NCBI GenBank assembly: GCA_026388095.1
Contig: JAPLKL010000069.1
Location: forward strand, 8,117 to 72,116
Direction: 5' to 3'
From: Elusimicrobiota bacterium
GTDB taxonomy: Bacteria > Elusimicrobiota > Elusimicrobia > UBA1565 > UBA9628
Length of the DNA stretch: 64,000 nucleotides
Shown: positions 1 to 64,000 of the stretch, piece by piece
Layout: the number at the start of each line of letters is the position of its first letter
How positions within the stretch are numbered: position 1 is the stretch's first letter
Notes under the pieces: model-generated
The model's input: only the letters and a program-made list of their open reading frames with translations
Told to the model about the DNA's origin: nothing
Database searches by the model: none
Program-made: the position numbers and the translations under genes

Positions 1-126
1 AGGCCTCGTCCTGCGGCAGGCCGAGGATGCTGGGACAGTCACCCAGCGCCGCGTAGATGGAGACATGGGAATGGCGGTCGCGCAGCGGGGGCAGTGAGAG
101 GGTTCGGCTCACGACTGCAATCATAC
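1..126 (-). CDS. Partial CDS (N-terminal ~42 codons; continues beyond the window start). Hypothetical, with a D-x-H-x-H metal-hydrolase-like motif.
   Basis: On the minus strand an ATG at 126 reads MIAVVSRTLSLPPLRDRHSHVSIYAAL... and runs open to the window edge. The ORF is too short to appear in the track. There is no clear SD sequence. Confidence 0.25.
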
Positions 127-164
127 CAAGATAGCGCGCGGTCCATTTGTTAGAATAACGCTCG

Positions 165-689
165 ATGACTCAGGCCGCCAAGATCCTGGAGCTGGGCTGC
201 GGCGCCAACAAGACGCCCGGCGCCGTGGGCGTAGACCGCGTGGCCGGCCCGGGCGTGGACGTGGTCCACGATCTCAGGCGCCTGCCCTGGCCCTTCCCGG
301 ACAGCTCATTCGACGAGCTCCGGCTCTCCCACGTCCTAGAGCACCTCGACGATGTCCTGGGCGCCATGGAGGAGATCCACCGCATCGCCCGCCCGGACGC
401 CCAGGTCCTCATCTGGACCCCCCATTACTCGTCCATGAACTCCTGGACCGACCCCACGCACTGCGTGCACATGGGCCTTCATCCCATGGACCTGTTCACC
501 AAGGACGCGCGCTACGATTACACGAGCGCGCGCTTCGCCGTCCTGGAGAAACGCATCACCTTCGGCCTGGGGCTGCTGTGCCTGCCCGGCAAGCTCATCA
601 ACGCCTGGTCCCCGGACGCCTTCGAGAAGTACTTCGCCTTCATGTTCCCGGCCCGGGACCTGTTCTTCCGGCTGCAGGTCCTCAAGTAG
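165..689 (+). CDS. Class I SAM-dependent methyltransferase (Methyltransf_11-like)
   Basis: LELGCGANKTPGAVGVD is a glycine-rich SAM motif I. An acidic motif II and the short ~174-aa length fit a small-molecule or protein methyltransferase. Confidence 0.8.
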   Translation: MTQAAKILELGCGANKTPGAVGVDRVAGPGVDVVHDLRRLPWPFPDSSFDELRLSHVLEHLDDVLGAMEEIHRIARPDAQVLIWTPHYSSMNSWTDPTHCVHMGLHPMDLFTKDARYDYTSARFAVLEKRITFGLGLLCLPGKLINAWSPDAFEKYFAFMFPARDLFFRLQVLK

Positions 690-695
690 CCCGGC

Positions 696-1838
696 TCATC
701 GGGAATAGAGCTTCTCGTAGCTCTCGGCGACCCGCTCCAATGAGAAGTCCCGGGCCGCTTTCTCCCGGGCGGCCGCGCCCAGGCGTCCCGCCAGGCCCGG
801 CTCGGCGAGGAACCTCCCGAGCTTGTCGGCCAGCTCGTCAGCGTCCTGGGGAGCGAAGAGCAGCCCGGTCTTGCCTTCCTCGACCGCCTCGGCCGTCCCC
901 CCCACCCGGCTGCCCAGCACGGCCAGCCCCGAGGCCATGGCCTCCAGGAGGGCGTTGGAAAGCCCCTCGGAGACGGAGGGGAGGACGAAGACGTCCGCGG
1001 CCGCGTAAGCCTCCGCGATCCGCTCCATGGAGGCAAGCACGAAGATGCGCCCCGCCAGCGGGCTGGCCCGCGCGAGCGTCCGAAGCTCTTCGCCTTCGAG
1101 CCCGTCTCCCACCAGCGCCGCGAAGCCCGGCCGGTCCGCCGCGGCTCGGCACCAAGCCGACAGGAACCGGCCCAACTGCTTCTCCGGCGCGAGCCTGCCC
1201 ACATAGAGGAAGCCCAGGCCTTCGGGCCAGCCCAGCTTGCGCCGCAGAGCCCGCTTCTCATCGGCCGAGACCGGACGGTAGCGGGCCGTGTCCACGCCGT
1301 TGGGCTGGACCTGGACCGGCACCGGCCCGAGGAACTGCGCGCATTCCTGGGCCAAGCCCTCGGTCACAGCCGCGAACTGCGGCTTGAGCCAGGAGAGCAG
1401 GCGCAGCTTCAAGCGCCCCCCGACCGTCCTGTCCGAGGTGGCGAGCTCGCCGATGCCGCGGCCGCCGCCGAGCTTGATGATGACGCGCTTGCCCAAAAGA
1501 CGGCCGGCCAACGCCGCGGGCAGAGCCGGGGAGCCGGCGAGGTGGACGTGCACGGCGGAATACTCGCGGGCCCCGGTCCAGAGCCGGAGCCAGAGGGACG
1601 CCATGAAGGTCAGCGCGTTGAGGAAGCCTCCCCCGGCGCACCAGAGGCGCTCCACCGGGACGCCACGGACCTCCTCGTAGGCGGCCAGGCCGGGCAGCCG
1701 CCGGGTCAGGACCCGGACCCGGACGCCGCGAGCGAGCAAGGCGACCGAGAGCTCCAGGGCCTGCTTCTCCGCCCCCCCCACATAGGGATGGAAGCCGGCG
1801 CTGATCATCCAGACCGACAGACCGGGCAGGGTGGCCAC
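696..1838 (-). CDS. Glycosyltransferase family 4 (GT-B, GT1/GT4 clan)
   Basis: N-terminal GGAEKQ motif. C-terminal EGLSNALLEAMASGLAV...GG is the EX7E-type GT4 signature. Confidence 0.85.
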   Translation of the reverse strand: MATLPGLSVWMISAGFHPYVGGAEKQALELSVALLARGVRVRVLTRRLPGLAAYEEVRGVPVERLWCAGGGFLNALTFMASLWLRLWTGAREYSAVHVHLAGSPALPAALAGRLLGKRVIIKLGGGRGIGELATSDRTVGGRLKLRLLSWLKPQFAAVTEGLAQECAQFLGPVPVQVQPNGVDTARYRPVSADEKRALRRKLGWPEGLGFLYVGRLAPEKQLGRFLSAWCRAAADRPGFAALVGDGLEGEELRTLARASPLAGRIFVLASMERIAEAYAAADVFVLPSVSEGLSNALLEAMASGLAVLGSRVGGTAEAVEEGKTGLLFAPQDADELADKLGRFLAEPGLAGRLGAAAREKAARDFSLERVAESYEKLYSR

Positions 1839-1847
1839 AGCCTCAGC

Positions 1848-3014
1848 TCAGTTGGGCCGGAAGAACTCGGCCGCCACGCGGTCCCACTGGGTGTCGCCAA
1901 GCTGCGCCAGCTCGCCGACATGGAGGGCCCCATCCTGATATTCGTCAGTGCCGCCCTGCGGAGCCAATTCTCCCATGAGCTTGCGGAACCGCTCCAGGTC
2001 GTCCTGGTACAAGGCCACGGCCGACTTGCCGATGCGGAGCTCGGGCACTTCGACGTCGAGGTTGTCGGCGTCGATGACGCAGATCCAGTTGCGCTGGTAG
2101 GGCGTCAGGTCGAGCGCCTCGCAGTCCTCGCTCAGAGCCGGGTTGACCTTGACCACCTGCCCGCTGACCGGGGCGTAGAACTGTGCCCGGCGGCCTTTCT
2201 GGCGGAGGCTGAACAGCGGCTGGCCGGCTTTGACCGTCATGCCCACGTTGGGGAACTCGATGGAGTCCACCGGGCCGATGAGCTTCTTGGCGAAATCGTC
2301 CAGGCCGACCTTCACGGAGCCGTCCTGAGCCATGCTGGCCCAGCAATGGCCGCGGGAGATCAGCACCCCGCCCGGGATGGAGAACTCGCCGGCGCGGGCG
2401 CGCTGAGGCTCGGGCAGGTGGGTGATGTGGACCTGCGGCTGCAGCTGCTTGGCCAAGCGGTCCTGCCTCCGGATCAGGACCTTCTTCACGAAAGCCCGCA
2501 GCTCGTCCTCGGTGAAGGGCTTCTGCACATAATCCAGCGCGCCGTGCTTCATGCACTCCACCGCGGACTCCACGGTGGCGTAGCCGGTGATGATGACGAC
2601 GTCGATGTCCGGGCGCATGTGCTTTACGGACTTGACGACCTCGACCCCGTCCAGCGCCGGCATGCGCAGGTCGGTGAAGACGAAATCGTAATGGTGGGTG
2701 CGGATGAGCCCCAGCGCCTCCTGGCCGGTCTCCACCGTGTCGACGCAGTAGCCGTCCAGCACCAGGATCTTGCGGAAGCTGTCCAGGATCACGGTCTCAT
2801 CGTCCACGCAGAGGATGCGCGCCGCTGGGTCGGCGACCTCGGCGCGCTTGAGGGTCTTGGCCTCCCTCTGAAAATCGAGCTTGAGGCTCACGGCCAGGGC
2901 CGCCTCGCGCTCGCGCCGGATGCGCTGGTCGCGCAGCCTCTGGGCGGCCGACCGCACCGCCAGGTCGGCGAGCACGAACAGGATGACGGAAAGGAACAGG
3001 AACACGATCACCAT
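1848..3014 (-). CDS. Response regulator: N-terminal TM helix, REC domain, C-terminal GcvH-like (glycine-cleavage H protein fold) domain
   Basis: REC motifs are present: the acid pocket ILCVDDE, the phospho-Asp in FVFTDLRMP, and KPF. The C-terminus reads HCWASM...VKVGLDDFAKKLIGPVDSIEFPNVGMTVKAGQPLFSL...FYAPVSGQVVKVNPAL..PYQRNW, which aligns with GcvH (HEW...VGITDHAQ...APVSGEIV..PYxxGW). An AAGGAG RBS lies 7 nt before the ATG. Confidence 0.8.
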   Translation of the reverse strand: MVIVFLFLSVILFVLADLAVRSAAQRLRDQRIRREREAALAVSLKLDFQREAKTLKRAEVADPAARILCVDDETVILDSFRKILVLDGYCVDTVETGQEALGLIRTHHYDFVFTDLRMPALDGVEVVKSVKHMRPDIDVVIITGYATVESAVECMKHGALDYVQKPFTEDELRAFVKKVLIRRQDRLAKQLQPQVHITHLPEPQRARAGEFSIPGGVLISRGHCWASMAQDGSVKVGLDDFAKKLIGPVDSIEFPNVGMTVKAGQPLFSLRQKGRRAQFYAPVSGQVVKVNPALSEDCEALDLTPYQRNWICVIDADNLDVEVPELRIGKSAVALYQDDLERFRKLMGELAPQGGTDEYQDGALHVGELAQLGDTQWDRVAAEFFRPN

Positions 3015-3042
3015 GATGGGTCTCCTTCGGCATCGGGTCTGG

Positions 3043-3810
3043 TCATAGTCGCTCCGGACTGCACGAGCTCAGGCTCTTGAGGTCGTACTCCAGGTCCGCG
3101 GGCAGGACGCGGTAGAGCCAGCCCGCGAAGTACGGGTCCTTCTCCACCGCCGCAGGGTCCGCGGCCAGACGCTCGTTGCGCTCCACGACCCTGCCGCTGG
3201 CCGGGCAGAGCAGGCCGTGGCGCGCGCCGCCCTCGGAGACGAACGCGGCGCAGGGGGCGCCCTGGATGACTTCGCCGCCGGCCGGCGCCAGCTCCACCGC
3301 GCTCACTCCCTCCAGGGTCTTCAAGAAAGCATCTCCCGCGCCTATCAGGACGCTGCCCTCCGGCTCGGTCTTGAGCCAGCTGATGGTGCCCAGGCGGAAA
3401 TATCCCGACGGGCACGGCGCCCAGCCCGTTTTTTGAAGCTTACTATATTTCAGTCCGCGCCGGACCACCGACGTCAGCTCGTCTTCGGTGAAAGGCTTGG
3501 GAAGGAAGTCGATGGCGCCCGCCGCCAGGGAGCGCACGGCGTTGTCCACCGTGGAATACCCCGTGACCATGACCACGGGGGTGCGCAGCCCCCGCCGCGC
3601 CGCTTCGGCGAGGAAGGCGAACCCGTCGAGGTCCGCCATCATGATGTCGCAGACGACGAGGCGGTAGGAGCGCTGCCGCAGGCGCTCCAGGCCCGCCGCC
3701 CCGCGGGCCGCGACGTCCACGGTCAGACCCTCGGCCGCGCAGATCTTGGCGACCGCCTGTCCGACCACGGGCTCGTCGTCGACGACCAGCACGTCGCGCT
3801 CCCGGCTCAT
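3043..3810 (-). CDS. Response regulator: REC domain plus GcvH-like domain lacking the lipoyl-lysine
   Basis: The start MSRERDVLVVDDEP was chosen inside the longer track ORF. Its ATG overlaps the histidine-kinase stop as ATGA. REC motifs are VVCDIMM and KPF. The C-terminal GcvH-like region reads CPASGRVVERNERL...PYFAGWLYRV with no Lys at the lipoylation position. Confidence 0.75.
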   Translation of the reverse strand: MSRERDVLVVDDEPVVGQAVAKICAAEGLTVDVAARGAAGLERLRQRSYRLVVCDIMMADLDGFAFLAEAARRGLRTPVVMVTGYSTVDNAVRSLAAGAIDFLPKPFTEDELTSVVRRGLKYSKLQKTGWAPCPSGYFRLGTISWLKTEPEGSVLIGAGDAFLKTLEGVSAVELAPAGGEVIQGAPCAAFVSEGGARHGLLCPASGRVVERNERLAADPAAVEKDPYFAGWLYRVLPADLEYDLKSLSSCSPERL

Positions 3811-5672
3811 GGCTTGACCGGGATGCGCAGCACGAAGGTGGTCCCGGCGCCGGGAGCGCTCTCCACGGCGATGGTCCCGTTGTGGTTGTCCATGATGCCC
3901 CAGACCACCGCCAGGCCCAGCCCGGTGCCCTTCTGCCCTTTGGTCGAATAGAAGGGCTCGAAGATCTTCTCCCGCACCTCCTGGGGCATGCCGCAGCCGT
4001 CGTCGCGGACCTTGAGCTCCACGAACTCCTTGCGGTCCATGCCGTCGACCTCCTCCCAGCGCTGCCAGCCGCAGCCCGGCCGCGTGCAGCCTTCCACGAG
4101 GCCCCGGGCCGGGACCTCGAAAACGTAGACCGCGGACCCGCACTCGGGGCAGACCTTCTTGTCGACGAGCAAAGAGACCGAGCACTCCGGGCACACGAAC
4201 CGGGCCCCTGGGGCTCCGGCGGCGGCGACGGCGTGATGGTGCCCGCCCATGCCGTACATCGGGTTGAGGTAGAGGAACCCCTCGGCCTTATCGGAACGCA
4301 CCCGGATGCGCACCGTGGGCCTGCCGTCGATGCGGACCTCCTCGTCCATGAGGCTGTGCCGCTTGGGGCAGACCGCCTTCTTGATCTGGGTGATGCCGAT
4401 GGGGGAGAGGCTGAGCGCGGAGGAGGAGACGGTGATGGTCCCGCCCTTCGGCCCGATGGCGTCCGCGGCGTTGACGAAGAGGTTGATGAAGACCTGCTGC
4501 ATCTGGTTGGCGTCCACGGTCACCTTGGGCATGTCCGGCGCCAGCGACAAGACGAGCCGGACGGCGTTGAGCGCGAGCTGGCTCTCGATGACCGTGGCGG
4601 CGCGCCCCACGATCTCGTTGATGTCGGCCTCCCCCTTCTTGGGGACCGACTGCCGCGCGAAATCCAGGAGGCTCTTGACGATCTCCCGGCTGCGGATGGT
4701 CTCGCGCACGATGACCTTAAGGTCCTCCTGCAGTTCCGGCTGGTCCTTGGTGCGCTTGAGCAGGAAGCTGCTGTAGGTGAGCACGCCGGTGAGCGGGTTG
4801 TTGATCTCGTGAGCGACGCCGGCCGCCAGGCGCCCCAGCGAGGCCAGCTTGTCGGACTGGAAGAGCTGCAGGCGCGCCTCGGAGAGCTTGCGGGTCATGT
4901 TGTTGAAGGACTGCGCCAGCAGGCCCAGCTCGTCGTCGCCGCGCTCCCGGATGGAGCATTCCAGGTCCCCGCCCGCCACGCGCCGGGTCGCCTCCACGAG
5001 CTCGCGGACCGGGGCGTCGACCCAGCGCCTGACCAGGAGCCCGACGATGAGACTCAGCGCCAGGATGGCGCCGACCGCGAAGACCAGGATGCCGAGCTGG
5101 CCGCGCCGGATGTCCCGGTCGACCGCGGCCAAAGACATGGAGACGTCGAGCACTCCCAGGACGACCTGCGCGCGGGGGTGGGCGTGGCAGGCCGCGGTCC
5201 AGCACGAGGGGGCGTTGTAGATGGGGTTGATGATGCCCAGCGTGCGCGCGCTGTCGGGGCGCAGCCGGAACACCCGGGTGCGCTCCTTCATGTCCAGGCG
5301 CTCGAGCGGCCGGTCCGCGGAATGGCAACGGTAGCAGCTCTCCGCCTTCTTGTCCACCATCTTGCCGATCTCGGCGCGGTCGGAGGAGTAGATGATCTCC
5401 CCGGCCTTGTTCATCACGCGGATGCGCTGGATGCTCTCCTGGCTCCCCAGCCTGCGGATGGTGTCGTAGATGCGGTCGCGCTGATTGAAGCGCATGTCGT
5501 ACTCGGTGCTGGACTTGACCGCCTCGCTGAGCTGGTTGGCGTGGCGCTCCACCTCGGCCAGCAGGCTGCTGCTGTGGGCGCGGCTGTTGAACTCGGCGAA
5601 TATGCCGATGGTCACCAGCGCCGTGGCGCAGACGGCCAGAGTCAGCTTGAGGCCGATCTTCTCCCGGATCAT
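3807..5672 (-). CDS. Sensor histidine kinase (TM, HAMP, HisKA, HATPase_c carrying a ~110-aa Cys-rich insert)
   Basis: Start MIREKIG at 5672 overlaps the cytochrome stop as ATGA. The HAMP-like linker is followed by the HisKA H-box LAAGVAHEINNPLT, then the N-box NLFVNAADA, a DDGCGMP G1-like box and a GTGLGLAVV G2 box. An insert between the N-box and G1 box contains CPKRH, CPEC, CPEC and CTRPGCGW. Confidence 0.8.
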   Translation of the reverse strand: MIREKIGLKLTLAVCATALVTIGIFAEFNSRAHSSSLLAEVERHANQLSEAVKSSTEYDMRFNQRDRIYDTIRRLGSQESIQRIRVMNKAGEIIYSSDRAEIGKMVDKKAESCYRCHSADRPLERLDMKERTRVFRLRPDSARTLGIINPIYNAPSCWTAACHAHPRAQVVLGVLDVSMSLAAVDRDIRRGQLGILVFAVGAILALSLIVGLLVRRWVDAPVRELVEATRRVAGGDLECSIRERGDDELGLLAQSFNNMTRKLSEARLQLFQSDKLASLGRLAAGVAHEINNPLTGVLTYSSFLLKRTKDQPELQEDLKVIVRETIRSREIVKSLLDFARQSVPKKGEADINEIVGRAATVIESQLALNAVRLVLSLAPDMPKVTVDANQMQQVFINLFVNAADAIGPKGGTITVSSSALSLSPIGITQIKKAVCPKRHSLMDEEVRIDGRPTVRIRVRSDKAEGFLYLNPMYGMGGHHHAVAAAGAPGARFVCPECSVSLLVDKKVCPECGSAVYVFEVPARGLVEGCTRPGCGWQRWEEVDGMDRKEFVELKVRDDGCGMPQEVREKIFEPFYSTKGQKGTGLGLAVVWGIMDNHNGTIAVESAPGAGTTFVLRIPVKP

Positions 5673-6430
5673 GGCTGGTCCTGGTGGCAATGAGAGCACT
5701 GGGCGTCGGCGTGGCAGGAGAAGCACGGCTTGTGCAGGGTCTCCATCGAGCGCTTCGGCTTCTTGGGCTGGGCCGCGGCTCCCGGCGGGCGCGGCTTGGG
5801 CTCGTGGCAGCCGGCGCAGGTCTGGTTCTGATGGCAGGCCGTGCACTCCAGGCCGAACTGCTTGACATGCGCTTCGTGCCGGAAGGTCACGAACCGGCCC
5901 TTCTGGGAGGAGGTCTCGTAGACGATGGGAGCCGGGAGCTTGGCTTGGGGGAAGCCCTTGGGCGCGCCGCCGGCTCCGGGGCCGGCCTTGCGGGCATGGC
6001 ATGAGCCGCAATCGGATTCGTGGCTCCACTGCAGGTGGCAATCGACGCATTGCCGGTGGCGGGCCCCCTTGAGGTCGGGCTTGGTCAGGTCCGTACGGCG
6101 GCGCGAGGACGAGTGGCATTCGCCGCACTTGAAGATGGGGCGCGACTGGTTGTAATGATGGCAACCGTAGCAGCCGTCGCCCATCTCCGCCAGCTTCGCG
6201 TGCGCCTTATGAGGGAAACGGACCGGCCCGTAGGTGTCGGAGAGCTCGCCCATCGTGATCGTGCGGGGAGCCTGCGAGAGGGGATGGCGCCCCCAGATCT
6301 TCTCGCGGGGGCAGCTGACCAGCGCCGGGCTCTCTCGGGTCGGCTTGTCGCTGGTGTGGCAGGTCCGGCAGTCGGCCGCGCCCCAGGCGCCCGTCAGCGC
6401 GGCCAGCCCCAGCGCCAGGAGCATCTTCAT
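5669..6430 (-). CDS. Multihaem c-type cytochrome (9 CxxCH motifs) with signal peptide
   Basis: Start MKMLLALGLAALTGAWGA is a signal peptide. Nine CxxCH haem-binding motifs are present: CRTCH, CYGCH, CGECH, CVDCH, CGSCH, CTACH, CAGCH, CFSCH and CSHCH. A GGA RBS sits at -8. Confidence 0.8.
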   Translation of the reverse strand: MKMLLALGLAALTGAWGAADCRTCHTSDKPTRESPALVSCPREKIWGRHPLSQAPRTITMGELSDTYGPVRFPHKAHAKLAEMGDGCYGCHHYNQSRPIFKCGECHSSSRRRTDLTKPDLKGARHRQCVDCHLQWSHESDCGSCHARKAGPGAGGAPKGFPQAKLPAPIVYETSSQKGRFVTFRHEAHVKQFGLECTACHQNQTCAGCHEPKPRPPGAAAQPKKPKRSMETLHKPCFSCHADAQCSHCHQDQP

Positions 6431-6434
6431 GGGT

Positions 6435-7670
6435 TCATCCGTGCACCGTGTACTTGGCCTTGGGCGAGAGGGTCCGGTCGGGCAGGCTGATGACCGGGAA
6501 GAGCAGCACCGCGGCGCGGTAGAGAAGGACGAGCAGGCTGATGAAGCCAACGGTCACGCAGACCTCGCCGAAAGCCGGGTGGTAGGGCCGCAGCGAATAC
6601 GGCGGCGTGTAGGCGATGAGGAAGTTGTCCACCCGGTTGACCGCCACCCCGGCCACGACCAGGGCCGAGGCCGTGAGGAGCAGGGCCGGGGACTTGAGGA
6701 CCGCGCGCGACATGAACATGCGCAAAGGGATGACCACGCCGAACAGGACCTCGACCATGAACATGACGCTGGCGGTATTGAATGTCGCCAGGTGGACGAA
6801 GGTCTCCCGGACGAACATGTCCCCGATCTTGAAGGCGAGGTAGACGCCCAAGAGCGGCGCGGTCATGCGGCCCAGTCCCGCCAGGACGGACATCTCGGGC
6901 TTGAGGCCGAAGGAGCGCGCCGCCAGGAGGGATTCCAGGATCACCATGGGGAAGCCCACCGAGACCGCGGAGAGCAGGAACAGCAGGGGCAGGATCGGGG
7001 TCTGCCAGAGGGGATGCATCTTGGGCCCGGCGATGACCATGAGCGTGCCCAAGGAGGACTGGTGCAAGGTGGAGAGCACGACGCCGGCGATGATGAAGAC
7101 GAACATGGTGCGCGCCAGGCCGCGGTCCAGGGCGGCGAGCAGGCGCTCCGCCAGGGGGTTGAGCCTGGCCAGAGGGCCCGGCAGAGCCACGCGCCCCAGG
7201 AAGCGCTCGACCGCCACGGGCAGGAACTCGATGTAGAGGACGTGGATGTAGATGACCACGCAGATGCCGACCTCGAAGAGGGCCGAGGTGCCGTTCCACA
7301 TGACCAGGGGATGCCAGATGTAGTAGGGACGCCCGATGTCGATGCAGACGCCCAAGGCCACGAAGGTGTAGCCCAGCAGCGCGGTGAGCAGGGCCGGCCG
7401 CACCACCGCGTGGTACTGCTCCCGGTGCATCACGTGGCCGAGCGCCGCCGTGGTGAAGCCTCCCGCGGCCAGGGCCACGCCCGCGGCCACGTCGATGCCG
7501 ATCCAGATGCCCCAGGGGTACTGGTTGCTCAGGTTCGTGACGGCTCCGATGCCGAAGAGCAAGCGGCCGGCCAGGAAGACCAGTCCGTTGAGGGCCAGAA
7601 GGATGAGCACTCCCACGCCGGGAGTCAGGAAGCGCCGGGGCAAGGGCGTGGGCCTCATGAAGCGGTCCAT
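6435..7670 (-). CDS. NrfD/PsrC-family polytopic membrane subunit (quinone-interacting)
   Basis: Start MDRFMRPTP is preceded by a GGAGG RBS and lies 2 nt after the FeS gene stop. The protein is ~411 aa with 8-10 predicted TM helices and resembles NrfD/HmcC/ActC/PsrC. Confidence 0.8.
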   Translation of the reverse strand: MDRFMRPTPLPRRFLTPGVGVLILLALNGLVFLAGRLLFGIGAVTNLSNQYPWGIWIGIDVAAGVALAAGGFTTAALGHVMHREQYHAVVRPALLTALLGYTFVALGVCIDIGRPYYIWHPLVMWNGTSALFEVGICVVIYIHVLYIEFLPVAVERFLGRVALPGPLARLNPLAERLLAALDRGLARTMFVFIIAGVVLSTLHQSSLGTLMVIAGPKMHPLWQTPILPLLFLLSAVSVGFPMVILESLLAARSFGLKPEMSVLAGLGRMTAPLLGVYLAFKIGDMFVRETFVHLATFNTASVMFMVEVLFGVVIPLRMFMSRAVLKSPALLLTASALVVAGVAVNRVDNFLIAYTPPYSLRPYHPAFGEVCVTVGFISLLVLLYRAAVLLFPVISLPDRTLSPKAKYTVHG

Positions 7671-7672
7671 GC

Positions 7673-8566
7673 TCAGGCCTCCTCCCCGGACTCCGGGCTG
7701 TGCTTGGCGATCCACATGACCGCCCCCAGCAGGGCGTAGAGCGAGACCGGCGGGATGAAGTAGGCGAATATGCCGTGCTGGATGCTCTCCGAGACCCCGG
7801 GCGCCGGGCTGCGTCCCAGACGGGGGAACTGGAGGGCGGCGAAGTCGACTCCGGAGAGGTAGAGCCAGTCGGTGCCGCCCACCTCGAACTCCCCGAAGAC
7901 GTGGCTCACGTAGCGCTCCGGGAAGCGCCGGACCCGGTCTTTGGCGATGCGCACCAGCTCCTCGCGCGGGCCGAAGGTCATGACCTCCATCGGGCAGATC
8001 TCCACGCAGGCCGGGATCCTCCCGGCCTTGCGCCGCTCGAAGCAGAAGTCGCACTTCATGATCCGGGGCTGGAGCGCCTTGTGATATTCGAAGGCCGGGA
8101 TCTGGAAGGGGCAGGCGATCATGCAGTAGCGGCAGCCGATGCACTTGTCCGTGTCCCAGACCACCGCGCCGTTCTCAGCCTTGGTGAGCGCGCCTACGAT
8201 GCAGGCCGAGACGCAGGCCGGCTGGGCGCAGTGCATGCACTGGACCTTCACGGTGACGGGGAGTCCGGGCTTGCGGGGGTTCTCGTAGCGGTTGACCACG
8301 GTCAGGGCCGTGTCGTCGGGGCGGCGCATCCGGGCGAAGACCGAGCGGTCCTCATAGGCTTCCTGAGGAGGGGTGGCCAGGCCGTGGGCCTGCTTGCAGG
8401 CGTATTCGCAGTTGCGGCAGCCGATGCAGACGGTGGTGTCCACGAGCACGCCGCTGCGCTCGGGCGCCGGCGACCGGCCGCCCGAGGCCTGGGCGGCGGA
8501 GGGAGTCAGCCCGGCGCCCAGGACCGCGGCGCCCGCCAGGAACTCCCGCCGGGTGAGGTTCGCCAC
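7673..8566 (-). CDS. 4Fe-4S ferredoxin-type iron-sulfur subunit with Tat signal (NrfC/HmcB/PsrB-like)
   Basis: A GTG start gives MANLTRREFLAGAAVLGA, which carries the twin-arginine RREFL motif. Four CxxCxxCxxxCP-type clusters are present: CIGCRNCEYAC, CMHCAQPACVSAC, CIGCRYCMIACP and CDFC...CVEICP. Confidence 0.75.
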   Translation of the reverse strand: MANLTRREFLAGAAVLGAGLTPSAAQASGGRSPAPERSGVLVDTTVCIGCRNCEYACKQAHGLATPPQEAYEDRSVFARMRRPDDTALTVVNRYENPRKPGLPVTVKVQCMHCAQPACVSACIVGALTKAENGAVVWDTDKCIGCRYCMIACPFQIPAFEYHKALQPRIMKCDFCFERRKAGRIPACVEICPMEVMTFGPREELVRIAKDRVRRFPERYVSHVFGEFEVGGTDWLYLSGVDFAALQFPRLGRSPAPGVSESIQHGIFAYFIPPVSLYALLGAVMWIAKHSPESGEEA

Positions 8567-8568
8567 GC

Positions 8569-9591
8569 CTATTTCCCTGCTCCCGGGTAGCGCGGCGGCA
8601 CGCGCAGGCCGCGCGCCGCGAGCATGGAGGCCAGGCGGCCGGGGTCGTCCGTGATGATGCCGTCCACGCCCCAGGACAGGAGCTTGGCGACGAGGCCGGC
8701 ATCGAATGTGGTCCCGAGCTTCTCGGGCCAGCTCCACACGACGACCTTGAGGCCCAGGCGGTGGGCCTCGGCGAGCGCCGCCTGGGTCAGCTCGGCGTCC
8801 TCGGGCTCCCAGGCGAAGCCGCCCAGGGCCTTGACCATCCTGGGGATGGAGCCGCCGTAGTCCTTGACGAGCGCGCCCCCGGTCCAGAGTCCCGCGGCCT
8901 TGGGGTCCTCGCCGTAGAAGCTGTCCGGCCCGCCGGGCTCGTTGTCCCGAGAGGTCAGGTAGGCGGTCTTGACGTTCCGGTCCAGCCGCCGCAGCTCGGA
9001 GAGGCAGCGCCAATCGAAGGCCTGGATCTCGGCGCGGCCGATGATGCCTTCCTCCTTGAGGATCCGGTGGAGGGCCTGGGCGAAAGCCTTGGGGTCCGGG
9101 CTGCGCTCCGGCTGGGCCGGGTCGGTCTTCATCTCGATCTGGAAGCCCATCTTATGCCGGGCGGCCTTCTCGACATAGCGCGCGACTTCGCGCAAAGTGG
9201 GCATGTGCGTGCCGTCCACCGGGACTTGGTCAGGGAAGAACTTGGCGTAAGCGCTCTCCGGGTTCAAGCGGCCCACGTCGAAGCTCTGGAGCTCGCGGAG
9301 CGTGAGGTCCTTGGCCGCGGGGCCCTTGGTGATGTAGCGCCCGGCGCTGTCGCGGGCGAGGTTCGGGCTGACCAGGAGGTCGTGGGAGACCAGCACTTCG
9401 CCGTCCTTGGTGAGCACGACGTCCATGTCCACCCAGTCCGCGCCGATGCTCAGAGCGGCCCGATAGGCGGGCAGGGTGTTCTCCGGGGCGAAGGAGCGGC
9501 CGCCGCGGTGGGCGTAGACCTGCACGGAGCCGGCGGGCGCGGCGGGCGCGGCCAGGACGAACGCCGAGAGCAGGGTCGTGAGTTGGGTCAT
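8569..9591 (-). CDS. Glycerophosphodiester phosphodiesterase (GDPD family) with signal peptide
   Basis: Motifs YAHRGG, PENTLPA and DxD...E/H match GDPD. The N-terminus is a hydrophobic signal peptide. A GAGG RBS is present. Confidence 0.85.
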   Translation of the reverse strand: MTQLTTLLSAFVLAAPAAPAGSVQVYAHRGGRSFAPENTLPAYRAALSIGADWVDMDVVLTKDGEVLVSHDLLVSPNLARDSAGRYITKGPAAKDLTLRELQSFDVGRLNPESAYAKFFPDQVPVDGTHMPTLREVARYVEKAARHKMGFQIEMKTDPAQPERSPDPKAFAQALHRILKEEGIIGRAEIQAFDWRCLSELRRLDRNVKTAYLTSRDNEPGGPDSFYGEDPKAAGLWTGGALVKDYGGSIPRMVKALGGFAWEPEDAELTQAALAEAHRLGLKVVVWSWPEKLGTTFDAGLVAKLLSWGVDGIITDDPGRLASMLAARGLRVPPRYPGAGK

Positions 9592-10261
9592 GTCGCCTCA
9601 GCGCCCCGGGGCGCTGTCCCCATTGTACTATCTTTGCGGAATGCGACAGGCATGACGGCGGTCATGGGTTGCACCCACTGAAAGCAGGTAGGCTGGCGAA
9701 ATGCCGTACCGGCCCTGGCGGCGCAGAGCGCCGCCAGGCGCGCGCCCCGCTATTCCTCTGGGGCGCGCAACCTCATGAAAGCACATTGTCCCGGAATCGT
9801 ACATGCCTGTCCGTGATGGCTGGCCGCAAGCAGAAGACCGATATGGCGCGGTCCGCTTGCGCACCAGCCTCCGGATGGGGTCACAGCCCTCTATTGAGGT
9901 TGCGCGCGTGAGAGGAAAGGACGCGCGCGGGTTCCGGCGCCGGGCGCCGGAACCTCCATTGTGATGGGCTTTCTGGATGACTGCAAAAGACGGCGCCTGC
10001 GGTATCGGAAGTTCCACCGGTGCCGGCCGGACGGATCTCCTTACGGCCGGCGACTTCGCGAGATAAAAGTATTTATGCCACCAGCGCTTTTTGATATTTC
10101 ACCGCCAGCGCTGGAGGTAATGTGACGAAAAATACATGCGCCGCCAACACTTTCTTGTTCAGAAGTCGCCGCGCTTGGCGCGACTCGACGGTCGGTGAAA
10201 ATCACCTACTTATCTTGGGTGCGCCCGCGGTCATGGCTTCGGGATAGGCCTCGGGCGAGAC

Positions 10262-11683
10262 TCAGAGCTTCTGCCGCAGCAAAGCGTCCATATCGAAGCT
10301 CGCGGCATCCGCCGCGCGGGGCGCCACCCCGAGACGTTCTCTGAGATAATCCAGAGCCTGTCGCGCGCGCCGGATATGGTAGCGTTCGGACGCCTCCTGC
10401 AGCATGGGCGCCGCGAGAAGCGGCATCCGGGCCTGGAGATATCTGAGCCCGGTCATCTCCAGGAGCTCCTCATGACGCATGCCGGTATCCCGGGGCAGGT
10501 CCGCCGCGTAAGGGGAGATCTGCGGAGCCGGGACCTCGCGAGGCGACACGGCCGACGGCTCGCGATGCTGCAGGACTTCGTCGATCGCGCGGCTCCAGAG
10601 GAAGGCCAGGGTCCAATTCCCCTCCATGGAAAGATGTATCCCGTCCACGATGAAAGGGAACGACAGGACGCCCCGCGGCGAGGCCCGGACGATGAAGTCC
10701 CGCAGTCCGACGACGTGCCCGCCGAAACGGCGCGCGGACCGTTTCCAGCATTCGCCGCGTTCGATGATCCGGTCGTCGCCCCTCACCAAGGATCGCGCCA
10801 GCGAATCGGGATCGCAGCCCTTGGTGAGCCGGCAGACCAGCAGCCGGCGATAGTCGCCGTCGCAGGCGTCCAGGAAGGAGCCCAGCGATCCGTCCCCCGC
10901 CTCGCGCCTGCGCGTGTACTCCAGAGACGTCACGGTGCTCTGGACGGGCGTGGTCACCACGGTCTCAGCGCCCATCTGCCGGGCCGTCTGAACCAGCAGA
11001 TCCGTCCAGGCTTGGAAAGCGAGGTCCGCGTCGCACCGGTCGTGCCCCGGGAACTGAGGGCCGCCCCGTTGACGGAGCAGCGAGATCAGGAGGTCGGGCC
11101 CCCGCGCCCTCACGGTCCAGAGCAGATGGGAACGCTCCACGAGCCGCCGCCAAAGGCCATGCGCCTTCGGCCGGCTCAAGGGCAGGCACGCCTCGGAGTC
11201 CGTGTCGAAGCGGTCGTTCACCCCTTGATAGAAGATGATGAGGTCCGGCTGGTATCGTCTTATGGCGAGCAGGTAGTAGTAGGCATCCATGGCCATCGAG
11301 CCGGCGCGCCCCATGTTGACGACCGTGATGGGCCGGTCCGGCAGCCTGGCGCGCAGGAAGTCGCGGAGCATGGTGGGCGCGCTGCCGAAAGGCCCCCAAG
11401 GACTGCCCTGGACACTCGACTCTCCGAAGACGAACACGCGCAGCTCTCCCTTCCGGCGCCGCCGGCCCAGGGGCGCGCCCGGGCGGTGGTCCGATATCCC
11501 GTGGTCGCTGATGCGGTAGTTCACCAGCGGCAGCCGACTGACGTAGACGCCTTCTTTCAACAGCACCGGCGCCGGCACCGGGAGGAAGAGCCGAGTCAGG
11601 AGTTCGAGGGCCGAGACCGTCAAGACGAAGCTGGCCGCCGATAGCGCCACCCGCGGCAGCAGGAAGCGCAGGGCCTTGCGCAT
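10262..11683 (-). CDS. SGNH/GDSL-family hydrolase, membrane-anchored
   Basis: Start MRKALRFLLP was chosen within the longer track ORF, 2 nt after the upstream stop. The protein has an N-terminal TM helix. VFVFGESSVQGSPWG is a GDS(L)-type block I, and a later D...H lies near the C-terminus. Confidence 0.65.
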   Translation of the reverse strand: MRKALRFLLPRVALSAASFVLTVSALELLTRLFLPVPAPVLLKEGVYVSRLPLVNYRISDHGISDHRPGAPLGRRRRKGELRVFVFGESSVQGSPWGPFGSAPTMLRDFLRARLPDRPITVVNMGRAGSMAMDAYYYLLAIRRYQPDLIIFYQGVNDRFDTDSEACLPLSRPKAHGLWRRLVERSHLLWTVRARGPDLLISLLRQRGGPQFPGHDRCDADLAFQAWTDLLVQTARQMGAETVVTTPVQSTVTSLEYTRRREAGDGSLGSFLDACDGDYRRLLVCRLTKGCDPDSLARSLVRGDDRIIERGECWKRSARRFGGHVVGLRDFIVRASPRGVLSFPFIVDGIHLSMEGNWTLAFLWSRAIDEVLQHREPSAVSPREVPAPQISPYAADLPRDTGMRHEELLEMTGLRYLQARMPLLAAPMLQEASERYHIRRARQALDYLRERLGVAPRAADAASFDMDALLRQKL

Positions 11684-11685
11684 GC

Positions 11686-12711
11686 CTACCCGCGGCGCCT
11701 GCGCGCCAGCACCCCGGGCTTGGGGACCAATCCGTGGGGCAGGACCTTGAGCACGTCGAAGCCCGCCTCTTCGCACCAGGCGGCCAGCTCCTCCTTGGTG
11801 TGGTGGGACTGGAACGGCGGAGAGAGCCAATCGAAGTTCTCGATGAGCCGGACCCGGTAGCTCGGGTGCACGGAGAAGGTCAGGTACTTCACCAGGGGCA
11901 GGGCTCCCAGCGCGGCCAGCGGGGAGCACAGCAGGTAGACCAAAGCCAGCGGCAGGCGCGTCGTGAACACGCGCAGGCAGTCGCTGAGCAGATGCCTCGC
12001 CCCCACCACGAACCAGGCCAGACGCCGGTGCTCCTCCACCCAGGCCCGCTCCGGCCGCAGAGGATTCGTCGCGAAATCCTCGAAGCTCCCGGCCTTGCCG
12101 TAGAGCCACACGCTCAGAAGCCCCCCCGGCTTGACCAGCCTGGCCACGGCCAGGAACGCCTCATGCGCATCCTTGGTGTGATGCAGGACCCCGTGGCTGT
12201 AGACGAGATCGAAGAACCCGGCCCGGAACGGCGGCTTGAGCAGGTCGCCCTGCACCACGTGCAGGCGCTCCTCCTCGCGAGCGAAGGGCGCCAGCCTGGC
12301 CAGGCTCCCGGACAGGTCCACCCCCGCCACCTCCGCGCCCAGAGACAGCGCCACCAAGGTGTAGCGTCCCATGCCGCAGCCCGCGTCGAGCACGGTCTTG
12401 CCCTGCAGCTCTGCGGCCTCCAGCTGGCACTCCTCCAGGAACACCGCCTGGTCCTCGGCCAAGGAGCCCGGATAGCGCGACCACTCCCAAGTGAAGCTCC
12501 GGCTCGTCGCGGCCACGCGCGCATCGATCTGCTCCTCGAGCAGGAGCCGCGGCACGGACTCGGCGATCGGATACTCGCGGCGGCAGGAGCCGCAGGCCAG
12601 GCTGCCCGCCTCGATGTCCGCCTTCGGCTCCGGCATCACGCTCAAGCTCGCGAAGCGCATTGGCGCGCCGCAGCAGGGCGACGCCAGCCAACCCAGCAGA
12701 CCCATCTTCAT
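11686..12711 (-). CDS. SAM-dependent methyltransferase with N-terminal Trm112-like zinc ribbon
   Basis: The MKMG start overlaps the upstream stop as ATGA. CCGAP...CGSCRREYPIAESVPRLL is a Trm112p-like CxxC...CxxC ribbon. VLDAGCGMGRY is SAM motif I. Confidence 0.7.
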   Translation of the reverse strand: MKMGLLGWLASPCCGAPMRFASLSVMPEPKADIEAGSLACGSCRREYPIAESVPRLLLEEQIDARVAATSRSFTWEWSRYPGSLAEDQAVFLEECQLEAAELQGKTVLDAGCGMGRYTLVALSLGAEVAGVDLSGSLARLAPFAREEERLHVVQGDLLKPPFRAGFFDLVYSHGVLHHTKDAHEAFLAVARLVKPGGLLSVWLYGKAGSFEDFATNPLRPERAWVEEHRRLAWFVVGARHLLSDCLRVFTTRLPLALVYLLCSPLAALGALPLVKYLTFSVHPSYRVRLIENFDWLSPPFQSHHTKEELAAWCEEAGFDVLKVLPHGLVPKPGVLARRRRG

Positions 12712-13700
12712 GCCTTCATCCTCCGCAGGAAGTCCTTGATCCCGCCCAAAGTGAGCCCCACGCGGTAGAGGAAGACCAGCCCCATGCCCGTCACCAGGAC
12801 GAACGTGCACATGTGCAGGAACACCGCGTAAGCCAAAGCCTCGGGGGGCGCGGCGCCCAGCTTGACCACGATCGATTTCACCAAAGACTCGAAGGTCCCG
12901 ATCCCGCCCGGCGCCGCGGGCAAAGCCGCGCCCGCTCCGGCCCAGGAGAGCACGAGGATGGCCCGCGGATAATCGATCCAGCCCTGCAGCCCCAGAGCGA
13001 AGGCCCCCAGCCGGAACACCAGCGCATCGACCGACCAAAGCGCCAAGCTCAGGGCCGCCACGGGGATGAGAGCCCGCGGCTGGCGCAGCACCGCCGCGCC
13101 CAAGGCCAGGTGCGTCATGATCTCGTGGACCTTGCGCCACGAGCGCAGGCGGCGCTCCACGAACCCCCCCGGCTCCAGGCTGCGCTCCGCCAAGGTGAGG
13201 AAGAGCAGGCCGCCGACCACCGCCGCCAGCAGCGCCGCGGCGACTTGACGCAGGTGGGCATCGACGATGCCGGGCTGCAAGGCCGCGGCGGTGACGAAAA
13301 GGGTCAGCAGCGCCGCCACGTCCAAGACGCGCTCGACCACCACGCTCGCCAGGACGGTGGCCAGAGGCACACGCAGCCTCTCGGCCGCCAGCACCGCGCG
13401 CAGCAGCTCGCCCAGACGGGCGAAGAGCAGATTGTTGACCGCCAAGCCGATGGTGGAAAGCCGGAACAGCTCGCCCAACGGCGCCTTCACGGCCCCCGAG
13501 AGCAGGATGCGCCAGCGCAGAGCGCGCAGCCCGATGTCCGCGAACATGATGATGAAGATGATCCCGGGCAGCCAGCGCCAGCGCGCGCCGGCCAGAGCCC
13601 GGCCCAGGTCCGCGTACTGCACGTTGCGCAGGGCCAAAGCCAGGAAGAGCCCCGTAAATCCCAAGGCCACCGCCACGGACAGGATCTTGCGGCGGCTCAC
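12708..13700 (-). CDS. Flippase-like membrane protein (lysyl-PG synthase TM region / UPF0104 family)
   Basis: A GTG start at 13700 overlaps the YfhO stop as GTGA. The protein is 330 aa and polytopic (..WRWLPGIIFIIMFADIGLRALRW..). The upstream part of the track ORF cannot be real because it lies on the same strand as the YfhO-like gene and is occupied by it. Confidence 0.6.
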   Translation of the reverse strand: MSRRKILSVAVALGFTGLFLALALRNVQYADLGRALAGARWRWLPGIIFIIMFADIGLRALRWRILLSGAVKAPLGELFRLSTIGLAVNNLLFARLGELLRAVLAAERLRVPLATVLASVVVERVLDVAALLTLFVTAAALQPGIVDAHLRQVAAALLAAVVGGLLFLTLAERSLEPGGFVERRLRSWRKVHEIMTHLALGAAVLRQPRALIPVAALSLALWSVDALVFRLGAFALGLQGWIDYPRAILVLSWAGAGAALPAAPGGIGTFESLVKSIVVKLGAAPPEALAYAVFLHMCTFVLVTGMGLVFLYRVGLTLGGIKDFLRRMKA

Positions 13701-15544
13701 AGCGCCCCCGCCCGCAGCAGGGCTCCGCAGGAAGCCAACCAGGCGGACCAAGCCAGGAGCCCGATCAGGACGAAAATGGTCCAATGGACCGGCCGAAAAT
13801 CCAGGCGCAGGTCCACGTCCCGGCCCGCCGCACCCGGCGGCATGCGCACGGCCTGGAAGAAACCCCATGGCTCCAAGACCGCGGGAGCCCCGTCCAGCCA
13901 GGCGCGCCAGCCCGGATAGGCCGGGACCGTCGCCACCAGACGCTGCGCACCGGGCGGCGCCCGGCCCGCGATCCGCCAGCGCTCCGGCCTCGGAGACCCG
14001 ATGTCCAATGACGCCGCCTCCGGCCCCCCCGCGGAGGTGAAGAAAGCCAGCGGCAGAGCGCCGGCATTGGGCACAAGCTCGCCCTCGGCCGTCAGCCGAT
14101 AGGCGACCCCGGCCAGACGCATCAGCGGCGTGTCGGCGCGGGACAGATAGGAGCGGCTGGCGTCCGCGGCGGGCCTGCCCTCGCTGGCCGCGGCGAAGGC
14201 GGGGAAGCCCCCCAGGTAGAACGCGTCGTAGCCGTTGACGTTCATGGCCCGGTAGAGCATGGTCTTGTCCGCGCTGGCCAAGGCCGGGTCGCTGAGGATG
14301 CGCAAAGGCCGTCCGCCCGCGGCCCGGGCCAAAGCGGAGTTGACGGAGAGATAGCGGGCGGAGCTCTCCGACTTGACGAAGGGGCTTGCCCACGAGAGCA
14401 GCTGCACGAAGGCCGCGGCCAGAATGAAGGCCTTGAGCTCCGGCTTGAGCGAGCTTTCCCAGCGGCGCGCTCCGGCGCCGGCGGCCATGACCAGCCCCCA
14501 CAGGGACAAGAGGAGGTATCGCGACGGCGTCCTCAGCAGGCCGGCGGGCCCCGCGCTCGCGAGCCGGTAGAGCGGATTGTTCCAGCCCAGGGCCAGGAAC
14601 ACACCCAGCCCGATCAGCACCGCGGCGCGCCAGGCGCGCGCGCGCCACAGCCCGGCCGCGGCGGCCAAAAGCCCGGCCCAGCCGATGAAGACCCCGGAGG
14701 ACTCGAAGAACACCGACGGAACGTCTCCCCAGGTCCCGTCCAGGGGATTGCCCAGGGCGTTGGGCCAGAGCCAGGTGAGCAGGTCCCGCGGCGAGACCGA
14801 ATAGGCGGCGAGGAAGGATTGCGGCCAGTTCCGGCGCACGGAGAGGCTCACGAACCGCCAGGTGTCCGGCCATTGCATGATCGCCAGGACCGCCGCGCCC
14901 AAGCCCGCGCAGGCGAGCCGGCCCATGAGCCGGCCGCGCTCCTTGCGGCACAACGCCCAGGCCGCCATGCCTGCGGCGTTGGCGAGCAGGAACTGCGGAT
15001 GCCCGGAAAGGAACTGCAGGGCCCAGGCCGCGGCCAGCAAGCCCGGCCGGCAGGACAGGAATGCCAGCCAGCACCAAGGCACCCAGGCCAAGGCGGCGAG
15101 CAAGGTCGGTATGCCTTCGGTCACGCGGTAGAGGACGAAGGGCGAGAAGCAGTAGAGGCCGGCCAAGAAGAGCGCCGCTGCGGAGCTTAGGCCTTCGCGC
15201 CGCGCCAGCAGCAGCAGGCCCAGGCCGCCCCAGAGGATGTGCAGGGCGAAATCCCAGGACAAAGCCAAGGCCAGAGGCAGTATCCGGGAGAGCACGCTGA
15301 GCGGATAGAAAAGGCCGGCCTGGGAATTCGCCGAGAGCGGGCCGCCGCAGAAGATGTAGGGGTTCCAGAACGGCAGACGGCCCTCTTGCAGGGCGCCGCT
15401 GACCAAGGCGCGCAGGGGATGATGATAGGCGTAAAGGTCGCCGAACCCGGCCAGGGCCGCCGTCGGCGAGAAGACCGCCGGAGCGAGCAGCGCCAGGACC
15501 AGGCCGGAAAAAAGCGCGAATGCGCCGGAGTCTTTGGCCCTCAT
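13697..15544 (-). CDS. YfhO-family polytopic membrane protein (GT-C-like glycosyltransferase)
   Basis: 615 aa, more than 10 TM helices, N-terminal WNPYIFCGGP motif typical of YfhO/DUF2079-like glycan transferases. Confidence 0.75.
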   Translation of the reverse strand: MRAKDSGAFALFSGLVLALLAPAVFSPTAALAGFGDLYAYHHPLRALVSGALQEGRLPFWNPYIFCGGPLSANSQAGLFYPLSVLSRILPLALALSWDFALHILWGGLGLLLLARREGLSSAAALFLAGLYCFSPFVLYRVTEGIPTLLAALAWVPWCWLAFLSCRPGLLAAAWALQFLSGHPQFLLANAAGMAAWALCRKERGRLMGRLACAGLGAAVLAIMQWPDTWRFVSLSVRRNWPQSFLAAYSVSPRDLLTWLWPNALGNPLDGTWGDVPSVFFESSGVFIGWAGLLAAAAGLWRARAWRAAVLIGLGVFLALGWNNPLYRLASAGPAGLLRTPSRYLLLSLWGLVMAAGAGARRWESSLKPELKAFILAAAFVQLLSWASPFVKSESSARYLSVNSALARAAGGRPLRILSDPALASADKTMLYRAMNVNGYDAFYLGGFPAFAAASEGRPAADASRSYLSRADTPLMRLAGVAYRLTAEGELVPNAGALPLAFFTSAGGPEAASLDIGSPRPERWRIAGRAPPGAQRLVATVPAYPGWRAWLDGAPAVLEPWGFFQAVRMPPGAAGRDVDLRLDFRPVHWTIFVLIGLLAWSAWLASCGALLRAGAL

Positions 15545-15549
15545 AGCGG

Positions 15550-17502
15550 TCAGCGGGAGGCGAAGCCTGCCCGCGCTCGCCGAAGGGCGAGATTATACCA
15601 ATATAGCCCGAACGCCGACAGGAATACCGCGGTCAGGAGCAGGCCCGCGCGCCAGGAGGCCGGATCGTAGAAGAACCGCAGGCGCCAAGGCCCTTGCGGC
15701 ACTCGGACCTTCTGGAACGCGCCCCAGGCGGGCAGGACCTCCACGAGGCGCGCGGCCCCGCCAGCCTCCAGCATCGTTTTCCAGCCGGGATAGCGGGGCT
15801 CGGCCACGAAGGCCCAGCCGGCCTGGGTCCCGGCTACCTCGAATCGGTCGTCCCGCGGCCACGACTCGGGCAGGGGTTCGGCCGCGGCCGGCAGCGGCGC
15901 GCCGGGAAGCTCCGCGGACAAAGCCTCGCCGGCGCGCTCATCGAGGGCCCAGGCCAGACCGGTCTTGCCGGCCGCGCGATAGGCGTGCCAGAGGACCTCT
16001 CCGGCCGGCTGCAGCAGGGGAGTCGCGGGCACCGGGTCGCGCGTGAGCAAGATGCCGATCCCGGCTCCGGGCAGCAGACGCGCGGCGGCCGCGGCCGAGG
16101 GCTGGCGGTAAAGCAGGTCCATGAGGTCGTATGTGGTCCTGGGCACCAGCGGCTCCCCGAAGTTGCCCGCCGCGCGCAGCCGGTACGGATCGTTGGTGAG
16201 GCCGTAGAGGCGCCATTTCCAATCCCTGACGCCGAAGCCGCTGTGGCTTTCCAGCGCCTGGGGCGAGAGGAGATAGCGCCGGCCGCCGCTGTGTTCCTGC
16301 AGCCAAGGCGGCAAGGGCCCGGCGTCGGTGAAGAGCCCGCGCGGAGCCAGGGGGGCTTGGCCCACGCCGTAGCAGAGGAGCTCGCCGGCCAAGAGCAGGA
16401 CCAGCGGCGCCCGCCAGGAAGGCCGCAGCCTCTGCGCGCCCGCCGCCGCGAGCAGAGCCACGATGGGCCAACCCAGATAGGCCAGGTTGCCGGGGTAGCG
16501 GACGAAGCGCAGAGGAGCGAGATGCTGCCAGGCCGCGCGGGAGACCGCCGTCGCATCGCCCAGGATCAGGAACAACACCGTGCCGAGCAGCGCCGCCAAG
16601 CCCGCGGCCCGCCTGCGGCCCAGGCTCCAGAGGCCCCAGGCCGCCAGGAGGACGCCGGTGAAGCCCGCGTAGCTGGATCTGGTCCAATTGACCGCCGGAT
16701 TGAAGCCGGGGCTGAGCAGGGGGCTGACCCAAAGGGTCAGGTCGCGCCCGGAGTAGCCGAAAAGGAGAGTCTCCTCGATCCCCATGCCGCCGCTGCGCCG
16801 GGAGAGTCCGAGGAGTTCCGCTCCGGGCAGGAGCTGGCAGGCGGCCAGGCCCGCGGCCAAGGCCCCGGCCGCCAGCCAGCCTCGGCCCCAGGACCATGCC
16901 GGCTTGGCCAGGACCGCGCTCACCGCCCAGGCCAGCAGCGAGCCGCCGACCAAGAAGGGTGGATAGCCGGCCAGGAAAGCGGCGGCCAAGGTCAAAGCCA
17001 GCAGGGCCGGCCTGCGGAAGAAGAGCAGCAGCGCCGGCAGCAGGCTCAGAACGGCCAGATGATTGAGGAAGGGCATGCGGCTCAGAAGCCCGCCGCCCAG
17101 CACGAGGACCGCGGCGCCGGCCAGGGCGGCCGATGAGCGCAGGCGCAGGGAGCGCAGCCAGAGCCACATCAGCCAGCCGGCCAGCCAGTAGTGGAGGCCA
17201 TGGAAGCAGGCCGTGGCGGTGGCGAAGCCGAAGATCCGGAATGGGACCGTGCCGGGATAGAAGACGGCCCTCTGCATGTTGGCCGCCATGGGCATGCCGA
17301 AGTACAGGAAGGGGTCCCACGCCGGCAGCTGTCCCGCCTGCAGGAGCTGCGTCGAGGATTGCTGCCAGGGCAGGTGCAGATAGGTCAGGTCGCCCCAGAA
17401 CGGCATGAGCCCCCGCGACCAAGCCGGCGCGAAAAGCCCCAGGACCAGCAGAGCCAGCAGGGCGGCGGCCCACGCCTCCAACCTGGGCCTAGCCCGGTCC
17501 AT
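15550..17502 (-). CDS. YfhO-family polytopic membrane protein, paralogue of the previous gene
   Basis: 650 aa with a WDPFLYFGMP motif and the same architecture as its neighbour. Confidence 0.75.
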   Translation of the reverse strand: MDRARPRLEAWAAALLALLVLGLFAPAWSRGLMPFWGDLTYLHLPWQQSSTQLLQAGQLPAWDPFLYFGMPMAANMQRAVFYPGTVPFRIFGFATATACFHGLHYWLAGWLMWLWLRSLRLRSSAALAGAAVLVLGGGLLSRMPFLNHLAVLSLLPALLLFFRRPALLALTLAAAFLAGYPPFLVGGSLLAWAVSAVLAKPAWSWGRGWLAAGALAAGLAACQLLPGAELLGLSRRSGGMGIEETLLFGYSGRDLTLWVSPLLSPGFNPAVNWTRSSYAGFTGVLLAAWGLWSLGRRRAAGLAALLGTVLFLILGDATAVSRAAWQHLAPLRFVRYPGNLAYLGWPIVALLAAAGAQRLRPSWRAPLVLLLAGELLCYGVGQAPLAPRGLFTDAGPLPPWLQEHSGGRRYLLSPQALESHSGFGVRDWKWRLYGLTNDPYRLRAAGNFGEPLVPRTTYDLMDLLYRQPSAAAAARLLPGAGIGILLTRDPVPATPLLQPAGEVLWHAYRAAGKTGLAWALDERAGEALSAELPGAPLPAAAEPLPESWPRDDRFEVAGTQAGWAFVAEPRYPGWKTMLEAGGAARLVEVLPAWGAFQKVRVPQGPWRLRFFYDPASWRAGLLLTAVFLSAFGLYWYNLALRRARAGFASR

Positions 17503-18943
17503 TTCCCCTCAGGCTCGGGCACGAGGCCGCGCCGCGCGCATGGGCGGAGCGGGCCCGGTCCTCGCGGCCCAATCGGCGGTAGGTCGTCTCCAGCCAAGAC
17601 CAGGTGGAGGCCCGGAAGGGATTCTGCGCCGCGGCGCGCTCGAAGTCGGCGGCCGCGGCCTGGAGGCGCGACCCATCGGCGCCCGAGAGCGACGCCTCGA
17701 TGAACCCGGAGAGCCGCGCGGTCTCCGGGTGGTCGCAACGACGGGCGGAAGCCTCCAGGAGCGCCAGCGCCTCGGTCTTGGAGCCGCCGGAGTTCACCAA
17801 GGCCTGGGCCCGGGCCCGGCCGATGTCGGCCTGCCACCTCTGCCAGACCGACTGCCCGGCGCAGAGGCCCGCGGCCAAGGCCAGCGCGCAAGCCGGCAGC
17901 CGCCAACGAGCCGGGACCGCGAGCCCTGCCCCGCTCTCGGGCAGACATGAGCCGACGCAGCAGCAGAACAGCCAGAGCACCGCCGGGATGGAGAGGGCAT
18001 AGTCCCACAAGGACTGGACCAGCAAGGCCAGGGCGGCGACGCGCTTGGCCGGGGGGCCGCGCCGCAGGATCAGCCAGAGCCCGGCCAGCCAGGCCGCCAG
18101 GAAGGGGAATCCCTCCTCGGCGGCGGTCTCCAGGAAATGCTGGTGCGCGTAGAGGCTGGCCAGCGGCCGGCTGGGGTCGACGTAGGCCGGCAGGACATAG
18201 GCGAAGGTGCCGGGGCCGGAACCCAGCCAGGGCCTGGCCAAGCCCATGCGCGCCGCGGCCGTCCACCAGACCCAGCGGTCGCGCACGCCCGCGGTCCCGA
18301 GCTTGGCTGCGGCCAGGGCCAGGCAGAACAGGACCGCGGCCGCTACGGTCCAGACCCTCCCGGGCCGGCGCACCAGCAGCAGCGCCGCGGCCAGCCCCAG
18401 CCACGCGCCGACGCTGTGCGCCCAGGTCAGGCACAGCAGGAGCAGAGCCGTCAGGATCCAATCCTTCTGCGTCACGGCCAAGGGCAGGAAGAGCAGTATG
18501 GCGCCGGCGAAGACGTTCACATTGAGCAGGCTGGCCGGGGGACGGTCCAGGTGCAGGCCGAAACGCTGGTAGAGGGCGAGCAGGACCAGGGCCCAAGCGA
18601 CCGCCCGCATCCCAAGGTCCACGAGCCGGCGCTGGTCTCCAGGCATGACCGAGTAGGCCAGCAGCACGCCCAAGGCCGCCAGCCACACGTGCCAGGCGGG
18701 GACCGCGTAGGCCGGCAGAGGCCCGGCGTATGCGCAAAGACCGCCCCAGACCGCCAGGCCCAAGGTCCAAGCCAGCAGAGGCCGGGGGGGCAGAGGCAGG
18801 CGGCCGCGGAGCAGCCGGCCGCAGACCCACAAGACCGCGACGGCGAGGACGGCCAGCAGGAGCAAGGACTGCGCCCAGAGGTCCCAGGCGCCGCTCAGCA
18901 GCGGTCCCAGGACGGCCAGCAGTCCCGGGAAGAGGGCCAGCAC
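17489..18943 (-). CDS. O-antigen ligase/polymerase family (Wzy_C) membrane protein with C-terminal TPR-like region
   Basis: The transmembrane region carries the conserved YAHQHFLETAAEEG loop (H...E), which is Wzy_C/RfaL/PglL-like. The C-terminal ~100 aa is soluble and TPR-like (GRARAQALV...ASTWSWLETTYRRLG). Confidence 0.75.
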   Translation of the reverse strand: MLALFPGLLAVLGPLLSGAWDLWAQSLLLLAVLAVAVLWVCGRLLRGRLPLPPRPLLAWTLGLAVWGGLCAYAGPLPAYAVPAWHVWLAALGVLLAYSVMPGDQRRLVDLGMRAVAWALVLLALYQRFGLHLDRPPASLLNVNVFAGAILLFLPLAVTQKDWILTALLLLCLTWAHSVGAWLGLAAALLLVRRPGRVWTVAAAVLFCLALAAAKLGTAGVRDRWVWWTAAARMGLARPWLGSGPGTFAYVLPAYVDPSRPLASLYAHQHFLETAAEEGFPFLAAWLAGLWLILRRGPPAKRVAALALLVQSLWDYALSIPAVLWLFCCCVGSCLPESGAGLAVPARWRLPACALALAAGLCAGQSVWQRWQADIGRARAQALVNSGGSKTEALALLEASARRCDHPETARLSGFIEASLSGADGSRLQAAAADFERAAAQNPFRASTWSWLETTYRRLGREDRARSAHARGAASCPSLRGNGPG

Positions 18944-18950
18944 GCCGCGG

Positions 18951-21032
18951 TCAGTCCGCCAGGATCTTCGGCGTCACGAAGATCAGCAGCTCCGTGCGCG
19001 TGCGCGCCTTGTGCTTGCTGCGGAACAGCCAGCCCAGGATGGGGATGTCCCCGAGGAGCGGGATCTTGCTGATCCGGTCCTCGAGGCGGTCGCTGATGAG
19101 GCCGCCGATGACGATGGTCTCGCCGTCGCGGATGAGCACCGTGGTCTGGGCCTGGCGCGAGTCGATGCCGGGCGCCCCACCCGTGGCGGTCGGGGCCGTG
19201 GCCGAGGGCTGGCTGACCGTCGGGTTGACCAGGAGCGTGATGCGGCCGTCGGCGTTGATGGTCGGCGTCACCGTGAGCTGGATGCCCACGGAGACGTAGG
19301 TGACCTGCGAGGTGACGGCGCCGCCCGCGGTCGAGGCGATGCTGGAGGTCACGTAGGGATACTGGGTCGTGACATTGATGTTGGCGGGCTGGTTGTTGAG
19401 GGTCGCGATCTTCGGGTCGGAGAGGACCTTGATCTTGCCCTGGCTGGCGGCCGCGGTCAAGGTCATGTTGAGGATCTGGTTGTTGGTGATGCGCCCCAAA
19501 GTCAAGGCGCCCAGCACGTTGGACGCGGGGAGGTTGACCCCCGTACCGCCGCCGACTCCCAACGGGCTGTTGGCGCCGGCGATCTTGGTGGAGTCCATTC
19601 CGGCGACGCTGTTGAGGTCGAACGGAGTGGACTTCCCGGTCGCGACGCCGAGGGGAGCTCCGATGGTGGAGACCCCGTTCTTGCCGAACGCCTTGCCCTG
19701 GTCGGCGGAGAAATAGTTCCATTGGATGCCGTAGTCCAGGCTGTTGCTCAAAGTGACTTCGATGAGCTTGGCCTCGATGAGGACCTGCTTGGGCCGCACA
19801 TCGAGCTGGGCGATGAGCCGCTCCTCGGTGGCCATCCCGTCCGGGGACTCGGTCAGGATCAGGGAGTTGGTCTTGAGGTCGGCCGTGGCCGAGCCCTGGC
19901 GGCCTTCGGCCGAGCGCACGGCGGTGAGCGCCGGCAGGATCTCGGAGGCCTTGGTGTAGTTGAGCGGGATGATCTTGGTGAGGGTGGTGGCCGTGCTGCG
20001 CTCCTTGGCCATCTGCGCCGGGGTCAGCACGCGCACGATGCTGTCGCCCACCTGCATGGTGACCAGGCCGCTCATGGACAGGATGGTCTGCACCGCCTCG
20101 TTGAAGGGCACGTCGCTGAGGTGCAGGGTCAGGGGCAGTACGGCCGCCACGTCGCTGCCGAAGATGATATTGACCCGGGCTTTGGCCGCGAGGAGCTTGA
20201 AGACGTCCCGGATATCCGTGGCGTCGAAGTCCAAGGTCACCAGATCCCGGGGCAGGCGGCTCATGATGTCGGAACGCCTCACGCGCTTGGCCAACCCCGA
20301 GGCGTGGGCCACGGACTCCTCCTCTTCGGGGGCGGCTTTCGCTTCAGACTCCCCCTCCGAGTCCTTCTCAGCCCGGTCCTTCACCAGGACCTTCGGCTTG
20401 GCCGCGGCCGCGGGGACGACCGCCGCGGCCTCCACGGCGACCGGAGCCGCCGCAGCCACCGCCGCCGGCGCCTTCGGGTGCTGAGGCTTGCGCGGGGCCG
20501 CTGCCTGGGGCGCCGCCGCGGCGGCCGCCTTGGGCGAGACCTCGGCTTGGGCGGCCGGAGTCGCCGGCGCCGGCGGCTGCGCCGCGGCGGATTCCGCCAC
20601 CAAAGTGACGACCAGAGCGTGATCCGACTGGGTGAGGCGGTAGCCGGCCATCTCGTTGAGGTCCATGACGACGCGCGCGATCATCTTCGGGGAGCGTTGG
20701 TACTGGCCCACGCGCACGCGCTTGAGGAACCGCCCCTTGCCGGCGATCTCCGTGGCGCCCACCTGGTCCTCGGCATCGAGGAGCTCCACGACCAGGCGCG
20801 GGGGCTTGGCGATGAGGATGCCGTTGTACTGCGCCGGGGCGCTGAGCTTGATGGTCACCGTGTCGTAGCCGACGCTGAGGCCCTCTACGGTGGCCGACGC
20901 TTCCGCCGCGAAGCTCCGGACCAGCAGTCCCTCGGGGCACGCCAGGGCGAGGGCCAAGGCCGCGGCCAAAGAGCGCCTCGCGACTGTCTGCACGCAGGAC
21001 CGCCTCATAATGGAGGGCCGCTTCGTAGTCAT
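18951..21032 (-). CDS. pilQ: Type IV pilus secretin PilQ
   Basis: Signal peptide, AMIN-like N-terminal domain, Ala/Pro-rich linker, secretin N domains, and a C-terminal secretin domain (..VLIRDGETIVIGGLI...IPLLGDIPILGWLF..). Confidence 0.9.
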   Translation of the reverse strand: MTTKRPSIMRRSCVQTVARRSLAAALALALACPEGLLVRSFAAEASATVEGLSVGYDTVTIKLSAPAQYNGILIAKPPRLVVELLDAEDQVGATEIAGKGRFLKRVRVGQYQRSPKMIARVVMDLNEMAGYRLTQSDHALVVTLVAESAAAQPPAPATPAAQAEVSPKAAAAAAPQAAAPRKPQHPKAPAAVAAAAPVAVEAAAVVPAAAAKPKVLVKDRAEKDSEGESEAKAAPEEEESVAHASGLAKRVRRSDIMSRLPRDLVTLDFDATDIRDVFKLLAAKARVNIIFGSDVAAVLPLTLHLSDVPFNEAVQTILSMSGLVTMQVGDSIVRVLTPAQMAKERSTATTLTKIIPLNYTKASEILPALTAVRSAEGRQGSATADLKTNSLILTESPDGMATEERLIAQLDVRPKQVLIEAKLIEVTLSNSLDYGIQWNYFSADQGKAFGKNGVSTIGAPLGVATGKSTPFDLNSVAGMDSTKIAGANSPLGVGGGTGVNLPASNVLGALTLGRITNNQILNMTLTAAASQGKIKVLSDPKIATLNNQPANINVTTQYPYVTSSIASTAGGAVTSQVTYVSVGIQLTVTPTINADGRITLLVNPTVSQPSATAPTATGGAPGIDSRQAQTTVLIRDGETIVIGGLISDRLEDRISKIPLLGDIPILGWLFRSKHKARTRTELLIFVTPKILAD

Positions 21033-21051
21033 TGCATTCTCCCGCTCGCCG

Positions 21052-21528
21052 TCAATCCTTCTCTTCCTCGCCCAGCCGGAAAACCTGCACGTCGCCTTCC
21101 GGGGCGGTCAGGGTCGCCATCTTCTTCTTGAGGTCTATGGTCCCGGTCACGCCCGGTACGGCCTTCTGTTTGGGATCGTAGAGCCGGCCCTGGCGCAGGA
21201 GGAAGCCCCCGCCCGCTTCGTTGTCCACGAACAGCGCGAAATCGGTCCCCGCGTCGCGCATGATGCCCCGCAAGTAAAGCTTGTGGATGCTGAAATCCTG
21301 CAGCGAGAAGGCCCGCGCGGAGCCGCGGCTGGCGCCCCAGCGCGCGAAAGGGTCGCGCAGGCGCTCCCCCGTGTAGATGCTGCCGACGGTGGCCGCGGTG
21401 GACGCCTTGACCTCGACCGGGGCGGCAGCCGCGGGCGCCCCGCCCGCAGGCCCGCTGGCGGCCCGGGCCTCCGGAAGGCCGACTCCGAGGACCAGCGCCG
21501 CCGCCGTCAGGATCCAAGCTTTCATCAT
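21052..21528 (-). CDS. pilP: Pilus assembly protein PilP-like (periplasmic lipoprotein)
   Basis: 158 aa with a signal peptide. Its position between pilO and pilQ is conserved in pilMNOPQ operons. This is a weak family-level call. Confidence 0.6.
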   Translation of the reverse strand: MMKAWILTAAALVLGVGLPEARAASGPAGGAPAAAAPVEVKASTAATVGSIYTGERLRDPFARWGASRGSARAFSLQDFSIHKLYLRGIMRDAGTDFALFVDNEAGGGFLLRQGRLYDPKQKAVPGVTGTIDLKKKMATLTAPEGDVQVFRLGEEEKD

Positions 21529-21532
21529 CCCT

Positions 21533-22078
21533 CTAATTGTACTGGTAGGAGACCAGCGTGAAGCTCACCCGCATCTCGCCCGTCCCTTCCGTGGGCTCCG
21601 GGAACTTGACGTCGTAGACGTTGTAAAGGCGCTGCTCCAGCGCCAGGGCTGCCAGGAATCTGCCGATGTTGTGGAACGTGCCGCGCACCGAGACCGGGAA
21701 CCGGAACTCGGTGAAGTACTGCTGGGGCTTGCTGGGGCCCGGCGCGAAACTCAGCAGGAAGACCTTGTATTGGGCTCCCACGGAGTCCAGCGTCACCAGG
21801 ATATCCGTCACCGACTTGGTCTTGGGCAGGCGCTTCTCGGCCTCGATCTTGCGCTCGTTGAGGCTCACCAACTGCCGGTCCAACTCGTCGAGCCTTGCGG
21901 CCTGGCGCTTGGCGGCCTGGATGTCGCGTTCCAGGCCCTCGATCTGGGTCTGGAGATCCTTCGTCTTCTTCGAGACCGGGAGCCAGAAGAACTGCACGTA
22001 GCAGTACGCGAAAGCGACCAGCCCGATGGCGCCCGCGGCCAGGGTCTGCTGCTGCTGCTTCGTCAGTTTGATGGCCAT
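21533..22078 (-). CDS. pilO: Type IV pilus assembly protein PilO
   Basis: Single TM helix, coiled-coil segment, PilO-like periplasmic domain. Operon position supports the call. Confidence 0.8.
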   Translation of the reverse strand: MAIKLTKQQQQTLAAGAIGLVAFAYCYVQFFWLPVSKKTKDLQTQIEGLERDIQAAKRQAARLDELDRQLVSLNERKIEAEKRLPKTKSVTDILVTLDSVGAQYKVFLLSFAPGPSKPQQYFTEFRFPVSVRGTFHNIGRFLAALALEQRLYNVYDVKFPEPTEGTGEMRVSFTLVSYQYN

Positions 22079-22085
22079 TCTGCGC

Positions 22086-22643
22086 TCACAGTTGGGGCGT
22101 ATGGGCCGCGGTCAGAGTGAAGCTGCGCAGCGCGCCGGCCGCGGACTCCTGCGTGGTCATCGCGCCGAGCTCGATGCTGGTGAACCTTCCCGAATCCTCC
22201 ATCTTGTGGATCCAGGTGCGGATGTCTTCGTTGGTGCGGGCCTCCGCCGTGATATTGAGCTTCAATTGGCCGCCGCCGCCGCCGCTCACGTCCAAAGTCT
22301 TGACCCGCACGCCGGACGGGATGCTCCTCACGAAATCGCTCATGAAGTAAGGATAGGTGCGCCGGCCGCGGTCCAGGCCGTCGATGACCCCAAGCCGGTC
22401 CCGCAGCGCCTTGGCCTGGGCTTCCATCTCCTTGACCTTGGCCACGACGGCGTCCAGCCGCTGGAGTTCGGCCTTGTCGATCGCGAGTTCGCCCTGCAGG
22501 CGATGGAGCCGGACCACGAACAATAAAGAGGCCAGCACGATCAGGAAGGCCGCCGCGGCGCCGGCCAGCCCGAACTGCAGGGCCTTCTGCCGCTGCTGGG
22601 CCTTGGCCAGGATTTCTTTGGGGACGAGGTTGATCTTAATCAT
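22086..22643 (-). CDS. pilN: Type IV pilus assembly protein PilN
   Basis: N-terminal MIKINLVPKE (INLLP motif), one TM helix, periplasmic coiled coil. Confidence 0.8.
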   Translation of the reverse strand: MIKINLVPKEILAKAQQRQKALQFGLAGAAAAFLIVLASLLFVVRLHRLQGELAIDKAELQRLDAVVAKVKEMEAQAKALRDRLGVIDGLDRGRRTYPYFMSDFVRSIPSGVRVKTLDVSGGGGGQLKLNITAEARTNEDIRTWIHKMEDSGRFTSIELGAMTTQESAAGALRSFTLTAAHTPQL

Positions 22644-22649
22644 GGCGGC

Positions 22650-23789
22650 TCAGAGCCAATCCCTGTTGCGCCGCAGCGCCAAGCCGACCGCCACCGCGAA
22701 GGCGGGAGCCAAAGACGCCGGCACGTCCGCGGGAGGGCGCTTCAGGCAAGCGAACGGCTCCAGCACCGAGACCGGGACCTTGAGCTCGGCGCTCAGGTGC
22801 TTGGTGAGGTTCTTGAGCGGAGCGCTCCCGCCCGCCAGGACGATGCGCGCGATGGCCCGCTCCGGCCCCTGGGACAGGTAGAAGTCCACCGAGCGGTGGA
22901 CCTCGGCCACCAAGTCCTTGGCGACCGTCGTCACCGCCTGGGACACGCCCAGCGCCTCCCGGTTGCCCTCGGCCAGGGCCTTCTCTTTCTCGGCGGCGTC
23001 CACGATGATGCCCAGGTTCTTCTTGAGCTCCTCGGCCTTGGCCGCGTCGACCTGCACCCCCTTCATTATGGCCTTGGTCAGGGTGCTCCCGGAGATGAAG
23101 ATGTCGCGGACCACGCGGGTGACGCCGCCCTCGATGATGGAGAGGTTGGTCACGCTGTGTCCGATGTTGAGGTAGAGGGTGGCCCCGCCCGCGGCCTTGG
23201 GATCGCGCAGCCGCTCGTGGATGTTCTCCAGCGCGAAGGAGTCCACGTCGATGATGGTGGGCACGAGCCCCGCGCCCTGCAGGATCTCCAGCCGCGCGGC
23301 CACGAGGTCCTTCTTGGCCGCCACCAGGACCGTCTCCATCTTCTTGAGCCCGTCCTCCACGATGTCGTCGAGGATGTGGAAGCCCAGCTGCACCTCGTTG
23401 ATGTCGAACGGGATGAAGGGCTCGGCCTCGCTGGCCAGCGTGGCGGAAAGCTCGCTCTTGGTCAGGCGCGGGAACTTCACATAGCGCACGATGACGGAAT
23501 TGCCGGAGAGCGCGGTCACGGCCTCCTTGACCTTGAGGCCCTTCTCGACCAGGAAGGCCCGCAGGGCGTTGATGGTCTGGACCTTCTTCTCCTCCGGGCT
23601 CGCCTCGGGCTTGATGGTCAGGGGCAGATGACTCCAAGCCTTGAGCGCCAGCCCGCCGTCTTCCTCCATGATGAGCGCGATCTTGATGGCATAGCTGCCC
23701 ACGTCGACCGCCAGGACATAACGGGAGCCGGTCAGGGCCGCGCTGAGCCCTTTTAGTTTCTTCAGCACTTCGTCTAGTTTGGCAGCCAT
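22650..23789 (-). CDS. pilM: Type IV pilus assembly protein PilM (actin-like ATPase fold)
   Basis: LAVDVGSYAIKIAL is a phosphate-1 motif of the ASKHA superfamily. The ~380-aa length matches PilM. Confidence 0.9.
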   Translation of the reverse strand: MAAKLDEVLKKLKGLSAALTGSRYVLAVDVGSYAIKIALIMEEDGGLALKAWSHLPLTIKPEASPEEKKVQTINALRAFLVEKGLKVKEAVTALSGNSVIVRYVKFPRLTKSELSATLASEAEPFIPFDINEVQLGFHILDDIVEDGLKKMETVLVAAKKDLVAARLEILQGAGLVPTIIDVDSFALENIHERLRDPKAAGGATLYLNIGHSVTNLSIIEGGVTRVVRDIFISGSTLTKAIMKGVQVDAAKAEELKKNLGIIVDAAEKEKALAEGNREALGVSQAVTTVAKDLVAEVHRSVDFYLSQGPERAIARIVLAGGSAPLKNLTKHLSAELKVPVSVLEPFACLKRPPADVPASLAPAFAVAVGLALRRNRDWL

Positions 23790-24022
23790 AAAAAAACGCC
23801 GACGCCCAGGCTCTTCCTATTTAAAGGAACACAGCCTCTGGACGGACTCGGCGCGGGCACGAACGGACCGGTCCTTCATGCAATCCGGGCCGGCAAAGGA
23901 GATTTATAACAGGTATCCACTGATTTGTCAAGGCCTTTGTTAAAGGATAGCAATGTTCGGTCGCGCCATGCCAGGCAGGCGGCGACCCATGCCCAGGCGC
24001 AAATATAGTAGAATACTCATCT

Positions 24023-25405
24023 GTGGACGGCATCCTTTTTGACTACGGCGGGACCCTCGATTCCGACGGGACCACCTGGATCGACCGGTTCTTCCGCATC
24101 ACCCAGGACCTGGGTTTCGATTTTCCCCGCCCCCGGTTCGACCGCGCGTTCTACGACAGCGACGACAGCCTCCCCGCCCGCTTCGCGCTGAAGGGCCTGT
24201 CCCTGGAGCAGACGCTGACCCTCCAAGTCAACGGCGTCCTCGCAGCCTTGGCCCCGGACCGCGCGACGCAGGCGCCTGAGGTCGTGGCCCGCTTCATCGC
24301 CGAGTCGCGCGCCGCGTTCCAGCGCAACCGGCCGGTCCTGGAGCGGCTCGCCGCCCGCTACCGTCTGGGCGTCGTCTCCAACTTCTACGGGAACCTCGAA
24401 GACATCCTGGCCAGCGAAGGCCTGCGCGGGCTCTTCTCCTCGGTCGTGGATTCCGGGGTCCTAGGCGTCGCCAAGCCGGATCCGGCCATTTTCCGGAGAG
24501 CCCTGGCCGACCTGGGCCTCACGCCGGAGCAAGCCCTCATGGTGGGCGATTCAGTGCCCCGGGACATGAAGGGCGCCGAGGGTCTGGGCATGCGCCATAT
24601 CCTGGTGGGAGATCTCTCCCGGCCGGTCTGCTGCCCCAAGGCGCTGCGAGTGGCCTCCGTCGCGGACCTGGAAAGCGTGCTGCCGAAAGCGGCCGGACCC
24701 GTCCCTCTGCGCGCGGGAATCATAGCGGCCGGCGACGGAGAGCGGCTCAAGTCCAGCCACCCCGAGACCATCAAGCCCCTGGTGCCGATACGCGGCCGGC
24801 CTCTTTGCCACTGGGTCGTCGGATCTCTGAGCGAGGCTGGCGTTCAGGATTTCACGGTCTTGTTCAATTCTCGAGGCCACCGCGCCCAGGAGAGCCTTTT
24901 GGCGTCCTTCCCGTCCTTGCGCTGGACCTTCCTCTCGCGCGACACTGCCTCCTCTTGGGAGAGCTTCCGCCTGGTGGCGCAATCTTTGGCCGAGACCGAG
25001 GGCTCATTCCTCATCAGCACGGTCGACGCGCTCATGCCCCCGGCCGGGGCCCGTCGCTTCGCCGAGGCGGCCAGGGTCTCGGGCGCCCCGGCGGCCCTCG
25101 CCCTCACCGAATTCATCGACGACGAGAAGCCGCTCTGGGCCGACTTGGGCCCGGACGGCCGGGTCACGGCCTTGGGAGCGGACGCCCGCACTCACCGGTA
25201 CGCCACCTGCGGCCTCTACTATCTGACCGCGGCCGTGGCGCGGGCGCTGCCGCAGGCGCAGGCCTACGGCAGGCTGCGCGAGTATCTGCAAGACTTGGTC
25301 GCCCAAAGCGCGGTGGCGGGAGTCGTCCTGTCCAAAACCATCGACGTGGACCGGCCCGAGGACGTCCGCCAGGCCGAGAATTTCGTCACGGCGTTCGAGA
25401 GCTGA
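24023..25405 (+). CDS. Bifunctional HAD-superfamily phosphatase / nucleotidyltransferase (NTP_transferase, MobA/IspD-like) fusion
   Basis: N-terminal HAD motifs: I LFDYGGTLD, II VVSN, IV GDSVPRD. C-terminal IIAAGDGERL...KPLVPIRGRPL is the G-x-G-x-R-L nucleotide-binding signature of sugar/alcohol-phosphate nucleotidyltransferases. Confidence 0.75.
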   Translation: MDGILFDYGGTLDSDGTTWIDRFFRITQDLGFDFPRPRFDRAFYDSDDSLPARFALKGLSLEQTLTLQVNGVLAALAPDRATQAPEVVARFIAESRAAFQRNRPVLERLAARYRLGVVSNFYGNLEDILASEGLRGLFSSVVDSGVLGVAKPDPAIFRRALADLGLTPEQALMVGDSVPRDMKGAEGLGMRHILVGDLSRPVCCPKALRVASVADLESVLPKAAGPVPLRAGIIAAGDGERLKSSHPETIKPLVPIRGRPLCHWVVGSLSEAGVQDFTVLFNSRGHRAQESLLASFPSLRWTFLSRDTASSWESFRLVAQSLAETEGSFLISTVDALMPPAGARRFAEAARVSGAPAALALTEFIDDEKPLWADLGPDGRVTALGADARTHRYATCGLYYLTAAVARALPQAQAYGRLREYLQDLVAQSAVAGVVLSKTIDVDRPEDVRQAENFVTAFES

Positions 25406-25407
25406 CC

Positions 25408-26256
25408 ATGGTTTCCTGCCTGGGCATCTGCAGAGAATTGACGAACTCCCCGAACCGGGAGACCGACGACGCCCTCATCCTCAAGGCGGTCATGGAGCAG
25501 CTTTCCATCTATAGGGCTCACACCATGGTCATGACCCCGGAAGAGGCGGACACCGCGGACCTGGGCTCCTGGGACATGATCGTGCCCATGTGCGAGTCCT
25601 ATCCCCGCCTGCGCCGCCTCATCGCCCAGCAGCGAGCGCGGCCCGTGCTCATGGTCAACCCGCCGGAGTCGGTGCTGGCCTGCTACCGCCTGAGCATGTA
25701 CGAGGCCTTCGCCAAGGACCCCAGCATCCTCTGCCCCCCCACCGAGACCCGCAGCATCCAGGGCTCGCACGCGCTGCAGCCCCCGGCCTTCGCGGACCAC
25801 GGCGGACTCTGGGTCAAGCGCGGCGACGTGCACAACACCTGCACCCACGACGTGGTCTACGCGGGGGACTGGTCCGAGGTGGAGGCCATCCGCCAGGATT
25901 TCGCCTCCCGCGAGATCTCGTCCTTGGTCCTGCAGCAGCACGTCGACGGCGACCTAGTCAAGTTCTACGGCGTGGGCCCGGGGCGCTGGTTCACCTACTT
26001 CTACCACGACCCGGCCACGGCGCGCAAGCTCCCCTTCGACATCGACATCCTGGCGGCCATGGCAGCGGCCGGAGCCTCCGCCCTCAAGCTCGAGGTCTTC
26101 GGCGGCGACGCCATCATCACCCCCGAGGGCCGCATCTATCTCATCGACATCAATTCCTGGCCGAGCTTCGCGCGCGTGCGCGCCGAAGCCTCCATCCAGA
26201 TCGCCTGGCAGCTGCGCTCCAGGCTCAAAACCCTGCAAGCCGTGAGGAGACCCTGA
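25408..26256 (+). CDS. ATP-grasp domain protein (ligase/kinase fold)
   Basis: 282 aa. ...VKRGD...VLQQHVDGDLVKFYGVG...YLIDINSWPS matches the ATP-grasp C-terminal domain (E/D...N). Confidence 0.6.
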   Translation: MVSCLGICRELTNSPNRETDDALILKAVMEQLSIYRAHTMVMTPEEADTADLGSWDMIVPMCESYPRLRRLIAQQRARPVLMVNPPESVLACYRLSMYEAFAKDPSILCPPTETRSIQGSHALQPPAFADHGGLWVKRGDVHNTCTHDVVYAGDWSEVEAIRQDFASREISSLVLQQHVDGDLVKFYGVGPGRWFTYFYHDPATARKLPFDIDILAAMAAAGASALKLEVFGGDAIITPEGRIYLIDINSWPSFARVRAEASIQIAWQLRSRLKTLQAVRRP

Positions 26257-26257
26257 C

Positions 26258-27613
26258 ATGCCCGCCCCGACCAACGCTCCAGCCAAGACCTTCCGCTACG
26301 TCCCGGGCCCCAAATCCAAAGCCCTCTGCGACGAGGAATCCAAGCACATCGCGCCCGGCCTGCAGACCATCGCGCTCTACTCCCAGATCGCCCTGGAGAG
26401 CGGCCATGGCCGGCACCTGCGCGACCTCGACGGCAAGGAATACCTGGATTTCGTGGCCGGCATCGGCGTGGCCTCCTTGGGCTACTCCCACCCGGAGTAC
26501 GTGCGCATCGTCTCCGAGCAGCTCCAGAAGATATCGGTGGGCAGCTTCACCACGCCGCACCGGGCCAACTTCGTCAAGACCCTGGCCACGGTGACCCCCA
26601 AGGGTCTCGACCGCATCCAGCTCTACTCCTCGGGCGCCGAAGCCGTCGAGGCCGCGGTGCGCCTGGCCAAGAGCCGCACCAAGAAATACGAGCTCATGGG
26701 CTTCTGGGGCGGCTTCCACGGCAAGACCGGCGGCATCCTGCCGGTGCTGGGCGACAGCTTCAAGCACGAGCTCGGCCCCCTGATGCCGGGCCTCTACCTC
26801 ACCCCCTACCCCAACCAGGACCACTGCCCGTTCGGGACCAAGGGCGAGCACGACTGCGCCGCCCACTGCCTGGACTTCATGCGCGAGACGATCAAGCGCT
26901 CCACGGCCGGGGCCTTGGCCGCGGTCATCGTGGAGCCCATCCAGGGCACGGCCGGCAACGTCATCCCCGCCCGGGGCTGGCTCAAGGGCCTGCGCGCGCT
27001 GACCAAGGAGCTGGGCGCGCTGCTCATCTCGGATGAGATGATCACGGGCTTCGGCCGCACCGGCACGATGTGGGGCTGCGACAACGAGCAGGTCATCCCG
27101 GACATCATGACCGTGGGCAAAGGGCTGGGGGGCGGCTTCCCGGTCTCCGGGGTCATCACCTCCACCGAGATCTCGCAGTCCAAGCCCTGGGGCAACCCCA
27201 GCGGCTCCTCGTCGAGCTACGGCGGCAATCCCTTCGCCTCCGCGGCCTGCGACGCGGCCCTGCAGATCATCCTCAAAGAGAAGCTGGTGGACAATTCCCG
27301 CAAGATGGGAGAGCTCCTGCTCGCCCGGCTCGCGGAGCTCAAGGCCAAGAGCCCCCTCATCGGCCTGGCGCGCGGACGGGGCCTCATGATCGGCGTGGAG
27401 CTCGTCAACCCCAAGACCCGCAAGCCTCTCGAGGGAGCCCTCTGCCGCGAGCTCTTCGAGGAGTGCCTGACCCGGGGACTGCTGACCATGTCCTACAACC
27501 CCATGCTGCGCATCAACCCGCCGCTGACCATCACCAAGGACGAGGTGGAGCACGGCGTCGCGGTGTTCGGCGACGCTTTGGCCGCACTGGCCGGGCGCCA
27601 CGGGCTGGCCTAG
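26258..27613 (+). CDS. Class III (PLP-dependent) aminotransferase
   Basis: LISDEMITGFGRTG (D-E-x-x-T-G-F-GR) and the Schiff-base lysine in TVGKGLGGG are present. 451 aa. Confidence 0.85.
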   Translation: MPAPTNAPAKTFRYVPGPKSKALCDEESKHIAPGLQTIALYSQIALESGHGRHLRDLDGKEYLDFVAGIGVASLGYSHPEYVRIVSEQLQKISVGSFTTPHRANFVKTLATVTPKGLDRIQLYSSGAEAVEAAVRLAKSRTKKYELMGFWGGFHGKTGGILPVLGDSFKHELGPLMPGLYLTPYPNQDHCPFGTKGEHDCAAHCLDFMRETIKRSTAGALAAVIVEPIQGTAGNVIPARGWLKGLRALTKELGALLISDEMITGFGRTGTMWGCDNEQVIPDIMTVGKGLGGGFPVSGVITSTEISQSKPWGNPSGSSSSYGGNPFASAACDAALQIILKEKLVDNSRKMGELLLARLAELKAKSPLIGLARGRGLMIGVELVNPKTRKPLEGALCRELFEECLTRGLLTMSYNPMLRINPPLTITKDEVEHGVAVFGDALAALAGRHGLA

Positions 27614-27623
27614 CTAGGACGAG

Positions 27624-28655
27624 ATGGAAAAACTCAAGGGGGCGCTGGTCGGCTACGGGGCGGTGGCGCACAACGCCCACGCCCCCGCCCTGCGCGGCCG
27701 TTCGGATCTGGCCATCGCCGCGGTCGCGGACGCCGACCCGGAGCGTCTGCGCCTGGCCGAGGAGTCCTTCCCGGGAGCGCGGCCCTACCCCAGCCTCGAG
27801 GCCCTGCTCGAATCCGAGACCAACCTGGATTTCCTGGACTTGGCCACGCCGCCCTGGCTGCACGGCCGGCAGGTCCTCAGCGCGCTGGAGCGGGGCCTGC
27901 ACGTGCTCTGCGAGAAGCCCCTGACCCTCGACACCACCGAATTCCGGCGCGTCGCCGAGACCGCGCGGCGCCGGGACCGCGCGGTCTTCACCGTGCACAA
28001 CTGGGGCTGCGCGCCCATCTGGGCCAAGGCCGCGGCCCTCTCGGCCGAGGGCGCCTTGGGCGAGATCCGCCACGCCGAGCTCCACGCCGTGCGCACCAAG
28101 CCCTCCGTCGCCGCGGGCCCCGGCGACTGGCGCACCGACGCCAACTTGGCCGGAGGCGGCATCCTGGTGGACCACGGCTGGCACAACCTCTACCTCCTCA
28201 AGCGGGTCCTCTTCCCCGGCCTGGACGCGCCCGGGCCGGTGGAGACAGCGGCATTCTTCCATCGGCCGGCGCCCACGGCGGCGGAGAGCGAGGCCACCGT
28301 CTTCTACCGCTTCCCCGCGGCCACGGCCCTGCTGCATCTGACCTGGCGGGGGACCTTCCGCTCCAACTGGGCCGTCTTCCATGGCACGCGGGCCGTCCTG
28401 GAGATGCGCGACGACCATCTGCTGCTCCGCCAGGGAGCGCAGGAAGAGCAGCGCCTCGATTTCCCCGAGAAGCTCTCCGCCGGCTCGGCCCACCCGGAGT
28501 GGTTCGCCTCCCTCTTGCCCGACTTCTGCGCCGAGATGCGGGACCCCGCGCGGCGCGGCCGCAACCTCGCGGAGGCCGGCTTCGTGCTGGACCTCATCCG
28601 CCGGGCCTACGACGGCGGGCGCAAGCCACGCGCCGCGGAGGCGGTCCATCCGTAA
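27624..28655 (+). CDS. Gfo/Idh/MocA-family NAD(P)-dependent oxidoreductase (inositol 2-dehydrogenase-like)
   Basis: An N-terminal Rossmann fold (GYGAVAHNAHAPAL), the central EKP motif (LCEKPL) and the GFO_IDH_MocA C-terminal domain are present. Confidence 0.8.
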   Translation: MEKLKGALVGYGAVAHNAHAPALRGRSDLAIAAVADADPERLRLAEESFPGARPYPSLEALLESETNLDFLDLATPPWLHGRQVLSALERGLHVLCEKPLTLDTTEFRRVAETARRRDRAVFTVHNWGCAPIWAKAAALSAEGALGEIRHAELHAVRTKPSVAAGPGDWRTDANLAGGGILVDHGWHNLYLLKRVLFPGLDAPGPVETAAFFHRPAPTAAESEATVFYRFPAATALLHLTWRGTFRSNWAVFHGTRAVLEMRDDHLLLRQGAQEEQRLDFPEKLSAGSAHPEWFASLLPDFCAEMRDPARRGRNLAEAGFVLDLIRRAYDGGRKPRAAEAVHP

Positions 28656-28668
28656 GGGCGCTTCGGCC

Positions 28669-29829
28669 ATGCTCAGCGACGCGATCCTCTGGGTCTCCAA
28701 TCCGTCCCTCCTGTCCCACCGTGTCGGCGGCATGACCGTCCTGGAGCGCCAACTCCACACCCTGAGCCGGGCCGGCCTGCGCCGAGTGTGGGTCTCCGCC
28801 GATCAGGTGACGAAAGCCGCCGCCGGGCTAAGGCGCCCCGCGGGCCTGGAGGTCTTCTGGATCAGCCGCAGTATCGGCGGCGCGGCGCCGCAGTGCCAGC
28901 CTCCCTATGTGGTGGTTTCCGGCAGCCATTTCCTCCGGGTCGAGACCCTCGCCCACATCGTCTGCCATCCGGGCGACGCCCACACGGCCTACCTCGACGA
29001 CCGCCAAGCCTCCGTGGTCCAAGTCGTGCCGACCCGGGACGACGCCGCCGCACCCTGCCGCAACCAGCCGCTGCCAGCGGGCGCCAGCATATCCCTGCAG
29101 CATCCCATCCAGGACGCCCTCACCGTGGAATGGCTGTTGGCCACGGGGACCAAGAGCCAGGACGGGTTCATGGCGCGCCACTTCGATCGCCACATCTCTT
29201 TGGGCATCTCCCGCTCGCTTCTGGAGACCGCGATCTCGCCCAACATGATGACGATCCTGAGCAGCCTGGTCGGCCTGCTGGGAACGTCTTTCTTCCTCTT
29301 CCACACCTGGGGCGCCCACATGGCCGGCGCGGCCCTGGTCTGGCTGCACTCCGTCCTGGACGGCTGCGACGGCGAGCTCGCCCGCATCCGCTTCCAGGAG
29401 AGCCCCCTGGGCGCGGACATCGACTTCTGGGGCGACAACCTCGTGCACGTGTCCCTGTTCGGCTGCCTGGCCGTGGGCTTCGCCCGCTCCGACCAGAGCG
29501 TCCTGCCGCTGCTGGCCGGGCTGACCGCCACGGTCGGCATACTCGGCTCCGCGAGTCTGGTGTACCGCCAGCGGCTGGCGCGCCGCCAGCTCCCTGCGGA
29601 ATCACCGCCGAAGAACCTCGACTCTTTGCTCGCGCGCGTGGAGACCATCCTGGAGCAGCGCGATTTCATATACGTGCTCCTGGTCCTGGCCTATTTCAAT
29701 CCCGACCTGTGCTGCACTTACGCTTTCATGTGGGCCGGCGCCGTCGGGGTCACGCTCTTCTTCGCCATGACGCTCTACATCGGGAGGCTCAATCGTGAAC
29801 AAGCATTCCAACCGCATCGCGCCGGCTAA
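28669..29829 (+). CDS. CDP-alcohol phosphatidyltransferase (DIPPS/PIPS-like) with an N-terminal degenerate IPCT-like nucleotidyltransferase-fold domain
   Basis: Start MLSDAIL was chosen within the track ORF and has an AAGGG RBS. DGCDGELARIRFQESPLGADIDFWGD fits the CDP-OH_P_transf motif D-G-x2-A-R-x8-G-x3-D-x3-D. Several TM helices follow. The N-terminal ~150 aa lacks the GxGTRL motif. Confidence 0.75.
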   Translation: MLSDAILWVSNPSLLSHRVGGMTVLERQLHTLSRAGLRRVWVSADQVTKAAAGLRRPAGLEVFWISRSIGGAAPQCQPPYVVVSGSHFLRVETLAHIVCHPGDAHTAYLDDRQASVVQVVPTRDDAAAPCRNQPLPAGASISLQHPIQDALTVEWLLATGTKSQDGFMARHFDRHISLGISRSLLETAISPNMMTILSSLVGLLGTSFFLFHTWGAHMAGAALVWLHSVLDGCDGELARIRFQESPLGADIDFWGDNLVHVSLFGCLAVGFARSDQSVLPLLAGLTATVGILGSASLVYRQRLARRQLPAESPPKNLDSLLARVETILEQRDFIYVLLVLAYFNPDLCCTYAFMWAGAVGVTLFFAMTLYIGRLNREQAFQPHRAG

Positions 29830-31201
29830 AGGCCGGCTCGGAGTCCTGCTGCCCGGGATGGGCGCCATCACCAGCACCGTCATCGCCGGCCTTCTGCTGG
29901 CCCGCAAAGGCAAGGGCCGCCTCATCGGGTCCCTGACCCAGATGCAGACCATCCGCCTGGGCAAGCGCTACGAGCACCGCGCCCCCCTCATCAAGGATTT
30001 CATCCCCCTGGCCCAACTCTCCGACCTGGTCTTCGGCGGCTGGGACCTGTTCCCGGACAACACCTACGAGGCCGCCCTGAAGGCCGGCGTCCTGGACCGC
30101 TGGACCATCGACCCCGTGCGCAAGGATATGGAAGCCATCCGTCCCATGACCGCGGTCTGGGACCCCGCCTACCTGAAGAACCTGAAGGCCACCCATTTCA
30201 AGAAGGGCCGCTCCAAGTGGGACCTGGCCCAGCAGCTCATGGCCGACATCCAGAAGTTCCAGAAGAGCACCGGGGCGACGCGCCTGGTCATGCTCTGGTG
30301 CGGCTCGACCGAGATCCTGCCGGCCCCGTCGCCGGTCCACGAGTCCCTCGCCGCCTTCGAGAAGGGCTTGCGCGAGAGCCATCCGGCCATCCCGCCCTCC
30401 ATGATCTACGCCTACGCCGCGCTCAAGCTGGGCATCCCCTACGGCAACGGGGCGCCCAACCTCTCCGTGGACGTCCCGGCCATGACGGAGCTCGCCGAGA
30501 AGACCGGCACGCCCATCATGGGCAAGGACTTCAAGACCGGGCAGACCCTCATGAAGACCACCATCGCGCCCATGCTCAAGGCCCGGATGCTGGCCTTGCG
30601 CGGCTGGTATTCGACGAACATCCTGGGCAACCGCGACGGCGAGGTGCTCGACGACCCGGGCTCCTTCAAGACCAAGGAGAAGAGCAAGATGTCGGTGCTG
30701 GACACGATCCTGGAGCCCAAGCTCTACCCGCAGCTCTACGGCAAGTTCCACCACAAGGTGCGCATCGACTATTACCCGCCGCGAGGCGACGCCAAGGAAG
30801 GCTGGGACAACATCGACATCGCGGGCTGGCTGGACATGCCCATGCAGATCAAGATCAACTTCCTCTGCCGGGACAGCATACTCGCCGCCCCCATCGTCCT
30901 GGACCTGGTCCTGTTCCTGGACTTGGCCAAACGCGCCGGCCTCAAGGGCATCCAGGAGTGGCTGTCCTTCTACTTCAAGTCCCCCCAGTGCCGGCCGGAC
31001 TTGGACCCCGAGCACGATATCTTCATCCAGCACCTCAAGCTCAAGAATACGCTGCGCCTGCTGATGGATGAGGAGGTCCTCGACCACTCCGGCCTGGACT
31101 ACTACGACCCGGAAAAGGGCCTGCCCACGCCCGCGCCGGCCGCCAAGCCTCTGCCCAAGAGCGCGGCCAAGGCCAAGCCGCGGTCACCGGTCCTGCACTA
31201 G
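29795..31201 (+). CDS. ino1: myo-Inositol-1-phosphate synthase (MIPS)
   Basis: An N-terminal Rossmann segment (LGVLLPGMGAITSTV), NGAPNLS and STNILGNRDG(E) match the conserved MIPS catalytic region. The start may lie 21 codons downstream. Confidence 0.85.
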   Translation: MNKHSNRIAPAKGRLGVLLPGMGAITSTVIAGLLLARKGKGRLIGSLTQMQTIRLGKRYEHRAPLIKDFIPLAQLSDLVFGGWDLFPDNTYEAALKAGVLDRWTIDPVRKDMEAIRPMTAVWDPAYLKNLKATHFKKGRSKWDLAQQLMADIQKFQKSTGATRLVMLWCGSTEILPAPSPVHESLAAFEKGLRESHPAIPPSMIYAYAALKLGIPYGNGAPNLSVDVPAMTELAEKTGTPIMGKDFKTGQTLMKTTIAPMLKARMLALRGWYSTNILGNRDGEVLDDPGSFKTKEKSKMSVLDTILEPKLYPQLYGKFHHKVRIDYYPPRGDAKEGWDNIDIAGWLDMPMQIKINFLCRDSILAAPIVLDLVLFLDLAKRAGLKGIQEWLSFYFKSPQCRPDLDPEHDIFIQHLKLKNTLRLLMDEEVLDHSGLDYYDPEKGLPTPAPAAKPLPKSAAKAKPRSPVLH

Positions 31202-31209
31202 CCTTACGA

Positions 31210-31256
31210 GCGGGCGAGCGATGGCTCGCCCGCAACCGCCCCGCGAAGCGGGGCGG
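31210..31256 (+). terminator. Tandem GC-rich hairpins after the MIPS stop; putative intrinsic terminator of the inositol operon
   Basis: GCGGGCGAGC-gatg-GCTCGCCCGC is a perfect 10-bp stem. CCGCCCCGC-gaa-GCGGGGCGG is a perfect 9-bp stem. A T-rich tract follows (ttctcttatttt). Confidence 0.55.
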
Positions 31257-31380
31257 CAGGACCCCATTCGCCGGTTTCTCTTATTTTATAAGGTCATTTT
31301 CCACAGAAGTAGCTGTTATTCTCGAAAGTTATGATTTCTCTATAAGCGCCCTGGTTTTCGATTTTGTATACTCTCTGGGC

Positions 31381-33948
31381 GTGAAAAGGGTCTTCATGAC
31401 AACCCTCCTGGCCGGGGTCCTGGCGTCTCCCGCGATCGGCGAGGAGGTCGCTTCTTCCACGGCAACCCCGGCCGCGGCGCCGGTCTCCACCACCAGCGTC
31501 TCCATCCCTGTCTCCACCGGCAGCGTCGCGGTAGCCCTGAGCACGCCCCCCGCTTCGGTCTCGCTGTCGTCGGCATCGGTCACGGCGACAACCTCGACGG
31601 TCGTCCTGCCCGGCCTATCGACCGGGGCCGCTCCCGGGGCTTGGACAGCGACGGCGCCCGGCTCCGCCGGCCCGGTCCCCAGGCCGTGGGTCCTCGGCGA
31701 GATCGCCGTGGAAGGCAACAAGAACGTCAAGCCCGGGGTGGTGCGCTCCCAGGTGAAAGCCCGCAAAGGCAACCTCTACGACCGCCCGGACCTCGACCGG
31801 GACGTGCAGACGCTGCTCGGCATGGGCAATTTCGAGCGCGTGGCCGCGGACGTCACGCTCACGGACAAGCCGGTGCCCGCCCATTTCGCCAAGGTGGCCG
31901 GGACCGACCGCATGGTGCGTCTGACCTTCATGGTCAAGGAAAAGCCGCTGGTCAAAAAGATCAAGTTCAACGGGAACAAGAAGCTCTCGCGCTCCGCTCT
32001 CGACGACGCCACGACTCTCAAGGCCAAGGACCCGTTGGACGACGCCAAACTGCGCGACGACCTCGAGAAGATCCTCGCCAAATACCACGAGAAGGGCTTC
32101 CTCGACGCGGCCGCGCGCTACGAAATCAAGCGCGACACCGCCGCCCAGCAGGCCTCGATCGACTGGTTCATCACGGAGGGGGCGAAGTCCCACATCGAAC
32201 TGGTCACGATCAGCGGAGTGAAGGCCTATAAGCCCAAGAAGCTCCTCAAACTCATGAAGAACCGGACCAAGGGGTGGTTCCGCGCCGGCGTCTTCACCGA
32301 GAAGGATCTTCCCGAGGATGTCCGGAAGATCTCCGATTACTACCACAACCACGGCTATCTGGACGTCTCCGTCAGCACCCCGGACGTCAAGGTCAGCACG
32401 GATAAGACCCGCATCTTCATCGCGCTGGACCTCATCGAGGGCCGGGCCTACAAGTTCGGGGACACCACCTTCTCCGGGAACATCATCTTCACGTCCACCG
32501 AGCTCGTCAAAGCCTTGGAATTCCGGCGCGGACGCGTGTTCAATCAGGAGAAATTCGACGCCTCGGTGCGGGCCATCCAGGAACTCTACGCGGACAAAGG
32601 CCGCCTGCGCGCCCGCCTGACGCCCGTCAAAAGCCTCAATGAGAAGACCGACCTGATGGACGTGTCCGTAGGCATCGTGGAAGGCGACATCGTCTACATC
32701 GACCATGTCGACGTCGAGGGCAACAAGGCCACCAGGTCCTACGTGCTCAAGCGCGAGGTCACGATCAAGCCCGGGCAGTCCTTCTCGCTCTCACGCATCC
32801 GCAAGAGCCGGGAACGCATCATGAACCTGGGCTTCATCGACGACGTGGACGTGGACATCCAGCCCACCCCGGACCCGAACAAGGTTGACCTCGCCTTCGA
32901 CGTCACGGAGGGCAAGCCCGGCATGCTGACCGCCGGCGCGGCCTACTCCTCCATCGACGGGCTCATCGGGACGCTCTCCCTGCAGCACATGAACCTCTTC
33001 GGCCGGGCTCAGCGCGCCTCCTTGCAGTGGTCGTTCGGCAAGCGAGTCCAGGACTATTCGGCCAGCTGGATGACGCCCTGGGTCAAGGACAAACCCATCA
33101 GCCTCGGCCTCGACGCATTCAACACCCGCCGCATCAGCCCCTACTCCACGAGCCTCTCCGCCTATATCCAGAGGCGGACCGGCGGCACCATCAGGCTGGG
33201 GCCGCGCTTCCAGGAAGACAAGTACCACCTGAACCTGACCTACACCCTATCCAAGGTCTCCATAGAGAACGTGGAGAGCGCCTTCCTGGGCACGCTCAGC
33301 CCCGGCACCAGCATCTACTCCTCCCTGACCGCCGAGCTCGCCCGGGACACGCGCGACAACATCTGGGATCCCACGCACGGCACGCGGCACGCCATCGGCG
33401 TGGCTCTCACGGGCGGACCGCTCATGGGGGATGTGCACTTCCTCAAGCCGTGGCTGACCGACGCGGCCTACTGGACCCCCTTCACGGTGGGCGACGAGGA
33501 TTGGCCGATCGTGCTGGGCGCCTCGAACCGCGCTTCCTACGTCAGCCAGTTCGGGGAGACCAAGGAAGTCCCGGTCTTCGAGCGCTTCTTCATCGGCGGG
33601 CAGGACACCTTGCGCGGCTACAACGCGACGGGCGAGGCGGGCTTCCCCACCGGGGGCAAGGTCTACGACATCTTCAACATCGAGCTGGGAGTTCCCCTGG
33701 CCCGCGAGCACAAGAAGAGCATCGTCAAGCTCGTGGGCTTCTTCGACATGGGCGGCTCCTGGGACCGCATCCGGGACATCAGCGCGCGCATCGGCCCGGA
33801 CCTGCGCGACCTCAAGACCGACGCCGGCATCGGGATCCGCTTCGTCACTCCGGCCTTCCCCATCCGCCTGGACTGGGGCTATGGCTTCAATCACCGTCCG
33901 GGCGAAAGACTCTACCAGATCAACTTCGGAATGGGGAACCTCTTCTGA
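31381..33948 (+). CDS. bamA: Outer membrane protein assembly factor BamA (Omp85) with an unusual ~90-aa S/T/A/V-rich N-terminal low-complexity region
   Basis: Signal peptide, POTRA repeats, and a C-terminal Omp85 barrel ending ...GYGFNHRPGERLYQINFGMGNLF. An AT-rich promoter-like region lies upstream. Confidence 0.9.
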   Translation: MKRVFMTTLLAGVLASPAIGEEVASSTATPAAAPVSTTSVSIPVSTGSVAVALSTPPASVSLSSASVTATTSTVVLPGLSTGAAPGAWTATAPGSAGPVPRPWVLGEIAVEGNKNVKPGVVRSQVKARKGNLYDRPDLDRDVQTLLGMGNFERVAADVTLTDKPVPAHFAKVAGTDRMVRLTFMVKEKPLVKKIKFNGNKKLSRSALDDATTLKAKDPLDDAKLRDDLEKILAKYHEKGFLDAAARYEIKRDTAAQQASIDWFITEGAKSHIELVTISGVKAYKPKKLLKLMKNRTKGWFRAGVFTEKDLPEDVRKISDYYHNHGYLDVSVSTPDVKVSTDKTRIFIALDLIEGRAYKFGDTTFSGNIIFTSTELVKALEFRRGRVFNQEKFDASVRAIQELYADKGRLRARLTPVKSLNEKTDLMDVSVGIVEGDIVYIDHVDVEGNKATRSYVLKREVTIKPGQSFSLSRIRKSRERIMNLGFIDDVDVDIQPTPDPNKVDLAFDVTEGKPGMLTAGAAYSSIDGLIGTLSLQHMNLFGRAQRASLQWSFGKRVQDYSASWMTPWVKDKPISLGLDAFNTRRISPYSTSLSAYIQRRTGGTIRLGPRFQEDKYHLNLTYTLSKVSIENVESAFLGTLSPGTSIYSSLTAELARDTRDNIWDPTHGTRHAIGVALTGGPLMGDVHFLKPWLTDAAYWTPFTVGDEDWPIVLGASNRASYVSQFGETKEVPVFERFFIGGQDTLRGYNATGEAGFPTGGKVYDIFNIELGVPLAREHKKSIVKLVGFFDMGGSWDRIRDISARIGPDLRDLKTDAGIGIRFVTPAFPIRLDWGYGFNHRPGERLYQINFGMGNLF

Positions 33949-34856
33949 TGAAAACACGATTGCTGGCCGCTGCCGTGCTCCTGGGCCTGTCCTGGCCCGT
34001 CCGGGTGGGAGCCATCGAACTCTCGCTGGAGGAGAACAAGGCCGAGCGCGGCAACATCGGCTACGTGGACACCCAGCGGATCTTCAAGCTCTTCCCCGAG
34101 ACCCTAAAAGCCAAGGAGAACTTCGAGGAGGCCGTGCGCCAGGCCGAGGACCAGGTCAACCTGCGCAAAGCCGAGGCCCTGCGCCTGCGCAAGGAGCTCG
34201 ACGCCCTCAAGGTCGAGCGCGAGGTCCTGGCGAGATCCACGCCCATGGCCCCCGCGGCGCCCCCGCCCGTCTCCACCCACGCGGCGGCCGCCGTCCCGGC
34301 CGTCATCTCCGCCGCCGCAGCCGCCATGCCGGTCGTCGCTTCCACGGCCGCAGCCGCCGTCCCTATCGTCAAGTCCACCGCGGCGGCCGCCGCCCCGATC
34401 GTGCTGTCCACCGCCGCCGCAGCCCAGCCCCTGATCATCAATCTTCCCGGCGCCACCACCGGACCGGTGGTGGTCGCGCCGCCGGCCGGGCCCCCGGCTG
34501 CTCCGGCGCCGACGATCACGACCGCCGCAGTCTTGCCCGTTGCCCCGCTTGCCGCCGCTCCGCTCGTGTCAACGGCCGCCGCGCTGGCCGCGCTCGATGA
34601 GAAGATCGCGCAGAAGACGCGCGAGTTCGAGCGCAAGCAAGCCCAGGCCCGGGACGAGCAGGAATCCGCCGAGAAGAACCTTTTGGACCTGGAAAGCCGA
34701 AAATCCGAGATCCTGCTGGGCAAGATCTACAAGGCCGTGCAGGAAGTCGCCCGCCGGGAGGGTGTCAGCGTCGTCGTGGACAAGACCGGCATCCTCTACG
34801 GCCACAATGCCGTTGACCTGACGGAGAAGGTCCTCAAGTACCTCAAGGGAGGCTAG
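33948..34856 (+). CDS. skp: OmpH/Skp-family periplasmic chaperone with a ~120-aa Ala/Pro-rich repeat insertion
   Basis: Its ATG overlaps the bamA stop as TGATG. A signal peptide is followed by coiled-coil OmpH segments at both ends, which flank tandem AAAAxP(I/V)V repeats. Confidence 0.75.
   Translation: MKTRLLAAAVLLGLSWPVRVGAIELSLEENKAERGNIGYVDTQRIFKLFPETLKAKENFEEAVRQAEDQVNLRKAEALRLRKELDALKVEREVLARSTPMAPAAPPPVSTHAAAAVPAVISAAAAAMPVVASTAAAAVPIVKSTAAAAAPIVLSTAAAAQPLIINLPGATTGPVVVAPPAGPPAAPAPTITTAAVLPVAPLAAAPLVSTAAALAALDEKIAQKTREFERKQAQARDEQESAEKNLLDLESRKSEILLGKIYKAVQEVARREGVSVVVDKTGILYGHNAVDLTEKVLKYLKGG
34245..34440 (+). repeat. In-frame tandem repeat (~39-42 nt, 4 units) inside skp, encoding AAAA-xP-(I/V)V-xS(T) repeats
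   Basis: The units are gcggcggccgccgtcccggccgtcatctcc / gccgccgcagccgccatgccggtcgtcgcttccacg / gccgcagccgccgtccctatcgtcaagtccacc / gcggcggccgccgccccgatcgtgctgtccacc. Confidence 0.6.
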
Positions 34857-35960
34857 GTGGGAATCAACGAAGCGACGACCCTCACGTTGGGACAGACCGC
34901 AGCCGAGATCGCCGAGCTCGTGGGCGGCGAGCTCCAAGGCGAGGCCGGCCTCATGATCACCGGGATCAAAGGCCTTCATGAGGCCGGGCCGCAGGACCTC
35001 TCTTATCTGGACTTGGCCCACGCGAAGTACCTGGCCGCCGCGGCCGCGACCAAGGCCGGGTGCGTGCTCCTGCCCGCCGCGAACCGTCAGATCGCCTGTC
35101 CCACCCAGGCCCGGATCTACGTCCCGGACACCCAGTACGCGGTCACTTTGGTCCTGGACCTCCTCGCCTCCCGCAGGTCCAAAGCCCCGGTCGGCATAGA
35201 CCCGAGGGCGCAAGTCCACTCCGAGGCCCGTCTCGGCGCCGGCGTCTCGGTGGGCCCCTTCACCGTCATCGAGCGCGGGGCCGGCATCGGCGACGGGGCC
35301 GTCATCGCCGCCCAGTGCTACATCGGGGAGAACGCCCGGATCGGGAGCTCCTCCCGCCTCTACCCTCAGGTCACGGTGCGGGAAGACTGCGTCATCGGAG
35401 ACCGCTGCATCCTCCATGCCGGCGTGGTCGTCGGGGCCGACGGCTACGGCTTCCACACCGACCGCAAGACCGGCCGGCACCGCAAGATCCAGCAGTTGGG
35501 CAACGTGGTGGTCCAGGACGACGTGGAGATCGGCGCCAACACCACGCTGGACCGCGGCAAGCTTCCCAGCGACTCCACCACGATCGGGGCCGGCACCAAG
35601 ATCGATAATCTTGTGCAGATCGGCCACAACTGCAGGATCGGCCGGGGTTGCCTCATCGTGGCCCAGGTCGGCATCGCAGGCTCCACGACGATCGGCGACT
35701 TCGTCGTCCTGGGGGGACAGGTCGGCATCGCAGGCCACCTGCGCATCGGCGACGGCGTCCAGATCGGCGCCCAGAGCGGCATCATGACGGACGTGGCGCC
35801 AGGGCAGATCCTCTTCGGCTATCCGGCCCGGCCGCACCGGGAGGCCTTCAAGCTCCAGGCCCTCTACGCCAAGCTCCCCGAGATGCACGCGGCCCTGCGC
35901 GAACTGCGCCGCAAGCTCGGAATCGGGACGGATGGTCCCGCTCAAAAACCGGAGGCATGA
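34857..35960 (+). CDS. lpxD: UDP-3-O-(3-hydroxyacyl)glucosamine N-acyltransferase LpxD
   Basis: GTG start. An N-terminal LpxD domain is followed by a left-handed beta-helix of hexapeptide repeats. Gene order bamA-skp-lpxD supports the call. Confidence 0.85.
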   Translation: MGINEATTLTLGQTAAEIAELVGGELQGEAGLMITGIKGLHEAGPQDLSYLDLAHAKYLAAAAATKAGCVLLPAANRQIACPTQARIYVPDTQYAVTLVLDLLASRRSKAPVGIDPRAQVHSEARLGAGVSVGPFTVIERGAGIGDGAVIAAQCYIGENARIGSSSRLYPQVTVREDCVIGDRCILHAGVVVGADGYGFHTDRKTGRHRKIQQLGNVVVQDDVEIGANTTLDRGKLPSDSTTIGAGTKIDNLVQIGHNCRIGRGCLIVAQVGIAGSTTIGDFVVLGGQVGIAGHLRIGDGVQIGAQSGIMTDVAPGQILFGYPARPHREAFKLQALYAKLPEMHAALRELRRKLGIGTDGPAQKPEA

Positions 35961-35961
35961 C

Positions 35962-36843
35962 ATGACCCTGAACCCCAGACAGACGACGCTCAGAGAAGAG
36001 ACGACCCTCAAAGGCGTCGGCCTGCACACCGGCAACCGCTCTCAGATCACCTTCCGCCCGGCTCCGGCCAACGCCGGATTGCGGTTCTTCCGGACCGACC
36101 TGCCCGGCATGCCCATGATCCCCGCGCGCCTCGAATTCGTGATCACCACGGTGCGGGGCACGAACCTGGGCCTGGGCGAGGCGAAAGTGCACACGGTCGA
36201 GCACGTCCTCTCCGCCTGCACGGGCGTGGGCCTGGACAACGCCGACATCCTGGTCTCGGCCAACGAGCCCCCCATCCTCGACGGCTCCGCGCTGCCCTTC
36301 GTCCAGGCGCTGCGCAAGGCCGGGCTCGCGGACCTCGCCGCGCCCCGGCGCGGGCAGCGCATCCCGGGAGAGGTCGTCTACGCCGACGGCGCCGCCCGCT
36401 ACCGCGCCGTGCCGGCGCCGGACTTCGCCATCACCGCCACGCTCATCCACGACCATCCCCTGATGCCCCGGATGACCCAGACCATCCGTCTCGACGCGCA
36501 GACCTACCTCTCCGAGGTGGCCCCGGCCCGGACCTTCTGCTTCGAGCACGAGGTGGCCTTCCTGCGCTCCCAGGGACTGGCCCAGGGCGGGTCCCTGGAC
36601 AACGCCATCGTCATCGGCAAGGACAAGTTCCACACCAACGGCGAGGGCCTGCGCTTCCCCGACGAGTTCGTCCGCCACAAGATGCTGGACCTCGTCGGAG
36701 ACCTCACCCTCATCGGACGGCCGCTGTTCAAGATGCACATCGAGGCGCAGTGCCTGGGACACGCGCACAACGTGGAGTTCGCCAAGCGCCTCGCCGCCGC
36801 CGCCGCTTCCCTGCGGCGCAAATCCGTGTCCGTGGAGGCCTGA
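35962..36843 (+). CDS. lpxC: UDP-3-O-acyl-N-acetylglucosamine deacetylase LpxC
   Basis: MTLNPRQTTL...TLKGVGLHTGN (LpxC N-terminal signature) and HKMLDLVGDL are present. A GGAGG RBS precedes the chosen ATG. Confidence 0.85.
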   Translation: MTLNPRQTTLREETTLKGVGLHTGNRSQITFRPAPANAGLRFFRTDLPGMPMIPARLEFVITTVRGTNLGLGEAKVHTVEHVLSACTGVGLDNADILVSANEPPILDGSALPFVQALRKAGLADLAAPRRGQRIPGEVVYADGAARYRAVPAPDFAITATLIHDHPLMPRMTQTIRLDAQTYLSEVAPARTFCFEHEVAFLRSQGLAQGGSLDNAIVIGKDKFHTNGEGLRFPDEFVRHKMLDLVGDLTLIGRPLFKMHIEAQCLGHAHNVEFAKRLAAAAASLRRKSVSVEA

Positions 36844-37323
36844 ATGCACGAAGAGAGGACCGAACCGAAGGACCTGCCCCCCATCGTCAAGACGATGGAC
36901 ATCAAGGCCATCCGCAAGGCCATCCCCCACCGCTACCCCTTCCTGCTCGTCGACAAGGTCGAGCTCCTGGAGGGCGGCAAACTGGTCATCGGGACCAAGT
37001 GCGTCAGCGGCAACGAGCCCTTCTTCGCGGGGCATTTTCCCGAGCACCCGGTCATGCCGGGAGTCCTCATCATGGAGGCCATGGCCCAGACCGCCGCGGC
37101 CATGGTCCTCTCCCGGCCGGATTTCGCCGGCAGGCTCGCCTATTTCATGGGCATCGACGAGGCCAAGTTCCGCCTGCCCGTATTCCCCGGCAGCGTGCTG
37201 AGGATGCACCTGGAGGCCCAGCGCATGGGGCGCATCGGCAAGTTCCGCGGCGACGCCTACGTGGACGGCAAGCTCGCGGCCGAAGCCACGCTGACCTTCG
37301 CCGTGGTCGACAAGGAGGCCTGA
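36844..37323 (+). CDS. fabZ: 3-Hydroxyacyl-ACP dehydratase FabZ
   Basis: [12 protein letters not shown]...[20 protein letters not shown] is the canonical FabZ hot-dog motif. Confidence 0.9.
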
Positions 37324-38126
37324 TGAGCATCCATGCGACGGCTGTCGTACACCCCACCGCCAAGCTCGATCCGAGCGTCGAGGTGGGCCCCCACGCCGTC
37401 ATCGGTCCCGAGACCGTGATCGGGCCGGGTTGCCTCATCGGCCCGCACTGCGTCGTGGAGTACGCGACCTTGGGCCGCGAGAACCGCCTGGTGGCCTCCT
37501 GCTTCGTGGGCGGCCCGCCGCAGGACCTCCATTACAAGGGCGAGCCCACGCGCCTGGTCATGGGCGACCGCAACATCGTGCGCGAAGGCGTGACCTTGAA
37601 CCGCGGCACGACGGCCACCAACGAGACGCGCATCGGCTCCGGCTGCCTGTTCATGGCCCTCTCGCACGTGGCGCATGACTGCCGGGTCGGCAACAACGTC
37701 ATCATGGCCAACGCCACCGGCCTGGCCGGCCACGTGCAGATCGCCGACGGCGCCATCCTCTCGACGATGATCGGGGTCCACCAATTCACGCGCATCGGCC
37801 GCCTGGTCATGGTCAGCGCGGGCTCCATGATCGGCAAGGACATCCCGCCCTTCTGCGTGGCCCAAGGCGACCGGGCTCATCTGCGCGGACTCAACATCAT
37901 CGGCTTGCGGCGGGCGGGCTTCACCCCCGCCGTCATCCGGGCGCTGAAGAACGCCTACGTCGACCTGTTCCAGCCCGGCCTGCGCCTGGAGGAGGCCGCG
38001 GCGAAGCTGCGCGCCTCCAACCCCGGCCCCGAAGTCACGGAATTCCTGGACTTCATCTCCCAGGGCAAACGCGGCATCACGCGGCCCAAGGCGGGCGCGG
38101 TCGAAGAAGAGGAGGCCGCGGTCTGA
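37323..38126 (+). CDS. lpxA: UDP-N-acetylglucosamine O-acyltransferase LpxA
   Basis: Its ATG overlaps the fabZ stop. Hexapeptide repeats (IHPTAKLDPSVEVGPHAVIGP...) are followed by an LpxA C-terminal helical domain. Confidence 0.85.
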   Translation: MSIHATAVVHPTAKLDPSVEVGPHAVIGPETVIGPGCLIGPHCVVEYATLGRENRLVASCFVGGPPQDLHYKGEPTRLVMGDRNIVREGVTLNRGTTATNETRIGSGCLFMALSHVAHDCRVGNNVIMANATGLAGHVQIADGAILSTMIGVHQFTRIGRLVMVSAGSMIGKDIPPFCVAQGDRAHLRGLNIIGLRRAGFTPAVIRALKNAYVDLFQPGLRLEEAAAKLRASNPGPEVTEFLDFISQGKRGITRPKAGAVEEEEAAV

Positions 38127-38194
38127 GCGACCCCATCGGCCTGCTCGCCGGCTCCGGACGCTTCCCCCTGCTCTTCGCGGCCGAGGCGCGCCGG

Positions 38195-38968
38195 ATGAGC
38201 GTCCCGGTGGTGGCCTTGGGCATCAAAGACGTCACCGACCCGGCCCTGGAGGGCCTGGCCGGCAAGGTCCAGTACTTCCCTTTGGGGCAGCTCTCCAAGC
38301 CCATCGCGGCCCTGAAGGCGGCGGGCGTACGGCGGGCGGTCATGGTGGGCAAGGTCCAGCACGTCTCGCTCTTCGGCGGGGTGATGCCCGACCTGCGCGC
38401 GATCAAGGTCCTGGCCTCCCTGAAGGACAAACGCACGGACACCATCCTGCGGGCCGTGGCCGACGAGTTCGCCAAGGACGGCATCGAGCTGCTCTCGTCG
38501 GCCACGTTCCTCTCGCACCTGCTGGTCCCGCAGGGGCCGCTGACCCGGCGCCGGCCCACGGCCGCGGAACTGGCCGACTTCCGCCTGGGCTGGTCGGCGG
38601 CCAAGGCCGTGGCCGGCTTCGACATCGGCCAGACCGTCGTGGTCAAGGACGGGGCGGTCATCGCGGTGGAAGCCATGGAAGGGACCGATGCCGCCATCCT
38701 CAGAGCGCGGGACTTGGCGCGCTCCCAAGGCCGGGAGACCGCGCTCACCGTGGTCAAGGTGGCCAAGCCCAGGCAGGACCTGCGCTTCGATATCCCGGTC
38801 CTGGGGCTCGACTCGCTTGCGATATTCGCCGAAGCCGGAGTCTCGGCCGTGGCTGTGGAGGCCGGGACCACGCTCATCTTCGACAAGGACGAGTTCCTCC
38901 GCCGTGCCGACGGCCAGAAGCTGGCTGTCGTCGGCCTGCCCGCCGGAGGCCCTGAGGGGGCGATATGA
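38195..38968 (+). CDS. lpxI: UDP-2,3-diacylglucosamine hydrolase LpxI (DUF1009). The N-terminus probably extends upstream to ~38123 with a non-canonical start.
   Basis: The ATG-defined ORF begins MSVPVVALG. The in-frame upstream sequence encodes the conserved LpxI N-terminus IGLLAGSGRFPLLFA but has no ATG, GTG or TTG. Confidence 0.7.
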   Translation: MSVPVVALGIKDVTDPALEGLAGKVQYFPLGQLSKPIAALKAAGVRRAVMVGKVQHVSLFGGVMPDLRAIKVLASLKDKRTDTILRAVADEFAKDGIELLSSATFLSHLLVPQGPLTRRRPTAAELADFRLGWSAAKAVAGFDIGQTVVVKDGAVIAVEAMEGTDAAILRARDLARSQGRETALTVVKVAKPRQDLRFDIPVLGLDSLAIFAEAGVSAVAVEAGTTLIFDKDEFLRRADGQKLAVVGLPAGGPEGAI

Positions 38969-40011
38969 CCCACGATTCCCGCATCAAGATCGGAGTCCTC
39001 GGCGCCGGCAAGATCGGCACGCTGCACGCCAAGGTCCTGACCAAGACCCCGGATTTCGAGCTGGTCGGCGTCTGCGACACCAACCTCTGGCGCGCGCAGC
39101 TCGCGGCCTGGCAATGCAACACGGTGGCGGTGCGCGACTACCGCGACGTCATCGCCAAGTCCGACGCGGTGATTGTCGGCGTGCCCACACCCCTGCACCA
39201 CGAGGTGGGGCTGGCCGCCATCCGGGCGGGCAAGCACGTCCTCATCGAGAAGCCCCTGGCCTCCTCCGTGGATGAGGCCAAGGAGCTGCTGGCCGAGGCC
39301 GAGGCTCACAACGTGGTGCTCATGGTCGGGCACGTGGAGCGCTTCAACCCGGTGGTCCTGGAGGCGCTCAAGCACATCCGCAACCCGCGCTTCATCACGG
39401 TCGAGCGCCTGGGGCCCTACGACCCCCGCATGAGCCACATCGGCGTGGTCCTCGACCTCATGATCCACGACCTCGACATCCTCCTGACGCTGGTCGGCTC
39501 CCCGGTGGACTCCCTGGAAGCCGTGGGCGCGCACCTGCTCAGCCAGAAGGAGGACATCGCCAACGTGCGCGTGCGCTTCAAGTCCGGCTGCATCGCGGAC
39601 CTGACGGCCAGCCGCATCTCGCTCGACAAGAGCCGCAAGCTGCGGGTGTTCCAGAAGGACTCCTACATCTCCGTGGACTACGGCAATACCACGATCAAGA
39701 TCGCCAGGAAGAAGTCCGCCGTCATCAAAAGCCTCAAAGACATCGAGGTGATCCGGCCCAAGTTCGTCAAGACCGAGCCGCTGCGCAACGAGCACCTGCA
39801 TTTCCTCGACTGCATCCGCCACCATCGCAAGCCTTGGCCCAGCGGCGAGCACGGCATCGAGGCCCTCAAGCTCGCCTTGCAGATCTCCGAGGAACTGCAG
39901 CGCTACGAGGTCTCCGACTATGCCGAGACGCGGTCCCTGGTCCCGCCCTGGGCCCAGGACCTCGGCCGCATCGCCAAGAGCGTGAGCAAGGACATCCTGC
40001 GCGGCGACTGA
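38965..40011 (+). CDS. Gfo/Idh/MocA-family oxidoreductase inside the lpx cluster (GnnA-like UDP-GlcNAc 3-dehydrogenase candidate)
   Basis: Rossmann fold IGVLGAGKIGTLHA and the EKP motif (LIEKPL) are present. The gene sits between lpxI and lpxB. Confidence 0.7.
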   Translation: MTHDSRIKIGVLGAGKIGTLHAKVLTKTPDFELVGVCDTNLWRAQLAAWQCNTVAVRDYRDVIAKSDAVIVGVPTPLHHEVGLAAIRAGKHVLIEKPLASSVDEAKELLAEAEAHNVVLMVGHVERFNPVVLEALKHIRNPRFITVERLGPYDPRMSHIGVVLDLMIHDLDILLTLVGSPVDSLEAVGAHLLSQKEDIANVRVRFKSGCIADLTASRISLDKSRKLRVFQKDSYISVDYGNTTIKIARKKSAVIKSLKDIEVIRPKFVKTEPLRNEHLHFLDCIRHHRKPWPSGEHGIEALKLALQISEELQRYEVSDYAETRSLVPPWAQDLGRIAKSVSKDILRGD

Positions 40012-41126
40012 TGGACAGGCCCCTCATCCTCATCGTCGCCGGCGACCCTTCCGGTGACCTGCACGGCGCCGCCCTGGCGCGGGAACTCAAGTCCGGCGGC
40101 GCCCGCGTGGCCGCGGTGGGGGGCCCGCTCCTGCGCCGGGAAGCCGACGAGTTCCTGGAGGACCTGGCCTCGCACGCCATCACGGGATTCTGGGAGCCGG
40201 TGGCCAAGGTGGGGTTTTTATTGCGGCTGGGCCTGCGCCTGAAGCGCTATCTCATCGCCTGCCGGCCCGCGGCTTTGGTCTGCATAGACTATTACGGCTT
40301 CAACCGCCGCGTCCTGGGACTGGCCAAGGCCGCGGGAGTGCCGGCCTACTACTTCATCAGCCCGCAGGTCTGGGCCAGTCGAGCCGGGCGGATAAACACC
40401 CTGAAGCGGCTCGTGCGCCGCATGCTGGTCATCTTCCCTTTCGAAGCCAAGCTCTACAGCGCGGCCGGGGTCCCCTGCACCTTCGTAGGCCACCCGCTCC
40501 TGGACCTCATCCCGGCCCCCGCCGACCGGCCTGCCCTCAAGCCGCCCTTCACGATCGGCCTTCTGCCGGGCAGCCGGTCCACCGAGGTGCGCCGCCACCT
40601 GCCGGTCTTCCTGGAGGCCTTCCAGCGGCTCCGGCAGATCTTCCCGGGCTCCCAGGCCGTGATCTTCGCATCCCCCCATCTGCCGGATTCGGCCTACGCT
40701 CCCGCAGCGGGCTTGGCCGAGCTCGTGCGCGAAGAAGGCTACACCCGGCGCGCCGCTCTGGACCTGGCCATGTCCTCCTCGGGCACGGCCACATTGGAGA
40801 ACGCCCTCCTGGGCGTGCCCATGGTGGTGGTCTACAAGATGTCCTGGCCCACCTACGCCGTGGCCCGGAGCATCATCCAGGTCAAGTACATCGCCATGGC
40901 CAACCTGCTGGCCGGCCGGGGCTTGGTGCCGGAGCTCATCCAGGCCGACGCCACGCCGCAGAAGGTGGCCGATGCCGCCCGGGCGCTGCTCGGCGAGCCC
41001 GGTCGCTACGCGCGGCTGCGCCAGGACCTGCTGTCCCTGCGCGGGGTCCTGGGTGAGCCGGGCGCGGCCCGGCGCGCCGCGGGCGAGGTGCTCGCCGGCC
41101 TGGGCGCCAAGGCGGTCCGCGCATGA
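40011..41126 (+). CDS. lpxB: Lipid-A-disaccharide synthase LpxB
   Basis: Start MDRPLILIVAGDPSGDLHGAAL is the LpxB N-terminal signature. The protein is ~371 aa. Its ATG overlaps the upstream stop as TGATG. Confidence 0.85.
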   Translation: MDRPLILIVAGDPSGDLHGAALARELKSGGARVAAVGGPLLRREADEFLEDLASHAITGFWEPVAKVGFLLRLGLRLKRYLIACRPAALVCIDYYGFNRRVLGLAKAAGVPAYYFISPQVWASRAGRINTLKRLVRRMLVIFPFEAKLYSAAGVPCTFVGHPLLDLIPAPADRPALKPPFTIGLLPGSRSTEVRRHLPVFLEAFQRLRQIFPGSQAVIFASPHLPDSAYAPAAGLAELVREEGYTRRAALDLAMSSSGTATLENALLGVPMVVVYKMSWPTYAVARSIIQVKYIAMANLLAGRGLVPELIQADATPQKVADAARALLGEPGRYARLRQDLLSLRGVLGEPGAARRAAGEVLAGLGAKAVRA

Positions 41127-42067
41127 ACGTCCCGGCGCGCTTCGGGCCCTACCTGCGGCCGCACCGGAGGCGCTTCGCCTGGGCCGTGGCCGCCATGTGC
41201 GCGGTGGCCGCCTTCAATGGCGGGGCGGTGCTCCTGCTCAAGCCCATCGTGGACCGCATCTTCATCGCCCGCGACCTGCGCATGCTCTGGCTGGCGGTCC
41301 TGGCCGTGCCGCTCCTGATGGCCGGCAAGACCGCGGTCTCCTACGTCCAGAACTACCTCATGAGCTGGATCGGGCAGAGCGTGACCCAGAGCATCCGGGA
41401 GGACCTGTTCCGCAACCTGCTGCTGTCCCCGCCGCGCTTGGCGGGCAGCCGCAAGGGAGCGGAGGTGCTTTCGCGCGTGACCAACGACCTGGCCATCATG
41501 CAGACCGAACTGGTTTCCGTGCCGCTCTACCTGATCCGAGACTCCATGACCTTGGTGTTCCTGTCCATATCCCTGCTCTATCTGGATTGGCGGCTCGCTC
41601 TGCTGGCCCTGGCCGGGACCCCGGCCACGGTCGTGGCCTTCGTGATCCTGAGCCGCAAGATGCGGCGCTACAGCCTGCAGAGCCAGGCCGTGATGGAGCG
41701 ACTCACGGACCGCTTCGAGGCGAGCCTCAGCGGTGCCTCGACCTTGGACGAGTTCCAAAAAGAGAACGCGGTCTTCTTTTCGCTCATGATGCGCTACCTG
41801 CGCGCCACCGCCCTGGCCGCCCCGCTCATGGAGCTCTGCGGTTCGTTGGCCGTGGCCGCGCTCCTCTACTTCGGCGGCCGCGAGGTCATCAACGGCCAGA
41901 TGACGCCCGGCGCCTTCTTCGCCTTCCTGGGCGCTTTCCTCTCGGCCTACGCGCCGATCAAGAACCTCGCGCGCACGAATTCCGACCTGCAGCGGGCCCT
42001 GGCCTCGGGGGAACGCATCTTCGAGCTGCTCGACCGGGCCCCGGCCGCCGCCGTGGAGGCTCGATGA
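41123..42067 (+). CDS. ABC exporter transmembrane domain only (MsbA/ABC_membrane-like, six TM helices) with no nucleotide-binding domain
   Basis: 314 aa of ABC_membrane-like TMD sequence. The protein ends before any Walker A motif. The next gene starts with an ATGA overlap. Confidence 0.65.
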   Translation: MNVPARFGPYLRPHRRRFAWAVAAMCAVAAFNGGAVLLLKPIVDRIFIARDLRMLWLAVLAVPLLMAGKTAVSYVQNYLMSWIGQSVTQSIREDLFRNLLLSPPRLAGSRKGAEVLSRVTNDLAIMQTELVSVPLYLIRDSMTLVFLSISLLYLDWRLALLALAGTPATVVAFVILSRKMRRYSLQSQAVMERLTDRFEASLSGASTLDEFQKENAVFFSLMMRYLRATALAAPLMELCGSLAVAALLYFGGREVINGQMTPGAFFAFLGAFLSAYAPIKNLARTNSDLQRALASGERIFELLDRAPAAAVEAR

Positions 42068-43515
42068 CCCCCTTGGGCAAGGAGCAGCTCATCGCCCAGT
42101 TCGCGGCCTATGCCCAGCACGTGGACACGGCGATCCTCGGCAAGGCCTACGATTTCTCGGTCCGGGCCCACGCGGACCAGGAGCGGGCCTCCGGCGAGGT
42201 CTACTTCGTGCACTGCCAGTCCGTGGCGACGTCCTTGGTGGAATGGAAGATGGACCTGCCCACCATCTGCGCCGGCCTGCTGCACGACACCTTGGAAGAC
42301 ACCCCGGTCACCCAGGAGGCCATGCAAGCGGAGTTCGGCGAAGAGATCACGCGCCTGGTCCTGGGCGTGACCAAGCTCGAACGCCTGCAGTACTCCTCCC
42401 GGGACGACGTGCAGGCCGAGAACTGGCGCAAGATGCTCCTGGCCACGGCGCAGGACATCCGCGTCATCGTCATCAAGCTGGCCGACCGCCTGCACAACAT
42501 GCGCACGCTGGGCTACCTCCCCGAAGACAAGCGGCAGCGCATCGCCCACGAGACCGTCGCCCTTTACGCGCCCCTGGCGCATCGGCTGGGGATGTTCCAG
42601 CTCAAGGGCGAGCTGGAGGACCTGGGCTTCAAGCATCTCTGGCCCAAGGAGTTCGCGGACCTGGAGGCCAAGGTCAACGCGATGATGACGGCCCGGGAAG
42701 CGACGCTGAAGAAATTCAAGGAATCGCTGGAGAAGGCCTTGGCGGACACGCAGATCGCCCACCGCATCCTCTCGCGCTCCAAGAGCCTCTATTCGATCTA
42801 CGGGAAGATGCAGCGCCAGAAGAAGCCTTTCGAGGAGATCCAGGACGCGCTGGGGGTGCGCATCATCACGGACACGATCTCCAACTGCTACGCGCTCCTG
42901 GGCGTCGTGCACACCCAGTTCAAGCCCGTGGCCGGGAGCTTCACGGACTACATCTCCATCCCCAAGATGAACCTCTACCAGAGCCTGCACACCACCGTGA
43001 TGGGGCCCGGCGGGGAGCTGGTGGAGATCCAGCTCCGCACGGAGGAGATGCACCGCACCGCGGAGTACGGCATCGCGGCGCACTGGCGCTACAAGACGGC
43101 CGAGCACGCCAAGGACGCGCACCTGGAGGAGAAGCTCAACTGGCTGCGGCAATGGATCGAGTGGCTGCAGGACTTGAAGAGCCCCCGCGAGTTCCTCGAC
43201 AGCCTGAAGACCGACCTGGAGCTCAACCAGGTCTTCGTCTTCACTCCCGCCGGGGAGGTCAAGCCCCTGCCCGCGGGCTCCACCCCGCTGGATTTCGCCT
43301 TCGCCGTGCACACGGACATCGGCTACTCCTGCGTGGGAGCCCATGTCAACAACAAGATGGTGCGGCTGGACTACCAGCTCAAATCCGGCGACATCTGCAA
43401 GATCATCACCAAGCGGGGCTCTCTGCCCAAGAAGGACTGGCTGATGTTCGTGAAGACCGCCCGGGCGCGCTCCAAGATCCGGCATTTCCTGCGCGAAAAA
43501 GGCATCGTCGCCTGA
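42064..43515 (+). CDS. rel: Bifunctional (p)ppGpp synthetase/hydrolase, short Rel/SpoT form (HD, synthetase and TGS domains; no ACT/RRM domain)
   Basis: The HD motif LLHDTLEDT, the synthetase region (RIITD...SLH) and the TGS domain are present. The protein stops after the TGS domain. Confidence 0.8.
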   Translation: MTPLGKEQLIAQFAAYAQHVDTAILGKAYDFSVRAHADQERASGEVYFVHCQSVATSLVEWKMDLPTICAGLLHDTLEDTPVTQEAMQAEFGEEITRLVLGVTKLERLQYSSRDDVQAENWRKMLLATAQDIRVIVIKLADRLHNMRTLGYLPEDKRQRIAHETVALYAPLAHRLGMFQLKGELEDLGFKHLWPKEFADLEAKVNAMMTAREATLKKFKESLEKALADTQIAHRILSRSKSLYSIYGKMQRQKKPFEEIQDALGVRIITDTISNCYALLGVVHTQFKPVAGSFTDYISIPKMNLYQSLHTTVMGPGGELVEIQLRTEEMHRTAEYGIAAHWRYKTAEHAKDAHLEEKLNWLRQWIEWLQDLKSPREFLDSLKTDLELNQVFVFTPAGEVKPLPAGSTPLDFAFAVHTDIGYSCVGAHVNNKMVRLDYQLKSGDICKIITKRGSLPKKDWLMFVKTARARSKIRHFLREKGIVA

Positions 43516-43532
43516 CGGTCCTCCCCGTTGTG

Positions 43533-44119
43533 GGGTGCGCCGAAAATTTGCAGGTAGCCGCCAGACCGGGCGCCCGGGATTGCGCGCCCGGCAATCTCCC
43601 GTGAGGGTCCCTCCCTTGGTCCGTTGCTTTTCTGCAACGTCCCTCCCCAACGCGGCGATATAGGGCAGCTATCCCGAACCGTGTTGCTTGGGAGCAACGG
43701 ACCAAGGGAGGCAAGGCTCGGCGGGTGGGAACTTTTTCGGGGTCATCTCGTAAGATAGTTATGGATTCCCAAAGGACGGTGCGTCGCATGGCGACATTGC
43801 TCAAAGAGCTGCGGCTGGACCGCGGAATCTCCCAGCGGCAGCTTGCCGATCATGCCGGCGTCAACGCTTCGGTCGTCCATCGGGCCGAGCGGGGCGAAGA
43901 CGCCAAGCTCTCGACCTGGGGCAAGCTCTTTGAGGGGCTGGGCTATCGCCTCCGGATCGACGCAACGGAGCTTGCCGAGGAAGTCGGCGAGCTTCTTGCC
44001 GAGGAGCGCGACCGCAGGCGGGAAAGGCGCTCGCAAGGTCTTTGCGCGGGCAAGCGTCGTTTCTATTGACCGCATGACGAGGGTGTAAGGCCGGCTGCCT
44101 ACAAATTTTCGGCGCACCC
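43533..44119. mobile_element. MITE-like non-autonomous element. It has ~30-bp imperfect terminal inverted repeats, is flanked by the 8-bp direct repeat CCGTTGTG, and carries an XRE HTH gene but no transposase.
   Basis: The left end at 43533 reads GGGTGCGCCGAAAATTTGCAGGTAGCCGCC. The right end at ~44089-44119 is its reverse complement with 27 of 30 positions matching. CCGTTGTG sits directly outside both ends, at 43525-43532 and 44120-44127. Confidence 0.55.
43761..44069 (+). CDS. XRE-family helix-turn-helix transcriptional regulator (Cro/C1-type)
   Basis: LDRGISQRQLADHAGVNASVVHRAERGE is a classic HTH_XRE motif. A GTG further upstream and an ATG downstream (MATLL) are alternative starts. Confidence 0.55.
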   Translation: MDSQRTVRRMATLLKELRLDRGISQRQLADHAGVNASVVHRAERGEDAKLSTWGKLFEGLGYRLRIDATELAEEVGELLAEERDRRRERRSQGLCAGKRRFY

Positions 44120-44157
44120 CCGTTGTGCCCCGTCTCGGATTTTTGTAATATTTACGA

Positions 44158-44592
44158 ATGCCTCAGAAATCCTACATGCAAAGTCCCATAACCGCGCCCA
44201 ACGAGAGGCGCCGGCACCTCATCGACGCCAAGGGCCAGGTCCTGGGCCGCATGGCGACGCGCGCGGCCACCTTGCTGCGCGGCAAACACAAGCCGACCTA
44301 CACCGCCTTCGTGGACTGCGGCGACTACGTCGTCATCACCAACGCCGCGCTCATACGCCTGACCGGCAACAAGCTGGATCAGAAGTTCTACTTCAGCCAC
44401 TCCGGCTACGCGGGCGGCGCCAAGACCACGCCCCTGCGCCGGCAGATGGAGAGAGACCCCCGCAAGGTGATCTACCTGGCCGTCAAGCGCATGATCCACG
44501 CCAACCGCCTGCGCAGCCGCCAGTTGGCGCGCCTGAAGATCTTCCCCGGGGAGCAGCCCAAGGGCGCGCAACGCCCCGTGAAGGCAAGCTGA
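44158..44592 (+). CDS. rplM: 50S ribosomal protein L13
   Basis: GRMATRAATLLRGKHKPTYT..VDCGDYVVITNA aligns with the L13 consensus. An alternative start lies 6 codons downstream (MQSP). Confidence 0.85.
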   Translation: MPQKSYMQSPITAPNERRRHLIDAKGQVLGRMATRAATLLRGKHKPTYTAFVDCGDYVVITNAALIRLTGNKLDQKFYFSHSGYAGGAKTTPLRRQMERDPRKVIYLAVKRMIHANRLRSRQLARLKIFPGEQPKGAQRPVKAS

Positions 44593-44608
44593 ACACCAAG
44601 GTAAACCA

Positions 44609-45013
44609 ATGACCAAACAGAATCAGATCTGGGCGACCGGCCGCCGCAAGACCTCGGTGGCGCAGGTGCGCCTCATCCCCGAGGGCGCCGGCAAGGTGAC
44701 CGTCAACACCAAGCCCGTGGAAGACTACTTCCGCGGCCAGGAGCACCGGCTGCGCGACATCATGGCCCCCATCGGCGTGGCCATCGAAGGCGCCAAGAAG
44801 TTCGACTACATCCTCAAGATCGTGGGCGGCGGGCTTACCGGGCAGGCCGAAGCGGCCCGCCACGCCATCGCCCGCGCCTTGGTCAAGCTCGACGAGAAGA
44901 ACAAGAAGGCGATGCGCGCCAACGGCTTCCTCACCCGCGACCCGCGCATGGTCGAGCGCAAGAAATCCGGCCAACCCAAGGCCCGCAAGCGGTTCCAGTA
45001 CTCCAAGCGCTAA
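44609..45013 (+). CDS. rpsI: 30S ribosomal protein S9
   Basis: ...GGGLTGQAEAARHAIARAL...KKSGQPKARKRFQYSKR is the canonical S9 C-terminus. Confidence 0.9.
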   Translation: MTKQNQIWATGRRKTSVAQVRLIPEGAGKVTVNTKPVEDYFRGQEHRLRDIMAPIGVAIEGAKKFDYILKIVGGGLTGQAEAARHAIARALVKLDEKNKKAMRANGFLTRDPRMVERKKSGQPKARKRFQYSKR

Positions 45014-45027
45014 GCGCCGAAGCATCC

Positions 45028-45375
45028 ATGGCGACTACGACCGGGGGGCGGACGACGCCCCCCGGTCCTGTTTTGGAGAAGGTCAAGATACGGGGCCTGG
45101 CCCGCCTGGCGGCCTGGATATTCGGGGTCTGGGGAGCCGTGGTGACGCTCAAAGCCCTCTACGACCTCTTCGCGGGCGAACCCGAAGCCAACCTCTTCGC
45201 CCCGCGCAAGTGGGCCTTCGTGACCCAGGAGCAGTGGCTGCGCTACGGGGGCTTCGAGCTCGCCTACGGCCTGGCCCTGCTGGGCCTGGCCTTCTACGCC
45301 GTGAAGTTCTCCCGGTTCCTGCCGGAGGTCGTCACGCGAGACCGGCAGGAACCGGAGTTCAAGCTCTTCGAGTAG
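45028..45375 (+). CDS. Hypothetical small membrane protein (2 TM helices)
   Basis: 115 aa. Two hydrophobic helices (LARLAAWIFGVWGAVVTL and FELAYGLALLGLAFYAV). No recognised family. Confidence 0.45.
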   Translation: MATTTGGRTTPPGPVLEKVKIRGLARLAAWIFGVWGAVVTLKALYDLFAGEPEANLFAPRKWAFVTQEQWLRYGGFELAYGLALLGLAFYAVKFSRFLPEVVTRDRQEPEFKLFE

Positions 45376-45379
45376 CGGC

Positions 45380-45820
45380 CTACTTGGGCTTGGCGGCCTT
45401 CTCTTTCTTGGGAGCCGGCGCCTGCTCGTTTCCGGCCGCAGGCTGCCCGGAAGGCATCATGCCCATGCCGGGGCTCATCGGCTGTCCGGGCTGAAACTGT
45501 GCGGGAGCCATCATCGTGGGCCCGGAGCCGCTGTTGCGCATCGCGTCCCTCACGTGCCCTGCGACCGCGCAGAGCAGGCCCAACAGCCCCACGATCACGA
45601 GCACGCTGCCCGTCACGTCGCCGACGCGCTTGATGCAGGTGCTGGTCTCCTTGACGGCCTGCGTGAGCACCCAATAGCCCAGGACCGCGACCAGGGCATA
45701 GAGCGCCCCGACCAACAGTATGTCGTGCTGGGGAGTGTAGCCACAGGCCGGGCCGGGCATGGGCATGTTCTGAGCCGCGGCCGGCAAAGACACGAACAAC
45801 GCGATCATTAAAGCTCTCAT
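45380..45820 (-). CDS. Hypothetical secreted/membrane protein with Met/Pro/Gly-rich C-terminus
   Basis: Start MRALMIALFVSLPAAAQ is a signal peptide and is preceded by a GAGGAGG RBS. The chosen start lies inside the longer track ORF. A TM helix, a Cys pair and a low-complexity C-terminus follow. Confidence 0.5.
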   Translation of the reverse strand: MRALMIALFVSLPAAAQNMPMPGPACGYTPQHDILLVGALYALVAVLGYWVLTQAVKETSTCIKRVGDVTGSVLVIVGLLGLLCAVAGHVRDAMRNSGSGPTMMAPAQFQPGQPMSPGMGMMPSGQPAAGNEQAPAPKKEKAAKPK

Positions 45821-45880
45821 CGGTTGGCCTCCTCTACGCCTATAGTCTACGATGTCGGGAGCCTCCGAGCAAGCCGCCAC

Positions 45881-45921
45881 CCCCAAAAAGGAACCGCCCA
45901 GACACTCGCGTGTCTGGGCGG
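45881..45921 (-). terminator. Rho-independent terminator downstream of the csp gene (minus strand)
   Basis: CCGCCCAGACAC-tcgc-GTGTCTGGGCGG is a perfect 12-bp stem. On the minus strand it is followed by TTCCTTTTTGGGGG. Confidence 0.7.
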
Positions 45922-45940
45922 TCTTTAGGTCGTCGGAAGC

Positions 45941-46144
45941 TTAGAGCTTCTTGACGTTCGCGGCGCGCGGTCCCTTGTCGGACTGCTGCACGTCGAACTC
46001 GACGGCCTGATTCTCGGCCAAAGTCTTGAACCCTTCACCGGTGATGGCCGTGTGATGGACGAACAGATCTTTGGAGCCGTCATCCGGCGTGATGAAGCCG
46101 AAGCCCTTCTGGTCATTGAACCACTTCACTTTCCCTGTAGCCAT
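45941..46144 (-). CDS. csp: Cold-shock protein (CspA family; cold-shock OB-fold domain)
   Basis: [34 protein letters not shown]... contains the RNP1 (KGFGFI) and RNP2 (VFVHF-like) motifs. An AT-rich 5' region and a GAGGAA RBS lie upstream. Confidence 0.9.
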
Positions 46145-46232
46145 TATGTTGGTATTCCTCTTTAATTACTACTTTGCTCACATACGACTGTGGCGAGGGC
46201 AACGTCTACCCTTGTCTATATTATAGCAAGAA

Positions 46233-47537
46233 TCACCGTGGAAATATAGGCTCCTTGGCCCGCGGCGCCGCCAGCCGGTCCGCCAGCCGCTCCACGAAGC
46301 CCAGCATCCCATTGAACCCCAAGAACGGCCGCTCGAAGAGCGCGTGGCTCCGGTAGCTCGGGAAGCCGAACTCCAGGATCGGGAAGCGCAGGCCGTGGAA
46401 GTCCTGCTCGCACCAACAGGTCACGAAGAGGTCCAGCGGCTCCTGCGTAAGCTTGCGCACCGCGGGGGAGGAGGAGCGCGGCTCGCAGAGCACCGGGACC
46501 GGGCCGGCCTGGTCCGGCAGATGCTGGGCGCGGCCCCTGACGATGGCTCCCGCCACGGTCATGCCCAGGTCCTCGGCGATGTCCCGGAACCCCTCGAACA
46601 GGTAGGGATCGCCCATGAAGGCGGTCCGGCGGTTCAGGAAGTACTGCGGGATGATCCATTGCAGCCGCGGGATGACCCGGGCCAGCTCCGCCGCGATGAA
46701 GGCCTCGGCCTCCTTGAGCCGGCCCGCGGCCTTGCCCACATCGCGCAGGAAGCGCTCGGTCTTGGGCAGGCCGAAAGGCAGCTCCGTCTCCACCAGAGCC
46801 GCGCCCGTGGCCCGGGCCAGGCTGCGCGCCGCGGCCCGGCCGTAGGGCAAAGAGACGATGAGGTCCGCCTCGGCCACGCGCCGCAAAGCCGCGGCCGGCT
46901 CGCCGCCCAGCCAGACCGAGACCGTCTCCAGGCCCAATGCCGCCAGCATCCGGCGCAGTTCGGCGAGGTTGCCGAAGTGGTCGGCCTCGTTGCGGTCCAT
47001 GAAATAGCCCACGAGCGCGGCTTTCTTGAGCGGCCCTTTCTGGGCCTTGACCCGGCGCTTGCCCCCCAGGTCCAGACCGCGGGCCAGGGCGTTGAGCACC
47101 TGGCCGTAGCCGTCGAGCCAATCGCCGATGAGCGAATCCGGCGCGATGTCGATGGCGGGCTTGGAGAGCTTGCCCGCCAAGGACCGGATGACCCGGCCGT
47201 AGTCCACGCCCGTGATGGAGCACATGGGCAAGGCCGTGACCAGCACCAAGCCCGACTCCTTGAGGCCGTCCACGGTCAGGATGTGGCGCCGGATGATCTC
47301 GTCATGCTCCTTGACCACGCCGCGCGAGCAGACGTTGGTGAAGGCCACGCGGTGGCGGCCGCTGATGCGCAGGAGCGTCGAGCCCAGGTCGTGTCGGCCG
47401 TGGATGAAGTGGGACTTGTAGAGCACGCAGTCCGGGCCGTCCACCAGGATGTAGGCGTCCGGGATCGCGTTGACAGCGAGATAGACCCCCATGAGGGTCG
47501 GGAAGTTCATCGGCTTGCCGTGGCCTTCGGACATCAT
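46233..47537 (-). CDS. Nitrogenase component 1-type (NifD/K/E/N, BchN/B-like) oxidoreductase-family protein
   Basis: 434 aa. Start MMSEGHG overlaps the fusion gene stop as ATGA. Three-domain Rossmann-like architecture with the Oxidored_nitro-like segment ...ILVDGPDCVLYKSHFIHGRHD. This is a family-level call. Confidence 0.6.
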   Translation of the reverse strand: MMSEGHGKPMNFPTLMGVYLAVNAIPDAYILVDGPDCVLYKSHFIHGRHDLGSTLLRISGRHRVAFTNVCSRGVVKEHDEIIRRHILTVDGLKESGLVLVTALPMCSITGVDYGRVIRSLAGKLSKPAIDIAPDSLIGDWLDGYGQVLNALARGLDLGGKRRVKAQKGPLKKAALVGYFMDRNEADHFGNLAELRRMLAALGLETVSVWLGGEPAAALRRVAEADLIVSLPYGRAAARSLARATGAALVETELPFGLPKTERFLRDVGKAAGRLKEAEAFIAAELARVIPRLQWIIPQYFLNRRTAFMGDPYLFEGFRDIAEDLGMTVAGAIVRGRAQHLPDQAGPVPVLCEPRSSSPAVRKLTQEPLDLFVTCWCEQDFHGLRFPILEFGFPSYRSHALFERPFLGFNGMLGFVERLADRLAAPRAKEPIFPR

Positions 47538-49936
47538 TGCCCCCCCATGAAGCGCGCATAGCGCCGCGGCAGCGGCCAGCGGCAGATGCCGTCGAGCTTC
47601 CGCACGCTGCGCACGGCCCCGGCCAGGCCCATCTCGAAGCAGTCCAAGGAGAACTGCGCCTTGCCGGCCTTGGCCAGGCGGGAATCGTAGGTGTACTCGG
47701 AGTAGACCGCCTCGAAGCGGCCCTCGCGCAGCAGGCGGGCAAGCTCCTCGGGCGTCTGGAAGAAGCTCAGCCCCGGGGCCTTCTTCTTGGCCTCCCCGAA
47801 GCAGAGAATCTCCACGCCGAAGCCCATCTCCCGCAGCAGGCGCAAGAGCGGCACGCCCCAGGTCTGCGCCGGGTCGGTCAGGCGCCGCATGTGGAAGCCG
47901 TCGACTACGAAAGCGACGCTGCGGCCGCGCGCCCGGCGGCGCGCCGCGTCCCAGCCCGCGGACAGCTCCTTGGCCGCCCTGGCCAGCGCCGGCTTGGCCC
48001 CGCGCTTGAGGCCCAGTTCCCCAGCCACCGCCCGCACCCAGGCCTGGGTCCCCTCCCAGCCGTAAGGCGCCTCGGGCCGCAGGGTCTTGATGGGCAGGTG
48101 CTCGAAGAACTCCTGGTAGGTCTTGGCATAGGCGCCGTTGGGGTAGAGGACCTGGACCTCGGCAGAGAGATAGGACTGCACCGCAGCCAGGCTCAATGAC
48201 GGCATGACCCGGACGTTGATCTCGACGCCCGCATCCCTCAGCAAGGCGGACAGCTCCTGCAGGGCTTGGCCTTCGGGGAAGCCCACCAGGTTGACGCAGC
48301 GGCTGCGGCGCTGCACCTTGGCGAAGGACGGGTCTTCCTGGAGCCGGCGGAACAGGGCCAGGCACACGTCGAAGTCCTTGCAGCTGGTATGGTTGAGGTA
48401 GACGATGGGGATCTTGGTGCGCTTCTGCCAGCGCGCCACCACGGCCTCCGCGTCGTCGCCGATCACGGTCGGGATGCAGGTCGAGTGCACCACCACCGCC
48501 TCGGCGCGGCCCTCCGCGTGCGCCACGGCCGCGGCCAGGGCCTCGTCGAGCTTGCGTCCGCCGCCATGGATGACGTCGAGGTCGCGGAGGTTGGTCATCA
48601 CGTTCCAGCGGCCCTCGCCCTCGTCGCCCCGAGGCGCCAGGGCGCCTCGGTCCCGCAGGCGCTTGCCTTTCTCCTCTCGCCTGCGGGGCCCGGGGTCTTC
48701 CCGAGGGCCTTCATCATGCCGCTCCACGAAAGGCGGCCAGGGGAACTTGAAGAAGGCCGGCAGGCTGGCATCATTGTAGCTGGGCGTGGCGTAGGAGCAT
48801 TCCAGGTCCTGGTGCCAGACGTTGACCACGGGAGTCGAGCCCTCCAGGCACATGCGCACGTTGCGGCGGGGCTCGAAGTCGCAGAAGAAGTTGCGCCACT
48901 GGTCCGCCGCCCCCCAGACCTGGGAGTTGGGGCCCGGGTCATTGTCCCAGAGCGAGCCGTGCCAGGCCGCGAGGTCCTGCTCCGAAGGCCCCCTGGGGCC
49001 GGGGTCAGGACCGGGGCCAGGATCGGGGCCGGGCCCGGGATCAGGGCCAGGGCCAGGGCCAGGCTGAGCCGGAGCCGCCGATGAGACGACGGCCGGCGCA
49101 GGCTCGACGCCGGATGAGACGAATCCATCGCGGGAGAGCTCATGGAAGCGCTCGTCCTGGAAAGGGGTCGGGACCTTGGCCTTGGCCCGGTCGAAGTCCC
49201 AGAGCCGCTGCGCCAGAGCCAGGACCTTCTTGGAGAACTCGCAGCGCGGCGCGTGCTCCGCCGCGGTCACGCGCCGCCGCTCCGCCTCCCGCACCGCGGC
49301 CTCGCGCGGCAGGAAGGCCAGGACCTTGGTCCCTAGGCCCGCGGCGAAGCGTTCCACCACAGCGCGGTCCGCTCCCGGGTCGCGCAGGTTGCCGACCAGG
49401 CCGCAGAGCGTGATGCCGTTGGCGCTGTAGTTGCGCACCGCCCGGGCGATGTTGTTGACCGCGTAGAGGGACATCAGCTCCTCGGAGGTCACGATGACCA
49501 CCTTGTCCGCGAAGCCCTGGCGCAGGGGCGCGGCGAAGCCGCCGCAGACCACGTCCCCGAGCACGTCGAAGAGCGCCACGTCGTGGCGCCCCTCGCTGAG
49601 GATGCCGGCGCCGTTGAGGAGCTCGATCATCCGGGAGATGCCCCGACCCGCGCAGCCGATGCCCGGCTCCGGCCCCCCGGCCTCCACGCAGTCCACGCCC
49701 AGCCGGCCGCGCACCAGCAGGCCGGAGAGGTCCCGGGCGTTGGCGTCCATGAAGGCCGACTGCTCCACCACGGTCTTGATGGGGCGGCCCTCGGTCAGGG
49801 CCACGGTGGTGTCGTGCTTGGGGTCGCAGCCCACCAGCAGAACCTTCTTGCCCTGCCGGGCGTAGACGGCGGCAAGGTTGGCGGCCAGCGTGGACTTGCC
49901 GATGCCGCCTTTCCCGAAGATCGCTATGCGCTGCAT
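47534..49936 (-). CDS. Fusion protein: NifH-like Fe-protein ATPase + (PGPGPD)n linker + nitrogenase component 1-like domain
   Basis: The N-terminal NifH/BchL/CfbC-like domain has MQRIAIFGKGGIGKST (P-loop), CDPKHD, EPGIGCAGRGI and LGDVVCGGFA (both 4Fe-4S Cys ligands). The C-terminal domain contains ...HSTCIPTVIGDD..., the STCxxExIGDD signature of NifD/K/E/N and BchN/B. The ATG abuts the upstream radical-SAM stop. Confidence 0.75.
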   Translation of the reverse strand: MQRIAIFGKGGIGKSTLAANLAAVYARQGKKVLLVGCDPKHDTTVALTEGRPIKTVVEQSAFMDANARDLSGLLVRGRLGVDCVEAGGPEPGIGCAGRGISRMIELLNGAGILSEGRHDVALFDVLGDVVCGGFAAPLRQGFADKVVIVTSEELMSLYAVNNIARAVRNYSANGITLCGLVGNLRDPGADRAVVERFAAGLGTKVLAFLPREAAVREAERRRVTAAEHAPRCEFSKKVLALAQRLWDFDRAKAKVPTPFQDERFHELSRDGFVSSGVEPAPAVVSSAAPAQPGPGPGPDPGPGPDPGPGPDPGPRGPSEQDLAAWHGSLWDNDPGPNSQVWGAADQWRNFFCDFEPRRNVRMCLEGSTPVVNVWHQDLECSYATPSYNDASLPAFFKFPWPPFVERHDEGPREDPGPRRREEKGKRLRDRGALAPRGDEGEGRWNVMTNLRDLDVIHGGGRKLDEALAAAVAHAEGRAEAVVVHSTCIPTVIGDDAEAVVARWQKRTKIPIVYLNHTSCKDFDVCLALFRRLQEDPSFAKVQRRSRCVNLVGFPEGQALQELSALLRDAGVEINVRVMPSLSLAAVQSYLSAEVQVLYPNGAYAKTYQEFFEHLPIKTLRPEAPYGWEGTQAWVRAVAGELGLKRGAKPALARAAKELSAGWDAARRRARGRSVAFVVDGFHMRRLTDPAQTWGVPLLRLLREMGFGVEILCFGEAKKKAPGLSFFQTPEELARLLREGRFEAVYSEYTYDSRLAKAGKAQFSLDCFEMGLAGAVRSVRKLDGICRWPLPRRYARFMGGQ
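48990..49066. repeat. GC-rich imperfect tandem repeat (~18-nt units) encoding the (PGPGPD)4 linker of the fusion protein
   Basis: ggggccggggtcaggaccggggccaggatcggggccgggcccgggatcagggccagggccagggcc on the plus strand, inside the fusion CDS. Confidence 0.7.
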
Positions 49937-50862
49937 CAGATGTTCCCCTTGAGATTGGTCTTCTTCTTGAGTACAGGGTGGAACTCGTCCCAGCCGAACA
50001 GGTCGGGATACTCCCGCCAGGGCCCCTCGCAGGCCTGGAAGTGCGCGCACTCCGGGCAGCGGGGCCCCTTGGTCTTACCCTCGGTCCGGCGGGTCTTGGT
50101 GTAGTCCTCGATGATGGTGTCGGCGTCGAATATCTTGGTGGCCGGGATGATGCGCTCGGCCACATGGTCCTCGTAGCCCGACATGAAGCAGTAGGGGATG
50201 GCCTCGGTCATGACGCGCCGCCCGGCGGCGATGCCCACGTCGAGCCCCTTCTTGACCCAGGGCTCGATGAGCGTCTTGCGGGCGGTGAGCCATTCCTTGT
50301 TCTGGCCCGCGCGGCCGGTCATGTGCATGAAGGCGAATTGGAACTGCTCCACGCCGAGGGAGACGAGCAGACGGGCCACCTCCGGCAGATCGCGGTAGTT
50401 GACCTTGGTGACCACCGTGTTGGTGATCAAGCGCGCCCCGGCCTTCTTGACGTTGCGCATCCCGGCCGCGGTCTGCAGGAAGCTGCCCGGGACGCCGGTC
50501 AGGAAGTCGTGGAGCTCGGGCCGCGAGCCGTGCAGGGCCGGCCCGAACTCGCTGACCCCGGCCGCGACGAGTTTCTTGACCAGCCCGGCGTAGCAGAGGG
50601 TGCGGCCGTTGGTCTGGATCTGGACGTCCTCGTAGCCCAGGCCGCGGGCGTGGCGCACCGCCTCGATGAGGCCCTTGTGCAGGGAGGGCTCGCCTCCGGT
50701 GAAGACCACTCCCGTGGCCCCGGAGCGGCGGCCCTCGGCCAGGGCCCGGCGCAGCTCGGCCCCGGACTTGGCCGGCAGCTTCTCGCGCTTGTCCCCCTGC
50801 ACGCAGAACCGGCAGAGGTTGTTGCAGGCGAAGCCCACCTTCAAGTCGATGCGCTCGGTCAA
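49936..50862 (-). CDS. Radical SAM protein with C-terminal Cys-rich (SPASM/twitch-like) region, paralogue 3
   Basis: CNNLCRFC (CxxxCxxC), GGEPSLH and a C-terminal CPECAHFQACEGPW are present. The proposed TTG start at 50862 overlaps the upstream stop as TTGA and has a GAGGG RBS. The alternative ATG at 50982 would overlap the upstream gene by 124 nt. Confidence 0.55.
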   Translation of the reverse strand: MTERIDLKVGFACNNLCRFCVQGDKREKLPAKSGAELRRALAEGRRSGATGVVFTGGEPSLHKGLIEAVRHARGLGYEDVQIQTNGRTLCYAGLVKKLVAAGVSEFGPALHGSRPELHDFLTGVPGSFLQTAAGMRNVKKAGARLITNTVVTKVNYRDLPEVARLLVSLGVEQFQFAFMHMTGRAGQNKEWLTARKTLIEPWVKKGLDVGIAAGRRVMTEAIPYCFMSGYEDHVAERIIPATKIFDADTIIEDYTKTRRTEGKTKGPRCPECAHFQACEGPWREYPDLFGWDEFHPVLKKKTNLKGNI

Positions 50863-52082
50863 GACAGGGCCCTCGCGGCTCCGGATTTGAACAGGTCCCA
50901 GGCCCGTTCGCCATAGGGGATCAGCAGCGAGACCAGGTTGCCCCGGCGCGCCACGGTGTACAGGGAGCCGAGGAATATCCATAACGCAAAGGGGATCGTC
51001 TGATAAAAGGTGTATTCCGCCGGGGCCGGCCGGGAAGCCAGCCAGGTCTTGAGCGCGTCCACCTCATCCTGCGTGAGTCCGTCCGAGAAGCGGCCCCCCA
51101 GTTTTTCGGAGAGGTCCTGGTCTTTCTGAAGGGTCCTCCAGGTCTCGTCTGAAAGGACCACTCCGGGCTGGAGGTGCTCGGGCTTGAGCTCCCGCAGGCT
51201 CTCCAGCTCGATGTACCAATGGAAGACCAGGCGCGCCACGGACAGGAACACGCCGAAATTGAACGTCATCTTCAGAGCCCTCACGATGATCGCCAGGATG
51301 TCCCAATGGCCGTAGACCGCGCCCCCGGACATCGCGGCCGCGATGCAGGCCAGCGCCAGATAACCCACCCGGCGGTCGCGCAGGACCATCGTGATCTTGC
51401 CCCAGGCCACGAACATGAGCAGGAAGAGCACCACGTTGCCGAAGGGTCCCCAGGCCAGCTTTTGCGAATAGCGCTGCGAGGTCCCCGTGAGATAGAACAG
51501 GGCGTAGAGGTTCACCACCAAGGTGAGGTACTGGTAGCGGTAGGGCCAAGCCTCGCGGACGCGGACCTCGATGACATCGGCCTTGGCCTTGAGCCAGACC
51601 TTCCAGTCGATCCTCCGCAGCCCGGACGTCCGCAGGAGCAGGTGCCCGACCGTCTCCGCGGCGAAGACCAAGCCGGCCGGCACGAAGATGTTGACCAGCA
51701 GGAGCATGAACAGCAGCAGAGGATAGCCGGGGATGTTGGGGTTGATGAGCGCGACCAGGAAGGCGAAGAGGGTGAAGAGCTTGGCGTCGCCGGCGGGCCA
51801 GATGGCCAGGCGCCACATGGTGAAGGCGGCCGTGAAGCTCAGGGCCATGTGGATGAGCATCTTGGAATAATAGCGCCAGGGCATGTAATGCTCCCCGATG
51901 CGCCCCAGGCGGACGCCCTGGTGGCCCAGGATGGAGTTCCAGAGCAAGAAGGCCAGCCCGGCCGCGCCGGCGAGCAGCCCCAGGACGATCCAGCTGTTGC
52001 GGACCCGGCGCTGCGACCAGTCCTCGTAGGAGACCACCAGGCCCAAGGCCAGGAAAAGGTAGTAGTAGAACTCCGCGATCAC
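50859..52082 (-). CDS. Polytopic membrane protein with N-terminal A24 prepilin-peptidase-like domain
   Basis: A GTG start at 52082 overlaps the upstream radical-SAM stop as GTGA. The track ORF extends further upstream into a low-complexity region that is not real. SYEDWSQRRVRNSWIVLGLL is similar to the A24 motif D-x4-R-x-[IV]-P-N. IWPAGDAKLF is a GGGDVKL-like second-Asp motif. More than 6 TM helices and a ~150-aa soluble C-terminus follow. Confidence 0.6.
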   Translation of the reverse strand: MIAEFYYYLFLALGLVVSYEDWSQRRVRNSWIVLGLLAGAAGLAFLLWNSILGHQGVRLGRIGEHYMPWRYYSKMLIHMALSFTAAFTMWRLAIWPAGDAKLFTLFAFLVALINPNIPGYPLLLFMLLLVNIFVPAGLVFAAETVGHLLLRTSGLRRIDWKVWLKAKADVIEVRVREAWPYRYQYLTLVVNLYALFYLTGTSQRYSQKLAWGPFGNVVLFLLMFVAWGKITMVLRDRRVGYLALACIAAAMSGGAVYGHWDILAIIVRALKMTFNFGVFLSVARLVFHWYIELESLRELKPEHLQPGVVLSDETWRTLQKDQDLSEKLGGRFSDGLTQDEVDALKTWLASRPAPAEYTFYQTIPFALWIFLGSLYTVARRGNLVSLLIPYGERAWDLFKSGAARALS

Positions 52083-53017
52083 GAGTCCTCCCGGACCCGG
52101 CGCGCGACCCAAGCCGGGTCCGTGAAGACGGGGCAGAGTTCCGCCTCCGAGTAGTAGACGCCGAGCTGATAGAGCCCCGCGCAGAGGGCCTGGAGCCGGC
52201 ACTGCGGGCAGCGCTCGCCTTTCTTGTAGGTCCAGGCGCTGCGGTCCTGGACGCGCAGGCCCTTCTCGTCCAGGAAATAGATCCGGCGGCCCTCGTTCTT
52301 GACGAGCTTGCGCGTCTCGGTGGAGCGGTAGGGGAACTCGGACATGAAGCACAAGGGGACCCGCTCCACCCGGAAGGACCGCCCGGTGGCGGCGAGCCAG
52401 GTCATGGCCTTGTGCAGTTCGACCTCGAAGTCCCGCAGACGGGGCACGAGCTCGTCCTTGGCCGCGCTCTCGTTCATCAGGGGGTCGAGATTATTCCAGA
52501 CGAAGTGCCGCACCTGCGGGGCCTGTTCGACGACCCAGCGCACCAGCTCGCTCAGATGCCCGGCGTTGGCCTTGCTGATCACCGTGTTGATGTCCACGCG
52601 GATGCCGAGCTTGCCGGCATGACGCAGGGAGCGCCGGATGTTCTCAAAAGAGTCGGGGTTGGAGGAGAGCCGGGCCTGCACCTCGGGACGGCAGGAGTAG
52701 ATCGAGATGTGCATGTGCGCCAGCCCCGCGCGCGCCAAAGAGCGGAGGTAGCGCGGGTCAGCGGTCTTCTGCCCGTTGGTGATCAGCCGCGGGATGAGCC
52801 TGCGCTCGACCGCGTAGGCCACCAGCCGCGGCAGTTGGGGGAACATGGTGGGCTCGCCGCCGGTCAGGATCACGCCCGAGGCGCCGTCCTTGGCGAAGGA
52901 ATCGATCCAGGTCGCGGCCTCCTTCCAGGAGATGACCCGGCCGTTGGCCGGGTTGGAGCAGAAGAGGCACTTCTGGTTGCAGACCCGGGAGACCTGGAGG
53001 TAGGCGAGCTCAGCCAT
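52079..53017 (-). CDS. Radical SAM protein with C-terminal Cys cluster, paralogue 2
   Basis: CNQKCLFC, GGEPTMFP and a C-terminal CPQCRLQALCAG are present. The start overlaps the upstream gene by 8 nt. Confidence 0.75.
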   Translation of the reverse strand: MAELAYLQVSRVCNQKCLFCSNPANGRVISWKEAATWIDSFAKDGASGVILTGGEPTMFPQLPRLVAYAVERRLIPRLITNGQKTADPRYLRSLARAGLAHMHISIYSCRPEVQARLSSNPDSFENIRRSLRHAGKLGIRVDINTVISKANAGHLSELVRWVVEQAPQVRHFVWNNLDPLMNESAAKDELVPRLRDFEVELHKAMTWLAATGRSFRVERVPLCFMSEFPYRSTETRKLVKNEGRRIYFLDEKGLRVQDRSAWTYKKGERCPQCRLQALCAGLYQLGVYYSEAELCPVFTDPAWVARRVREDS

Positions 53018-54143
53018 GCTTCCTCTTGACGGGCCGCAGCCCTGAGAACCCCTTCTCGCGGACCTCGCGCACGCTCATCCCGTCGCAGCGCGCGGCCCGG
53101 GCGCAGCGCGCGCAGGCCGAGCCCTTGGCGAAGAACCGCGCCCGGACGAAGAACTCGGCGAATCCGACGATGTCGGGCTTGCTCCCCAGCCGGAAGACCT
53201 CGCCGGTCCCCTTCTGCCCCAGGCACAGCGGCCCGACCTTGGCCGGCAGGCGCCCGGCCCGGCGCAGCCGCGCGATGTCCGGACAGAAATCGCGCATGAA
53301 GCACTGCGGGCAGGACGCCCCCAAGCAGCTGGGCGCCTTGCCGCCGCCGAGGTAGCGCCCCAGCAGGCGGCGGCGGCCGCGCACCTCGTCGAGGATCTTC
53401 TCCGGGGACTGGATGAGGGCCTCGAAGCCCTCCAGGTAGTCCGCGCGCAGCCGGTTGGTGAAGATGTGCAGGTCCGGCCGCCGCGCCAGCCTCAGCGCCC
53501 GGTGCAGGCGCGCCAGGTCCCGGGGGTCGGAGAAGTCGCAGAAGAGGTCCTCGCGGTTGCGCCAGGCGTCTCCGAACGGGACCAAGGCCAGGAGGTCGAA
53601 CTCGCGCACGCCCACCTTGATGTAGAACTCGAGGAGCCGGCGCAGGACCGGCAGGTTGAGGCGGTTGATGACCACGTCCACGCTCACGATGAGCCCGGGC
53701 ACGGCCAGGGCCGCGCGCAGGCCGGCCAAGGCCTGGACGAAGGAGCCCGGGACCCGGGTGAGCCGGTCGTGCAGGGCCGCGGTGTGGCCGTGCAGAGAGA
53801 AGGTCACTTCATCGAGCCCGGCCGCGACCGCCGCCTGGAGGAAATCCGGATAGCAGAAGCGGCGCCCGTTGGTGATGGTCTGGATGTGGGTATAGCCGAG
53901 CTCCTTGGCCAGGCCCACCGTCTTCAGGTAGCCGGGGTGGAGGGTGGGCTCGCCGCCGCTCAGGACCACGCGCCGCAGTCCCTGGCGCCGGCCGCGGGCC
54001 AGCTCCCGGCGCAGGGTGTCCCAGGGCACGGTGTCGCCGTCCTGGGCCCCGCGGTCGTGGCAGAAGAGGCAGCGCTGGTTGCAGCACCGGGTGAGCCTCA
54101 CCCAATGCCGCTTCTCGGCCACGCCCTGCCCTGTGTCAGCCAC
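53010..54143 (-). CDS. Radical SAM protein with C-terminal Cys-rich SPASM-like region, paralogue 1
   Basis: CCNQRCLFC, GGEPTLHP, and a C-terminal CLGASCPQCFMRDFCPD plus CARCARAARC are present. Confidence 0.75.
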   Translation of the reverse strand: MADTGQGVAEKRHWVRLTRCCNQRCLFCHDRGAQDGDTVPWDTLRRELARGRRQGLRRVVLSGGEPTLHPGYLKTVGLAKELGYTHIQTITNGRRFCYPDFLQAAVAAGLDEVTFSLHGHTAALHDRLTRVPGSFVQALAGLRAALAVPGLIVSVDVVINRLNLPVLRRLLEFYIKVGVREFDLLALVPFGDAWRNREDLFCDFSDPRDLARLHRALRLARRPDLHIFTNRLRADYLEGFEALIQSPEKILDEVRGRRRLLGRYLGGGKAPSCLGASCPQCFMRDFCPDIARLRRAGRLPAKVGPLCLGQKGTGEVFRLGSKPDIVGFAEFFVRARFFAKGSACARCARAARCDGMSVREVREKGFSGLRPVKRKHG

Positions 54144-54154
54144 CGTGATCGCGC

Positions 54155-55093
54155 CTACCAGGCCCCGTAGAAACGCCGGTCATCCATGGGAGTGGGGACC
54201 GGGCAGTCCTCCTTGCGCACGGCCAGGATCTTGGCCGCCAGGGACTTGATGCTCTTGGCGAAGGGCGACTTGGGCGCGCGTTCGACCACGGTCTTGTGCC
54301 GGGCGAACTCGGCTTCGCGCACGGCCAGGTCGCGCGGCACGTACTCCAGGATGCGGGTCCCGATGATCCGGGCGAAGTGCTCGAGCCGCTTGCGGTCGAC
54401 CTTGCCGTCCTTGAGATTGGCCACCAGGCCCGCGAGGTAGACGCCGTTGGAGGCGTAGGTGCGCACGGACTTGGCGATGTTGTTGGCGGCGTAGAGGGCC
54501 ATGAACTCCTCGGAGACCACGATGACGATCTTCTCCGCGAAGCCCTTGCGCAGGGGCGCGGCGAAGCCGCCGCAGACCACGTCGCCGAGCACGTCGAAGA
54601 CCGCGATGTCATAGCCTCCCCCCCCGAGGACCCCGAGGTCCTGGAAGGCCTCCAGCATCAGCGAGATCCCCCGGCCCGCGCAGCCGACCCCGGGCTCCGG
54701 GCCGCCGGCCTCGGCGCAGTCGATGCCCAGCCGGCCCTTGACCAGGAGGTCGGCGGCCTTGAGCTCGCCGCGGTCGCGGTTGCCGAAGGTCCGGGCGTGC
54801 TTCTCCATGAAGGTCTCGATGAGGCTGCCGTCGACGAGTCCGACCGTGGAGTCGTGCTTGGGGTCGCAGCCGATGTGGAGGACCTTGCGCTTCTGCAGGG
54901 CGTAGACGGTGCTCAAGTTCGCCGCGATGGTGGACTTGCCGATGCCGCCCTTGCCGAAGATGACGATGTTCTGCGTCTTGGCCCTGCGTTTATTCTCGAT
55001 ATTATAATGATACCAATCTGCGGACAGGCGCGGACAGGGCCGCGCGGGGAGGCTCTTTACCGGGATGGCGCAAATTGCCACAATACGGCCCAT
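54155..55093 (-). CDS. NifH/BchL/CfbC-family Fe-protein-like ATPase (standalone). The start codon is uncertain.
   Basis: IVIFGKGGIGKST (P-loop), CDPKHD, EPGVGCAGRGI and LGDVVCGGFA (both Fe-S Cys ligands) are present. An ATG at 55093 has an AGGAG RBS but would overlap the divergent M2 peptidase gene. No canonical start lies close to the P-loop. Confidence 0.65.
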   Translation of the reverse strand: MGRIVAICAIPVKSLPARPCPRLSADWYHYNIENKRRAKTQNIVIFGKGGIGKSTIAANLSTVYALQKRKVLHIGCDPKHDSTVGLVDGSLIETFMEKHARTFGNRDRGELKAADLLVKGRLGIDCAEAGGPEPGVGCAGRGISLMLEAFQDLGVLGGGGYDIAVFDVLGDVVCGGFAAPLRKGFAEKIVIVVSEEFMALYAANNIAKSVRTYASNGVYLAGLVANLKDGKVDRKRLEHFARIIGTRILEYVPRDLAVREAEFARHKTVVERAPKSPFAKSIKSLAAKILAVRKEDCPVPTPMDDRRFYGAW

Positions 55094-56888
55094 GAGAACA
55101 AAACTCCTGCTCGCCGTCTTTTTGGCCCTCCCGGCCGCCGCCCGCGCCGCCACCTTGCAGGAGCAAGCCGCGCAGTTCGTCGCGGACTATTCCCATCTTT
55201 ACCAAGGCGTCTACACCGCGGCCCAGGAAGCCTCCTGGAAAGCCTCCACGGACGTCACCCCCGAGCACGAGGGCCTGCGCACCGGCGCCAACCAGGCCTT
55301 GGCGTCGTTGACCGGCAGCCCCTACATCATCGCCCAGGCCCGGGAATTCCTCAAGCGCAAAGCCGAGCTCGCCCCGCAGACCGTGCGCGAGCTCCAGCGC
55401 ATCTGGTGGATGGCGGCCGAGGACCCCGGCGACATCCCCGAGACCGTGGCCAAGCGCGTGGAGGCGGAGAGCAAGCGGTCCAGCGCCATGGACTCCTTCT
55501 CGTTCTGCGTCGAACGCTCCAGCGACGGCAAGGCCTGCGCCAAGCCCACCACGCCCAACGAGATCGACAACATCCTGGCCTCGACCGCCACGGACGCGGC
55601 CACTCACCTCAAGTACTGGCTCGCCTCCAAGGAGATCGGCCCCGCCCTCAAGCCCGGCCTGGTCAACCTGCGCGGCTTGCGCAACGAGGTGGCCCGCCAC
55701 TTCGACTACCCCTCCTATTTCGACCTCCAGGTGGCCTGGTACGACATGACCACGCCGGAGATGATGGCCATGCTCGAAAGCGTGCTCAAGGACATCCAGC
55801 CCCTCTACGAGCAGGTCCACTGCTACGCCAAGTACGAGCTGGCCAAGCGCTACCATGAGCCCGCGCCCAAAGGCCCCATCCCCGCCCAATGGCTGGGCAA
55901 CCGCTGGGCCCAGGGCTGGCCCGGTCTCGTGGAGGGCGTGGACCTCGACCCCTACTTCAAGGGCCGCACGCCCGAGTGGATCGTCAAGCAGGGCGAAGCC
56001 TTCTACACCTCGATGGGCCTGGCCCCCCTGCCCGACAACTTCTGGCAGAACTCCGACCTCTACCCCGTGGCCCAGAGCCTGCGCAAGAAGAACACCCACG
56101 CCTCGGCCTGGCACATCGACCTCGACCACAACGTGCGCTCCTTGCAGTCCGTCGAGCCCAACGCGGAGTGGTGGGCCACCGTGCACCACGAGCTCGGCCA
56201 CATCTTCTACTTCCTGGCCTATGCGCGGCCCGAGGTGCCCATCCTCCTGCGCGACGGGGCCATGCGCGCCTTCCACGAGGGCTTCGGCGACATGGCCGCC
56301 ATCGCGGCCAACCAGGCGCCTTACCTGCGCCAGGTCGGGGTCCTGCCCAAGGACGCCAAGATCGACGAGAACCGCTGGCTGCTCGCCGAGGCCATGGATT
56401 CCATAGTCTTTCTGCCTTTCTCCGCCGGCACCATGACGCATTGGGAGCGGGACCTCTACGCGGGGGACATGCCTCCCGAACAGTGGAACGCGCGCTGGTG
56501 GCAGTACGCCCGCCAGTACCAGGGCATCGCGCCCCCCGAAACCCGCGGCGAGGAGCTCTGCGACGCCTGCACCAAGACCCACATCAACGACAACCCCGCC
56601 TACTACAACACCTACGCCATCGGCACCGTGTTCAAATACCAGCTGCACGACCACATCTGCCGCAATATCCTGCACCAGGACCCCCGCCGCTGCGACTACT
56701 ACGGCAGCAAGGAAGTCGGCGACTTTCTAAAGGACCTGCTCTCCAAAGGAGCGACGGAGGATTGGCGCGCGCTCATGCGCGAGAAGACCGGCGCGGACCT
56801 CTCCAGCAAGGCCATGATGGACTACTTCAGCCCGCTGATGGACTATCTCAAGAAGGAGAACAAAGGCCGCGCCTGCGGCTGGAAGTAG
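55065..56888 (+). CDS. Peptidase family M2 (angiotensin-converting-enzyme-like peptidyl-dipeptidase), secreted
   Basis: A signal peptide MRTKLLLAVFLALPAAARA is followed by HHELGH...HEGFGD, the M2 HExxH + E zinc-binding signature (compare ACE HHEMGH..HEAIGD). A GGAGG sequence lies upstream of the ATG at 55065. Confidence 0.8.
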   Translation: MAQIATIRPMRTKLLLAVFLALPAAARAATLQEQAAQFVADYSHLYQGVYTAAQEASWKASTDVTPEHEGLRTGANQALASLTGSPYIIAQAREFLKRKAELAPQTVRELQRIWWMAAEDPGDIPETVAKRVEAESKRSSAMDSFSFCVERSSDGKACAKPTTPNEIDNILASTATDAATHLKYWLASKEIGPALKPGLVNLRGLRNEVARHFDYPSYFDLQVAWYDMTTPEMMAMLESVLKDIQPLYEQVHCYAKYELAKRYHEPAPKGPIPAQWLGNRWAQGWPGLVEGVDLDPYFKGRTPEWIVKQGEAFYTSMGLAPLPDNFWQNSDLYPVAQSLRKKNTHASAWHIDLDHNVRSLQSVEPNAEWWATVHHELGHIFYFLAYARPEVPILLRDGAMRAFHEGFGDMAAIAANQAPYLRQVGVLPKDAKIDENRWLLAEAMDSIVFLPFSAGTMTHWERDLYAGDMPPEQWNARWWQYARQYQGIAPPETRGEELCDACTKTHINDNPAYYNTYAIGTVFKYQLHDHICRNILHQDPRRCDYYGSKEVGDFLKDLLSKGATEDWRALMREKTGADLSSKAMMDYFSPLMDYLKKENKGRACGWK

Positions 56889-58175
56889 ATGGAGCTCTCG
56901 GCCCGGTTCTTCATCCAGCTGGCCGTCATCCTGGCGGCCTGCCGGACTTTGGCCTGGCTGGGGCGGCGGGCCCTGCAGCCGGCGGTGGTCTGCGAGATCG
57001 TGGCGGGCATCCTGCTGGGGCCGTCCCTCTTGGGCCTGCTCTGGCCCGCGGCCTACGCCTGGCTCTTCCCCAAGGCCGGGCTGGCGGCCCTGTCCGCGGC
57101 GAGCCAGGTGGGCCTGGCGCTCTACATGTTCGTAGTCGGCCTGGAGTTCCGCACCGACCTCCTGGCCGCGGGCTGGCGCAGCTCCGCGGCCGTGTCGCTC
57201 GCCGGCATCGCCGCGCCCTTGGCCCTGGGCGCCTGGCTGGGCGCCAGCCTCACGCCGGCCGCCGCTTACTTCGGAGCCGGGATCTCCCGGCCGCAGGCCA
57301 TGCTCTTCACCGGGGCGGCCCTGTGCATCACCGCCTTCCCGGTGCTGGCGCGCATCATCACGGAGCGGGGCTTGACCGGCACGCGCCTGGGCACCATGGT
57401 CCTGGGCGCGGGCGCCTTCAACGACGCGGCGGCCTGGGCGCTCTTGGCCGTGCTCCTGGCCGGCCTGGACTCGGCCCCCAGCCTGGCGGCCCTGGCCGTG
57501 GGCGGCGGGCTCGCCTATGTCGCGCTGGTCTTCTGGGCCGTGCGGCCGGCGGCGCGCTGGTTCGTCGCGCGCCATCCCAGGGCGGCGCTGGGGCCGGGGG
57601 CCCTGCCCGTGGCCTGCGTCGCGCTGGCGCTGGCGGCCTGGTACGCGGACTTCATCGGCCTGCACGCCGTCTTCGGCGCCTTCCTGCTCGGCGCGGCCAT
57701 GCCGCGGGGCACGTTCGCCGACGCCCTGCGCGCCAAGATCGAGCCGGTGACCACGGCTTTGCTCGTGCCGCTGTTCTTCGCCTTCTCCGGCATCAACACG
57801 CGGCTGGGCCTGCTCGCCGCGCACGGGATGTGGGCCACGGCCGCGGCCGTCTTCCTGGTCGCCACCGCGGGCAAGGGGGCGGCCTGCGCGCTGGCGGCCC
57901 GGGCCGGAGGCTGGCCCGCGGCCGAATCCGCCGCCGTGGGCGCGCTCATGAACGCGCGCGGGCTCATGGAGCTCATCCTGCTCAACATCGGCCTGCAGCG
58001 CGGCCTCATCACCCCGACCTTCTTCACCGTGCTGGTCCTGATGGCCGTGGCCACGACCATGGCCGCCTCGCCCGCCTTCGAGCTGCTGCGGCCGCTGCTG
58101 AAGGACGCGACGACGCTCCCCGCCCCGGCTCCCGCGCCTACAGCAAGGCCAGGAGCTCCCCGGGCCGGCGGATGA
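56889..58175 (+). CDS. Cation:proton antiporter (CPA2/KefB-like Na+/H+ exchanger family)
   Basis: 12-13 TM helices and the Na_H_Exchanger motifs (ILLGPSLLG and ...AFNDAAAW...) are present. The ATG directly follows the M2 peptidase stop. Confidence 0.8.
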   Translation: MELSARFFIQLAVILAACRTLAWLGRRALQPAVVCEIVAGILLGPSLLGLLWPAAYAWLFPKAGLAALSAASQVGLALYMFVVGLEFRTDLLAAGWRSSAAVSLAGIAAPLALGAWLGASLTPAAAYFGAGISRPQAMLFTGAALCITAFPVLARIITERGLTGTRLGTMVLGAGAFNDAAAWALLAVLLAGLDSAPSLAALAVGGGLAYVALVFWAVRPAARWFVARHPRAALGPGALPVACVALALAAWYADFIGLHAVFGAFLLGAAMPRGTFADALRAKIEPVTTALLVPLFFAFSGINTRLGLLAAHGMWATAAAVFLVATAGKGAACALAARAGGWPAAESAAVGALMNARGLMELILLNIGLQRGLITPTFFTVLVLMAVATTMAASPAFELLRPLLKDATTLPAPAPAPTARPGAPRAGG

Positions 58176-58791
58176 GGACCCGCGCGCCGAAGCGCTCGAG
58201 CTCCTCGGCGTCGCGGAAGCCCCACAGCGCTCCCACCGGGAACATGCCCGCCGCCACGGCCGCCTTCATGTCCACGCAGGTGTCCCCCAAATAGAGTACC
58301 GCGCCGGGTCGGACTCCCATGGCCCGAGCTGCGGCCAAAGGCCCGGCCGGGGCCGGCTTTAAAGGGACCTTGGGCCGCGCGCCGCGCACCACGGCGAAGC
58401 GCCAGCGCGGCAGGAGCTCGGCCACGCACTCCTCGGTGAACCGTTGGGGCTTGTTGGAGACCACGGCCATGGGCAGGCCCCGCCGGGCCACTCCTGCGAG
58501 CATCCGGGCCACGCCCGGATAAGGCCTCGTCTCGTCCATGCTGTGCTGTTCGTAGAGCTCCTCGAAGCGCCGGGCCCGGGCCCGCAGGCCGGGGCCGCGC
58601 AGGGCGCGGGACGGGAAAGCCCGCACCAAAAGCTCGGTCAGGCCGTCACCCACGAAATGCTTGTAGGCCTCCTTCGGATGCGGCGGCAGGCCCAGTTCGG
58701 CCCGGACCAGGTTCACGCAGCTCGCGATGTCCGCGAGCGTGTCGAGCAAGGTCCCGTCGAGGTCGAAGAGTACGGCCTTGAAGCCGGGCAT
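58138..58791 (-). CDS. HAD-superfamily hydrolase (phosphoglycolate phosphatase-like, subfamily IA)
   Basis: HAD motifs: I AVLFDLDGTLLDT, II VVSNK, IV YLGDTCVDMKAA. Confidence 0.8.
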   Translation of the reverse strand: MPGFKAVLFDLDGTLLDTLADIASCVNLVRAELGLPPHPKEAYKHFVGDGLTELLVRAFPSRALRGPGLRARARRFEELYEQHSMDETRPYPGVARMLAGVARRGLPMAVVSNKPQRFTEECVAELLPRWRFAVVRGARPKVPLKPAPAGPLAAARAMGVRPGAVLYLGDTCVDMKAAVAAGMFPVGALWGFRDAEELERFGARVLIRRPGELLALL

Positions 58792-58795
58792 GGCA

Positions 58796-60712
58796 TCAGC
58801 CCCGGGCCAGGTTGAGAACGCCGCCGGCCAGCAGGATGTCGCGCTCCCGCGGCGCGACTTCGAGACGGGCCTTGATGCGCAGTCCTCCCGCCTGGACCTC
58901 GACCTGCGTCTCCCCCTTCTGCAGGGCCGCGCGTATGCCGGGGATGCTCAGGGTCTGTCCCTGGGAGAGGCGGTCGTAGTCCGCCGCGTCGGCGAAGACC
59001 AGCGGTACGATGCCGAAGTTGATGAGGTTGGCGCGATGGATGCGCGCGAAGCTCTTGGCCAGCTTGGCCTTGATGCCCAGGTAGCGCGGCGCCAACGCCG
59101 CGTGCTCGCGCGAGGAGCCCTGGCCGTAGTTCTCGCCGCCCACGATGAAGCCCCCGCCCGAGGCCTGGGCGCGCTTGGCGAAGCCCTCCTCGATGATGGC
59201 GAAGACGAAATCGCTGATGGCCGGGATGTTGCTGCGCAAGGGCAGGACCTTGGCGCCCGCGGGCATGATGATGTCCGTGCTGATGTTGTCGCCGACCTTC
59301 AGCAGCACCTCCCCCTCCAATGACTCCGGCAGGGGCGGCGTCTCGGGCAGAGGCTTGATGTTCGGCCCGCGCACGATCGCCACGGAATCCGGGTCTTGGG
59401 CCGGCCGGATGAACCAGTCGCTCTTGAAGGTATAGAGCTTAGGATAGTCGATCTTCGGGTAGGTCCCGTGCCCGCGCGGATCCGTGATGCGGCCGGTCAG
59501 GGCCGAGGCGGCCGCGGTCTCGGGAGAGCAGAGGTAGACCTGGTCGTCCTTGGTGCCGCTGCGGCCCTTGAAGTTGCGCGGGAAGGTGCGCAGGGAGTTG
59601 ACCCCGGTGCCTGGCGCCTGGCCCATGCCGATGCAGCCCAGGCAGCCCGCCTCGCAGATGCGCGCGCCCGCCTCGAGCAGGGCCTTCAAGCCGCCCATGG
59701 CCAGGACGTTCTCCAAGGTCTGGCGGCTGCCCGGGTTGATCTGGAGCTCGACCGAGGGGTGCCGGAACTTGCCCTCCAGCATCTTGGCCGCGACCATGAA
59801 ATCCCGGTAGCTGCCGTTGGTGGAGGAGCCGATCAAGACCTGCTGGACCGGGACGGCGGAGAGTTCCCGGGCGGGCTTGACGTTGTCGGGGTTGCTGGGG
59901 CAGGCGACCAAAGGCTCGACGCTCCCCAGGTCCAGCTCCGTGGCCTCGTCCCAGCGCGGGTCCGGGCCGGTCTTGAGCTCCCGGAAATCACTCTCCCGGC
60001 CGTTGCGCGCCAGGTACTGCCGCGTCACCTCGTCGCAGGGAAAGATGCCGGCGGTGCAGCCCATGTCCACGGCCATGTTGGCCACAGCGGCGCGGTCCGC
60101 CATGTCGAGAGCGGCCACCCCGGGGCCGAAGAACTCGAGGATCTTGCCGATGCCCGCCTTGCAGGTGTGGCGCCGCAGAAGCTCCAGGATGAGGTCCTTG
60201 CCGGAGACGAAGGGCGCCAGCTTGCCGGTGAGGCGCACGCCCCAGACCTTTGGGGTCATGAGGTGGTAAGGCCGGCCCGCCATGGCCAGGGCCACCTCGA
60301 CTCCGCCCGCGCCCATGGCGAGCATGCCCAGGCAGCCCCCGGTGGTGGTGTGGCTGTCCGAGCCCAGCAAGGTCCGGCCCGGGACGCCGAAGCGCTGGCG
60401 ATGCACGTGGTGGGACACCCCGTTGCCGGCCGGGGAGAGTATGACGCCGAACTTGGCGGCGCAGGACTGCAGGAAGCGGTGGTCGTCGGCGTTGCGCGAG
60501 TCGGTCTGGATGATGTTGTGGTCGATGTAGCTGACCGCCAGGTCGACCTTGACCTTGGGCAGCCCCAGGGCCTCGAACTCGAGATAGACCATCGTTCCGG
60601 TGGCGTCCTGGGTGAGGGTCTGGTCGATGCGCAGGCCGATCTCGCGGCCCGGCCCGGGCGTGCCCTCTATGAGGTGCTCCGCGATGATGCGGCCGGCGAT
60701 GGTATCTTTCAT
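58796..60712 (-). CDS. Aconitase-family hydratase with fused catalytic and swivel domains (homoaconitase/IPM-isomerase-like)
   Basis: GSDSHTTTGG, an Fe-S Cys pattern (CEAGCLGCIG) and a C-terminal swivel domain (..GENYGQGSSREHAA..) are present. 638 aa. Confidence 0.75.
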   Translation of the reverse strand: MKDTIAGRIIAEHLIEGTPGPGREIGLRIDQTLTQDATGTMVYLEFEALGLPKVKVDLAVSYIDHNIIQTDSRNADDHRFLQSCAAKFGVILSPAGNGVSHHVHRQRFGVPGRTLLGSDSHTTTGGCLGMLAMGAGGVEVALAMAGRPYHLMTPKVWGVRLTGKLAPFVSGKDLILELLRRHTCKAGIGKILEFFGPGVAALDMADRAAVANMAVDMGCTAGIFPCDEVTRQYLARNGRESDFRELKTGPDPRWDEATELDLGSVEPLVACPSNPDNVKPARELSAVPVQQVLIGSSTNGSYRDFMVAAKMLEGKFRHPSVELQINPGSRQTLENVLAMGGLKALLEAGARICEAGCLGCIGMGQAPGTGVNSLRTFPRNFKGRSGTKDDQVYLCSPETAAASALTGRITDPRGHGTYPKIDYPKLYTFKSDWFIRPAQDPDSVAIVRGPNIKPLPETPPLPESLEGEVLLKVGDNISTDIIMPAGAKVLPLRSNIPAISDFVFAIIEEGFAKRAQASGGGFIVGGENYGQGSSREHAALAPRYLGIKAKLAKSFARIHRANLINFGIVPLVFADAADYDRLSQGQTLSIPGIRAALQKGETQVEVQAGGLRIKARLEVAPRERDILLAGGVLNLARG

Positions 60713-60761
60713 GTTCCGGGTCTCCTACCCGGAATTCTAGCGGATTTTTGGAGGAGAAGGG

Positions 60762-61112
60762 CTAGCGGGAGGCGAAGGACCCCGGCACCCAGTCTACGAT
60801 GACGCGCCGGGCCGAGAAGACCGCGCGGCCCGAGGTCGGGCGCGGAGGCAAAGACTGCTTGACGGGATTGAGGAGAGAGGGGACTTGCGCCCCACGGCTG
60901 AGCGCCGCGGCTTGGAGCCAGCCGCCCGCGGCCATAGGCAGGGCCGGCGAGGCCACGGCGTCGCGCATCCCGCTATCGGACACGGCGGCGATATCCGACG
61001 CTGCCGAAAGCGTGGGCATCCGGTCCATGTGCGTGACCACCCAACCGGCCACGAGGACGACCCCGGCGGCGCCTATGAACAGCTTGGTCGGTAAAGGGGA
61101 ATCCCAGTTCAT
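60762..61112 (-). CDS. Hypothetical small protein with one TM helix
   Basis: ORF only. The N-terminus has a hydrophobic helix (LFIGAAGVVLVAGWVV). No family recognised. Confidence 0.3.
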   Translation of the reverse strand: MNWDSPLPTKLFIGAAGVVLVAGWVVTHMDRMPTLSAASDIAAVSDSGMRDAVASPALPMAAGGWLQAAALSRGAQVPSLLNPVKQSLPPRPTSGRAVFSARRVIVDWVPGSFASR

Positions 61113-61249
61113 ACCGACATTATAGGGGACACCCCCCGTTCGAGAAAGGGTCGAAGGTCCTACCCTCCTAGGCCCCTGCCCGCACCGCCGCCTTGACCCT
61201 GGGGGGTGATTTTGAGGATACTCTGGACAGCGACGTCTTCCCGGGGGAA

Positions 61250-62695
61250 GCCATGAGCACGAAGAAGCTGCCGGTCATCAATCCAGCGACCGAAGAGGTC
61301 GTAGGCGAGATCCCCAATCAAGGGGCCCCGGAGGTCTGCGCCGCGGTGGCCCGGGCGCGCGCGGCCTTCCCGCAGTGGCGCCGGACCCCGGCGCATGAGC
61401 GGGCCGAGCTCATGCAGCGCGTCGCCCGAGGCTTGCGGGACAGGACGGAGCGCTTGGCCGTGCTCCTCACCAAGGAAGGCGGCAAGCCCCTGCGCGAGAA
61501 TCGCGACGAGGTGGGCTGGTGCGCCTCGGCTTTCGACTACTACGCCGGGCTCTGCCGCGCCGAGCGCGGCCGGGTCATCCCCTCCATCGAGGCCAGCCAG
61601 CTGGCCTTCGTGCTCCACGAGCCCTACGGCGTGGTGGGCGCCATCGTGCCCTGGAACTATCCTCTGCTGCTGGCGGCTTGGAAGCTCGCCCCGGCTCTGG
61701 CCGCGGGCAACACCGTGGTCCTCAAGCCGCCGAAGCAGACGCCTCTGTCCACCGTGGCCTGCCGGGAGATCTACTCCTGCCTCCCCGCGGGCGTCGTGGA
61801 GATCGTGACCGGCGCAGGCGTGCCCACGGGAGAGGCCTTGGTGCGGGATCCCGGCACGGACCTCATCGCCTTCACCGGCTCTTTGGAGATGGGCAAGCAG
61901 GTGGCCGCGGCCTGCGCGGGGATGGCCAAAAAGACGCATCTGGAGCTGGGCGGCAAGGACGCGTTCGTGGTCTGCGAGGACTCGGACCTGGAGGTGGCGG
62001 TCAAGGCCGTGGCCTGGGCCGCGTTCCTCAACACGGGCCAGGTCTGCACTGCGACCGAGCGGGTCTACGTGCACCAGTCCATCTACCGGGAGTTCCTGGA
62101 GCGGCTCAAGGCCTTCACGCAGAGCCTGAAGGTCGGCGACGGCATGGACCCGCGGACCGACGTTGGGCCGCTCATCGACGCGGCGGGCCGCGAGAAGGTC
62201 GAGGCGCAGGTGGCCGAGGCCCTCCGGCTCGGAGCCAGGCTGGTCTGCGGCGGCCGGCGGCCGGCCAAGCTCAAGAAGGGCTTTTTCTACGAGCCGACGG
62301 TGCTCTCCGGCGTGGACCACGGGATGGCCGTGATGCGCGAGGAGACCTTCGGCCCGGTCTGCCCGGTCATGCCTTACCAGGACTTCGACGAAGCCGTGCG
62401 CCTGGTCAACGACTCGCCCTACGGCCTGGGCGCCAACCTCTACACCCTGGACGCCCGCAGGGTCAAGCAGTTCTTCGAGGGCGTGCAGGCGGGGAGCATC
62501 TGGATCAACGACCCGCTGACCGACAACGACGCGGGCCCCTTCGGCGGCTTCAAGGCCAGCGGGGCCTCGCGCGAGCTGGGCGAGGAGGGTCTGCGGGAGT
62601 TCCAGCAGGCCAAGCACGTGCACTGGGATTTCGAGCAGAAGGCCAAGCCGTGGTGGTATCCCTACGGGGCCAAGGGAAAGAGGATCGAACCATGA
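61250..62695 (+). CDS. NAD(P)+-dependent aldehyde dehydrogenase
   Basis: Start MSTKKLPVINPATEEVVGEIP (ALDH N-terminus) was chosen within the track ORF. The catalytic Cys GQVCTATER, the Glu in LELGGKDA and the Rossmann motif GSLEMGKQV are present. Confidence 0.85.
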   Translation, partial: AMSTKKLPVINPATEEVVGEIPNQGAPEVCAAVARARAAFPQWRRTPAHERAELMQRVARGLRDRTERLAVLLTKEGGKPLRENRDEVGWCASAFDYYAGLCRAERGRVIPSIEASQLAFVLHEPYGVVGAIVPWNYPLLLAAWKLAPALAAGNTVVLKPPKQTPLSTVACREIYSCLPAGVVEIVTGAGVPTGEALVRDPGTDLIAFTGSLEMGKQVAAACAGMAKKTHLELGGKDAFVVCEDSDLEVAVKAVAWAAFLNTGQVCTATERVYVHQSIYREFLERLKAFTQSLKVGDGMDPRTDVGPLIDAAGREKVEAQVAEALRLGARLVCGGRRPAKLKKGFFYEPTVLSGVDHGMAVMREETFGPVCPVMPYQDFDEAVRLVNDSPYGLGANLYTLDARRVKQFFEGVQAGSIWINDPLTDNDAGPFGGFKASGASRELGEEGLREFQQAKHVHWDFEQKAKPWWYPYGAKGKRIEP

Positions 62696-63198
62696 AAAAG
62701 AGATTAACCCAGATCCTTGGGGTCGTGCTGACCAGCCGGCCCTCCATCGTGCTCTTCAACCTCATCATCGTGGTCATCTCCACCCTGACCATCTATCACG
62801 CCGCCCGCCTGCTGGCCACTCCGGCCAACGACTACAACGAGATCGAGCTGATGCTCGACGGGATAGGCACCATCCTCATCGCCTACGGGGTGGCTATCGA
62901 GGAAAGGGCCTCCTTGCTCAAGTTCTTCAAGCTCTGCCCGCTCCATGAGCATGTCGAGGAACGGTTCGAGAACCAGACCTGCCACTTCTACGGCTTGCTG
63001 CTCCTGATCCTCGGCCTGCTCATGGAGACCACCGTGCAGGCGGTCAAGCTGCCCAACCGCATACTCAACACCGAGGGCCTGGAGGGCGTCATCTTCGGGA
63101 TCGGCGTGTTCTTCTGCTCGATCGCGGTCGCGCTCCTCTGCCGGGCCTCCCAGCTGCTCGTGACCGGCGCCGCCGGAGAGGACGCGCCGGGAGGCTGA
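62692..63198 (+). CDS. Hypothetical membrane protein (3-4 TM helices)
   Basis: Start MKKRLTQ overlaps the ALDH stop as ATGA. The protein has hydrophobic helices. Confidence 0.5.
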   Translation: MKKRLTQILGVVLTSRPSIVLFNLIIVVISTLTIYHAARLLATPANDYNEIELMLDGIGTILIAYGVAIEERASLLKFFKLCPLHEHVEERFENQTCHFYGLLLLILGLLMETTVQAVKLPNRILNTEGLEGVIFGIGVFFCSIAVALLCRASQLLVTGAAGEDAPGG

Positions 63199-63210
63199 AA
63201 GGAGCGGACC

Positions 63211-64000
63211 CTAGAAGAGCAGGTCGATCTCGCCGTAGAAGTTGTAGGCGGGCTTGGCCCCGACGGCGTAGTTGGGGTTGAACACGAACTTCAGCGGGAC
63301 GATGAGTTGGAGGGGCACCCAGAGCCACCTGGGCAAAGTGTAATTGTCGAGGCCGATGAGCGGACCCAACTGCAGGCCCACGGCCGGGCTCAGCAAGAGG
63401 TGCTGCTGGCCGCTGCGGCTTTGCAGGCCGGTCTCCAGGTAGGAGTAGACTCCGAAATACCTCTTGCGCGAAACCCAGACGTCGCAGTTGTAGGTGCCGC
63501 CGACCTTGTACTGCGAGACGCTGGCTTCGGAATATTTCGCAGCGAGATTGACGGACCCCGTGTAGCCCACCCATTGGTCCACGGTCCCGGTCTTGTCCGG
63601 CGCGTCATGATAGTTGTTGTACGAGCTCATGTTGAGGCGCAGGCCGTAGAAGTCCCGGGGGGTCCCCCACATGTCGTAGGTGCCCAGGTTCAATATCACG
63701 GAATTAGCCACCCTGGTCCTGACGAAATTCCGCTGCGACAGCGGGGCGTTGACCTTCTTGAGTTCGGCGAGCTTGGCCGGGTCGAGCTTGTAATCGTCGA
63801 GGTCGCTGCCGAACGGGACCGGCATCATGGAGAGCGCCGCGAAGTTGTCTATGAAGAACCCCTGGAACTTTTCCTCATCGTCCGGGACCCGGGCGAGGAT
63901 ATCGTCGGGGTCGCCTTGCCGGGCCCGGTCATAGGCCCGCCAGACCTCGAGCAAGGACTGCGTCACCGCCGCGGTCACCTTGACCGCCGCCTCGGGCATC
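63211..64000 (-). CDS. Partial CDS (the N-terminus lies beyond the window end): putative outer-membrane beta-barrel protein
   Basis: The ORF is open to the window edge. The C-terminus ...NFYGEIDLLF ends in an aromatic residue, and alternating amphipathic beta-strand patterns are typical of outer-membrane proteins and porins. Confidence 0.5.
   Translation of the reverse strand, partial: MPEAAVKVTAAVTQSLLEVWRAYDRARQGDPDDILARVPDDEEKFQGFFIDNFAALSMMPVPFGSDLDDYKLDPAKLAELKKVNAPLSQRNFVRTRVANSVILNLGTYDMWGTPRDFYGLRLNMSSYNNYHDAPDKTGTVDQWVGYTGSVNLAAKYSEASVSQYKVGGTYNCDVWVSRKRYFGVYSYLETGLQSRSGQQHLLLSPAVGLQLGPLIGLDNYTLPRWLWVPLQLIVPLKFVFNPNYAVGAKPAYNFYGEIDLLF

Follow-up and report, generated by a model that had tools for sequence, protein, structure and literature searches.

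A GcvH-fold output domain in two response regulators of a conserved FeS, NrfD, cytochrome and haem-motif kinase gene cassette

The outputs of receiver domains in response regulators are nearly always DNA-binding or enzymatic. To our knowledge, NrfD-family membrane subunits have no cytoplasmic GcvH-like partner. Among NrfD-type systems, the full Hmc complex of Desulfovibrio vulgaris (HmcABCDEF) includes a cytochrome with 16 haems, HmcA, together with HmcE, a cytochrome b, and HmcF, which is HdrD-like. The Palmer laboratory has described a three-gene module of a tail-anchored FeS protein, a HybB-like quinol oxidase and a c-type cytochrome, for which neither conserved flanking genes nor a function were found (10.1101/2023.11.02.564894). 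A full-text literature search, which did not extend to the response-regulator surveys by Galperin or to Rossi et al. 1993, returned no paper on the receiver-less family described below, on GcvH-like proteins with NrfD, on regulators joining a receiver (REC) to a GcvH domain, or on rrf1 and glycine cleavage.

Here we describe a six-gene cassette on the minus strand (8566..1848) of the window, by which we mean the whole stretch of 64,000 nucleotides from an Elusimicrobiota bacterium that was analysed. Its final genes, RR2 and then RR1, encode response regulators that carry a GcvH-like domain, and we compare them with a large family of related proteins that lack the receiver and with the respiratory systems named above.

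The cassette and its two regulators

The cassette begins with a Tat-exported, C-tail-anchored 4Fe-4S protein of the NrfC/HybA/HmcB type (7673..8566; Pfam Fer4_11 and TAT_signal), followed by a HybB/HmcC-like integral membrane subunit of the NrfD family (6435..7670; Pfam NrfD, 77 bits), a periplasmic multihaem cytochrome c, class III or c7-like, that has a signal peptide and, by a count in its translation, nine CxxCH motifs (5669..6430; Cytochrom_CIII, 49 bits), a sensor histidine kinase with two haem motifs (3807..5672), RR2 (3043..3810) and RR1 (1848..3014); all coordinates are for the minus strand. Start and stop codons overlap as ATGA at the cytochrome/kinase and kinase/RR2 junctions, and an SD-like gaaggag lies upstream of the RR1 ATG. 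A preliminary description of this DNA had placed a kinase, a cytochrome and NrfC-like and NrfD-like genes in one operon with the two regulators, and the gene list and Pfam matches bear this out; the six genes are best explained as one self-contained module. Judging from family membership, the FeS protein, the NrfD subunit and the nine-haem-motif cytochrome may form a small unit through which electron carriers of the periplasm are connected with the quinone pool. Phosphotransfer from the kinase to the receivers is presumed, from gene adjacency and ATGA translational coupling alone.

RR1, a predicted membrane-anchored protein of 388 aa, comprises a TM helix, a receiver, a GcvH-like domain and a helical tail. 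Its N-terminus (MVIVFLFLSVILFVLADLAV) is hydrophobic, is modelled as a helix over aa 2-42 and is kept across the RR1 family; the anchor itself covers aa 1-21 (2952..3014) and includes the conserved D17, with M1, D17 and R21 invariant or nearly so. RR2, of 255 aa, has no such segment, in agreement with the earlier proposal of an N-terminal TM anchor on RR1 and a soluble RR2. Both receivers exceed the Pfam PF00072 gathering threshold of 30.2 bits, at aa 67-176 of RR1 (2487..2816; 101 bits) and aa 7-116 of RR2 (93 bits). The acidic pair, phospho-acceptor Asp, Thr and Lys of RR1 (D71, D72, D115, T143 and K165) are invariant in 65 homologous sequences; among 94 sequences of the RR2 type, D12, D55 (the phospho-acceptor), T87 and K105 never vary, and D11 and T83 hardly do. 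These conserved residues support the reading of both receivers, each NtrC-family-like, as functional. Besides the receiver, the GcvH fold is the sole domain of either protein, neither having a DNA-binding or enzymatic domain, and this GcvH-fold output is kept at 57-89% identity across several phyla.

The GcvH-like domain occupies aa 222-330 of RR1 (2025..2351), by Pfam and by alignment to E. coli GcvH, and aa 144-247 of RR2. The Pfam profile check suggested with the preliminary description was run, and GCV_H (PF01597, cut-off 22.2 bits) was recovered well above threshold in RR1 (68.4 bits) and RR2 (54.9 bits), which upholds a GcvH-fold output in both; nor was any DNA-binding partner class found that would place the domain in a common regulator class. 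The conserved blocks originally listed (HxW, VGITD-like, APVSGxV and PYxxGW) hold less generally, not all being present in RR2, which has ISW for HxW. In RR1 the domain continues into a C-terminal tail (aa 331-388; 1851..2024) with the motif QDG...G.L...D..W......FF and modelled helices at aa 330-350 and 368-385; RR2 ends without the tail.

Both domains are nevertheless distinct from GcvH proper. The C-termini score 67.5 (RR1) and 45.7 bits (RR2) against the GcvH equivalog model TIGR00527, below its cut-off of 115.85, and the conserved lipoyl lysine of PF01597 and TIGR00527 is missing from both. Here the domain is fused to receivers and, in RR1, to a TM anchor and an extra helical tail. Furthermore, the two genes accompany NrfCD and a kinase rather than gcvT or gcvP, which are absent from the cassette and from 59 related loci.

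A related family without receivers

A search with the RR1 C-terminus returned 4113 relatives, many of them proteins of about 230 aa that consist of a TM anchor, a GcvH-like domain and a tail, and which we call REC-less. Members of this family are annotated 'glycine cleavage system protein H'. The RR1 C-terminus aligns with the family at an hhalign E of 2e-52 over 181 columns, and RR1 has all three family marks, namely the anchor 'MVAIF..L....F...D', the tip (R/K)Q(G/K)xR and the tail 'DGG..G.L...D..W..F...F'; a fuller anchor motif, 'MVAIFVVLTI..F...D', is common to RR1 and the REC-less proteins, in which no segment is better conserved than the TM helix. These sequence comparisons show that RR1 belongs to the same family of anchor, GcvH-like domain and tail, into which a receiver has been inserted behind the anchor. 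RR2 shares only the GcvH-like core with that family; its hhalign matches to the REC-less/RR1 clade (E 3e-25 and 4e-26), set beside that to E. coli GcvH (2.5e-17), assign its domain to the same clade as the GcvH-like domains of RR1 and the REC-less proteins.

The genomic setting of the REC-less genes was surveyed in an independent metagenome sample, with a 7-sequence subset of the 38-sequence alignment as query because the full alignment was too diverse. The REC-less gene directly adjoins NrfC and NrfD in about 37 of the 43 loci of at least 6 kb, and most also contain a kinase of the HK2 type and a regulator of the NtrC type. In loci that have the kinase and NtrC genes on the other strand, the GcvH-like genes remain in the NrfCD operon. 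Nine loci have a sigma-54-type motif, TGGCAC-N5-TTGCA, just 5' of the first GcvH-like gene. A third architecture places a periplasmic domain before the TM helix, GcvH-like domain and tail, and here too NrfC follows. Two parent loci (L106 and L135) combine GcvH-like genes with a kinase and NtrC without NrfCD, and a further locus (L108) has two GcvH-like genes alone. In one subgroup the TM anchor matches the HmcD model in 7/7 sequences, below the cut-off, and the RR1 anchor has no HmcD match. Retention of the lipoyl lysine by this HmcD-anchored subgroup was considered and ruled out, the tip residue being K, R or T and shifted by +1.

The cassette itself is kept in Elusimicrobiota, Gemmatimonadota, Ignavibacteriota/Bacteroidota, Verrucomicrobiota and Gammaproteobacteria, its loci representing at least five phyla with unrelated flanks. 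Among the 59 genome loci whose upstream region is fully visible, the order NrfC>NrfD>Cyt>HK>RR2>RR1 is found in 47 and NrfCD in 56. Exceptions are three loci with HK-RR2-RR1 and no NrfCD within 6-9 kb (L019, L057 and L070), and the closest relative (L006), from which RR2 is missing. Ignavibacteriota loci often have a parent-type cluster with an NtrC-type regulator adjoining the cassette. No conserved DNA-binding gene was found in or beside the cassette across phyla, and none inside the cassette of the window; a tblastn search against plasmids gave generic receiver matches only.

The REC-less system and the cassette have the same kinds of neighbours, NrfC/NrfD and a kinase that carries the two haem motifs. 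They differ in the receivers of RR1 (placed after the anchor) and RR2 (which has no tail), in the missing NtrC-type regulator, in the added multihaem cytochrome and in the kinase. The kinase of the cassette has, in order by Pfam, a TM segment, a periplasmic domain in which CxxCH and CxxxxCH each occur once, a second TM segment, HAMP, HisKA and HATPase_c, the last holding a roughly 130-aa insert that contains two CxxC pairs. Both haem motifs are present in 74/74 kinases of RR1-type loci and in 24 of the 28 full-length kinase ORFs of REC-less loci. In contrast, the CxxC-pair insert is found in 62/74 of the former and 0/28 of the latter, and therefore co-varies with the REC-GcvH regulators. The kinase probably carries two c-type haems, with which it would read the redox state of the FeS/NrfD/cytochrome unit or of the periplasm.

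The hairpin tip and possible modes of action

The preliminary description noted a lysine near the lipoylation position of RR1 and none in RR2. RR2 indeed has no lysine at the hairpin tip, and K273 of RR1 is adjacent to the position in question; in the ungapped alignment to E. coli GcvH, however, K273 falls one residue before the lipoyl lysine and the lipoyl position itself is G274 (K273-G274, 2193-2198). Across 118 RR1-family members the lipoyl position is H, N, K or G (K in 18), K273 is kept in 96, and both tip positions are without lysine in 21. The tip motif of the RR1 family is F-x-x-R-Q-K-x-R-R-x-Q-F, with R275 and F268 invariant, and that of the REC-less family is Q-G-x-R. K273 is predicted to lie in a turn of two residues that joins strand 266-272 to strand 275-280.

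These data bear on the original suggestion that the domains work as swinging arms, with a lipoyl or acyl group on the RR1 tip lysine, and might report on a redox or acyl state or shuttle it. The true GcvH fold speaks for it, as do the place of K273 in a predicted hairpin turn and its frequency in the family, and GcvH-like lipoate-binding proteins do serve Hdr-like redox systems, LbpA in the sHdr pathway being the example. Yet a one-residue shift of the lysine abolishes lipoylation of lipoyl domains, and K273 is shifted by exactly this much; a tip lysine is missing altogether from RR2 and from the 21 members noted above, the REC-less tip reads Q-G-x-R, and the HmcD-anchored proteins have K, R or T at +1. 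Scores are far under the GcvH equivalog cut-off, PF00364 (Biotin_lipoyl) has no match in RR1 or RR2 in Pfam tables up to E = 1 and only faint precomputed matches in a few homologues, and a partial scan of the window genes revealed no lipoate ligase, gcvT or gcvP. We consider a swinging arm highly improbable. Of the redox role proposed earlier, the redox gene context is real, but the evidence favours a protein-protein module of an NrfCD-type complex over a cofactor carrier.

The explanation that we tentatively prefer, from gene neighbourhood, is that non-lipoylated GcvH-like modules are partner or regulatory subunits of NrfCD-type complexes, placed in the cassette under kinase control through receivers of their own. 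In the parent system, GcvH-like and NrfC/NrfD genes share an operon, often behind a sigma-54 promoter and adjoining a haem-motif kinase and an NtrC-type activator, an arrangement that would let the subunits be controlled by transcription. In the cassette, control would have shifted to their direct phosphorylation: the two-haem kinase would sense the redox state of the FeS/NrfD/cytochrome unit or the periplasm and phosphorylate RR1 and RR2, whose sole output would be the GcvH-like module. At the cytoplasmic face these modules may dock on the NrfCD-type complex by the TM helix and the basic hairpin tip, both conserved, and the kinase would thereby exert post-translational control over the membrane complex, on either its activity or its assembly. 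Since lipoate-free GcvH-like proteins accompany a quinone-linked FeS complex, as membrane-anchored partners, in other loci, the haem-containing kinase probably acts directly on the respiratory module and not on genes; and since the modules here have their own receivers, control would be post-translational, not transcriptional. A stronger version, in which phosphorylation of GcvH-fold subunits directly gates electron or proton flow through an NrfD-type quinone-interacting complex, bypassing gene expression, is in our view possible but doubtful; under it, non-lipoylated GcvH-like proteins would form a new class of respiratory-complex regulatory subunits, with the GcvH fold as a new response-regulator output.

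Several observations count against a partnership with NrfCD, namely the loci that lack NrfCD in either system, the one with GcvH-like genes alone, the closest relative without RR2, the RR1 anchor without an HmcD match and the fact that no cytoplasmic GcvH-like partner is known for NrfD-family subunits. Given the NrfCD-less loci, the association of the GcvH-like proteins with the kinase is no looser than that with NrfCD. They might instead bind the kinase, for instance at its CxxC insert or at DHp/CA, in the role of co-sensor, feedback adaptor or phosphate sink, and another regulator elsewhere in the genome would then provide the real output. Such a role would suit the parent loci with kinase and NtrC but no NrfCD, the three loci reduced to HK-RR2-RR1, the restriction of the CxxC insert to kinases of RR1-type loci, and the parent-type clusters with NtrC-type regulators beside the cassette in Ignavibacteriota. 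We think it rather unlikely, however, because GcvH-like genes stay with NrfCD when kinase and NtrC are on the opposite strand, HmcD-like anchors suggest an Hmc-type membrane complex, NrfC follows the periplasmic-domain variant as well, and the window cassette encodes no DNA-binding regulator. Indirect control of transcription, through binding of the phosphorylated domain to a DNA-binding protein or sigma-54 activator encoded elsewhere, could be argued from the NtrC-family-like receivers and the NtrC-type activator of the ancestral system; but no DNA-binding gene is conserved in or beside the cassette across phyla, the flanks are unrelated and a membrane anchor fits a transcription co-factor poorly, which makes this reading improbable, though less so than a swinging arm.

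Significance and comparison with known systems

A conserved GcvH-fold output adds to the list of response-regulator outputs. Thousands of entries named 'glycine cleavage system protein H' are misleading, the proteins being membrane-anchored and without the lipoyl lysine, and this misannotated family accompanies NrfC/NrfD modules, two-haem-motif kinases and sigma-54 regulators. If its members are indeed subunits or regulators of NrfD-type complexes, they would offer a handle on the control of such quinone-linked complexes, and regulatory logic that acted on transcription would have come to act on the regulated subunits themselves by direct phosphorylation. The compact, portable form of the cassette makes it suitable for work in a heterologous host.

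The best NCBIfam relatives of the FeS protein, NrfD subunit and cytochrome are HmcB, HmcC and the C-terminal part of HmcA. All scores are under the Hmc cut-offs, at 318 bits for HmcB (cut-off 420) and 264 for HmcC (550), and the match of the cytochrome to HmcA is partial; the cassette cytochrome has nine CxxCH as against 16 haems, and HmcE and HmcF are absent, there being no HmcE-like or CCG-domain gene in the cassette. In both systems a response regulator gene follows the operon (10.1101/2023.11.02.564894; PMC13344952), the downstream regulators of hmc being rrf1 and rrf2, of which Rrf1 (DVU0530) is compared here by description only, as a response regulator. In the one paper found to mention it, homologues of D. 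vulgaris Rrf1 are likened to a single-domain regulator; a REC-GcvH make-up of Rrf1 is conjectural. Relative to HybA and HybB of Hydrogenase-2, the cassette proteins again fall below both cut-offs (245 bits against 263 for HybA and 334 against 450 for the HybB-type model), and neither the cassette nor its relatives contain hydrogenase genes. The Palmer module corresponds to the three upstream genes in make-up and predicted topology, with the difference that a rigid linkage joins these genes here to those for a kinase and two REC-GcvH regulators.

In having no DNA-binding or enzymatic output, RR1 and RR2 resemble CheY, RssB and single-domain regulators, which act by protein-protein contact, and their presumed output is therefore a phosphorylation-dependent contact. 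They differ from these in their dedicated GcvH-fold output, in the membrane anchor of RR1 and in their presumed target, a respiratory membrane complex.

A six-gene cassette and its distribution

Between 8566 and 1848, on the minus strand, lie six closely spaced genes. The first three encode a tail-anchored 4Fe-4S protein with a Tat signal (NrfC, 8566..7673), a membrane protein of the NrfD family (7670..6435) and a nine-CxxCH cytochrome of the periplasm (6430..5669). The gene for a histidine kinase (5672..3807) comes next, followed by those for two response regulators, the soluble RR2 (3810..3043) and the membrane-anchored RR1 (3014..1848). ATGA overlaps link cytochrome to kinase and kinase to RR2, and a Shine-Dalgarno-like gaaggag stands just ahead of the RR1 start codon. 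This packing bears out the preliminary description, in which both regulators shared an operon with kinase, cytochrome, NrfCD-like and FeS genes. An ORF at 8569-9591 (minus strand) stops 3 nt short of the start of NrfC and may be co-transcribed with the cassette; its product has an N-terminal hydrophobic stretch and, judged by eye, may be glycerophosphodiester phosphodiesterase-like, and the ORF is not a conserved cassette neighbour in other loci.

The window proteins are identical to proteins of an Elusimicrobia MAG. In a word-filtered search, 3990 relatives of RR1 scored at E <= 1e-5; the top 120 of them (68–89% identity) belong to Elusimicrobiota, Gemmatimonadota and Ignavibacteriales; RR2 relatives lie on the same contigs. 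When one genome was scanned for each species, the 80 loci recovered (all in MAGs) added hosts among Bacteroidota, Chlorobiota, Verrucomicrobiota and several gammaproteobacterial orders. Synteny is conserved: among the 59 loci whose upstream side is fully visible, 47 show the full order NrfC>NrfD>Cyt>HK>RR2>RR1, and in six, all gammaproteobacterial, the order is RR1'>small multihaem cytochrome>NrfC>NrfD>HK>RR2>RR1 (checked in L056). RR2 is missing from one of the 59, and in five the upstream side shows only HK-RR2-RR1, with NrfCD nearby in two of these. In the verrucomicrobial loci L057 and L070, and in L019, HK-RR2-RR1 stands alone, NrfC and NrfD being absent within 6–9 kb either side; L019 has RR1 in two tandem copies. 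The closest cassette relative, L006 (an Elusimicrobia MAG, RR1 89% identical), lacks RR2, its kinase gene leading directly into RR1. Flanking genes differ between phyla and are unrelated, and the cassette is portable.

Elsewhere in the window, one long ORF (47537-51063, minus strand) combines NifH-like and nitrogenase component-1-type domains and is immediately preceded by a radical SAM gene, an arrangement similar to the cluster of nitrogenase paralogues reported in groundwater Elusimicrobia. There are also a type IV pilus pilM/N/O/secretin cluster (18954-23816, minus), a CDP-alcohol phosphatidyltransferase adjoining myo-inositol-1-phosphate synthase (28342-31198, plus), an angiotensin-converting-enzyme-like M2 peptidase (55011-56885, plus), and two long high-GC3 ORFs of 631 and 652 aa (13700-17508, minus) that have no Pfam matches at E <= 1e-5.

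GcvH-like domains and the receiver-less family

Both regulators contain Response_reg and GCV_H well over the Pfam thresholds, GCV_H scoring 68.4 bits in RR1 and 54.9 bits in RR2 (cut-off 22.2), so the proposal that a GcvH fold serves as regulator output holds. Over its C-terminal part, RR1 gives an ungapped alignment with E. coli GcvH structures (E about 1e-16). The lysine noticed near the lipoylation position of RR1 is present as K273, but lies one residue off: it pairs with the valine ahead of the lipoyl lysine, and G274 occupies the lipoyl position itself. RR2, as initially described, has no lysine at its tip (S-A-D-G-L-x-H). Across 118 RR1-family sequences the lipoyl position holds H (40), N (31), K (18) or other residues; K273 is kept in 96, and 21 have lysine at neither of the two tip residues. 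The conserved feature is a basic tip, F-x-x-R-Q-K-x-R-R-x-Q-F, in which R275 and F268 are invariant. Against TIGR00527, the curated GcvH equivalog (cut-off 115.85), the domains reach 67.5 bits (RR1) and 45.7 bits (RR2). Judged by the tip-lysine pattern and these low scores, lipoylation is not a property of the family; lipoylated GcvH-like domains are very improbable, and the lipoyl or acyl swinging arm once envisaged is unlikely. A separate giant protein from the representative search (P0252, 1391 aa) joins three GCV_H domains to FAD_binding_4/FAD-oxidase_C, 4Fe-4S and two CCG domains in a GlcD-like plus HdrD-like fusion, which may point to a further redox function of such domains.

The C-terminal 193 aa of RR1 retrieved 4113 relatives from 1.84 billion representative proteins, many of them of ~230 aa with an N-terminal TM helix, a GcvH-like domain and an RR1-type helical tail, and without a receiver (the REC-less family). 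RR1 has the same anchor (MVAIFVVLTI..F...D), which is the most conserved segment of that family and therefore argues that the helix makes a specific contact within the bilayer and is not just a passive tether. Because anchor and tail are common to both, and the RR1 C-terminus aligns with the REC-less family at E 2e-52 over 181 columns (hhalign), the two are homologous, and RR1 is a member of this family that has acquired a receiver next to its anchor, on the C-terminal side. The RR2 domain matched the REC-less clade at E 3e-25 and a Cys-rich sister group at E 4e-26, in both cases more closely than it matched E. coli GcvH (2.5e-17). The receivers of RR1 and RR2 are NtrC-family-like, with conserved phospho-acceptor residues.

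Gene neighbourhood, kinase and proposed mechanism

A metagenome scan with the REC-less family alone as query gave a sample unbiased by neighbours, comprising 43 loci with a length of 6 kb or more. In about 37, the REC-less gene lies directly upstream of NrfC and NrfD paralogues, and separate gene calls with Pfam labels gave the same neighbourhood. Most loci further encode an HK2-type kinase and an NtrC-type sigma-54 activator; when these lie on the opposite strand, the GcvH-like genes remain with NrfCD. The motif TGGCAC-N5-TTGCA occurs just upstream of the first GcvH-like gene in nine loci. A second or third GcvH-like gene is usual, with a Cys-rich N-terminus or another TM anchor. The Cys-rich sister group (L046 13138-13953 and ~30 metagenome loci, e.g. 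L089 5346-6194) bears C-x-W-x11-13-C-x5-C-x2-C-P-x-D, a motif covered by no Pfam or NCBIfam model, whose four cysteines could form a metal or Fe-S site. The second anchor type (ATKGIEYL...) matches the NCBIfam model of HmcD, a small membrane subunit of the Hmc complex, in 7/7 proteins, below its cut-off (E 8e-7 to 0.05); P0479, P0489, P0491, P0494, P0496, P0499 and P0501, all so anchored, have a precomputed match to PF28260. A third architecture, a periplasmic domain followed by TM helix, GcvH-like domain and tail, precedes a Tat-signal NrfC. In Ignavibacteriota the cassette and the REC-less cluster often adjoin.

The periplasmic part of the window kinase (about aa 30–195), matching no Pfam family besides a weak CHASE8 hit, has one CxxCH (CYRCH) and one CxxxxCH (CWTAACH), which suggests a two-haem c-type sensor domain. 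Both motifs are kept in 74/74 kinases of REC-GcvH loci and, among full-length ORFs, in 24/28 of REC-less loci. An insert of about 130 aa inside HATPase_c (about aa 430–560), with two CxxC pairs and weak zinc-ribbon matches, is found in 62/74 of the former kinases and 0/28 of the latter.

Most simply, the GcvH-like modules would be subunits of an NrfCD-type complex, acting as partners or regulators. The ancestral unit would be an operon of GcvH-like proteins with NrfC and NrfD, transcribed under a two-haem-motif kinase and an NtrC-type activator. The window variant lacks the activator, has NtrC-family-like receivers on both GcvH-like proteins, and adds the multihaem cytochrome and the CxxC-bearing kinase insert, with the two haem motifs retained. 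In this variant the modules would be controlled through direct phosphorylation instead of transcription. As a whole this mechanism is plausible; the kinase would bind haem, exchange electrons with the cytochrome/FeS/quinone unit and transfer phosphate to the receivers, and the modules would bind NrfD.

The target of the modules may instead be the kinase, not NrfCD, because a few loci (L019, L057, L070, L106, L135) pair GcvH-like genes with a kinase and no NrfCD; the kinase insert, moreover, co-varies with the REC-GcvH regulators. We consider this rather doubtful, and indirect transcriptional control via a partner distinctly improbable. RR1 and RR2 are best classed as response regulators with a presumed protein-interaction output, and the strongly conserved receiver pair with a non-lipoylated GcvH-fold output, within a portable redox-sensing cassette, is real.

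Relation to known systems

The REC-GcvH architecture is already visible in databases under the automated label 'CheY-like chemotaxis protein/glycine cleavage system H lipoate-binding protein', and our literature searches found no paper on it. A preprint from the Palmer laboratory describes a module of three genes, encoding a tail-anchored FeS protein, a HybB-like protein and a c-type cytochrome, without assigned function or conserved neighbours (10.1101/2023.11.02.564894). In D. vulgaris two regulator genes, rrf1 and rrf2, lie downstream of the hmc operon (10.1101/2023.11.02.564894; PMC13344952). The window NrfC and NrfD are nearest to HmcB/HybA and HmcC/HybB; because both fall short of all the curated cut-offs, and the module lacks HmcE, HmcF and hydrogenase genes, it is a member of neither system, being Hmc-like or Hyb-like in kind.

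Follow-up and report, generated by a model that had tools for sequence, protein, structure and literature searches.

A putative metal-binding domain nested in the ATPase domain of a sensor histidine kinase from an Elusimicrobiota bacterium

The CA domains of histidine kinases are regarded as compact and architecturally invariant, and the question raised by the locus described here is what a large segment rich in Cys and His is doing inside the CA domain of an otherwise ordinary-looking sensor kinase: whether it is real, where in the ATPase fold it sits, and what it might bind and do there.

The kinase and its six-gene module

The window (the whole stretch of 64,000 nucleotides that was analysed) encodes this kinase within a conserved six-gene module made up of a nine-haem cytochrome, an FeS subunit, an NrfD subunit, a kinase with haem motifs, and two response regulators with GcvH-like outputs:

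1848..3014, minus strand: response regulator B, an N-terminal TM helix followed by receiver and GcvH-like domains, 388 aa (domain matches)
3043..3810, minus strand: response regulator A, 255 aa, with a receiver N-terminal to a GcvH-like domain (domain matches)
3807..5672, minus strand: sensor histidine kinase, 621 aa product by ORF translation
5669..6430, minus strand: periplasmic cytochrome c, nine CxxCH motifs, its place upstream of the kinase conserved
6435..7670, minus strand: NrfD-family integral membrane subunit, 67-87% identical in loci with the orthologous module
7673..8566, minus strand: Tat-exported 4Fe-4S dicluster (Fer4_11) subunit (domain match, conserved in the loci)

The earlier note on this DNA had remarked on the nearby multihaem cytochrome and FeS genes, and we find that this adjacency is kept as a self-contained, uncharacterised module present in many phyla. 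The genes are tightly packed, with the kinase ATG (5670-5672) overlapping the stop codon of the cytochrome gene and the ATG of regulator A overlapping that of the kinase, and in every locus where the contig extends regulator A lies directly downstream of the kinase. Both response regulators are without a DNA-binding domain, and among the loci compared we found no conserved neighbours beyond the six genes that could name the regulated function. The 80 loci listed in this analysis all lie in metagenome-assembled genomes.

The kinase, which is identical in sequence to P0005, a protein of an Elusimicrobia MAG, runs from TM1 through a periplasmic domain, TM2, HAMP (residues 215-264) and HisKA (residues 279-340, with the phosphoacceptor-box residue H288) to a split HATPase_c, and AF2 predicts long helices at residues 6-61 and 182-233. 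The TM sensor is HAMP-linked (PF00672, 53 bits against a cutoff of 25) and HisKA matches PF00512 (56.7 bits against 26.9), with H288 lying within HEINNP and 99% conserved in the homologue alignment. The HATPase_c match (PF02518, 84 bits against a cutoff of 26.4) covers only residues 548-620 in one stretch (profile positions 35-110), the N-terminal part of HATPase_c aligning separately to PDB and NCBIfam kinases. In the orthologue alignment the catalytic-box residues N397, N401, D557, G559, G561, F574, G582, G584 and G586 are invariant, so that the N, G1, F and G2 boxes are correctly assigned and the anomalous spacing described below does not come from misplaced G1 or G2 boxes, an error that the earlier note had named as one way its observation could fail. 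The main landmarks are:

5178..5336, minus strand: periplasmic sensor segment with invariant C113xxCH117 and C157xxxxCH163xH165 (homologue conservation)
4458..4484, minus strand: N-box NLFVNAADA, residues 397-405, N397 and N401 invariant
3984..4004, minus strand: G1 box DDGCGMP, residues 557-563, D557, G559 and G561 invariant
3912..3929, minus strand: G2 box GTGLGL, residues 582-587, G582, G584 and G586 invariant

Judged from these residues the protein would be a normal HisKA/HATPase_c sensor kinase that looks catalytically intact, a view that forms part of the explanation we moderately favour below. The periplasmic motifs are probably two c-type haem attachment sites; in the Pfam scan no model covers residues from about 30 to 195.

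Position and conservation of the insert

As the earlier note had observed, a large Cys/His-rich insertion lies between the N-box and G1 and splits HATPase_c, and all of the motifs quoted there are present, with CPKRH starting at residue 435, GGHHH at 476, CPECSVSL at 494, CPECGSAV at 508 and CTRPGCGW at 529, between NLFVNAADA at 397 and DDGCGMP at 557. Two distances given for it need correction: the N-box to G1 spacing is 151 residues rather than about 110, and C497 and C508 are separated by 10 residues rather than 15. Of GGHHH, only H478 is conserved (88%), the motif itself lying in a variable loop predicted with low confidence.

Alignment to HATPase_c, which had been proposed as the means of setting the boundaries, places the insert as follows:

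4023..4418, minus strand: nested insert, residues 419-550 (approximate boundaries, set against ZraS and an insert-less paralogue)

Both NCBIfam and PDB kinases match the protein in two stretches, up to about residues 418-420 and then from about 551. At the same place the window kinase has 132 residues against 5 in ZraS (9jfj), and 137 against 10 in the insert-less paralogue, whose short turn lies in the context RLAWENNAAV; the paralogue comparison gives a net insertion of 127 aa. The insert is flanked by the β-strand after the N-box helix and by the β-strand that runs into G1, and in the AF2 model of the full-length protein these strands (411-422 and 548-557) form a β-hairpin with the insert at its tip; each appears to be lengthened by about 3-4 residues beneath it. 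This is not the ATP lid, where the earlier note had put the insert. The lid of this kinase lies between the G1/F and G2 boxes at residues of about 563-582, residues 419-550 are upstream of G1 (557), and the G1-to-G2 spacing (557 to 582) is normal. Since the insert is outside the lid, the direct gating of catalysis from within it that had been suggested is unlikely. From the strand lengths, and reasoning from sequence order, secondary structure and known CA-domain topology, we would put some 25-30 Å between the insert and the nucleotide site.

Each of the 120 best homologues from the full-length search (62-100% identity, 605-630 aa) has kept the insert, an outcome that bears directly on the earlier note, for which absence from orthologues would have pointed to a local artefact. 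Across these 120 orthologues C435, H439, C494, C497, C508, C511, C529 and C534 are invariant. The seven Cys are likewise invariant in 74 domain homologues with identity down to about 20%, in which the eighth ligand is always Cys or His (Cys at +3, or His or Cys at +4). Such conservation of the ligands is far beyond chance. It is accordingly hardly credible that the insert is an assembly chimera, a mobile element or an intein-like and functionless recent insertion: besides its retention down to 62% identity and the invariant ligands, column identity within the insert is 0.65 in the orthologue alignment, its GC content is the same as that of the flanks, its fold is predicted with confidence, it has no intein or transposase matches, and a relative is encoded in 147 species genomes, among which at least seven named bacterial groups are represented. 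We found no evidence favouring such an origin, and homologue retention together with ligand conservation refutes it. An impression of rarity, given by 4 matches in a word-index search with the insert only, was likewise dispelled by the full-length search and by an exhaustive profile search, both of which found many more.

An unnamed domain family and its candidate metal sites

The part of the insert common to standalone and NuoE-fused proteins, together with the sites at which we propose that metal is bound, is:

4041..4394, minus strand: autonomous domain core, residues 427-544
4356..4370, minus strand: proposed site B, N-terminal knuckle C435-P-K-R-H439, invariant in orthologues
4140..4193, minus strand: proposed site A, C494-P-E-C497 and C508-P-E-C511, four invariant Cys on which the zinc-ribbon matches are centred
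4071..4088, minus strand: proposed site B, C-terminal knuckle C529-x4-C534, invariant

Modelled alone with AF2 the core is all-β and confidently predicted (pLDDT 90.2, pTM 0.85), and within the full-length kinase its confidence blocks range from 75 to 91. No fold match to this model was found in the PDB, and no Pfam or NCBIfam model covers the family. The exhaustive profile search found the domain in 381 representative clusters, as standalone proteins of 130-150 aa, as tandem duplicates, and fused to NuoE-like 2Fe-2S proteins, to an adenylate cyclase and to a Mur-ligase-like protein; a second alignment search, limited by its index, gave at least 30 matches and was the source of the NuoE fusions. 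The family pattern is C-x2-4-[CH] ... C[PSAT]xC-x6-16-CxxC ... Cx4C with about 100 residues from first to last Cys, and the full pattern occurs in 95 of 148 newly fetched profile-search sequences, where the span is typically 99-100 residues. The window insert aligns over its whole length and carries the seven invariant Cys, and by sequence the insert domain is a member of this widespread, unnamed family with eight invariant metal-ligand positions. That the domain also exists independently outside kinases is a point absent from the earlier note.

The explanation we lean towards, with moderate confidence, is that a complete and independently folding domain of about 105 residues, with two tetrahedral and probably Zn-binding sites, is nested in the kinase and acts as a docking or regulatory module. 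The eight ligands would form two tetrahedral sites, allocated here from sequence order, secondary structure and known CA-domain topology. Site A would be a classical zinc ribbon in the middle of the domain, formed by C494/C497 and C508/C511; these two invariant CxxC knuckles are at β-hairpin ends, bordering AF2 strands 491-493, 502-507 and 514-520. Site B would be a Cys3His clasp in which, going by the topology, C529/C534 pair with C435/H439 and join the N- and C-terminal ends of the domain, so that the domain could occupy the hairpin with the ATPase fold undisturbed. The N-terminal knuckle of site B is CxxC in most standalone homologues, and the C-terminal one is followed in the kinases by W536 and W539, which are specific to them.

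The likeness of CPxC-x10-CPxC to a zinc-ribbon or rubredoxin knuckle pair, raised in the earlier note, is borne out on the zinc-ribbon side by Pfam matches of many members, most of them below threshold, and by marginal profile matches to Zn-ribbon proteins in the PDB. The nearest domains are Pfam DZR (PF12773), Zn_ribbon_6 (PF07191)/YfgJ (2jne) and the TFIIS/Rpb9/Elf1 ribbons. For the window insert itself DZR scores 21.5 bits against a cutoff of 27.3 and Zn_Ribbon_1 16.9 bits against 25; 40 of the 74 homologues match DZR at E ≤ 0.01 (best E 7.7e-6) and 34/74 match Zn_ribbon_6, and the marginal profile matches in the PDB include the Zn-binding YfgJ, anti-TRAP, HVO_2753 and TopoI ribbons. Zn(II) would then be the likeliest metal.

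Cys4 and Cys3His sets can, however, also hold Fe in a rubredoxin-like site or a 2Fe-2S cluster, and CPxCG knuckles occur in rubredoxins too. It is possible, although on the unlikely side, that the eight ligands form a redox-active centre of this sort (rubredoxin-like Fe(Cys)4 or a Cys3His 2Fe-2S cluster), through which the domain would report the cytoplasmic NADH/ferredoxin state to the CA domain for the kinase to combine with its periplasmic haem input. The contexts of homologues speak for this: the domain is found at the C-terminus of a NuoE-like 2Fe-2S subunit in three independent NuoE / NuoF::GltD / NuoG-N-like / GltB operons, within hydrogenase-maturation hyp clusters of two lineages, and adjoining a PyrK/NfnA-like gene, and the kinase operon contributes its own nine-haem cytochrome, FeS subunit and NrfD subunit. 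A single standalone member also has a rubrerythrin-like NCBIfam match, sub-threshold at 26.7 bits against a cutoff of 32. On the other side no match of the window insert to rubredoxin reaches E ≤ 0.01, the 25 Pfam families most often matched by the 74 homologues do not include rubredoxin and are led almost entirely by zinc-ribbon or zinc-finger families, and the sequence matches in the PDB, all marginal, are without exception to Zn-binding proteins; the insert is thus not assignable to the rubredoxin family. Nor does the insert qualify as a 4Fe-4S ferredoxin-type domain, there being no Fer4 match either in the kinase or, for the 74 homologues, among the matches listed, and no CxxCxxCxxxCP motif in the insert sequence. 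The site is also distant from the ATP lid, as seen from the AF2 strands and the topology, and other standalone members occur in non-redox contexts (ProRS/Era, FtsX and MatE). Standalone contexts are thus mixed, some related to redox or hydrogenase functions and others uninformative, and because so few were examined they do not decide function, even if the recurrent redox contexts are at least as compatible with a redox role as with one that is purely structural.

A more ambitious form of this idea strikes us as doubtful, namely that the nested domain represents a new regulatory fold, responsive to redox state or to metal, and provides the kinase with a second, cytoplasmic input beside the periplasmic dihaem sensor, with Fe/thiolate chemistry tied to the NADH/ferredoxin pool. 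If true, the kinase would compare redox states on the two sides of the membrane, and the domain would be a redox-sensing cassette not recognised before, with a matching role on the NuoE-type subunits of NADH-dependent oxidoreductases and near genes for hydrogenase maturation.

Improbable, and slightly more so, is a thiol-based switch of the kind exemplified by RsrA and Hsp33, in which the domain would hold Zn at rest and oxidants or electrophiles would oxidise its thiolates, releasing Zn, unfolding the domain and changing the CA β-sheet and the output. Eight invariant thiolate or imidazole ligands and an operon devoted to redox chemistry are consistent with such a switch, and because the domain is spliced into the core β-hairpin of CA its unfolding would spread into the sheet; yet zinc ribbons are mostly inert structural elements, and the sequence does not separate a switch from a purely structural site.

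We return here to the proposed Zn-bearing docking or regulatory module. Because the hairpin tip is well away from the ATP lid, the domain would most likely offer a docking or regulatory surface rather than form part of the catalytic site. It could dock onto the two unusual receiver/GcvH-like response regulators found with this kinase in every case, or mediate contacts of the kinase with another kinase or with a complex; even so, the kinase could be modulated allosterically if the metal-thiolate sites were lost or oxidised.

Comparison with known kinases

The canonical kinases ZraS (9jfj), CckA (5idj) and the AtoS type (NF008468) have in common with the window kinase the DHp/CA architecture as a whole, the DHp H-box and the N, G1, F and G2 boxes, with E-values of 5.5e-63 for the AtoS model and about 3e-32 to 5e-32 for the PDB chains of ZraS and CckA, all matching in two collinear stretches. 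They differ in having a turn of about 5 residues between the β-strands after the N-box helix, where the window kinase has its 132-residue domain rich in metal ligands. In RegB, ArcB and NreB, sensor kinases that govern respiratory or redox regulons, activity depends on the chemistry of cysteines or on a cluster that the protein binds, but the reactive Cys or cluster is in DHp or in PAS/GAF input domains, whereas the candidate ligands of the window kinase are nested in CA. We know of no RegB-, ArcB- or NreB-like kinase with a metal-ligand domain nested inside CA, nor of any published example in which an entire cofactor-type domain lies within the CA β-sheet, and our literature search returned no description of the window kinase, the insert, or the receiver/GcvH-like regulators. 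The nested CA domain is kept in species genomes of at least seven named bacterial groups and defines a sizeable uncharacterised family (381 representative clusters) with no solved structural relative; naming it, and establishing its structure, metal and partner, would better annotate many genomes and could reveal a new mode of regulating a kinase or respiratory complex.

A further comparison comes from the insert-less Ignavibacteriaceae paralogue (L018 1925-3517, 530 aa), which is 33% identical and has the same sensor domain and the same arrangement of TM, periplasmic CxxCH and Cx4CH, HAMP, HisKA and HATPase_c, the last uninterrupted, with 10 residues against the window kinase's 137. This paralogue is found in the same genomes as the insert kinase, often beside a second NrfD/FeS pair. 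It pairs with a σ54-dependent regulator of receiver/AAA+/HTH architecture and with a separate protein of 241 aa that weakly resembles the GcvH-like regulators, whereas the insert-bearing kinase always pairs with two receiver/GcvH-like regulators, and this link between insert and regulator type may stem from a single evolutionary event.

The kinase and the position of its insert

The minus-strand ORF at 3807-5672 translates into a 621-aa sensor histidine kinase that is 100% identical to P0005, a protein from an Elusimicrobia metagenome-assembled genome whose sole annotation is "ATP-binding protein". A mechanical ORF list extends this frame upstream to 6164, with an apparent 785-aa product; we place the true start at 5672, since orthologue lengths match it and its ATG (5670-5672) shares an ATGA with the stop codon of the cytochrome gene upstream. 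High GC content (about 0.66-0.74) accounts for this apparent extension, as it does for long spurious overlapping ORFs on both strands of window 1-12000. Pfam places HAMP at residues 215-264 and HisKA at 279-340, and because the catalytic H, N, G1 and G2 residues are all invariant the kinase should be active; the kinase proper is of a known kind. The Pfam HATPase_c match begins at profile position 35 and covers residues 548-620 only, and NCBIfam kinase models and solved kinases align as two collinear stretches, to about 418-420 and then from about 551. Against ZraS (9jfj), residue 418 corresponds to chain position 162 and residue 551 to position 168, so that a 5-residue turn in ZraS stands against 132 residues in the window kinase. 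Profile alignment, the check proposed in the earlier note, thus set the insertion boundaries, and the note's central observation of a Cys/His-rich insertion inside the ATPase domain is borne out: the HATPase_c match is split and every quoted motif is present in the translation.

Motifs present in the kinase translation, by residue
397: NLFVNAADA (N-box)
435: CPKRH
476: GGHHH
494: CPECSVSL
508: CPECGSAV
529: CTRPGCGW
557: DDGCGMP (G1)

The note's distances need correction, as the N-box and G1 lie 151 residues apart rather than about 110, and the gap between the CPxC knuckles is 10 residues rather than 15. Moreover, in an AF2 run on the full-length kinase with a 120-sequence alignment as input, the N-box helix (388-406) is followed by a long strand (411-422), an all-β region and a second long strand (548-557) running up to the G1 aspartate, and this order places the insert at the tip of the β-hairpin after the N-box helix; the strands of this hairpin exceed those of ZraS by about 3-4 residues. 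With normal G1-G2 spacing, the ATP lid occupies the stretch from G1/F to G2 (557 to 582), and the insert is therefore within the ATPase domain and outside the lid, upstream of G1 and not in the lid as had been proposed. Judging from strand length, the nearest ligand cluster may lie some 25-30 Å from the nucleotide pocket. Modelled alone, the domain (pLDDT 90.2, pTM 0.85) has nine β-strands and two short helices, with secondary structure identical to that in the full-length model. Foldseek with this model found no match in the PDB below E = 0.3, and a profile search of PDB sequences gave only marginal matches, all to Zn-binding ribbons (YfgJ at E = 9e-4, anti-TRAP, HVO_2753, TopoI, L37a and Rpb12), so that within the PDB the whole domain is without a solved relative and its central ribbon alone is familiar.

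Conservation and the wider domain family

The best 120 homologues (62-100% identity, 605-630 aa) all align end to end with the window kinase, and in their alignment C435, H439, C494, C497, C508, C511, C529 and C534 are invariant. Mean column identity is 0.65 in the insert, 0.74-0.82 in the two halves of the CA domain and 0.91 in DHp, which makes the insert the least conserved of the regions compared and yet clearly constrained. Of the GGHHH run, which had been singled out as a motif and is indeed there, only H478 is kept (88% of the 120) and the remainder varies. It falls in the domain's only low-confidence variable loop (residues 472-482, window 4227-4259, minus strand; pLDDT about 60). When one genome per species was scanned with a back-translated pattern, 147 species proved to encode an insert relative, and the 80 loci kept, all from metagenome-assembled genomes, span Elusimicrobia, Gemmatimonadota, Ignavibacteria/Bacteroidota, Verrucomicrobia, Kiritimatiellaeota, Victivallales and several Gammaproteobacteria. 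That the insert is an artefact was considered and excluded, as it is present in 120/120 best homologues, has relatives in these 147 species and shares the GC content of its flanks.

An exhaustive search of 1.84 billion representative proteins with the insert profile (alignment A1) matched 381 proteins at E ≤ 1e-3, of which 99 reached E ≤ 1e-10, kinases being a minority of the 381. The domain core (profile positions about 21-127) also occurs as standalone proteins of 130-150 aa and as tandem pairs (about 280 aa). It further forms the C-terminus of NuoE-like thioredoxin-like 2Fe-2S proteins and the final part of an adenylate cyclase/AAA protein and of a Mur-ligase-like protein. The full pattern C-x2-4-[CH] ... 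C[PSAT]xC ... CxxC ... Cx4C was found in 95 of 148 newly fetched matches, the stretch between the outermost Cys typically measuring 99-100 residues. Seven Cys are invariant across a 74-sequence domain alignment, down to about 20% identity; the eighth ligand is a Cys at +3 (CxxC) in most standalone forms and a His or Cys at +4 (CPKRH, CPNGH, CPKGC) in kinases and the standalone forms nearest to them. Neither Pfam nor NCBIfam has a model for the domain, and source annotations read "hypothetical protein" or give generic zinc-ribbon labels. Most matches of the central knuckle pair are sub-threshold, and nearly all point to families of zinc ribbons or zinc fingers (DZR in 40 of the 74 members, Zn_ribbon_6 in 34); rubredoxin and ferredoxin are absent from the 25 families commonest among homologue matches. 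Our literature search turned up no account of the kinase, the insert or the receiver/GcvH-like regulators. What is new is the nesting, in the CA β-sheet, of an entire eight-ligand domain that has neither a name nor a solved relative, together with the existence of its family.

Predicted metal sites and possible roles

Taken together, the insertion is confirmed with corrected numbers and its original interpretation is supported in part: the insert is a conserved zinc-ribbon-like domain, predicted to bind metal. Four knuckles with eight invariant ligands between them point to a pair of tetrahedral sites. Site A (C494/C497 with C508/C511) would be a standard zinc ribbon of two adjacent CPxC knuckles, each ending a β-strand. 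C435/H439 precede the first strand and C529/C534 follow the last hairpin, at the extreme ends of the domain; because a nested domain must join its two ends, and the remaining knuckles lie there, we infer that these form site B, a Cys3His clasp. The likeness to a zinc-ribbon or rubredoxin knuckle stands for the central CPxC pair. Zn is the most likely metal, since all sequence similarities are to zinc ribbons and, at E ≤ 0.01, the window insert matches neither rubredoxin nor ferredoxin, two families also absent from the commonest homologue matches. The domain would project from its lengthened hairpin away from the lid, and for this reason we favour a docking or regulatory role over a direct part in ATP binding. 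Kinase-specific invariant residues flanking site B (Q429, I430, K431, K437, R438, W536 and W539) are candidates for contacts.

Cys4 and Cys3His sets can also bind Fe or 2Fe-2S, and the insert might for this reason hold a redox-active metal centre, which we consider rather unlikely, or act as a thiol/Zn switch, which seems more improbable still. In favour of a redox centre, fusions of NuoE with the domain head three independent operons of NuoE, NuoF::GltD, NuoG-N-like and GltB genes, standalone copies sit within hyp hydrogenase-maturation clusters in two lineages, and a tandem copy (locus L087, 5001-5849) precedes a gene for a PyrK/NfnA-like Fe-S flavoprotein; other copies, however, adjoin ProRS/Era, FtsX or MatE genes. 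We consider a structural or docking role likelier than the redox gating by the insert that was first proposed.

Loci of further domain homologues (positions within each locus)
L081 7610-8465, L082 1-391, L095 6001-7134: domain fused to, or directly after, a NuoE-like 2Fe-2S subunit; next a fusion of NuoF with a GltD-like flavoprotein (in fragments in L081, intact in L082 and L095), a ferredoxin resembling the NuoG N-terminus and a protein with a GltB FMN domain; preceded in L081 and L095 by a GAF kinase and σ54 regulator
L086 7001-7402: standalone domain among HypC/D/E/F
L089-L091 5001-5402: standalone domain among HypA, CobW/HypB-like and HypC/D/E/F, in a lineage other than that of L086
L087 5001-5849: tandem duplicate with an acidic ...DSDEW tail at its end

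The six-gene module and the insert-less paralogue

On the minus strand, the window kinase gene occupies fourth place in a compact operon.

7673-8566 (-): Tat-exported 4Fe-4S protein
6435-7670 (-): NrfD-type membrane protein
5669-6430 (-): nine-CxxCH cytochrome c
3807-5672 (-): kinase
3043-3810 (-): receiver/GcvH-like regulator A
1848-3014 (-): receiver/GcvH-like regulator B, anchored by an N-terminal TM helix

ATGA start/stop overlaps at 5669-5672 (cytochrome/kinase) and 3807-3810 (kinase/regulator A) imply translational coupling of both gene pairs. Gene order and strand of the six-gene module (1848-8566, minus strand) are kept in most of the 80 loci, with the three redox genes missing from some Verrucomicrobia loci and only distant NrfD/FeS homologues in several from Gammaproteobacteria. 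NrfD is 67-87% identical wherever the orthologous module is present, and no gene flanking the module is conserved across the 80 loci, which suggests that the module spread laterally as a unit or is very strongly constrained. The periplasmic sensor domain (residues about 30-195; 5088-5585, minus strand), covered by no Pfam model, carries invariant C113xxCH117 and C157xxxxCH163xH165, which by their sequence probably attach two c-type haems covalently, the second through the rarer CX4CH spacing. Recurrence of the module and these probable haem motifs uphold the earlier linking of the kinase to the adjacent cytochrome and FeS genes. Both regulators consist of a receiver and a glycine-cleavage-H-like domain, without DNA-binding or enzymatic output; since the lipoyl-lysine position is Gly in both when aligned to E. 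coli GcvH, they are probably not lipoylated.

Many Ignavibacteria/Bacteroidota loci hold a second, paralogous kinase that serves as a natural control. In L018, a locus from the species scan, this 530-aa protein (1925-3517) is 33% identical to the window kinase and shares its TM layout, periplasmic CxxCH and Cx4CH haem motifs, HAMP and HisKA. However, its HATPase_c is a single uninterrupted Pfam match (profile 4-110), with 10 residues against 137 in the window kinase, a net difference of 127. Downstream of the insert-less paralogue lies a σ54-type receiver/AAA+/HTH regulator, whereas the insert-bearing kinase is always followed by the two receiver/GcvH-like proteins, and this strict co-occurrence makes the latter the first candidates for a partner, a correlation that may reflect a single evolutionary event. 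The paralogous cluster (L018 561-4341, minus strand) lies close to the main module and is similar in about 19 other Ignavibacteria/Bacteroidota loci; it comprises a 241-aa protein, the haem-motif kinase and the σ54-dependent regulator. The 241-aa protein has no Pfam match, has a Cys-rich N-terminus (C-x13-C-x6-C-x2-C) and is weakly similar to the GcvH-like regulators. A second NrfD/FeS pair is often found near this cluster.

Follow-up and report, generated by a model that had tools for sequence, protein, structure and literature searches.

A conserved six-gene cassette that may wire a quinone-interacting FeS–NrfD module to a putative dihaem histidine kinase

Six consecutive genes on the minus strand of the window (the whole stretch of 64,000 nucleotides analysed here, from an Elusimicrobiota bacterium) form a cassette that, judged by its sequence, probably relays the status of the respiratory chain by a route new to the literature searched, in which no description of the cassette was found. 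The reading preferred here, held with modest confidence, is that of a self-contained redox-signalling cassette in which the quinone pool would be wired to haems of the kinase, with a non-transcriptional output. Few systems that sense the state of the electron-transport chain are known in bacteria (for example ArcB, RegB/PrrB and Aer), and to our knowledge none of these three has a dedicated quinone-coupled wire to its sensor. A compact unit of six genes would offer a directly testable model of redox-to-phosphorylation coupling, and it exposes two uncharacterised parts: a non-lipoylated regulator output with the H-protein fold, and a cysteine-rich domain inside the ATP-binding domain of the kinase.

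Components of the cassette

Read along the minus strand, the genes encode an FeS protein, an NrfD-like protein, a multihaem cytochrome c, a sensor histidine kinase and two response regulators, RR1 and RR2. The FeS/NrfD junction is TGA-GC-ATG (2 nt) and the NrfD/cytochrome junction TGA-ACCC-ATG (4 nt), the cytochrome/kinase and kinase/RR1 junctions are ATGA overlaps, and 28 nt separate RR1 from RR2. This order, with its domains and spacings, had been given in the initial annotation and matches the sequence, Pfam and NCBIfam results exactly; the span 3043–8566 assigned there encloses the first five genes but not RR2, which runs on to 1848. Co-transcription had also been proposed, and a scan of the cytochrome/kinase junction, itself a 4-nt overlap, revealed neither a terminator-like nor a sigma70-like sequence. 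Here the cassette may be part of a longer transcription unit, since a GDPD gene ends 2 nt before the start codon of the FeS gene and, 9 nt past RR2, a GT4 gene begins; neither of these unrelated envelope genes is kept in relatives.

The FeS protein (8566–7673, GTG start, 297 aa; Pfam Fer4_11, E 6.6e-21) is HybA/HmcB-like and has the features of a Tat-dependent, tail-anchored ferredoxin: a signal with the twin-arginine motif TRREFL, 16 cysteines in four cluster motifs (4x[4Fe-4S]), and a hydrophobic C-terminal tail, a predicted transmembrane helix, that resembles and aligns with that of E. coli HybA. Its score against Pfam TAT_signal is sub-threshold (18.7 bits, cut-off 22.7), and so are its NCBIfam scores against HmcB (318.1 bits, cut-off 420) and HybA (245.3 bits, cut-off 263). 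The NrfD-like protein (7670–6435, 411 aa; Pfam NrfD, E 2.3e-21) is an integral membrane, quinone-interacting subunit of the HybB/HmcC kind that belongs to the NrfD superfamily (77.2 bits against PF03916, gathering score 25.8), with NCBIfam scores below cut-off for HybB (334.5 bits, cut-off 450) and HmcC (264.3 bits, cut-off 550). It is 33% identical to E. coli HybB, of whose quinone site it keeps D58, D109, S129 and E133 (S190 is replaced by Thr), and the residues of the HybB ion channel (proton channel) are largely conserved, so that a true respiratory role for the module is possible. The likeness to Nrf, Hmc, Qrc and Act complexes proposed earlier thus stands as regards quinone interaction, but Act and Qrc are not the closest; HmcB/HybA and HybB/HmcC are nearest, all below the NCBIfam cut-offs.

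The third gene (6430–5669, 253 aa) encodes a periplasmic class III multihaem cytochrome c (Cytochrom_CIII, E 6.6e-13) with a Sec signal and exactly nine CxxCH motifs. The term ‘nonahaem’ used in the initial annotation fits this protein and the short cytochromes (255–260 aa) of the two nearest relatives (L087 and L088), but not most orthologues: among the 66 orthologous ORFs that are complete, 58 carry 13 CxxCH motifs. By its sequence the cytochrome is a 13-haem type that has been shortened, the loss of a tetrahaem domain leaving nine predicted haems. One lineage has a multihaem cytochrome of 650–770 aa after its cassette.

The histidine kinase (5672–3807, 621 aa) consists of a first transmembrane segment, a periplasmic domain, a second transmembrane segment, and HAMP, HisKA and HATPase_c domains, the last with an insertion; all three Pfam matches lie above cut-off. 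Throughout the kinase alignment (A1), H288 does not vary, nor do the residues of the N, G1, F and G2 boxes. Judged by these residues and those of the receivers below, kinase and regulators are a HisKA-type two-component system, for which phosphotransfer is predicted. The insertion in the ATP-binding domain (about residues 421–548; 4029–4412) is cysteine-rich, all-beta and zinc-ribbon-like.

The periplasmic sensor domain, between the two transmembrane segments (about residues 32–193; 5094–5579), had no significant match to a Pfam family. Its AF2 model (pLDDT 73) has a single PAS/Cache-like fold, and Foldseek matched it to WalK, CitA and DctB, as well as to the haem c sensor GSU0935 (3b42) at E 4e-4. 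The domain contains two putative haem c motifs, C113-Y-R-C116-H117 (CxxCH; 5322–5336) and C157-WTAA-C162-H163 (Cx4CH), the latter followed by an invariant H165 (5184–5204). The first is present in 31/35 family kinases scanned; both are invariant in alignment A1, are kept to approximately 25% kinase identity, and lie in register in 129/145 representatives of the sensor-domain family, which comprises 1133 clusters at E≤1e-3. These are features of periplasmic haem c sensors of the PAS/Cache kind, and the motifs predict covalently bound haem.

Both regulators join a receiver to an H-protein-like domain. RR1 (3810–3043, 255 aa) has Response_reg (E 1.5e-26) and GCV_H (E 1.1e-14) domains, and RR2 (3014–1848, 388 aa) has an N-terminal transmembrane anchor, a juxtamembrane linker that is highly conserved in the orthologue alignment, Response_reg (E 5.5e-29) and GCV_H (E 6.8e-19) domains, and a conserved tail. 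The DD pair, acceptor Asp, Thr and Lys are all present in both receivers. In Pfam searches neither protein had a DNA-binding or AAA+ output domain, only Response_reg and GCV_H; transcriptional control of the operon by RR1 or RR2 is therefore unlikely. Identity as OmpR-, NarL- or NtrC-class regulators was rejected, the NCBIfam matches to such proteins covering the receiver alone. The position of the lipoyl-lysine (K64 of E. coli GcvH) is Gly in both proteins and G, N, K, H or others in their orthologues, and with no lipoyl-lysine at the hairpin tip of RR1 or RR2 a functional lipoyl-carrier identity was likewise rejected.

Conservation among relatives

Neighbourhood conservation had been named in the initial annotation as a check on its proposal, and synteny held from either starting point, the kinase or NrfD, on dozens of independent contigs, a recurrence that puts the arrangement far beyond chance. 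Counted from the NrfD gene, over metagenome contigs long enough for each gene, the FeS gene was present in 61/61, the cytochrome in 70/70, the kinase in 48/51, RR1 in 38/41 and RR2 in 33/36, a coupling that is near one-to-one down to approximately 61% identity. Searches begun at the kinase recovered the complete cassette at four loci (L081, L082, L083 and L005), and at a fifth (L084) all six genes were present in permuted order. Identities among relatives were 56–79% for NrfD and 62–87% for the kinase, and the phyla and classes under which the sources name these uncultured bacteria were Elusimicrobia, Gemmatimonadetes, Ignavibacteria, Kiritimatiellaeota and Verrucomicrobiia. Across the loci compared there was no conserved seventh gene and the flanks were unrelated between lineages; no cassette examined encoded a catalytic subunit (such as a molybdopterin enzyme or hydrogenase).

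The two halves of the cassette also occur apart. Several family kinases have no FeS–NrfD neighbours (L002, L007, L013, L019, L021 and L025), indicating that the sensor domain can function without an adjacent module, and at L085 all that is left of the module beside the kinase and regulators is a remnant of the FeS gene; both observations weigh against the preferred reading. The remotest relatives include some (L162, L166 and L167) whose FeS–NrfD–cytochrome module stands alone.

A wider, paralogous cassette, here called type B, encodes a GcvH-like protein, FeS protein, NrfD, a second GcvH-like protein, a dihaem kinase and a sigma54 regulator. No multihaem cytochrome ORF lies within the cassette span in 16/17 type B or intermediate cassettes, while a CxxCH-bearing ORF occupies the kinase position in approximately 13 of the 17; the kinase is usually the sole predicted haem c protein beside FeS–NrfD. 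Together with the conserved CxxCH and Cx4CH motifs of the kinase, this lends support, at the level of sequence, to the earlier proposal that the electron-transfer state is sensed directly. GcvH-like proteins adjoin FeS–NrfD even where no receiver is fused to them, and the GcvH domain and tail of RR2 are homologous to the stand-alone, membrane-anchored GcvH proteins of type B. The type B sister family is the larger, being found in Acidobacteriota, Bacteroidota and Planctomycetota, and given this range the principle of joining a dihaem kinase, FeS–NrfD and GcvH-like proteins may be common among anaerobes and soil bacteria.

Proposed mechanism and alternative readings

In the preferred reading NrfD would, by homology, exchange electrons with the membrane quinone pool and the tail-anchored FeS protein would carry them on the periplasmic side, from which they would pass, here via the multihaem cytochrome, to two covalent haems in the PAS/Cache-like domain of the kinase. 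The redox poise of these haems, mirroring that of the quinone pool, that of any periplasmic partners of the cytochrome and, perhaps, the proton-motive force, would set autophosphorylation, and the kinase would phosphorylate both soluble RR1 and membrane-anchored RR2, whose receivers have competent phospho-acceptor residues. Since the outputs, H-protein-like barrel-sandwich domains, appear neither lipoylatable nor DNA-binding, the response would be post-translational, by protein–protein contact, the likeliest target being the FeS–NrfD complex or the kinase, or alternatively a conserved cellular partner of the H-protein. A more specific version is put forward tentatively: FeS–NrfD (with the cytochrome) and kinase may form a stable supercomplex whose kinase haems are the terminal acceptor of menaquinol electrons in a private respiratory branch, reading quinone poise and proton-motive force, while a phosphorylation-controlled, non-lipoylatable mimic of the H-protein gates NrfD or acts as a decoy for lipoyl- or H-protein-dependent enzymes. 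If true, it would define a new class of response regulator.

A doubtful but serious competitor is an ordinary quinol:periplasmic-acceptor oxidoreductase of the Hmc/Nhc/Ohc kind that has its own two-component system, the kinase haems independently sensing ambient periplasmic redox or a diffusible ligand such as NO, CO or O2 and the module being a regulated or assisted target. Retention in NrfD of the residues that form the quinone site and proton channel in the energy-coupled HybB speaks for it, and a cytochrome of 9 to 13 haems exceeds the need of a simple sensor wire and fits a true respiratory branch; the large 13-haem form in the cassettes of the window's kind (type A) and the 650–770 aa cytochrome of one lineage point the same way. 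Stand-alone FeS–NrfD–cytochrome modules are found both among the distant relatives above and in the literature (10.1101/2023.11.02.564894), and Cache sensors that contain haem, when fused to signalling modules, act as NO sensors (PMC12889525). Against this stand the lack of a DNA-binding domain in RR1 and RR2, which makes control of the operon's transcription by them unlikely, the near one-to-one coupling from the NrfD side and the absence of a catalytic subunit from every cassette; moreover, with usually no cytochrome besides the kinase, type B would leave its FeS protein without another encoded partner.

The direction may also be reversed, which seems unlikely: the kinase would sense periplasmic redox, and phosphorylated RR2, with RR1, would bind the cytoplasmic face of NrfD and switch quinone turnover or proton coupling, making the cassette a self-regulating respiratory valve. 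GcvH-like proteins do flank FeS–NrfD in type B, and at L086 they do so with no kinase of their own; RR2 is in effect a membrane-anchored homologue of these proteins with a receiver inserted, its juxtamembrane linker is conserved, and an internal target is favoured by a cassette that stays self-contained across sources of several phyla. However, in type B at least the output leaves the cassette, its regulator being a sigma54 transcription factor, and control of an NrfD-type subunit from the cytoplasm has no precedent known to us. A valve of this kind is compatible with, and not exclusive of, the preferred reading. That redox and two-component genes are functionally unlinked, brought together by fortuitous adjacency or in a mixed-function operon, is barely credible. 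The unrelated GDPD and GT4 genes lie 2 nt and 9 nt from the cassette, so tight spacing alone is no proof of shared function, but the synteny extends over dozens of independent contigs from MAGs of several named phyla with differing flanks, and the six genes are still together after the rearrangement at L084, observations that already contradict it.

Comparison with known systems

Hmc, Nhc and Ohc complexes of sulfate reducers and relatives and E. coli HybA–HybB, as a group, share with the cassette a Tat-exported, tail-anchored 4x[4Fe-4S] protein, a cofactor-less quinone subunit of the NrfD family and a periplasmic class III multihaem cytochrome (PMC8076601; 10.1101/2023.11.02.564894). The cassette differs from them in its order, FeS–NrfD–cytochrome, in lacking HmcDEF, NhcD and hydrogenase, and in being tied to a dihaem kinase and REC–GcvH regulators. 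Identity with Hmc was rejected, HmcB and HmcC scoring below their cut-offs and HmcA at 46.5 bits against 400, with nine haems (13 in most orthologues) as compared with 16 in HmcA; no cytochrome b or HdrD-like gene was found in the cassette. NhcABCD was rejected on the score for the nine-haem cytochrome family NF045784 (22.6 bits, cut-off 640), and HybA/HybB of hydrogenase 2 on two sub-cut-off scores and the absence of hydrogenase genes from the cassette.

The kinase resembles the Geobacter sensors GSU0935 and GSU0582 and the sCache_haem (DUF3365) sensors in its extracytoplasmic PAS/Cache-like fold, c-haem motifs and fusion to signalling domains, and sensors with two haem motifs have been mentioned (GSU0591, GSU0599, Adeh_2011 and Adeh_3383; PMC3831638; PMC12889525). 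The signature CxxCH plus Cx4CH sets it apart from GSU0935/GSU0582 and sCache_haem sensors, and its sensor domain has no sequence-level match to solved haem c sensors. Membership of sCache_haem/DUF3365 (Tll0287-like, PF11845) was rejected, the window sensor being unmatched and a type B kinase reaching only E 0.19 (12.6 bits against 24.1). Systematic pairing of a sensor with FeS–NrfD is not described in the literature searched on haem c PAS/Cache sensors.

Control of cbcBA by BccR in Geobacter sulfurreducens, where a sigma54-dependent transcription factor governs expression of the complex (10.1101/2021.04.15.440034), likewise joins a quinone-linked cytochrome complex to a receiver-domain regulator, with sigma54 as in type B; however, CbcBA is of the bc type, not FeS–NrfD, and the window regulators have no DNA-binding domain. 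For both regulators the output domain is clearly homologous to GcvH proteins of solved structure (E values of 5e-17 and 8e-11 between the two), from which the regulators differ in their receiver fusion and, in RR2, the membrane anchor, lipoyl-carrier action being ruled out.

Kinases that read the respiratory chain include ArcB and RegB, which sense quinone, PrrB, which is signalled by cbb3 oxidase, and TorS, whose periplasmic domain is touched by the multihaem cytochrome TorC; kinases of this type rely on cysteines, bind quinone directly or depend on a housekeeping respiratory enzyme. The concept proposed here is the same, in that kinase activity would follow the redox state of respiratory components or the flow of electrons through them. 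Unlike these systems, the cassette encodes a dedicated quinone module together with its kinase, and the kinase itself carries the haem motifs.

Gene order and transcription unit

Six closely spaced minus-strand genes make up the cassette, here called type A: an FeS protein (297 aa, 8566..7673, with a GTG start at 8566), an NrfD-family membrane protein (411 aa, 7670..6435, starting 2 bases past the FeS stop codon), a Sec-exported cytochrome with exactly nine CxxCH motifs (253 aa, 6430..5669, starting 4 bases past NrfD), a histidine kinase (621 aa, 5672..3807) and two regulators, RR1 (255 aa, 3810..3043) and RR2 (388 aa, 3014..1848). The starts of the kinase and RR1 genes overlap the preceding stop codons (ATGA in both cases), and RR2 begins 28 nt past RR1. 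This order and these spacings, as proposed in the initial annotation, were confirmed from the open reading frames and sequence, and Pfam and NCBIfam agree with the domain assignments of all six products. The range of 3043–8566 assigned there to the six genes falls short at one end, because RR2 extends to 1848.

The tight junctions agree with the earlier proposal of co-transcription, but the transcription unit in the window may take in neighbouring genes: a GDPD gene with a secreted product (8569–9591, minus strand) stops 2 nt short of the FeS gene, and 9 nt beyond RR2 a GT4 gene (696–1838, minus strand) begins. A consensus scan of 600–10400 found no promoter-like sites, and no terminator-like site between the cytochrome and kinase genes; the sole minus-strand terminator-like site lay inside RR1 (3350..3334), and such sites in this region were at chance level. 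Sigma54 promoter matches in the window were fewer than expected by chance, and no Rfam families or tRNAs were matched in positions 1–13000.

The 670-nt intergenic stretch upstream of GDPD (9592–10261) contains no Rfam family or tRNA. GC content dips just upstream (0.61 in 10001–10500, against ~0.67–0.69 in adjoining blocks), and a TACAAT-like hexamer lies ~30 nt ahead of the GDPD start. GDPD is probably transcribed from a promoter in this stretch, which may serve the cassette as well. Beyond it, within 10262–15077 on the minus strand, are genes for a GDSL-like lipase, methyltransferases and an LPG_synthase_TM protein. The cassette in the window sits amid envelope and lipid genes, none of which is a conserved neighbour in relatives; GDPD and GT4 are absent beside the cassette in the nearest of these, contigs L087 and L088.

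Conservation of the kinase–module coupling

The window kinase matches an Elusimicrobia MAG protein at 100%, and genomic context was drawn from contigs encoding homologues (L numbers), as the exact sequence matched no recorded contig. Homologues were 62–87% identical over the full ~621 aa and came from MAGs named Elusimicrobia, Gemmatimonadetes, Ignavibacteriales and Kiritimatiellaeota. A genome scan with the kinase pattern listed at least 80 loci, about half of them unrelated kinases, which were left out. All six genes occurred in the window order, within unrelated flanks, in L081 and L082/L083; an Elusimicrobiales genome (L084, 8001–15308) has them rearranged as HK-RR1-FeS-NrfD-Cyt-RR2. Ignavibacteria and Melioribacter are also among the relatives with the cassette (L005). 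RR1 is missing from the cassette of L087 (5106–11067), and L085 (848–5170) carries a degraded copy, in which NrfD and the cytochrome are lost and only 112 aa of the FeS protein remain, immediately ahead of the kinase. Several family kinases among the matches listed have no adjoining FeS-NrfD module.

Counting from the NrfD side, independently of the kinase-side search and scoring only contigs long enough to tell, an FeS gene was present upstream of NrfD in 61/61 contigs and a cytochrome gene downstream in 70/70; the kinase sensor was found in 48/51, the RR1 GcvH domain in 38/41 and the RR2 GcvH domain in 33/36. The coupling holds from both sides, and the lack of synteny that would, by the initial annotation, have weakened the inference was not seen. 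The three exceptions (L162, L166 and L167) are stand-alone FeS-NrfD-cytochrome modules, two having the most distant NrfDs (56–57% identity) and the third standing at 64%. When the next gene on either side of the cassette was clustered, only lineage-specific groups emerged, and the cassette is therefore a self-contained six-gene unit. In one lineage RR2 is followed on the same strand by a gene for a multihaem cytochrome of 650–770 aa (L005, L123, L136, L138, L139, L142, L144, L151 and L152); a Macro-domain gene follows RR2, again as a lineage-specific feature, in two loci (L081, 14144–14671, and L102).

Redox trio, sensor kinase and regulators

The FeS protein has a TRREFL twin-arginine motif and 16 Cys arranged as four ferredoxin-type motifs; its C-terminal tail is hydrophobic and resembles that of E. 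coli HybA. Best NCBIfam scores were to HmcB/HybA for FeS and HybB/HmcC for NrfD, all below equivalog cut-offs. NrfD shares 33% identity with E. coli HybB and retains its quinone-site residues (D58, D109, S129 and E133) together with most of the HybB ion-channel residues listed in PMC8076601. The likeness to quinone-interacting complexes noted at the outset was borne out, the trio being of the HybAB/HmcBC kind. Its description as containing a nonahaem cytochrome holds for the window (5669–6430, minus strand), but as a lineage-specific shortening: 58/66 complete orthologous ORFs encode 13 CxxCH motifs (examples are L081, 8757–9920, and L082, 8871–9998), and the window protein has nine because the C-terminal tetrahaem domain present in most orthologues is missing. 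Outside the window, the nine-haem form is limited to the nearest relatives, L087 and L088, where the short cytochrome gene likewise overlaps the kinase gene by ATGA.

The kinase sensor region lies between two membrane helices and carries C113-x2-C116-H117 and C157-x4-C162-H163, then H165; these motif residues and H165 are invariant in the alignment of kinase homologues (A1). Both motifs were in register in 129/145 representatives of a sensor family of 1133 clusters, and family kinases retain them down to ~25% identity. M60 and H165, both invariant, are candidate distal haem ligands. Pfam has no family for this region, and searching its sequence against PDB brought up no meaningful match (roadblock/LC7, E ≥0.28). 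When the sensor domain by itself was used as a protein query, only fragments came back, and these served solely for the structure-model alignment. AF2 models the region as one PAS/Cache-like domain (pLDDT 73), for which Foldseek matched the WalK, CitA and DctB sensors and the Geobacter haem c sensor GSU0935 (E 4e-4). Between the N and G1 boxes, the ATP-binding domain contains a 128-aa all-beta insertion (residues 421–548, window 4029–4412, minus strand), confidently modelled (pLDDT 84) and with no fold match found for the model. Its eight invariant Cys/His (C435, H439, C494, C497, C508, C511, C529 and C534) might form two Zn sites or an Fe-S site.

RR1 and RR2 each consist of a receiver and a glycine-cleavage H-protein (GCV_H) domain, with no DNA-binding domain; RR2 has an additional N-terminal membrane helix. 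Alignment to solved E. coli GcvH places Gly at the lipoyl-lysine position in both, and G/N/K/H occur there in orthologues; with the lysine replaced, the GcvH domains of RR1 and RR2 cannot carry lipoate, and a lipoyl-carrier function was rejected. Conservation of the RR1 C-terminal tail, C-S-[SP]-[DE]-R-[LMV] (3043–3060, minus strand), of the RR2 tail, W..(A/V).EFF, and, strikingly, of the RR2 juxtamembrane linker, REREAALAVSLxLDFxREAKTLKR (2850–2930, minus strand), suggests protein contact surfaces. On plasmids, RR2 had receiver-domain matches only, and none at full length. On sequence and homology, the cassette encodes a membrane subunit that interacts with quinone and its periplasmic FeS partner, a multihaem cytochrome in the periplasm, a kinase that is catalytically complete and bears periplasmic haem motifs, and two competent receivers whose outputs do not bind DNA; beyond domain identity, what we say of it we infer by comparison.

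A sister cassette, proposed mechanism and known systems

Paralogous type B cassettes, identified by domain-level tblastn and called genes, are widespread in Acidobacteriota, Bacteroidota and Planctomycetota, and occur in others (for example L081, 643–6012, minus strand; L086, 4724–8126, minus strand; L008–L063). They encode, in order, a TM-anchored GcvH-like protein, FeS, NrfD, a second GcvH-like protein with an N-terminal four-Cys motif, a dihaem kinase of ~530–545 aa and a sigma54 NtrC-type regulator; no sigma54 promoter was found near them at ≥9/11 matches. Close to their C-termini the GcvH-like proteins share the motif G[APT]T[ML]xDGG, and the kinase insertion is missing here, as it is from L136. 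Among type B or intermediate cassettes, 16/17 had no multihaem cytochrome ORF within the cassette span, and at the kinase position ~13 of them had an ORF bearing CxxCH. Type B often lies divergently beside type A (at least 14/80 metagenome loci). Since RR2 is homologous to the TM-anchored type B protein over the GcvH domain and tail, type A looks like a derivative that gained a cytochrome and in which the two GcvH-like proteins acquired fused receivers.

Our preference, at somewhat better than even probability, is that electrons from the quinone pool would pass through the FeS protein, and in type A also through the cytochrome, to the kinase haems, whose redox poise would set kinase activity. 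Arguing for such a wire to the kinase are the near one-to-one coupling of kinase and module, the self-contained yet permutable nature of the cassette, and the fact that in type B the kinase is usually the FeS protein's sole encoded haem partner. No catalytic subunit is encoded in the cassette, which favours the same reading over that of a respiratory module plus its own regulators, an explanation we hold possible though unlikely; a variant in which the kinase and regulators gate the FeS-NrfD complex seems less probable again. Chance adjacency of redox and two-component genes is contradicted by the conserved synteny, which rules it out for practical purposes.

Were electrons indeed passed to the kinase, the signal could, speculatively, combine quinone poise with proton-motive force, as the NrfD channel residues are kept. 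GcvH-like proteins are recurrently paired with FeS-NrfD, even without receivers, which suggests that these outputs partner with the complex or with the kinase itself; alternatively, they may act as decoys on H-protein partners.

Membership of Hmc, Nhc and Hyb fails in every case, on score and on subunit content. Conceptual relatives of the cassette are ArcB and RegB, cbb3-PrrB and TorC-TorS. BccR-CbcBA is another (10.1101/2021.04.15.440034), and a comparable trio that stands alone, has an octahaem cytochrome and lacks conserved neighbours is on record (10.1101/2023.11.02.564894). The literature found names D. vulgaris Rrf1, a response regulator downstream of hmc, merely as a regulator, and in it we found no description of the six-gene cassette, REC-GcvH regulators or the type B family. 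Haem c PAS/Cache sensors are already known, two-motif ones included (PMC3831638, PMC12889525), and the kinase sensor falls into this general class rather than PF11845. The cassette is classed as a redox-sensing two-component system assembled from known parts.
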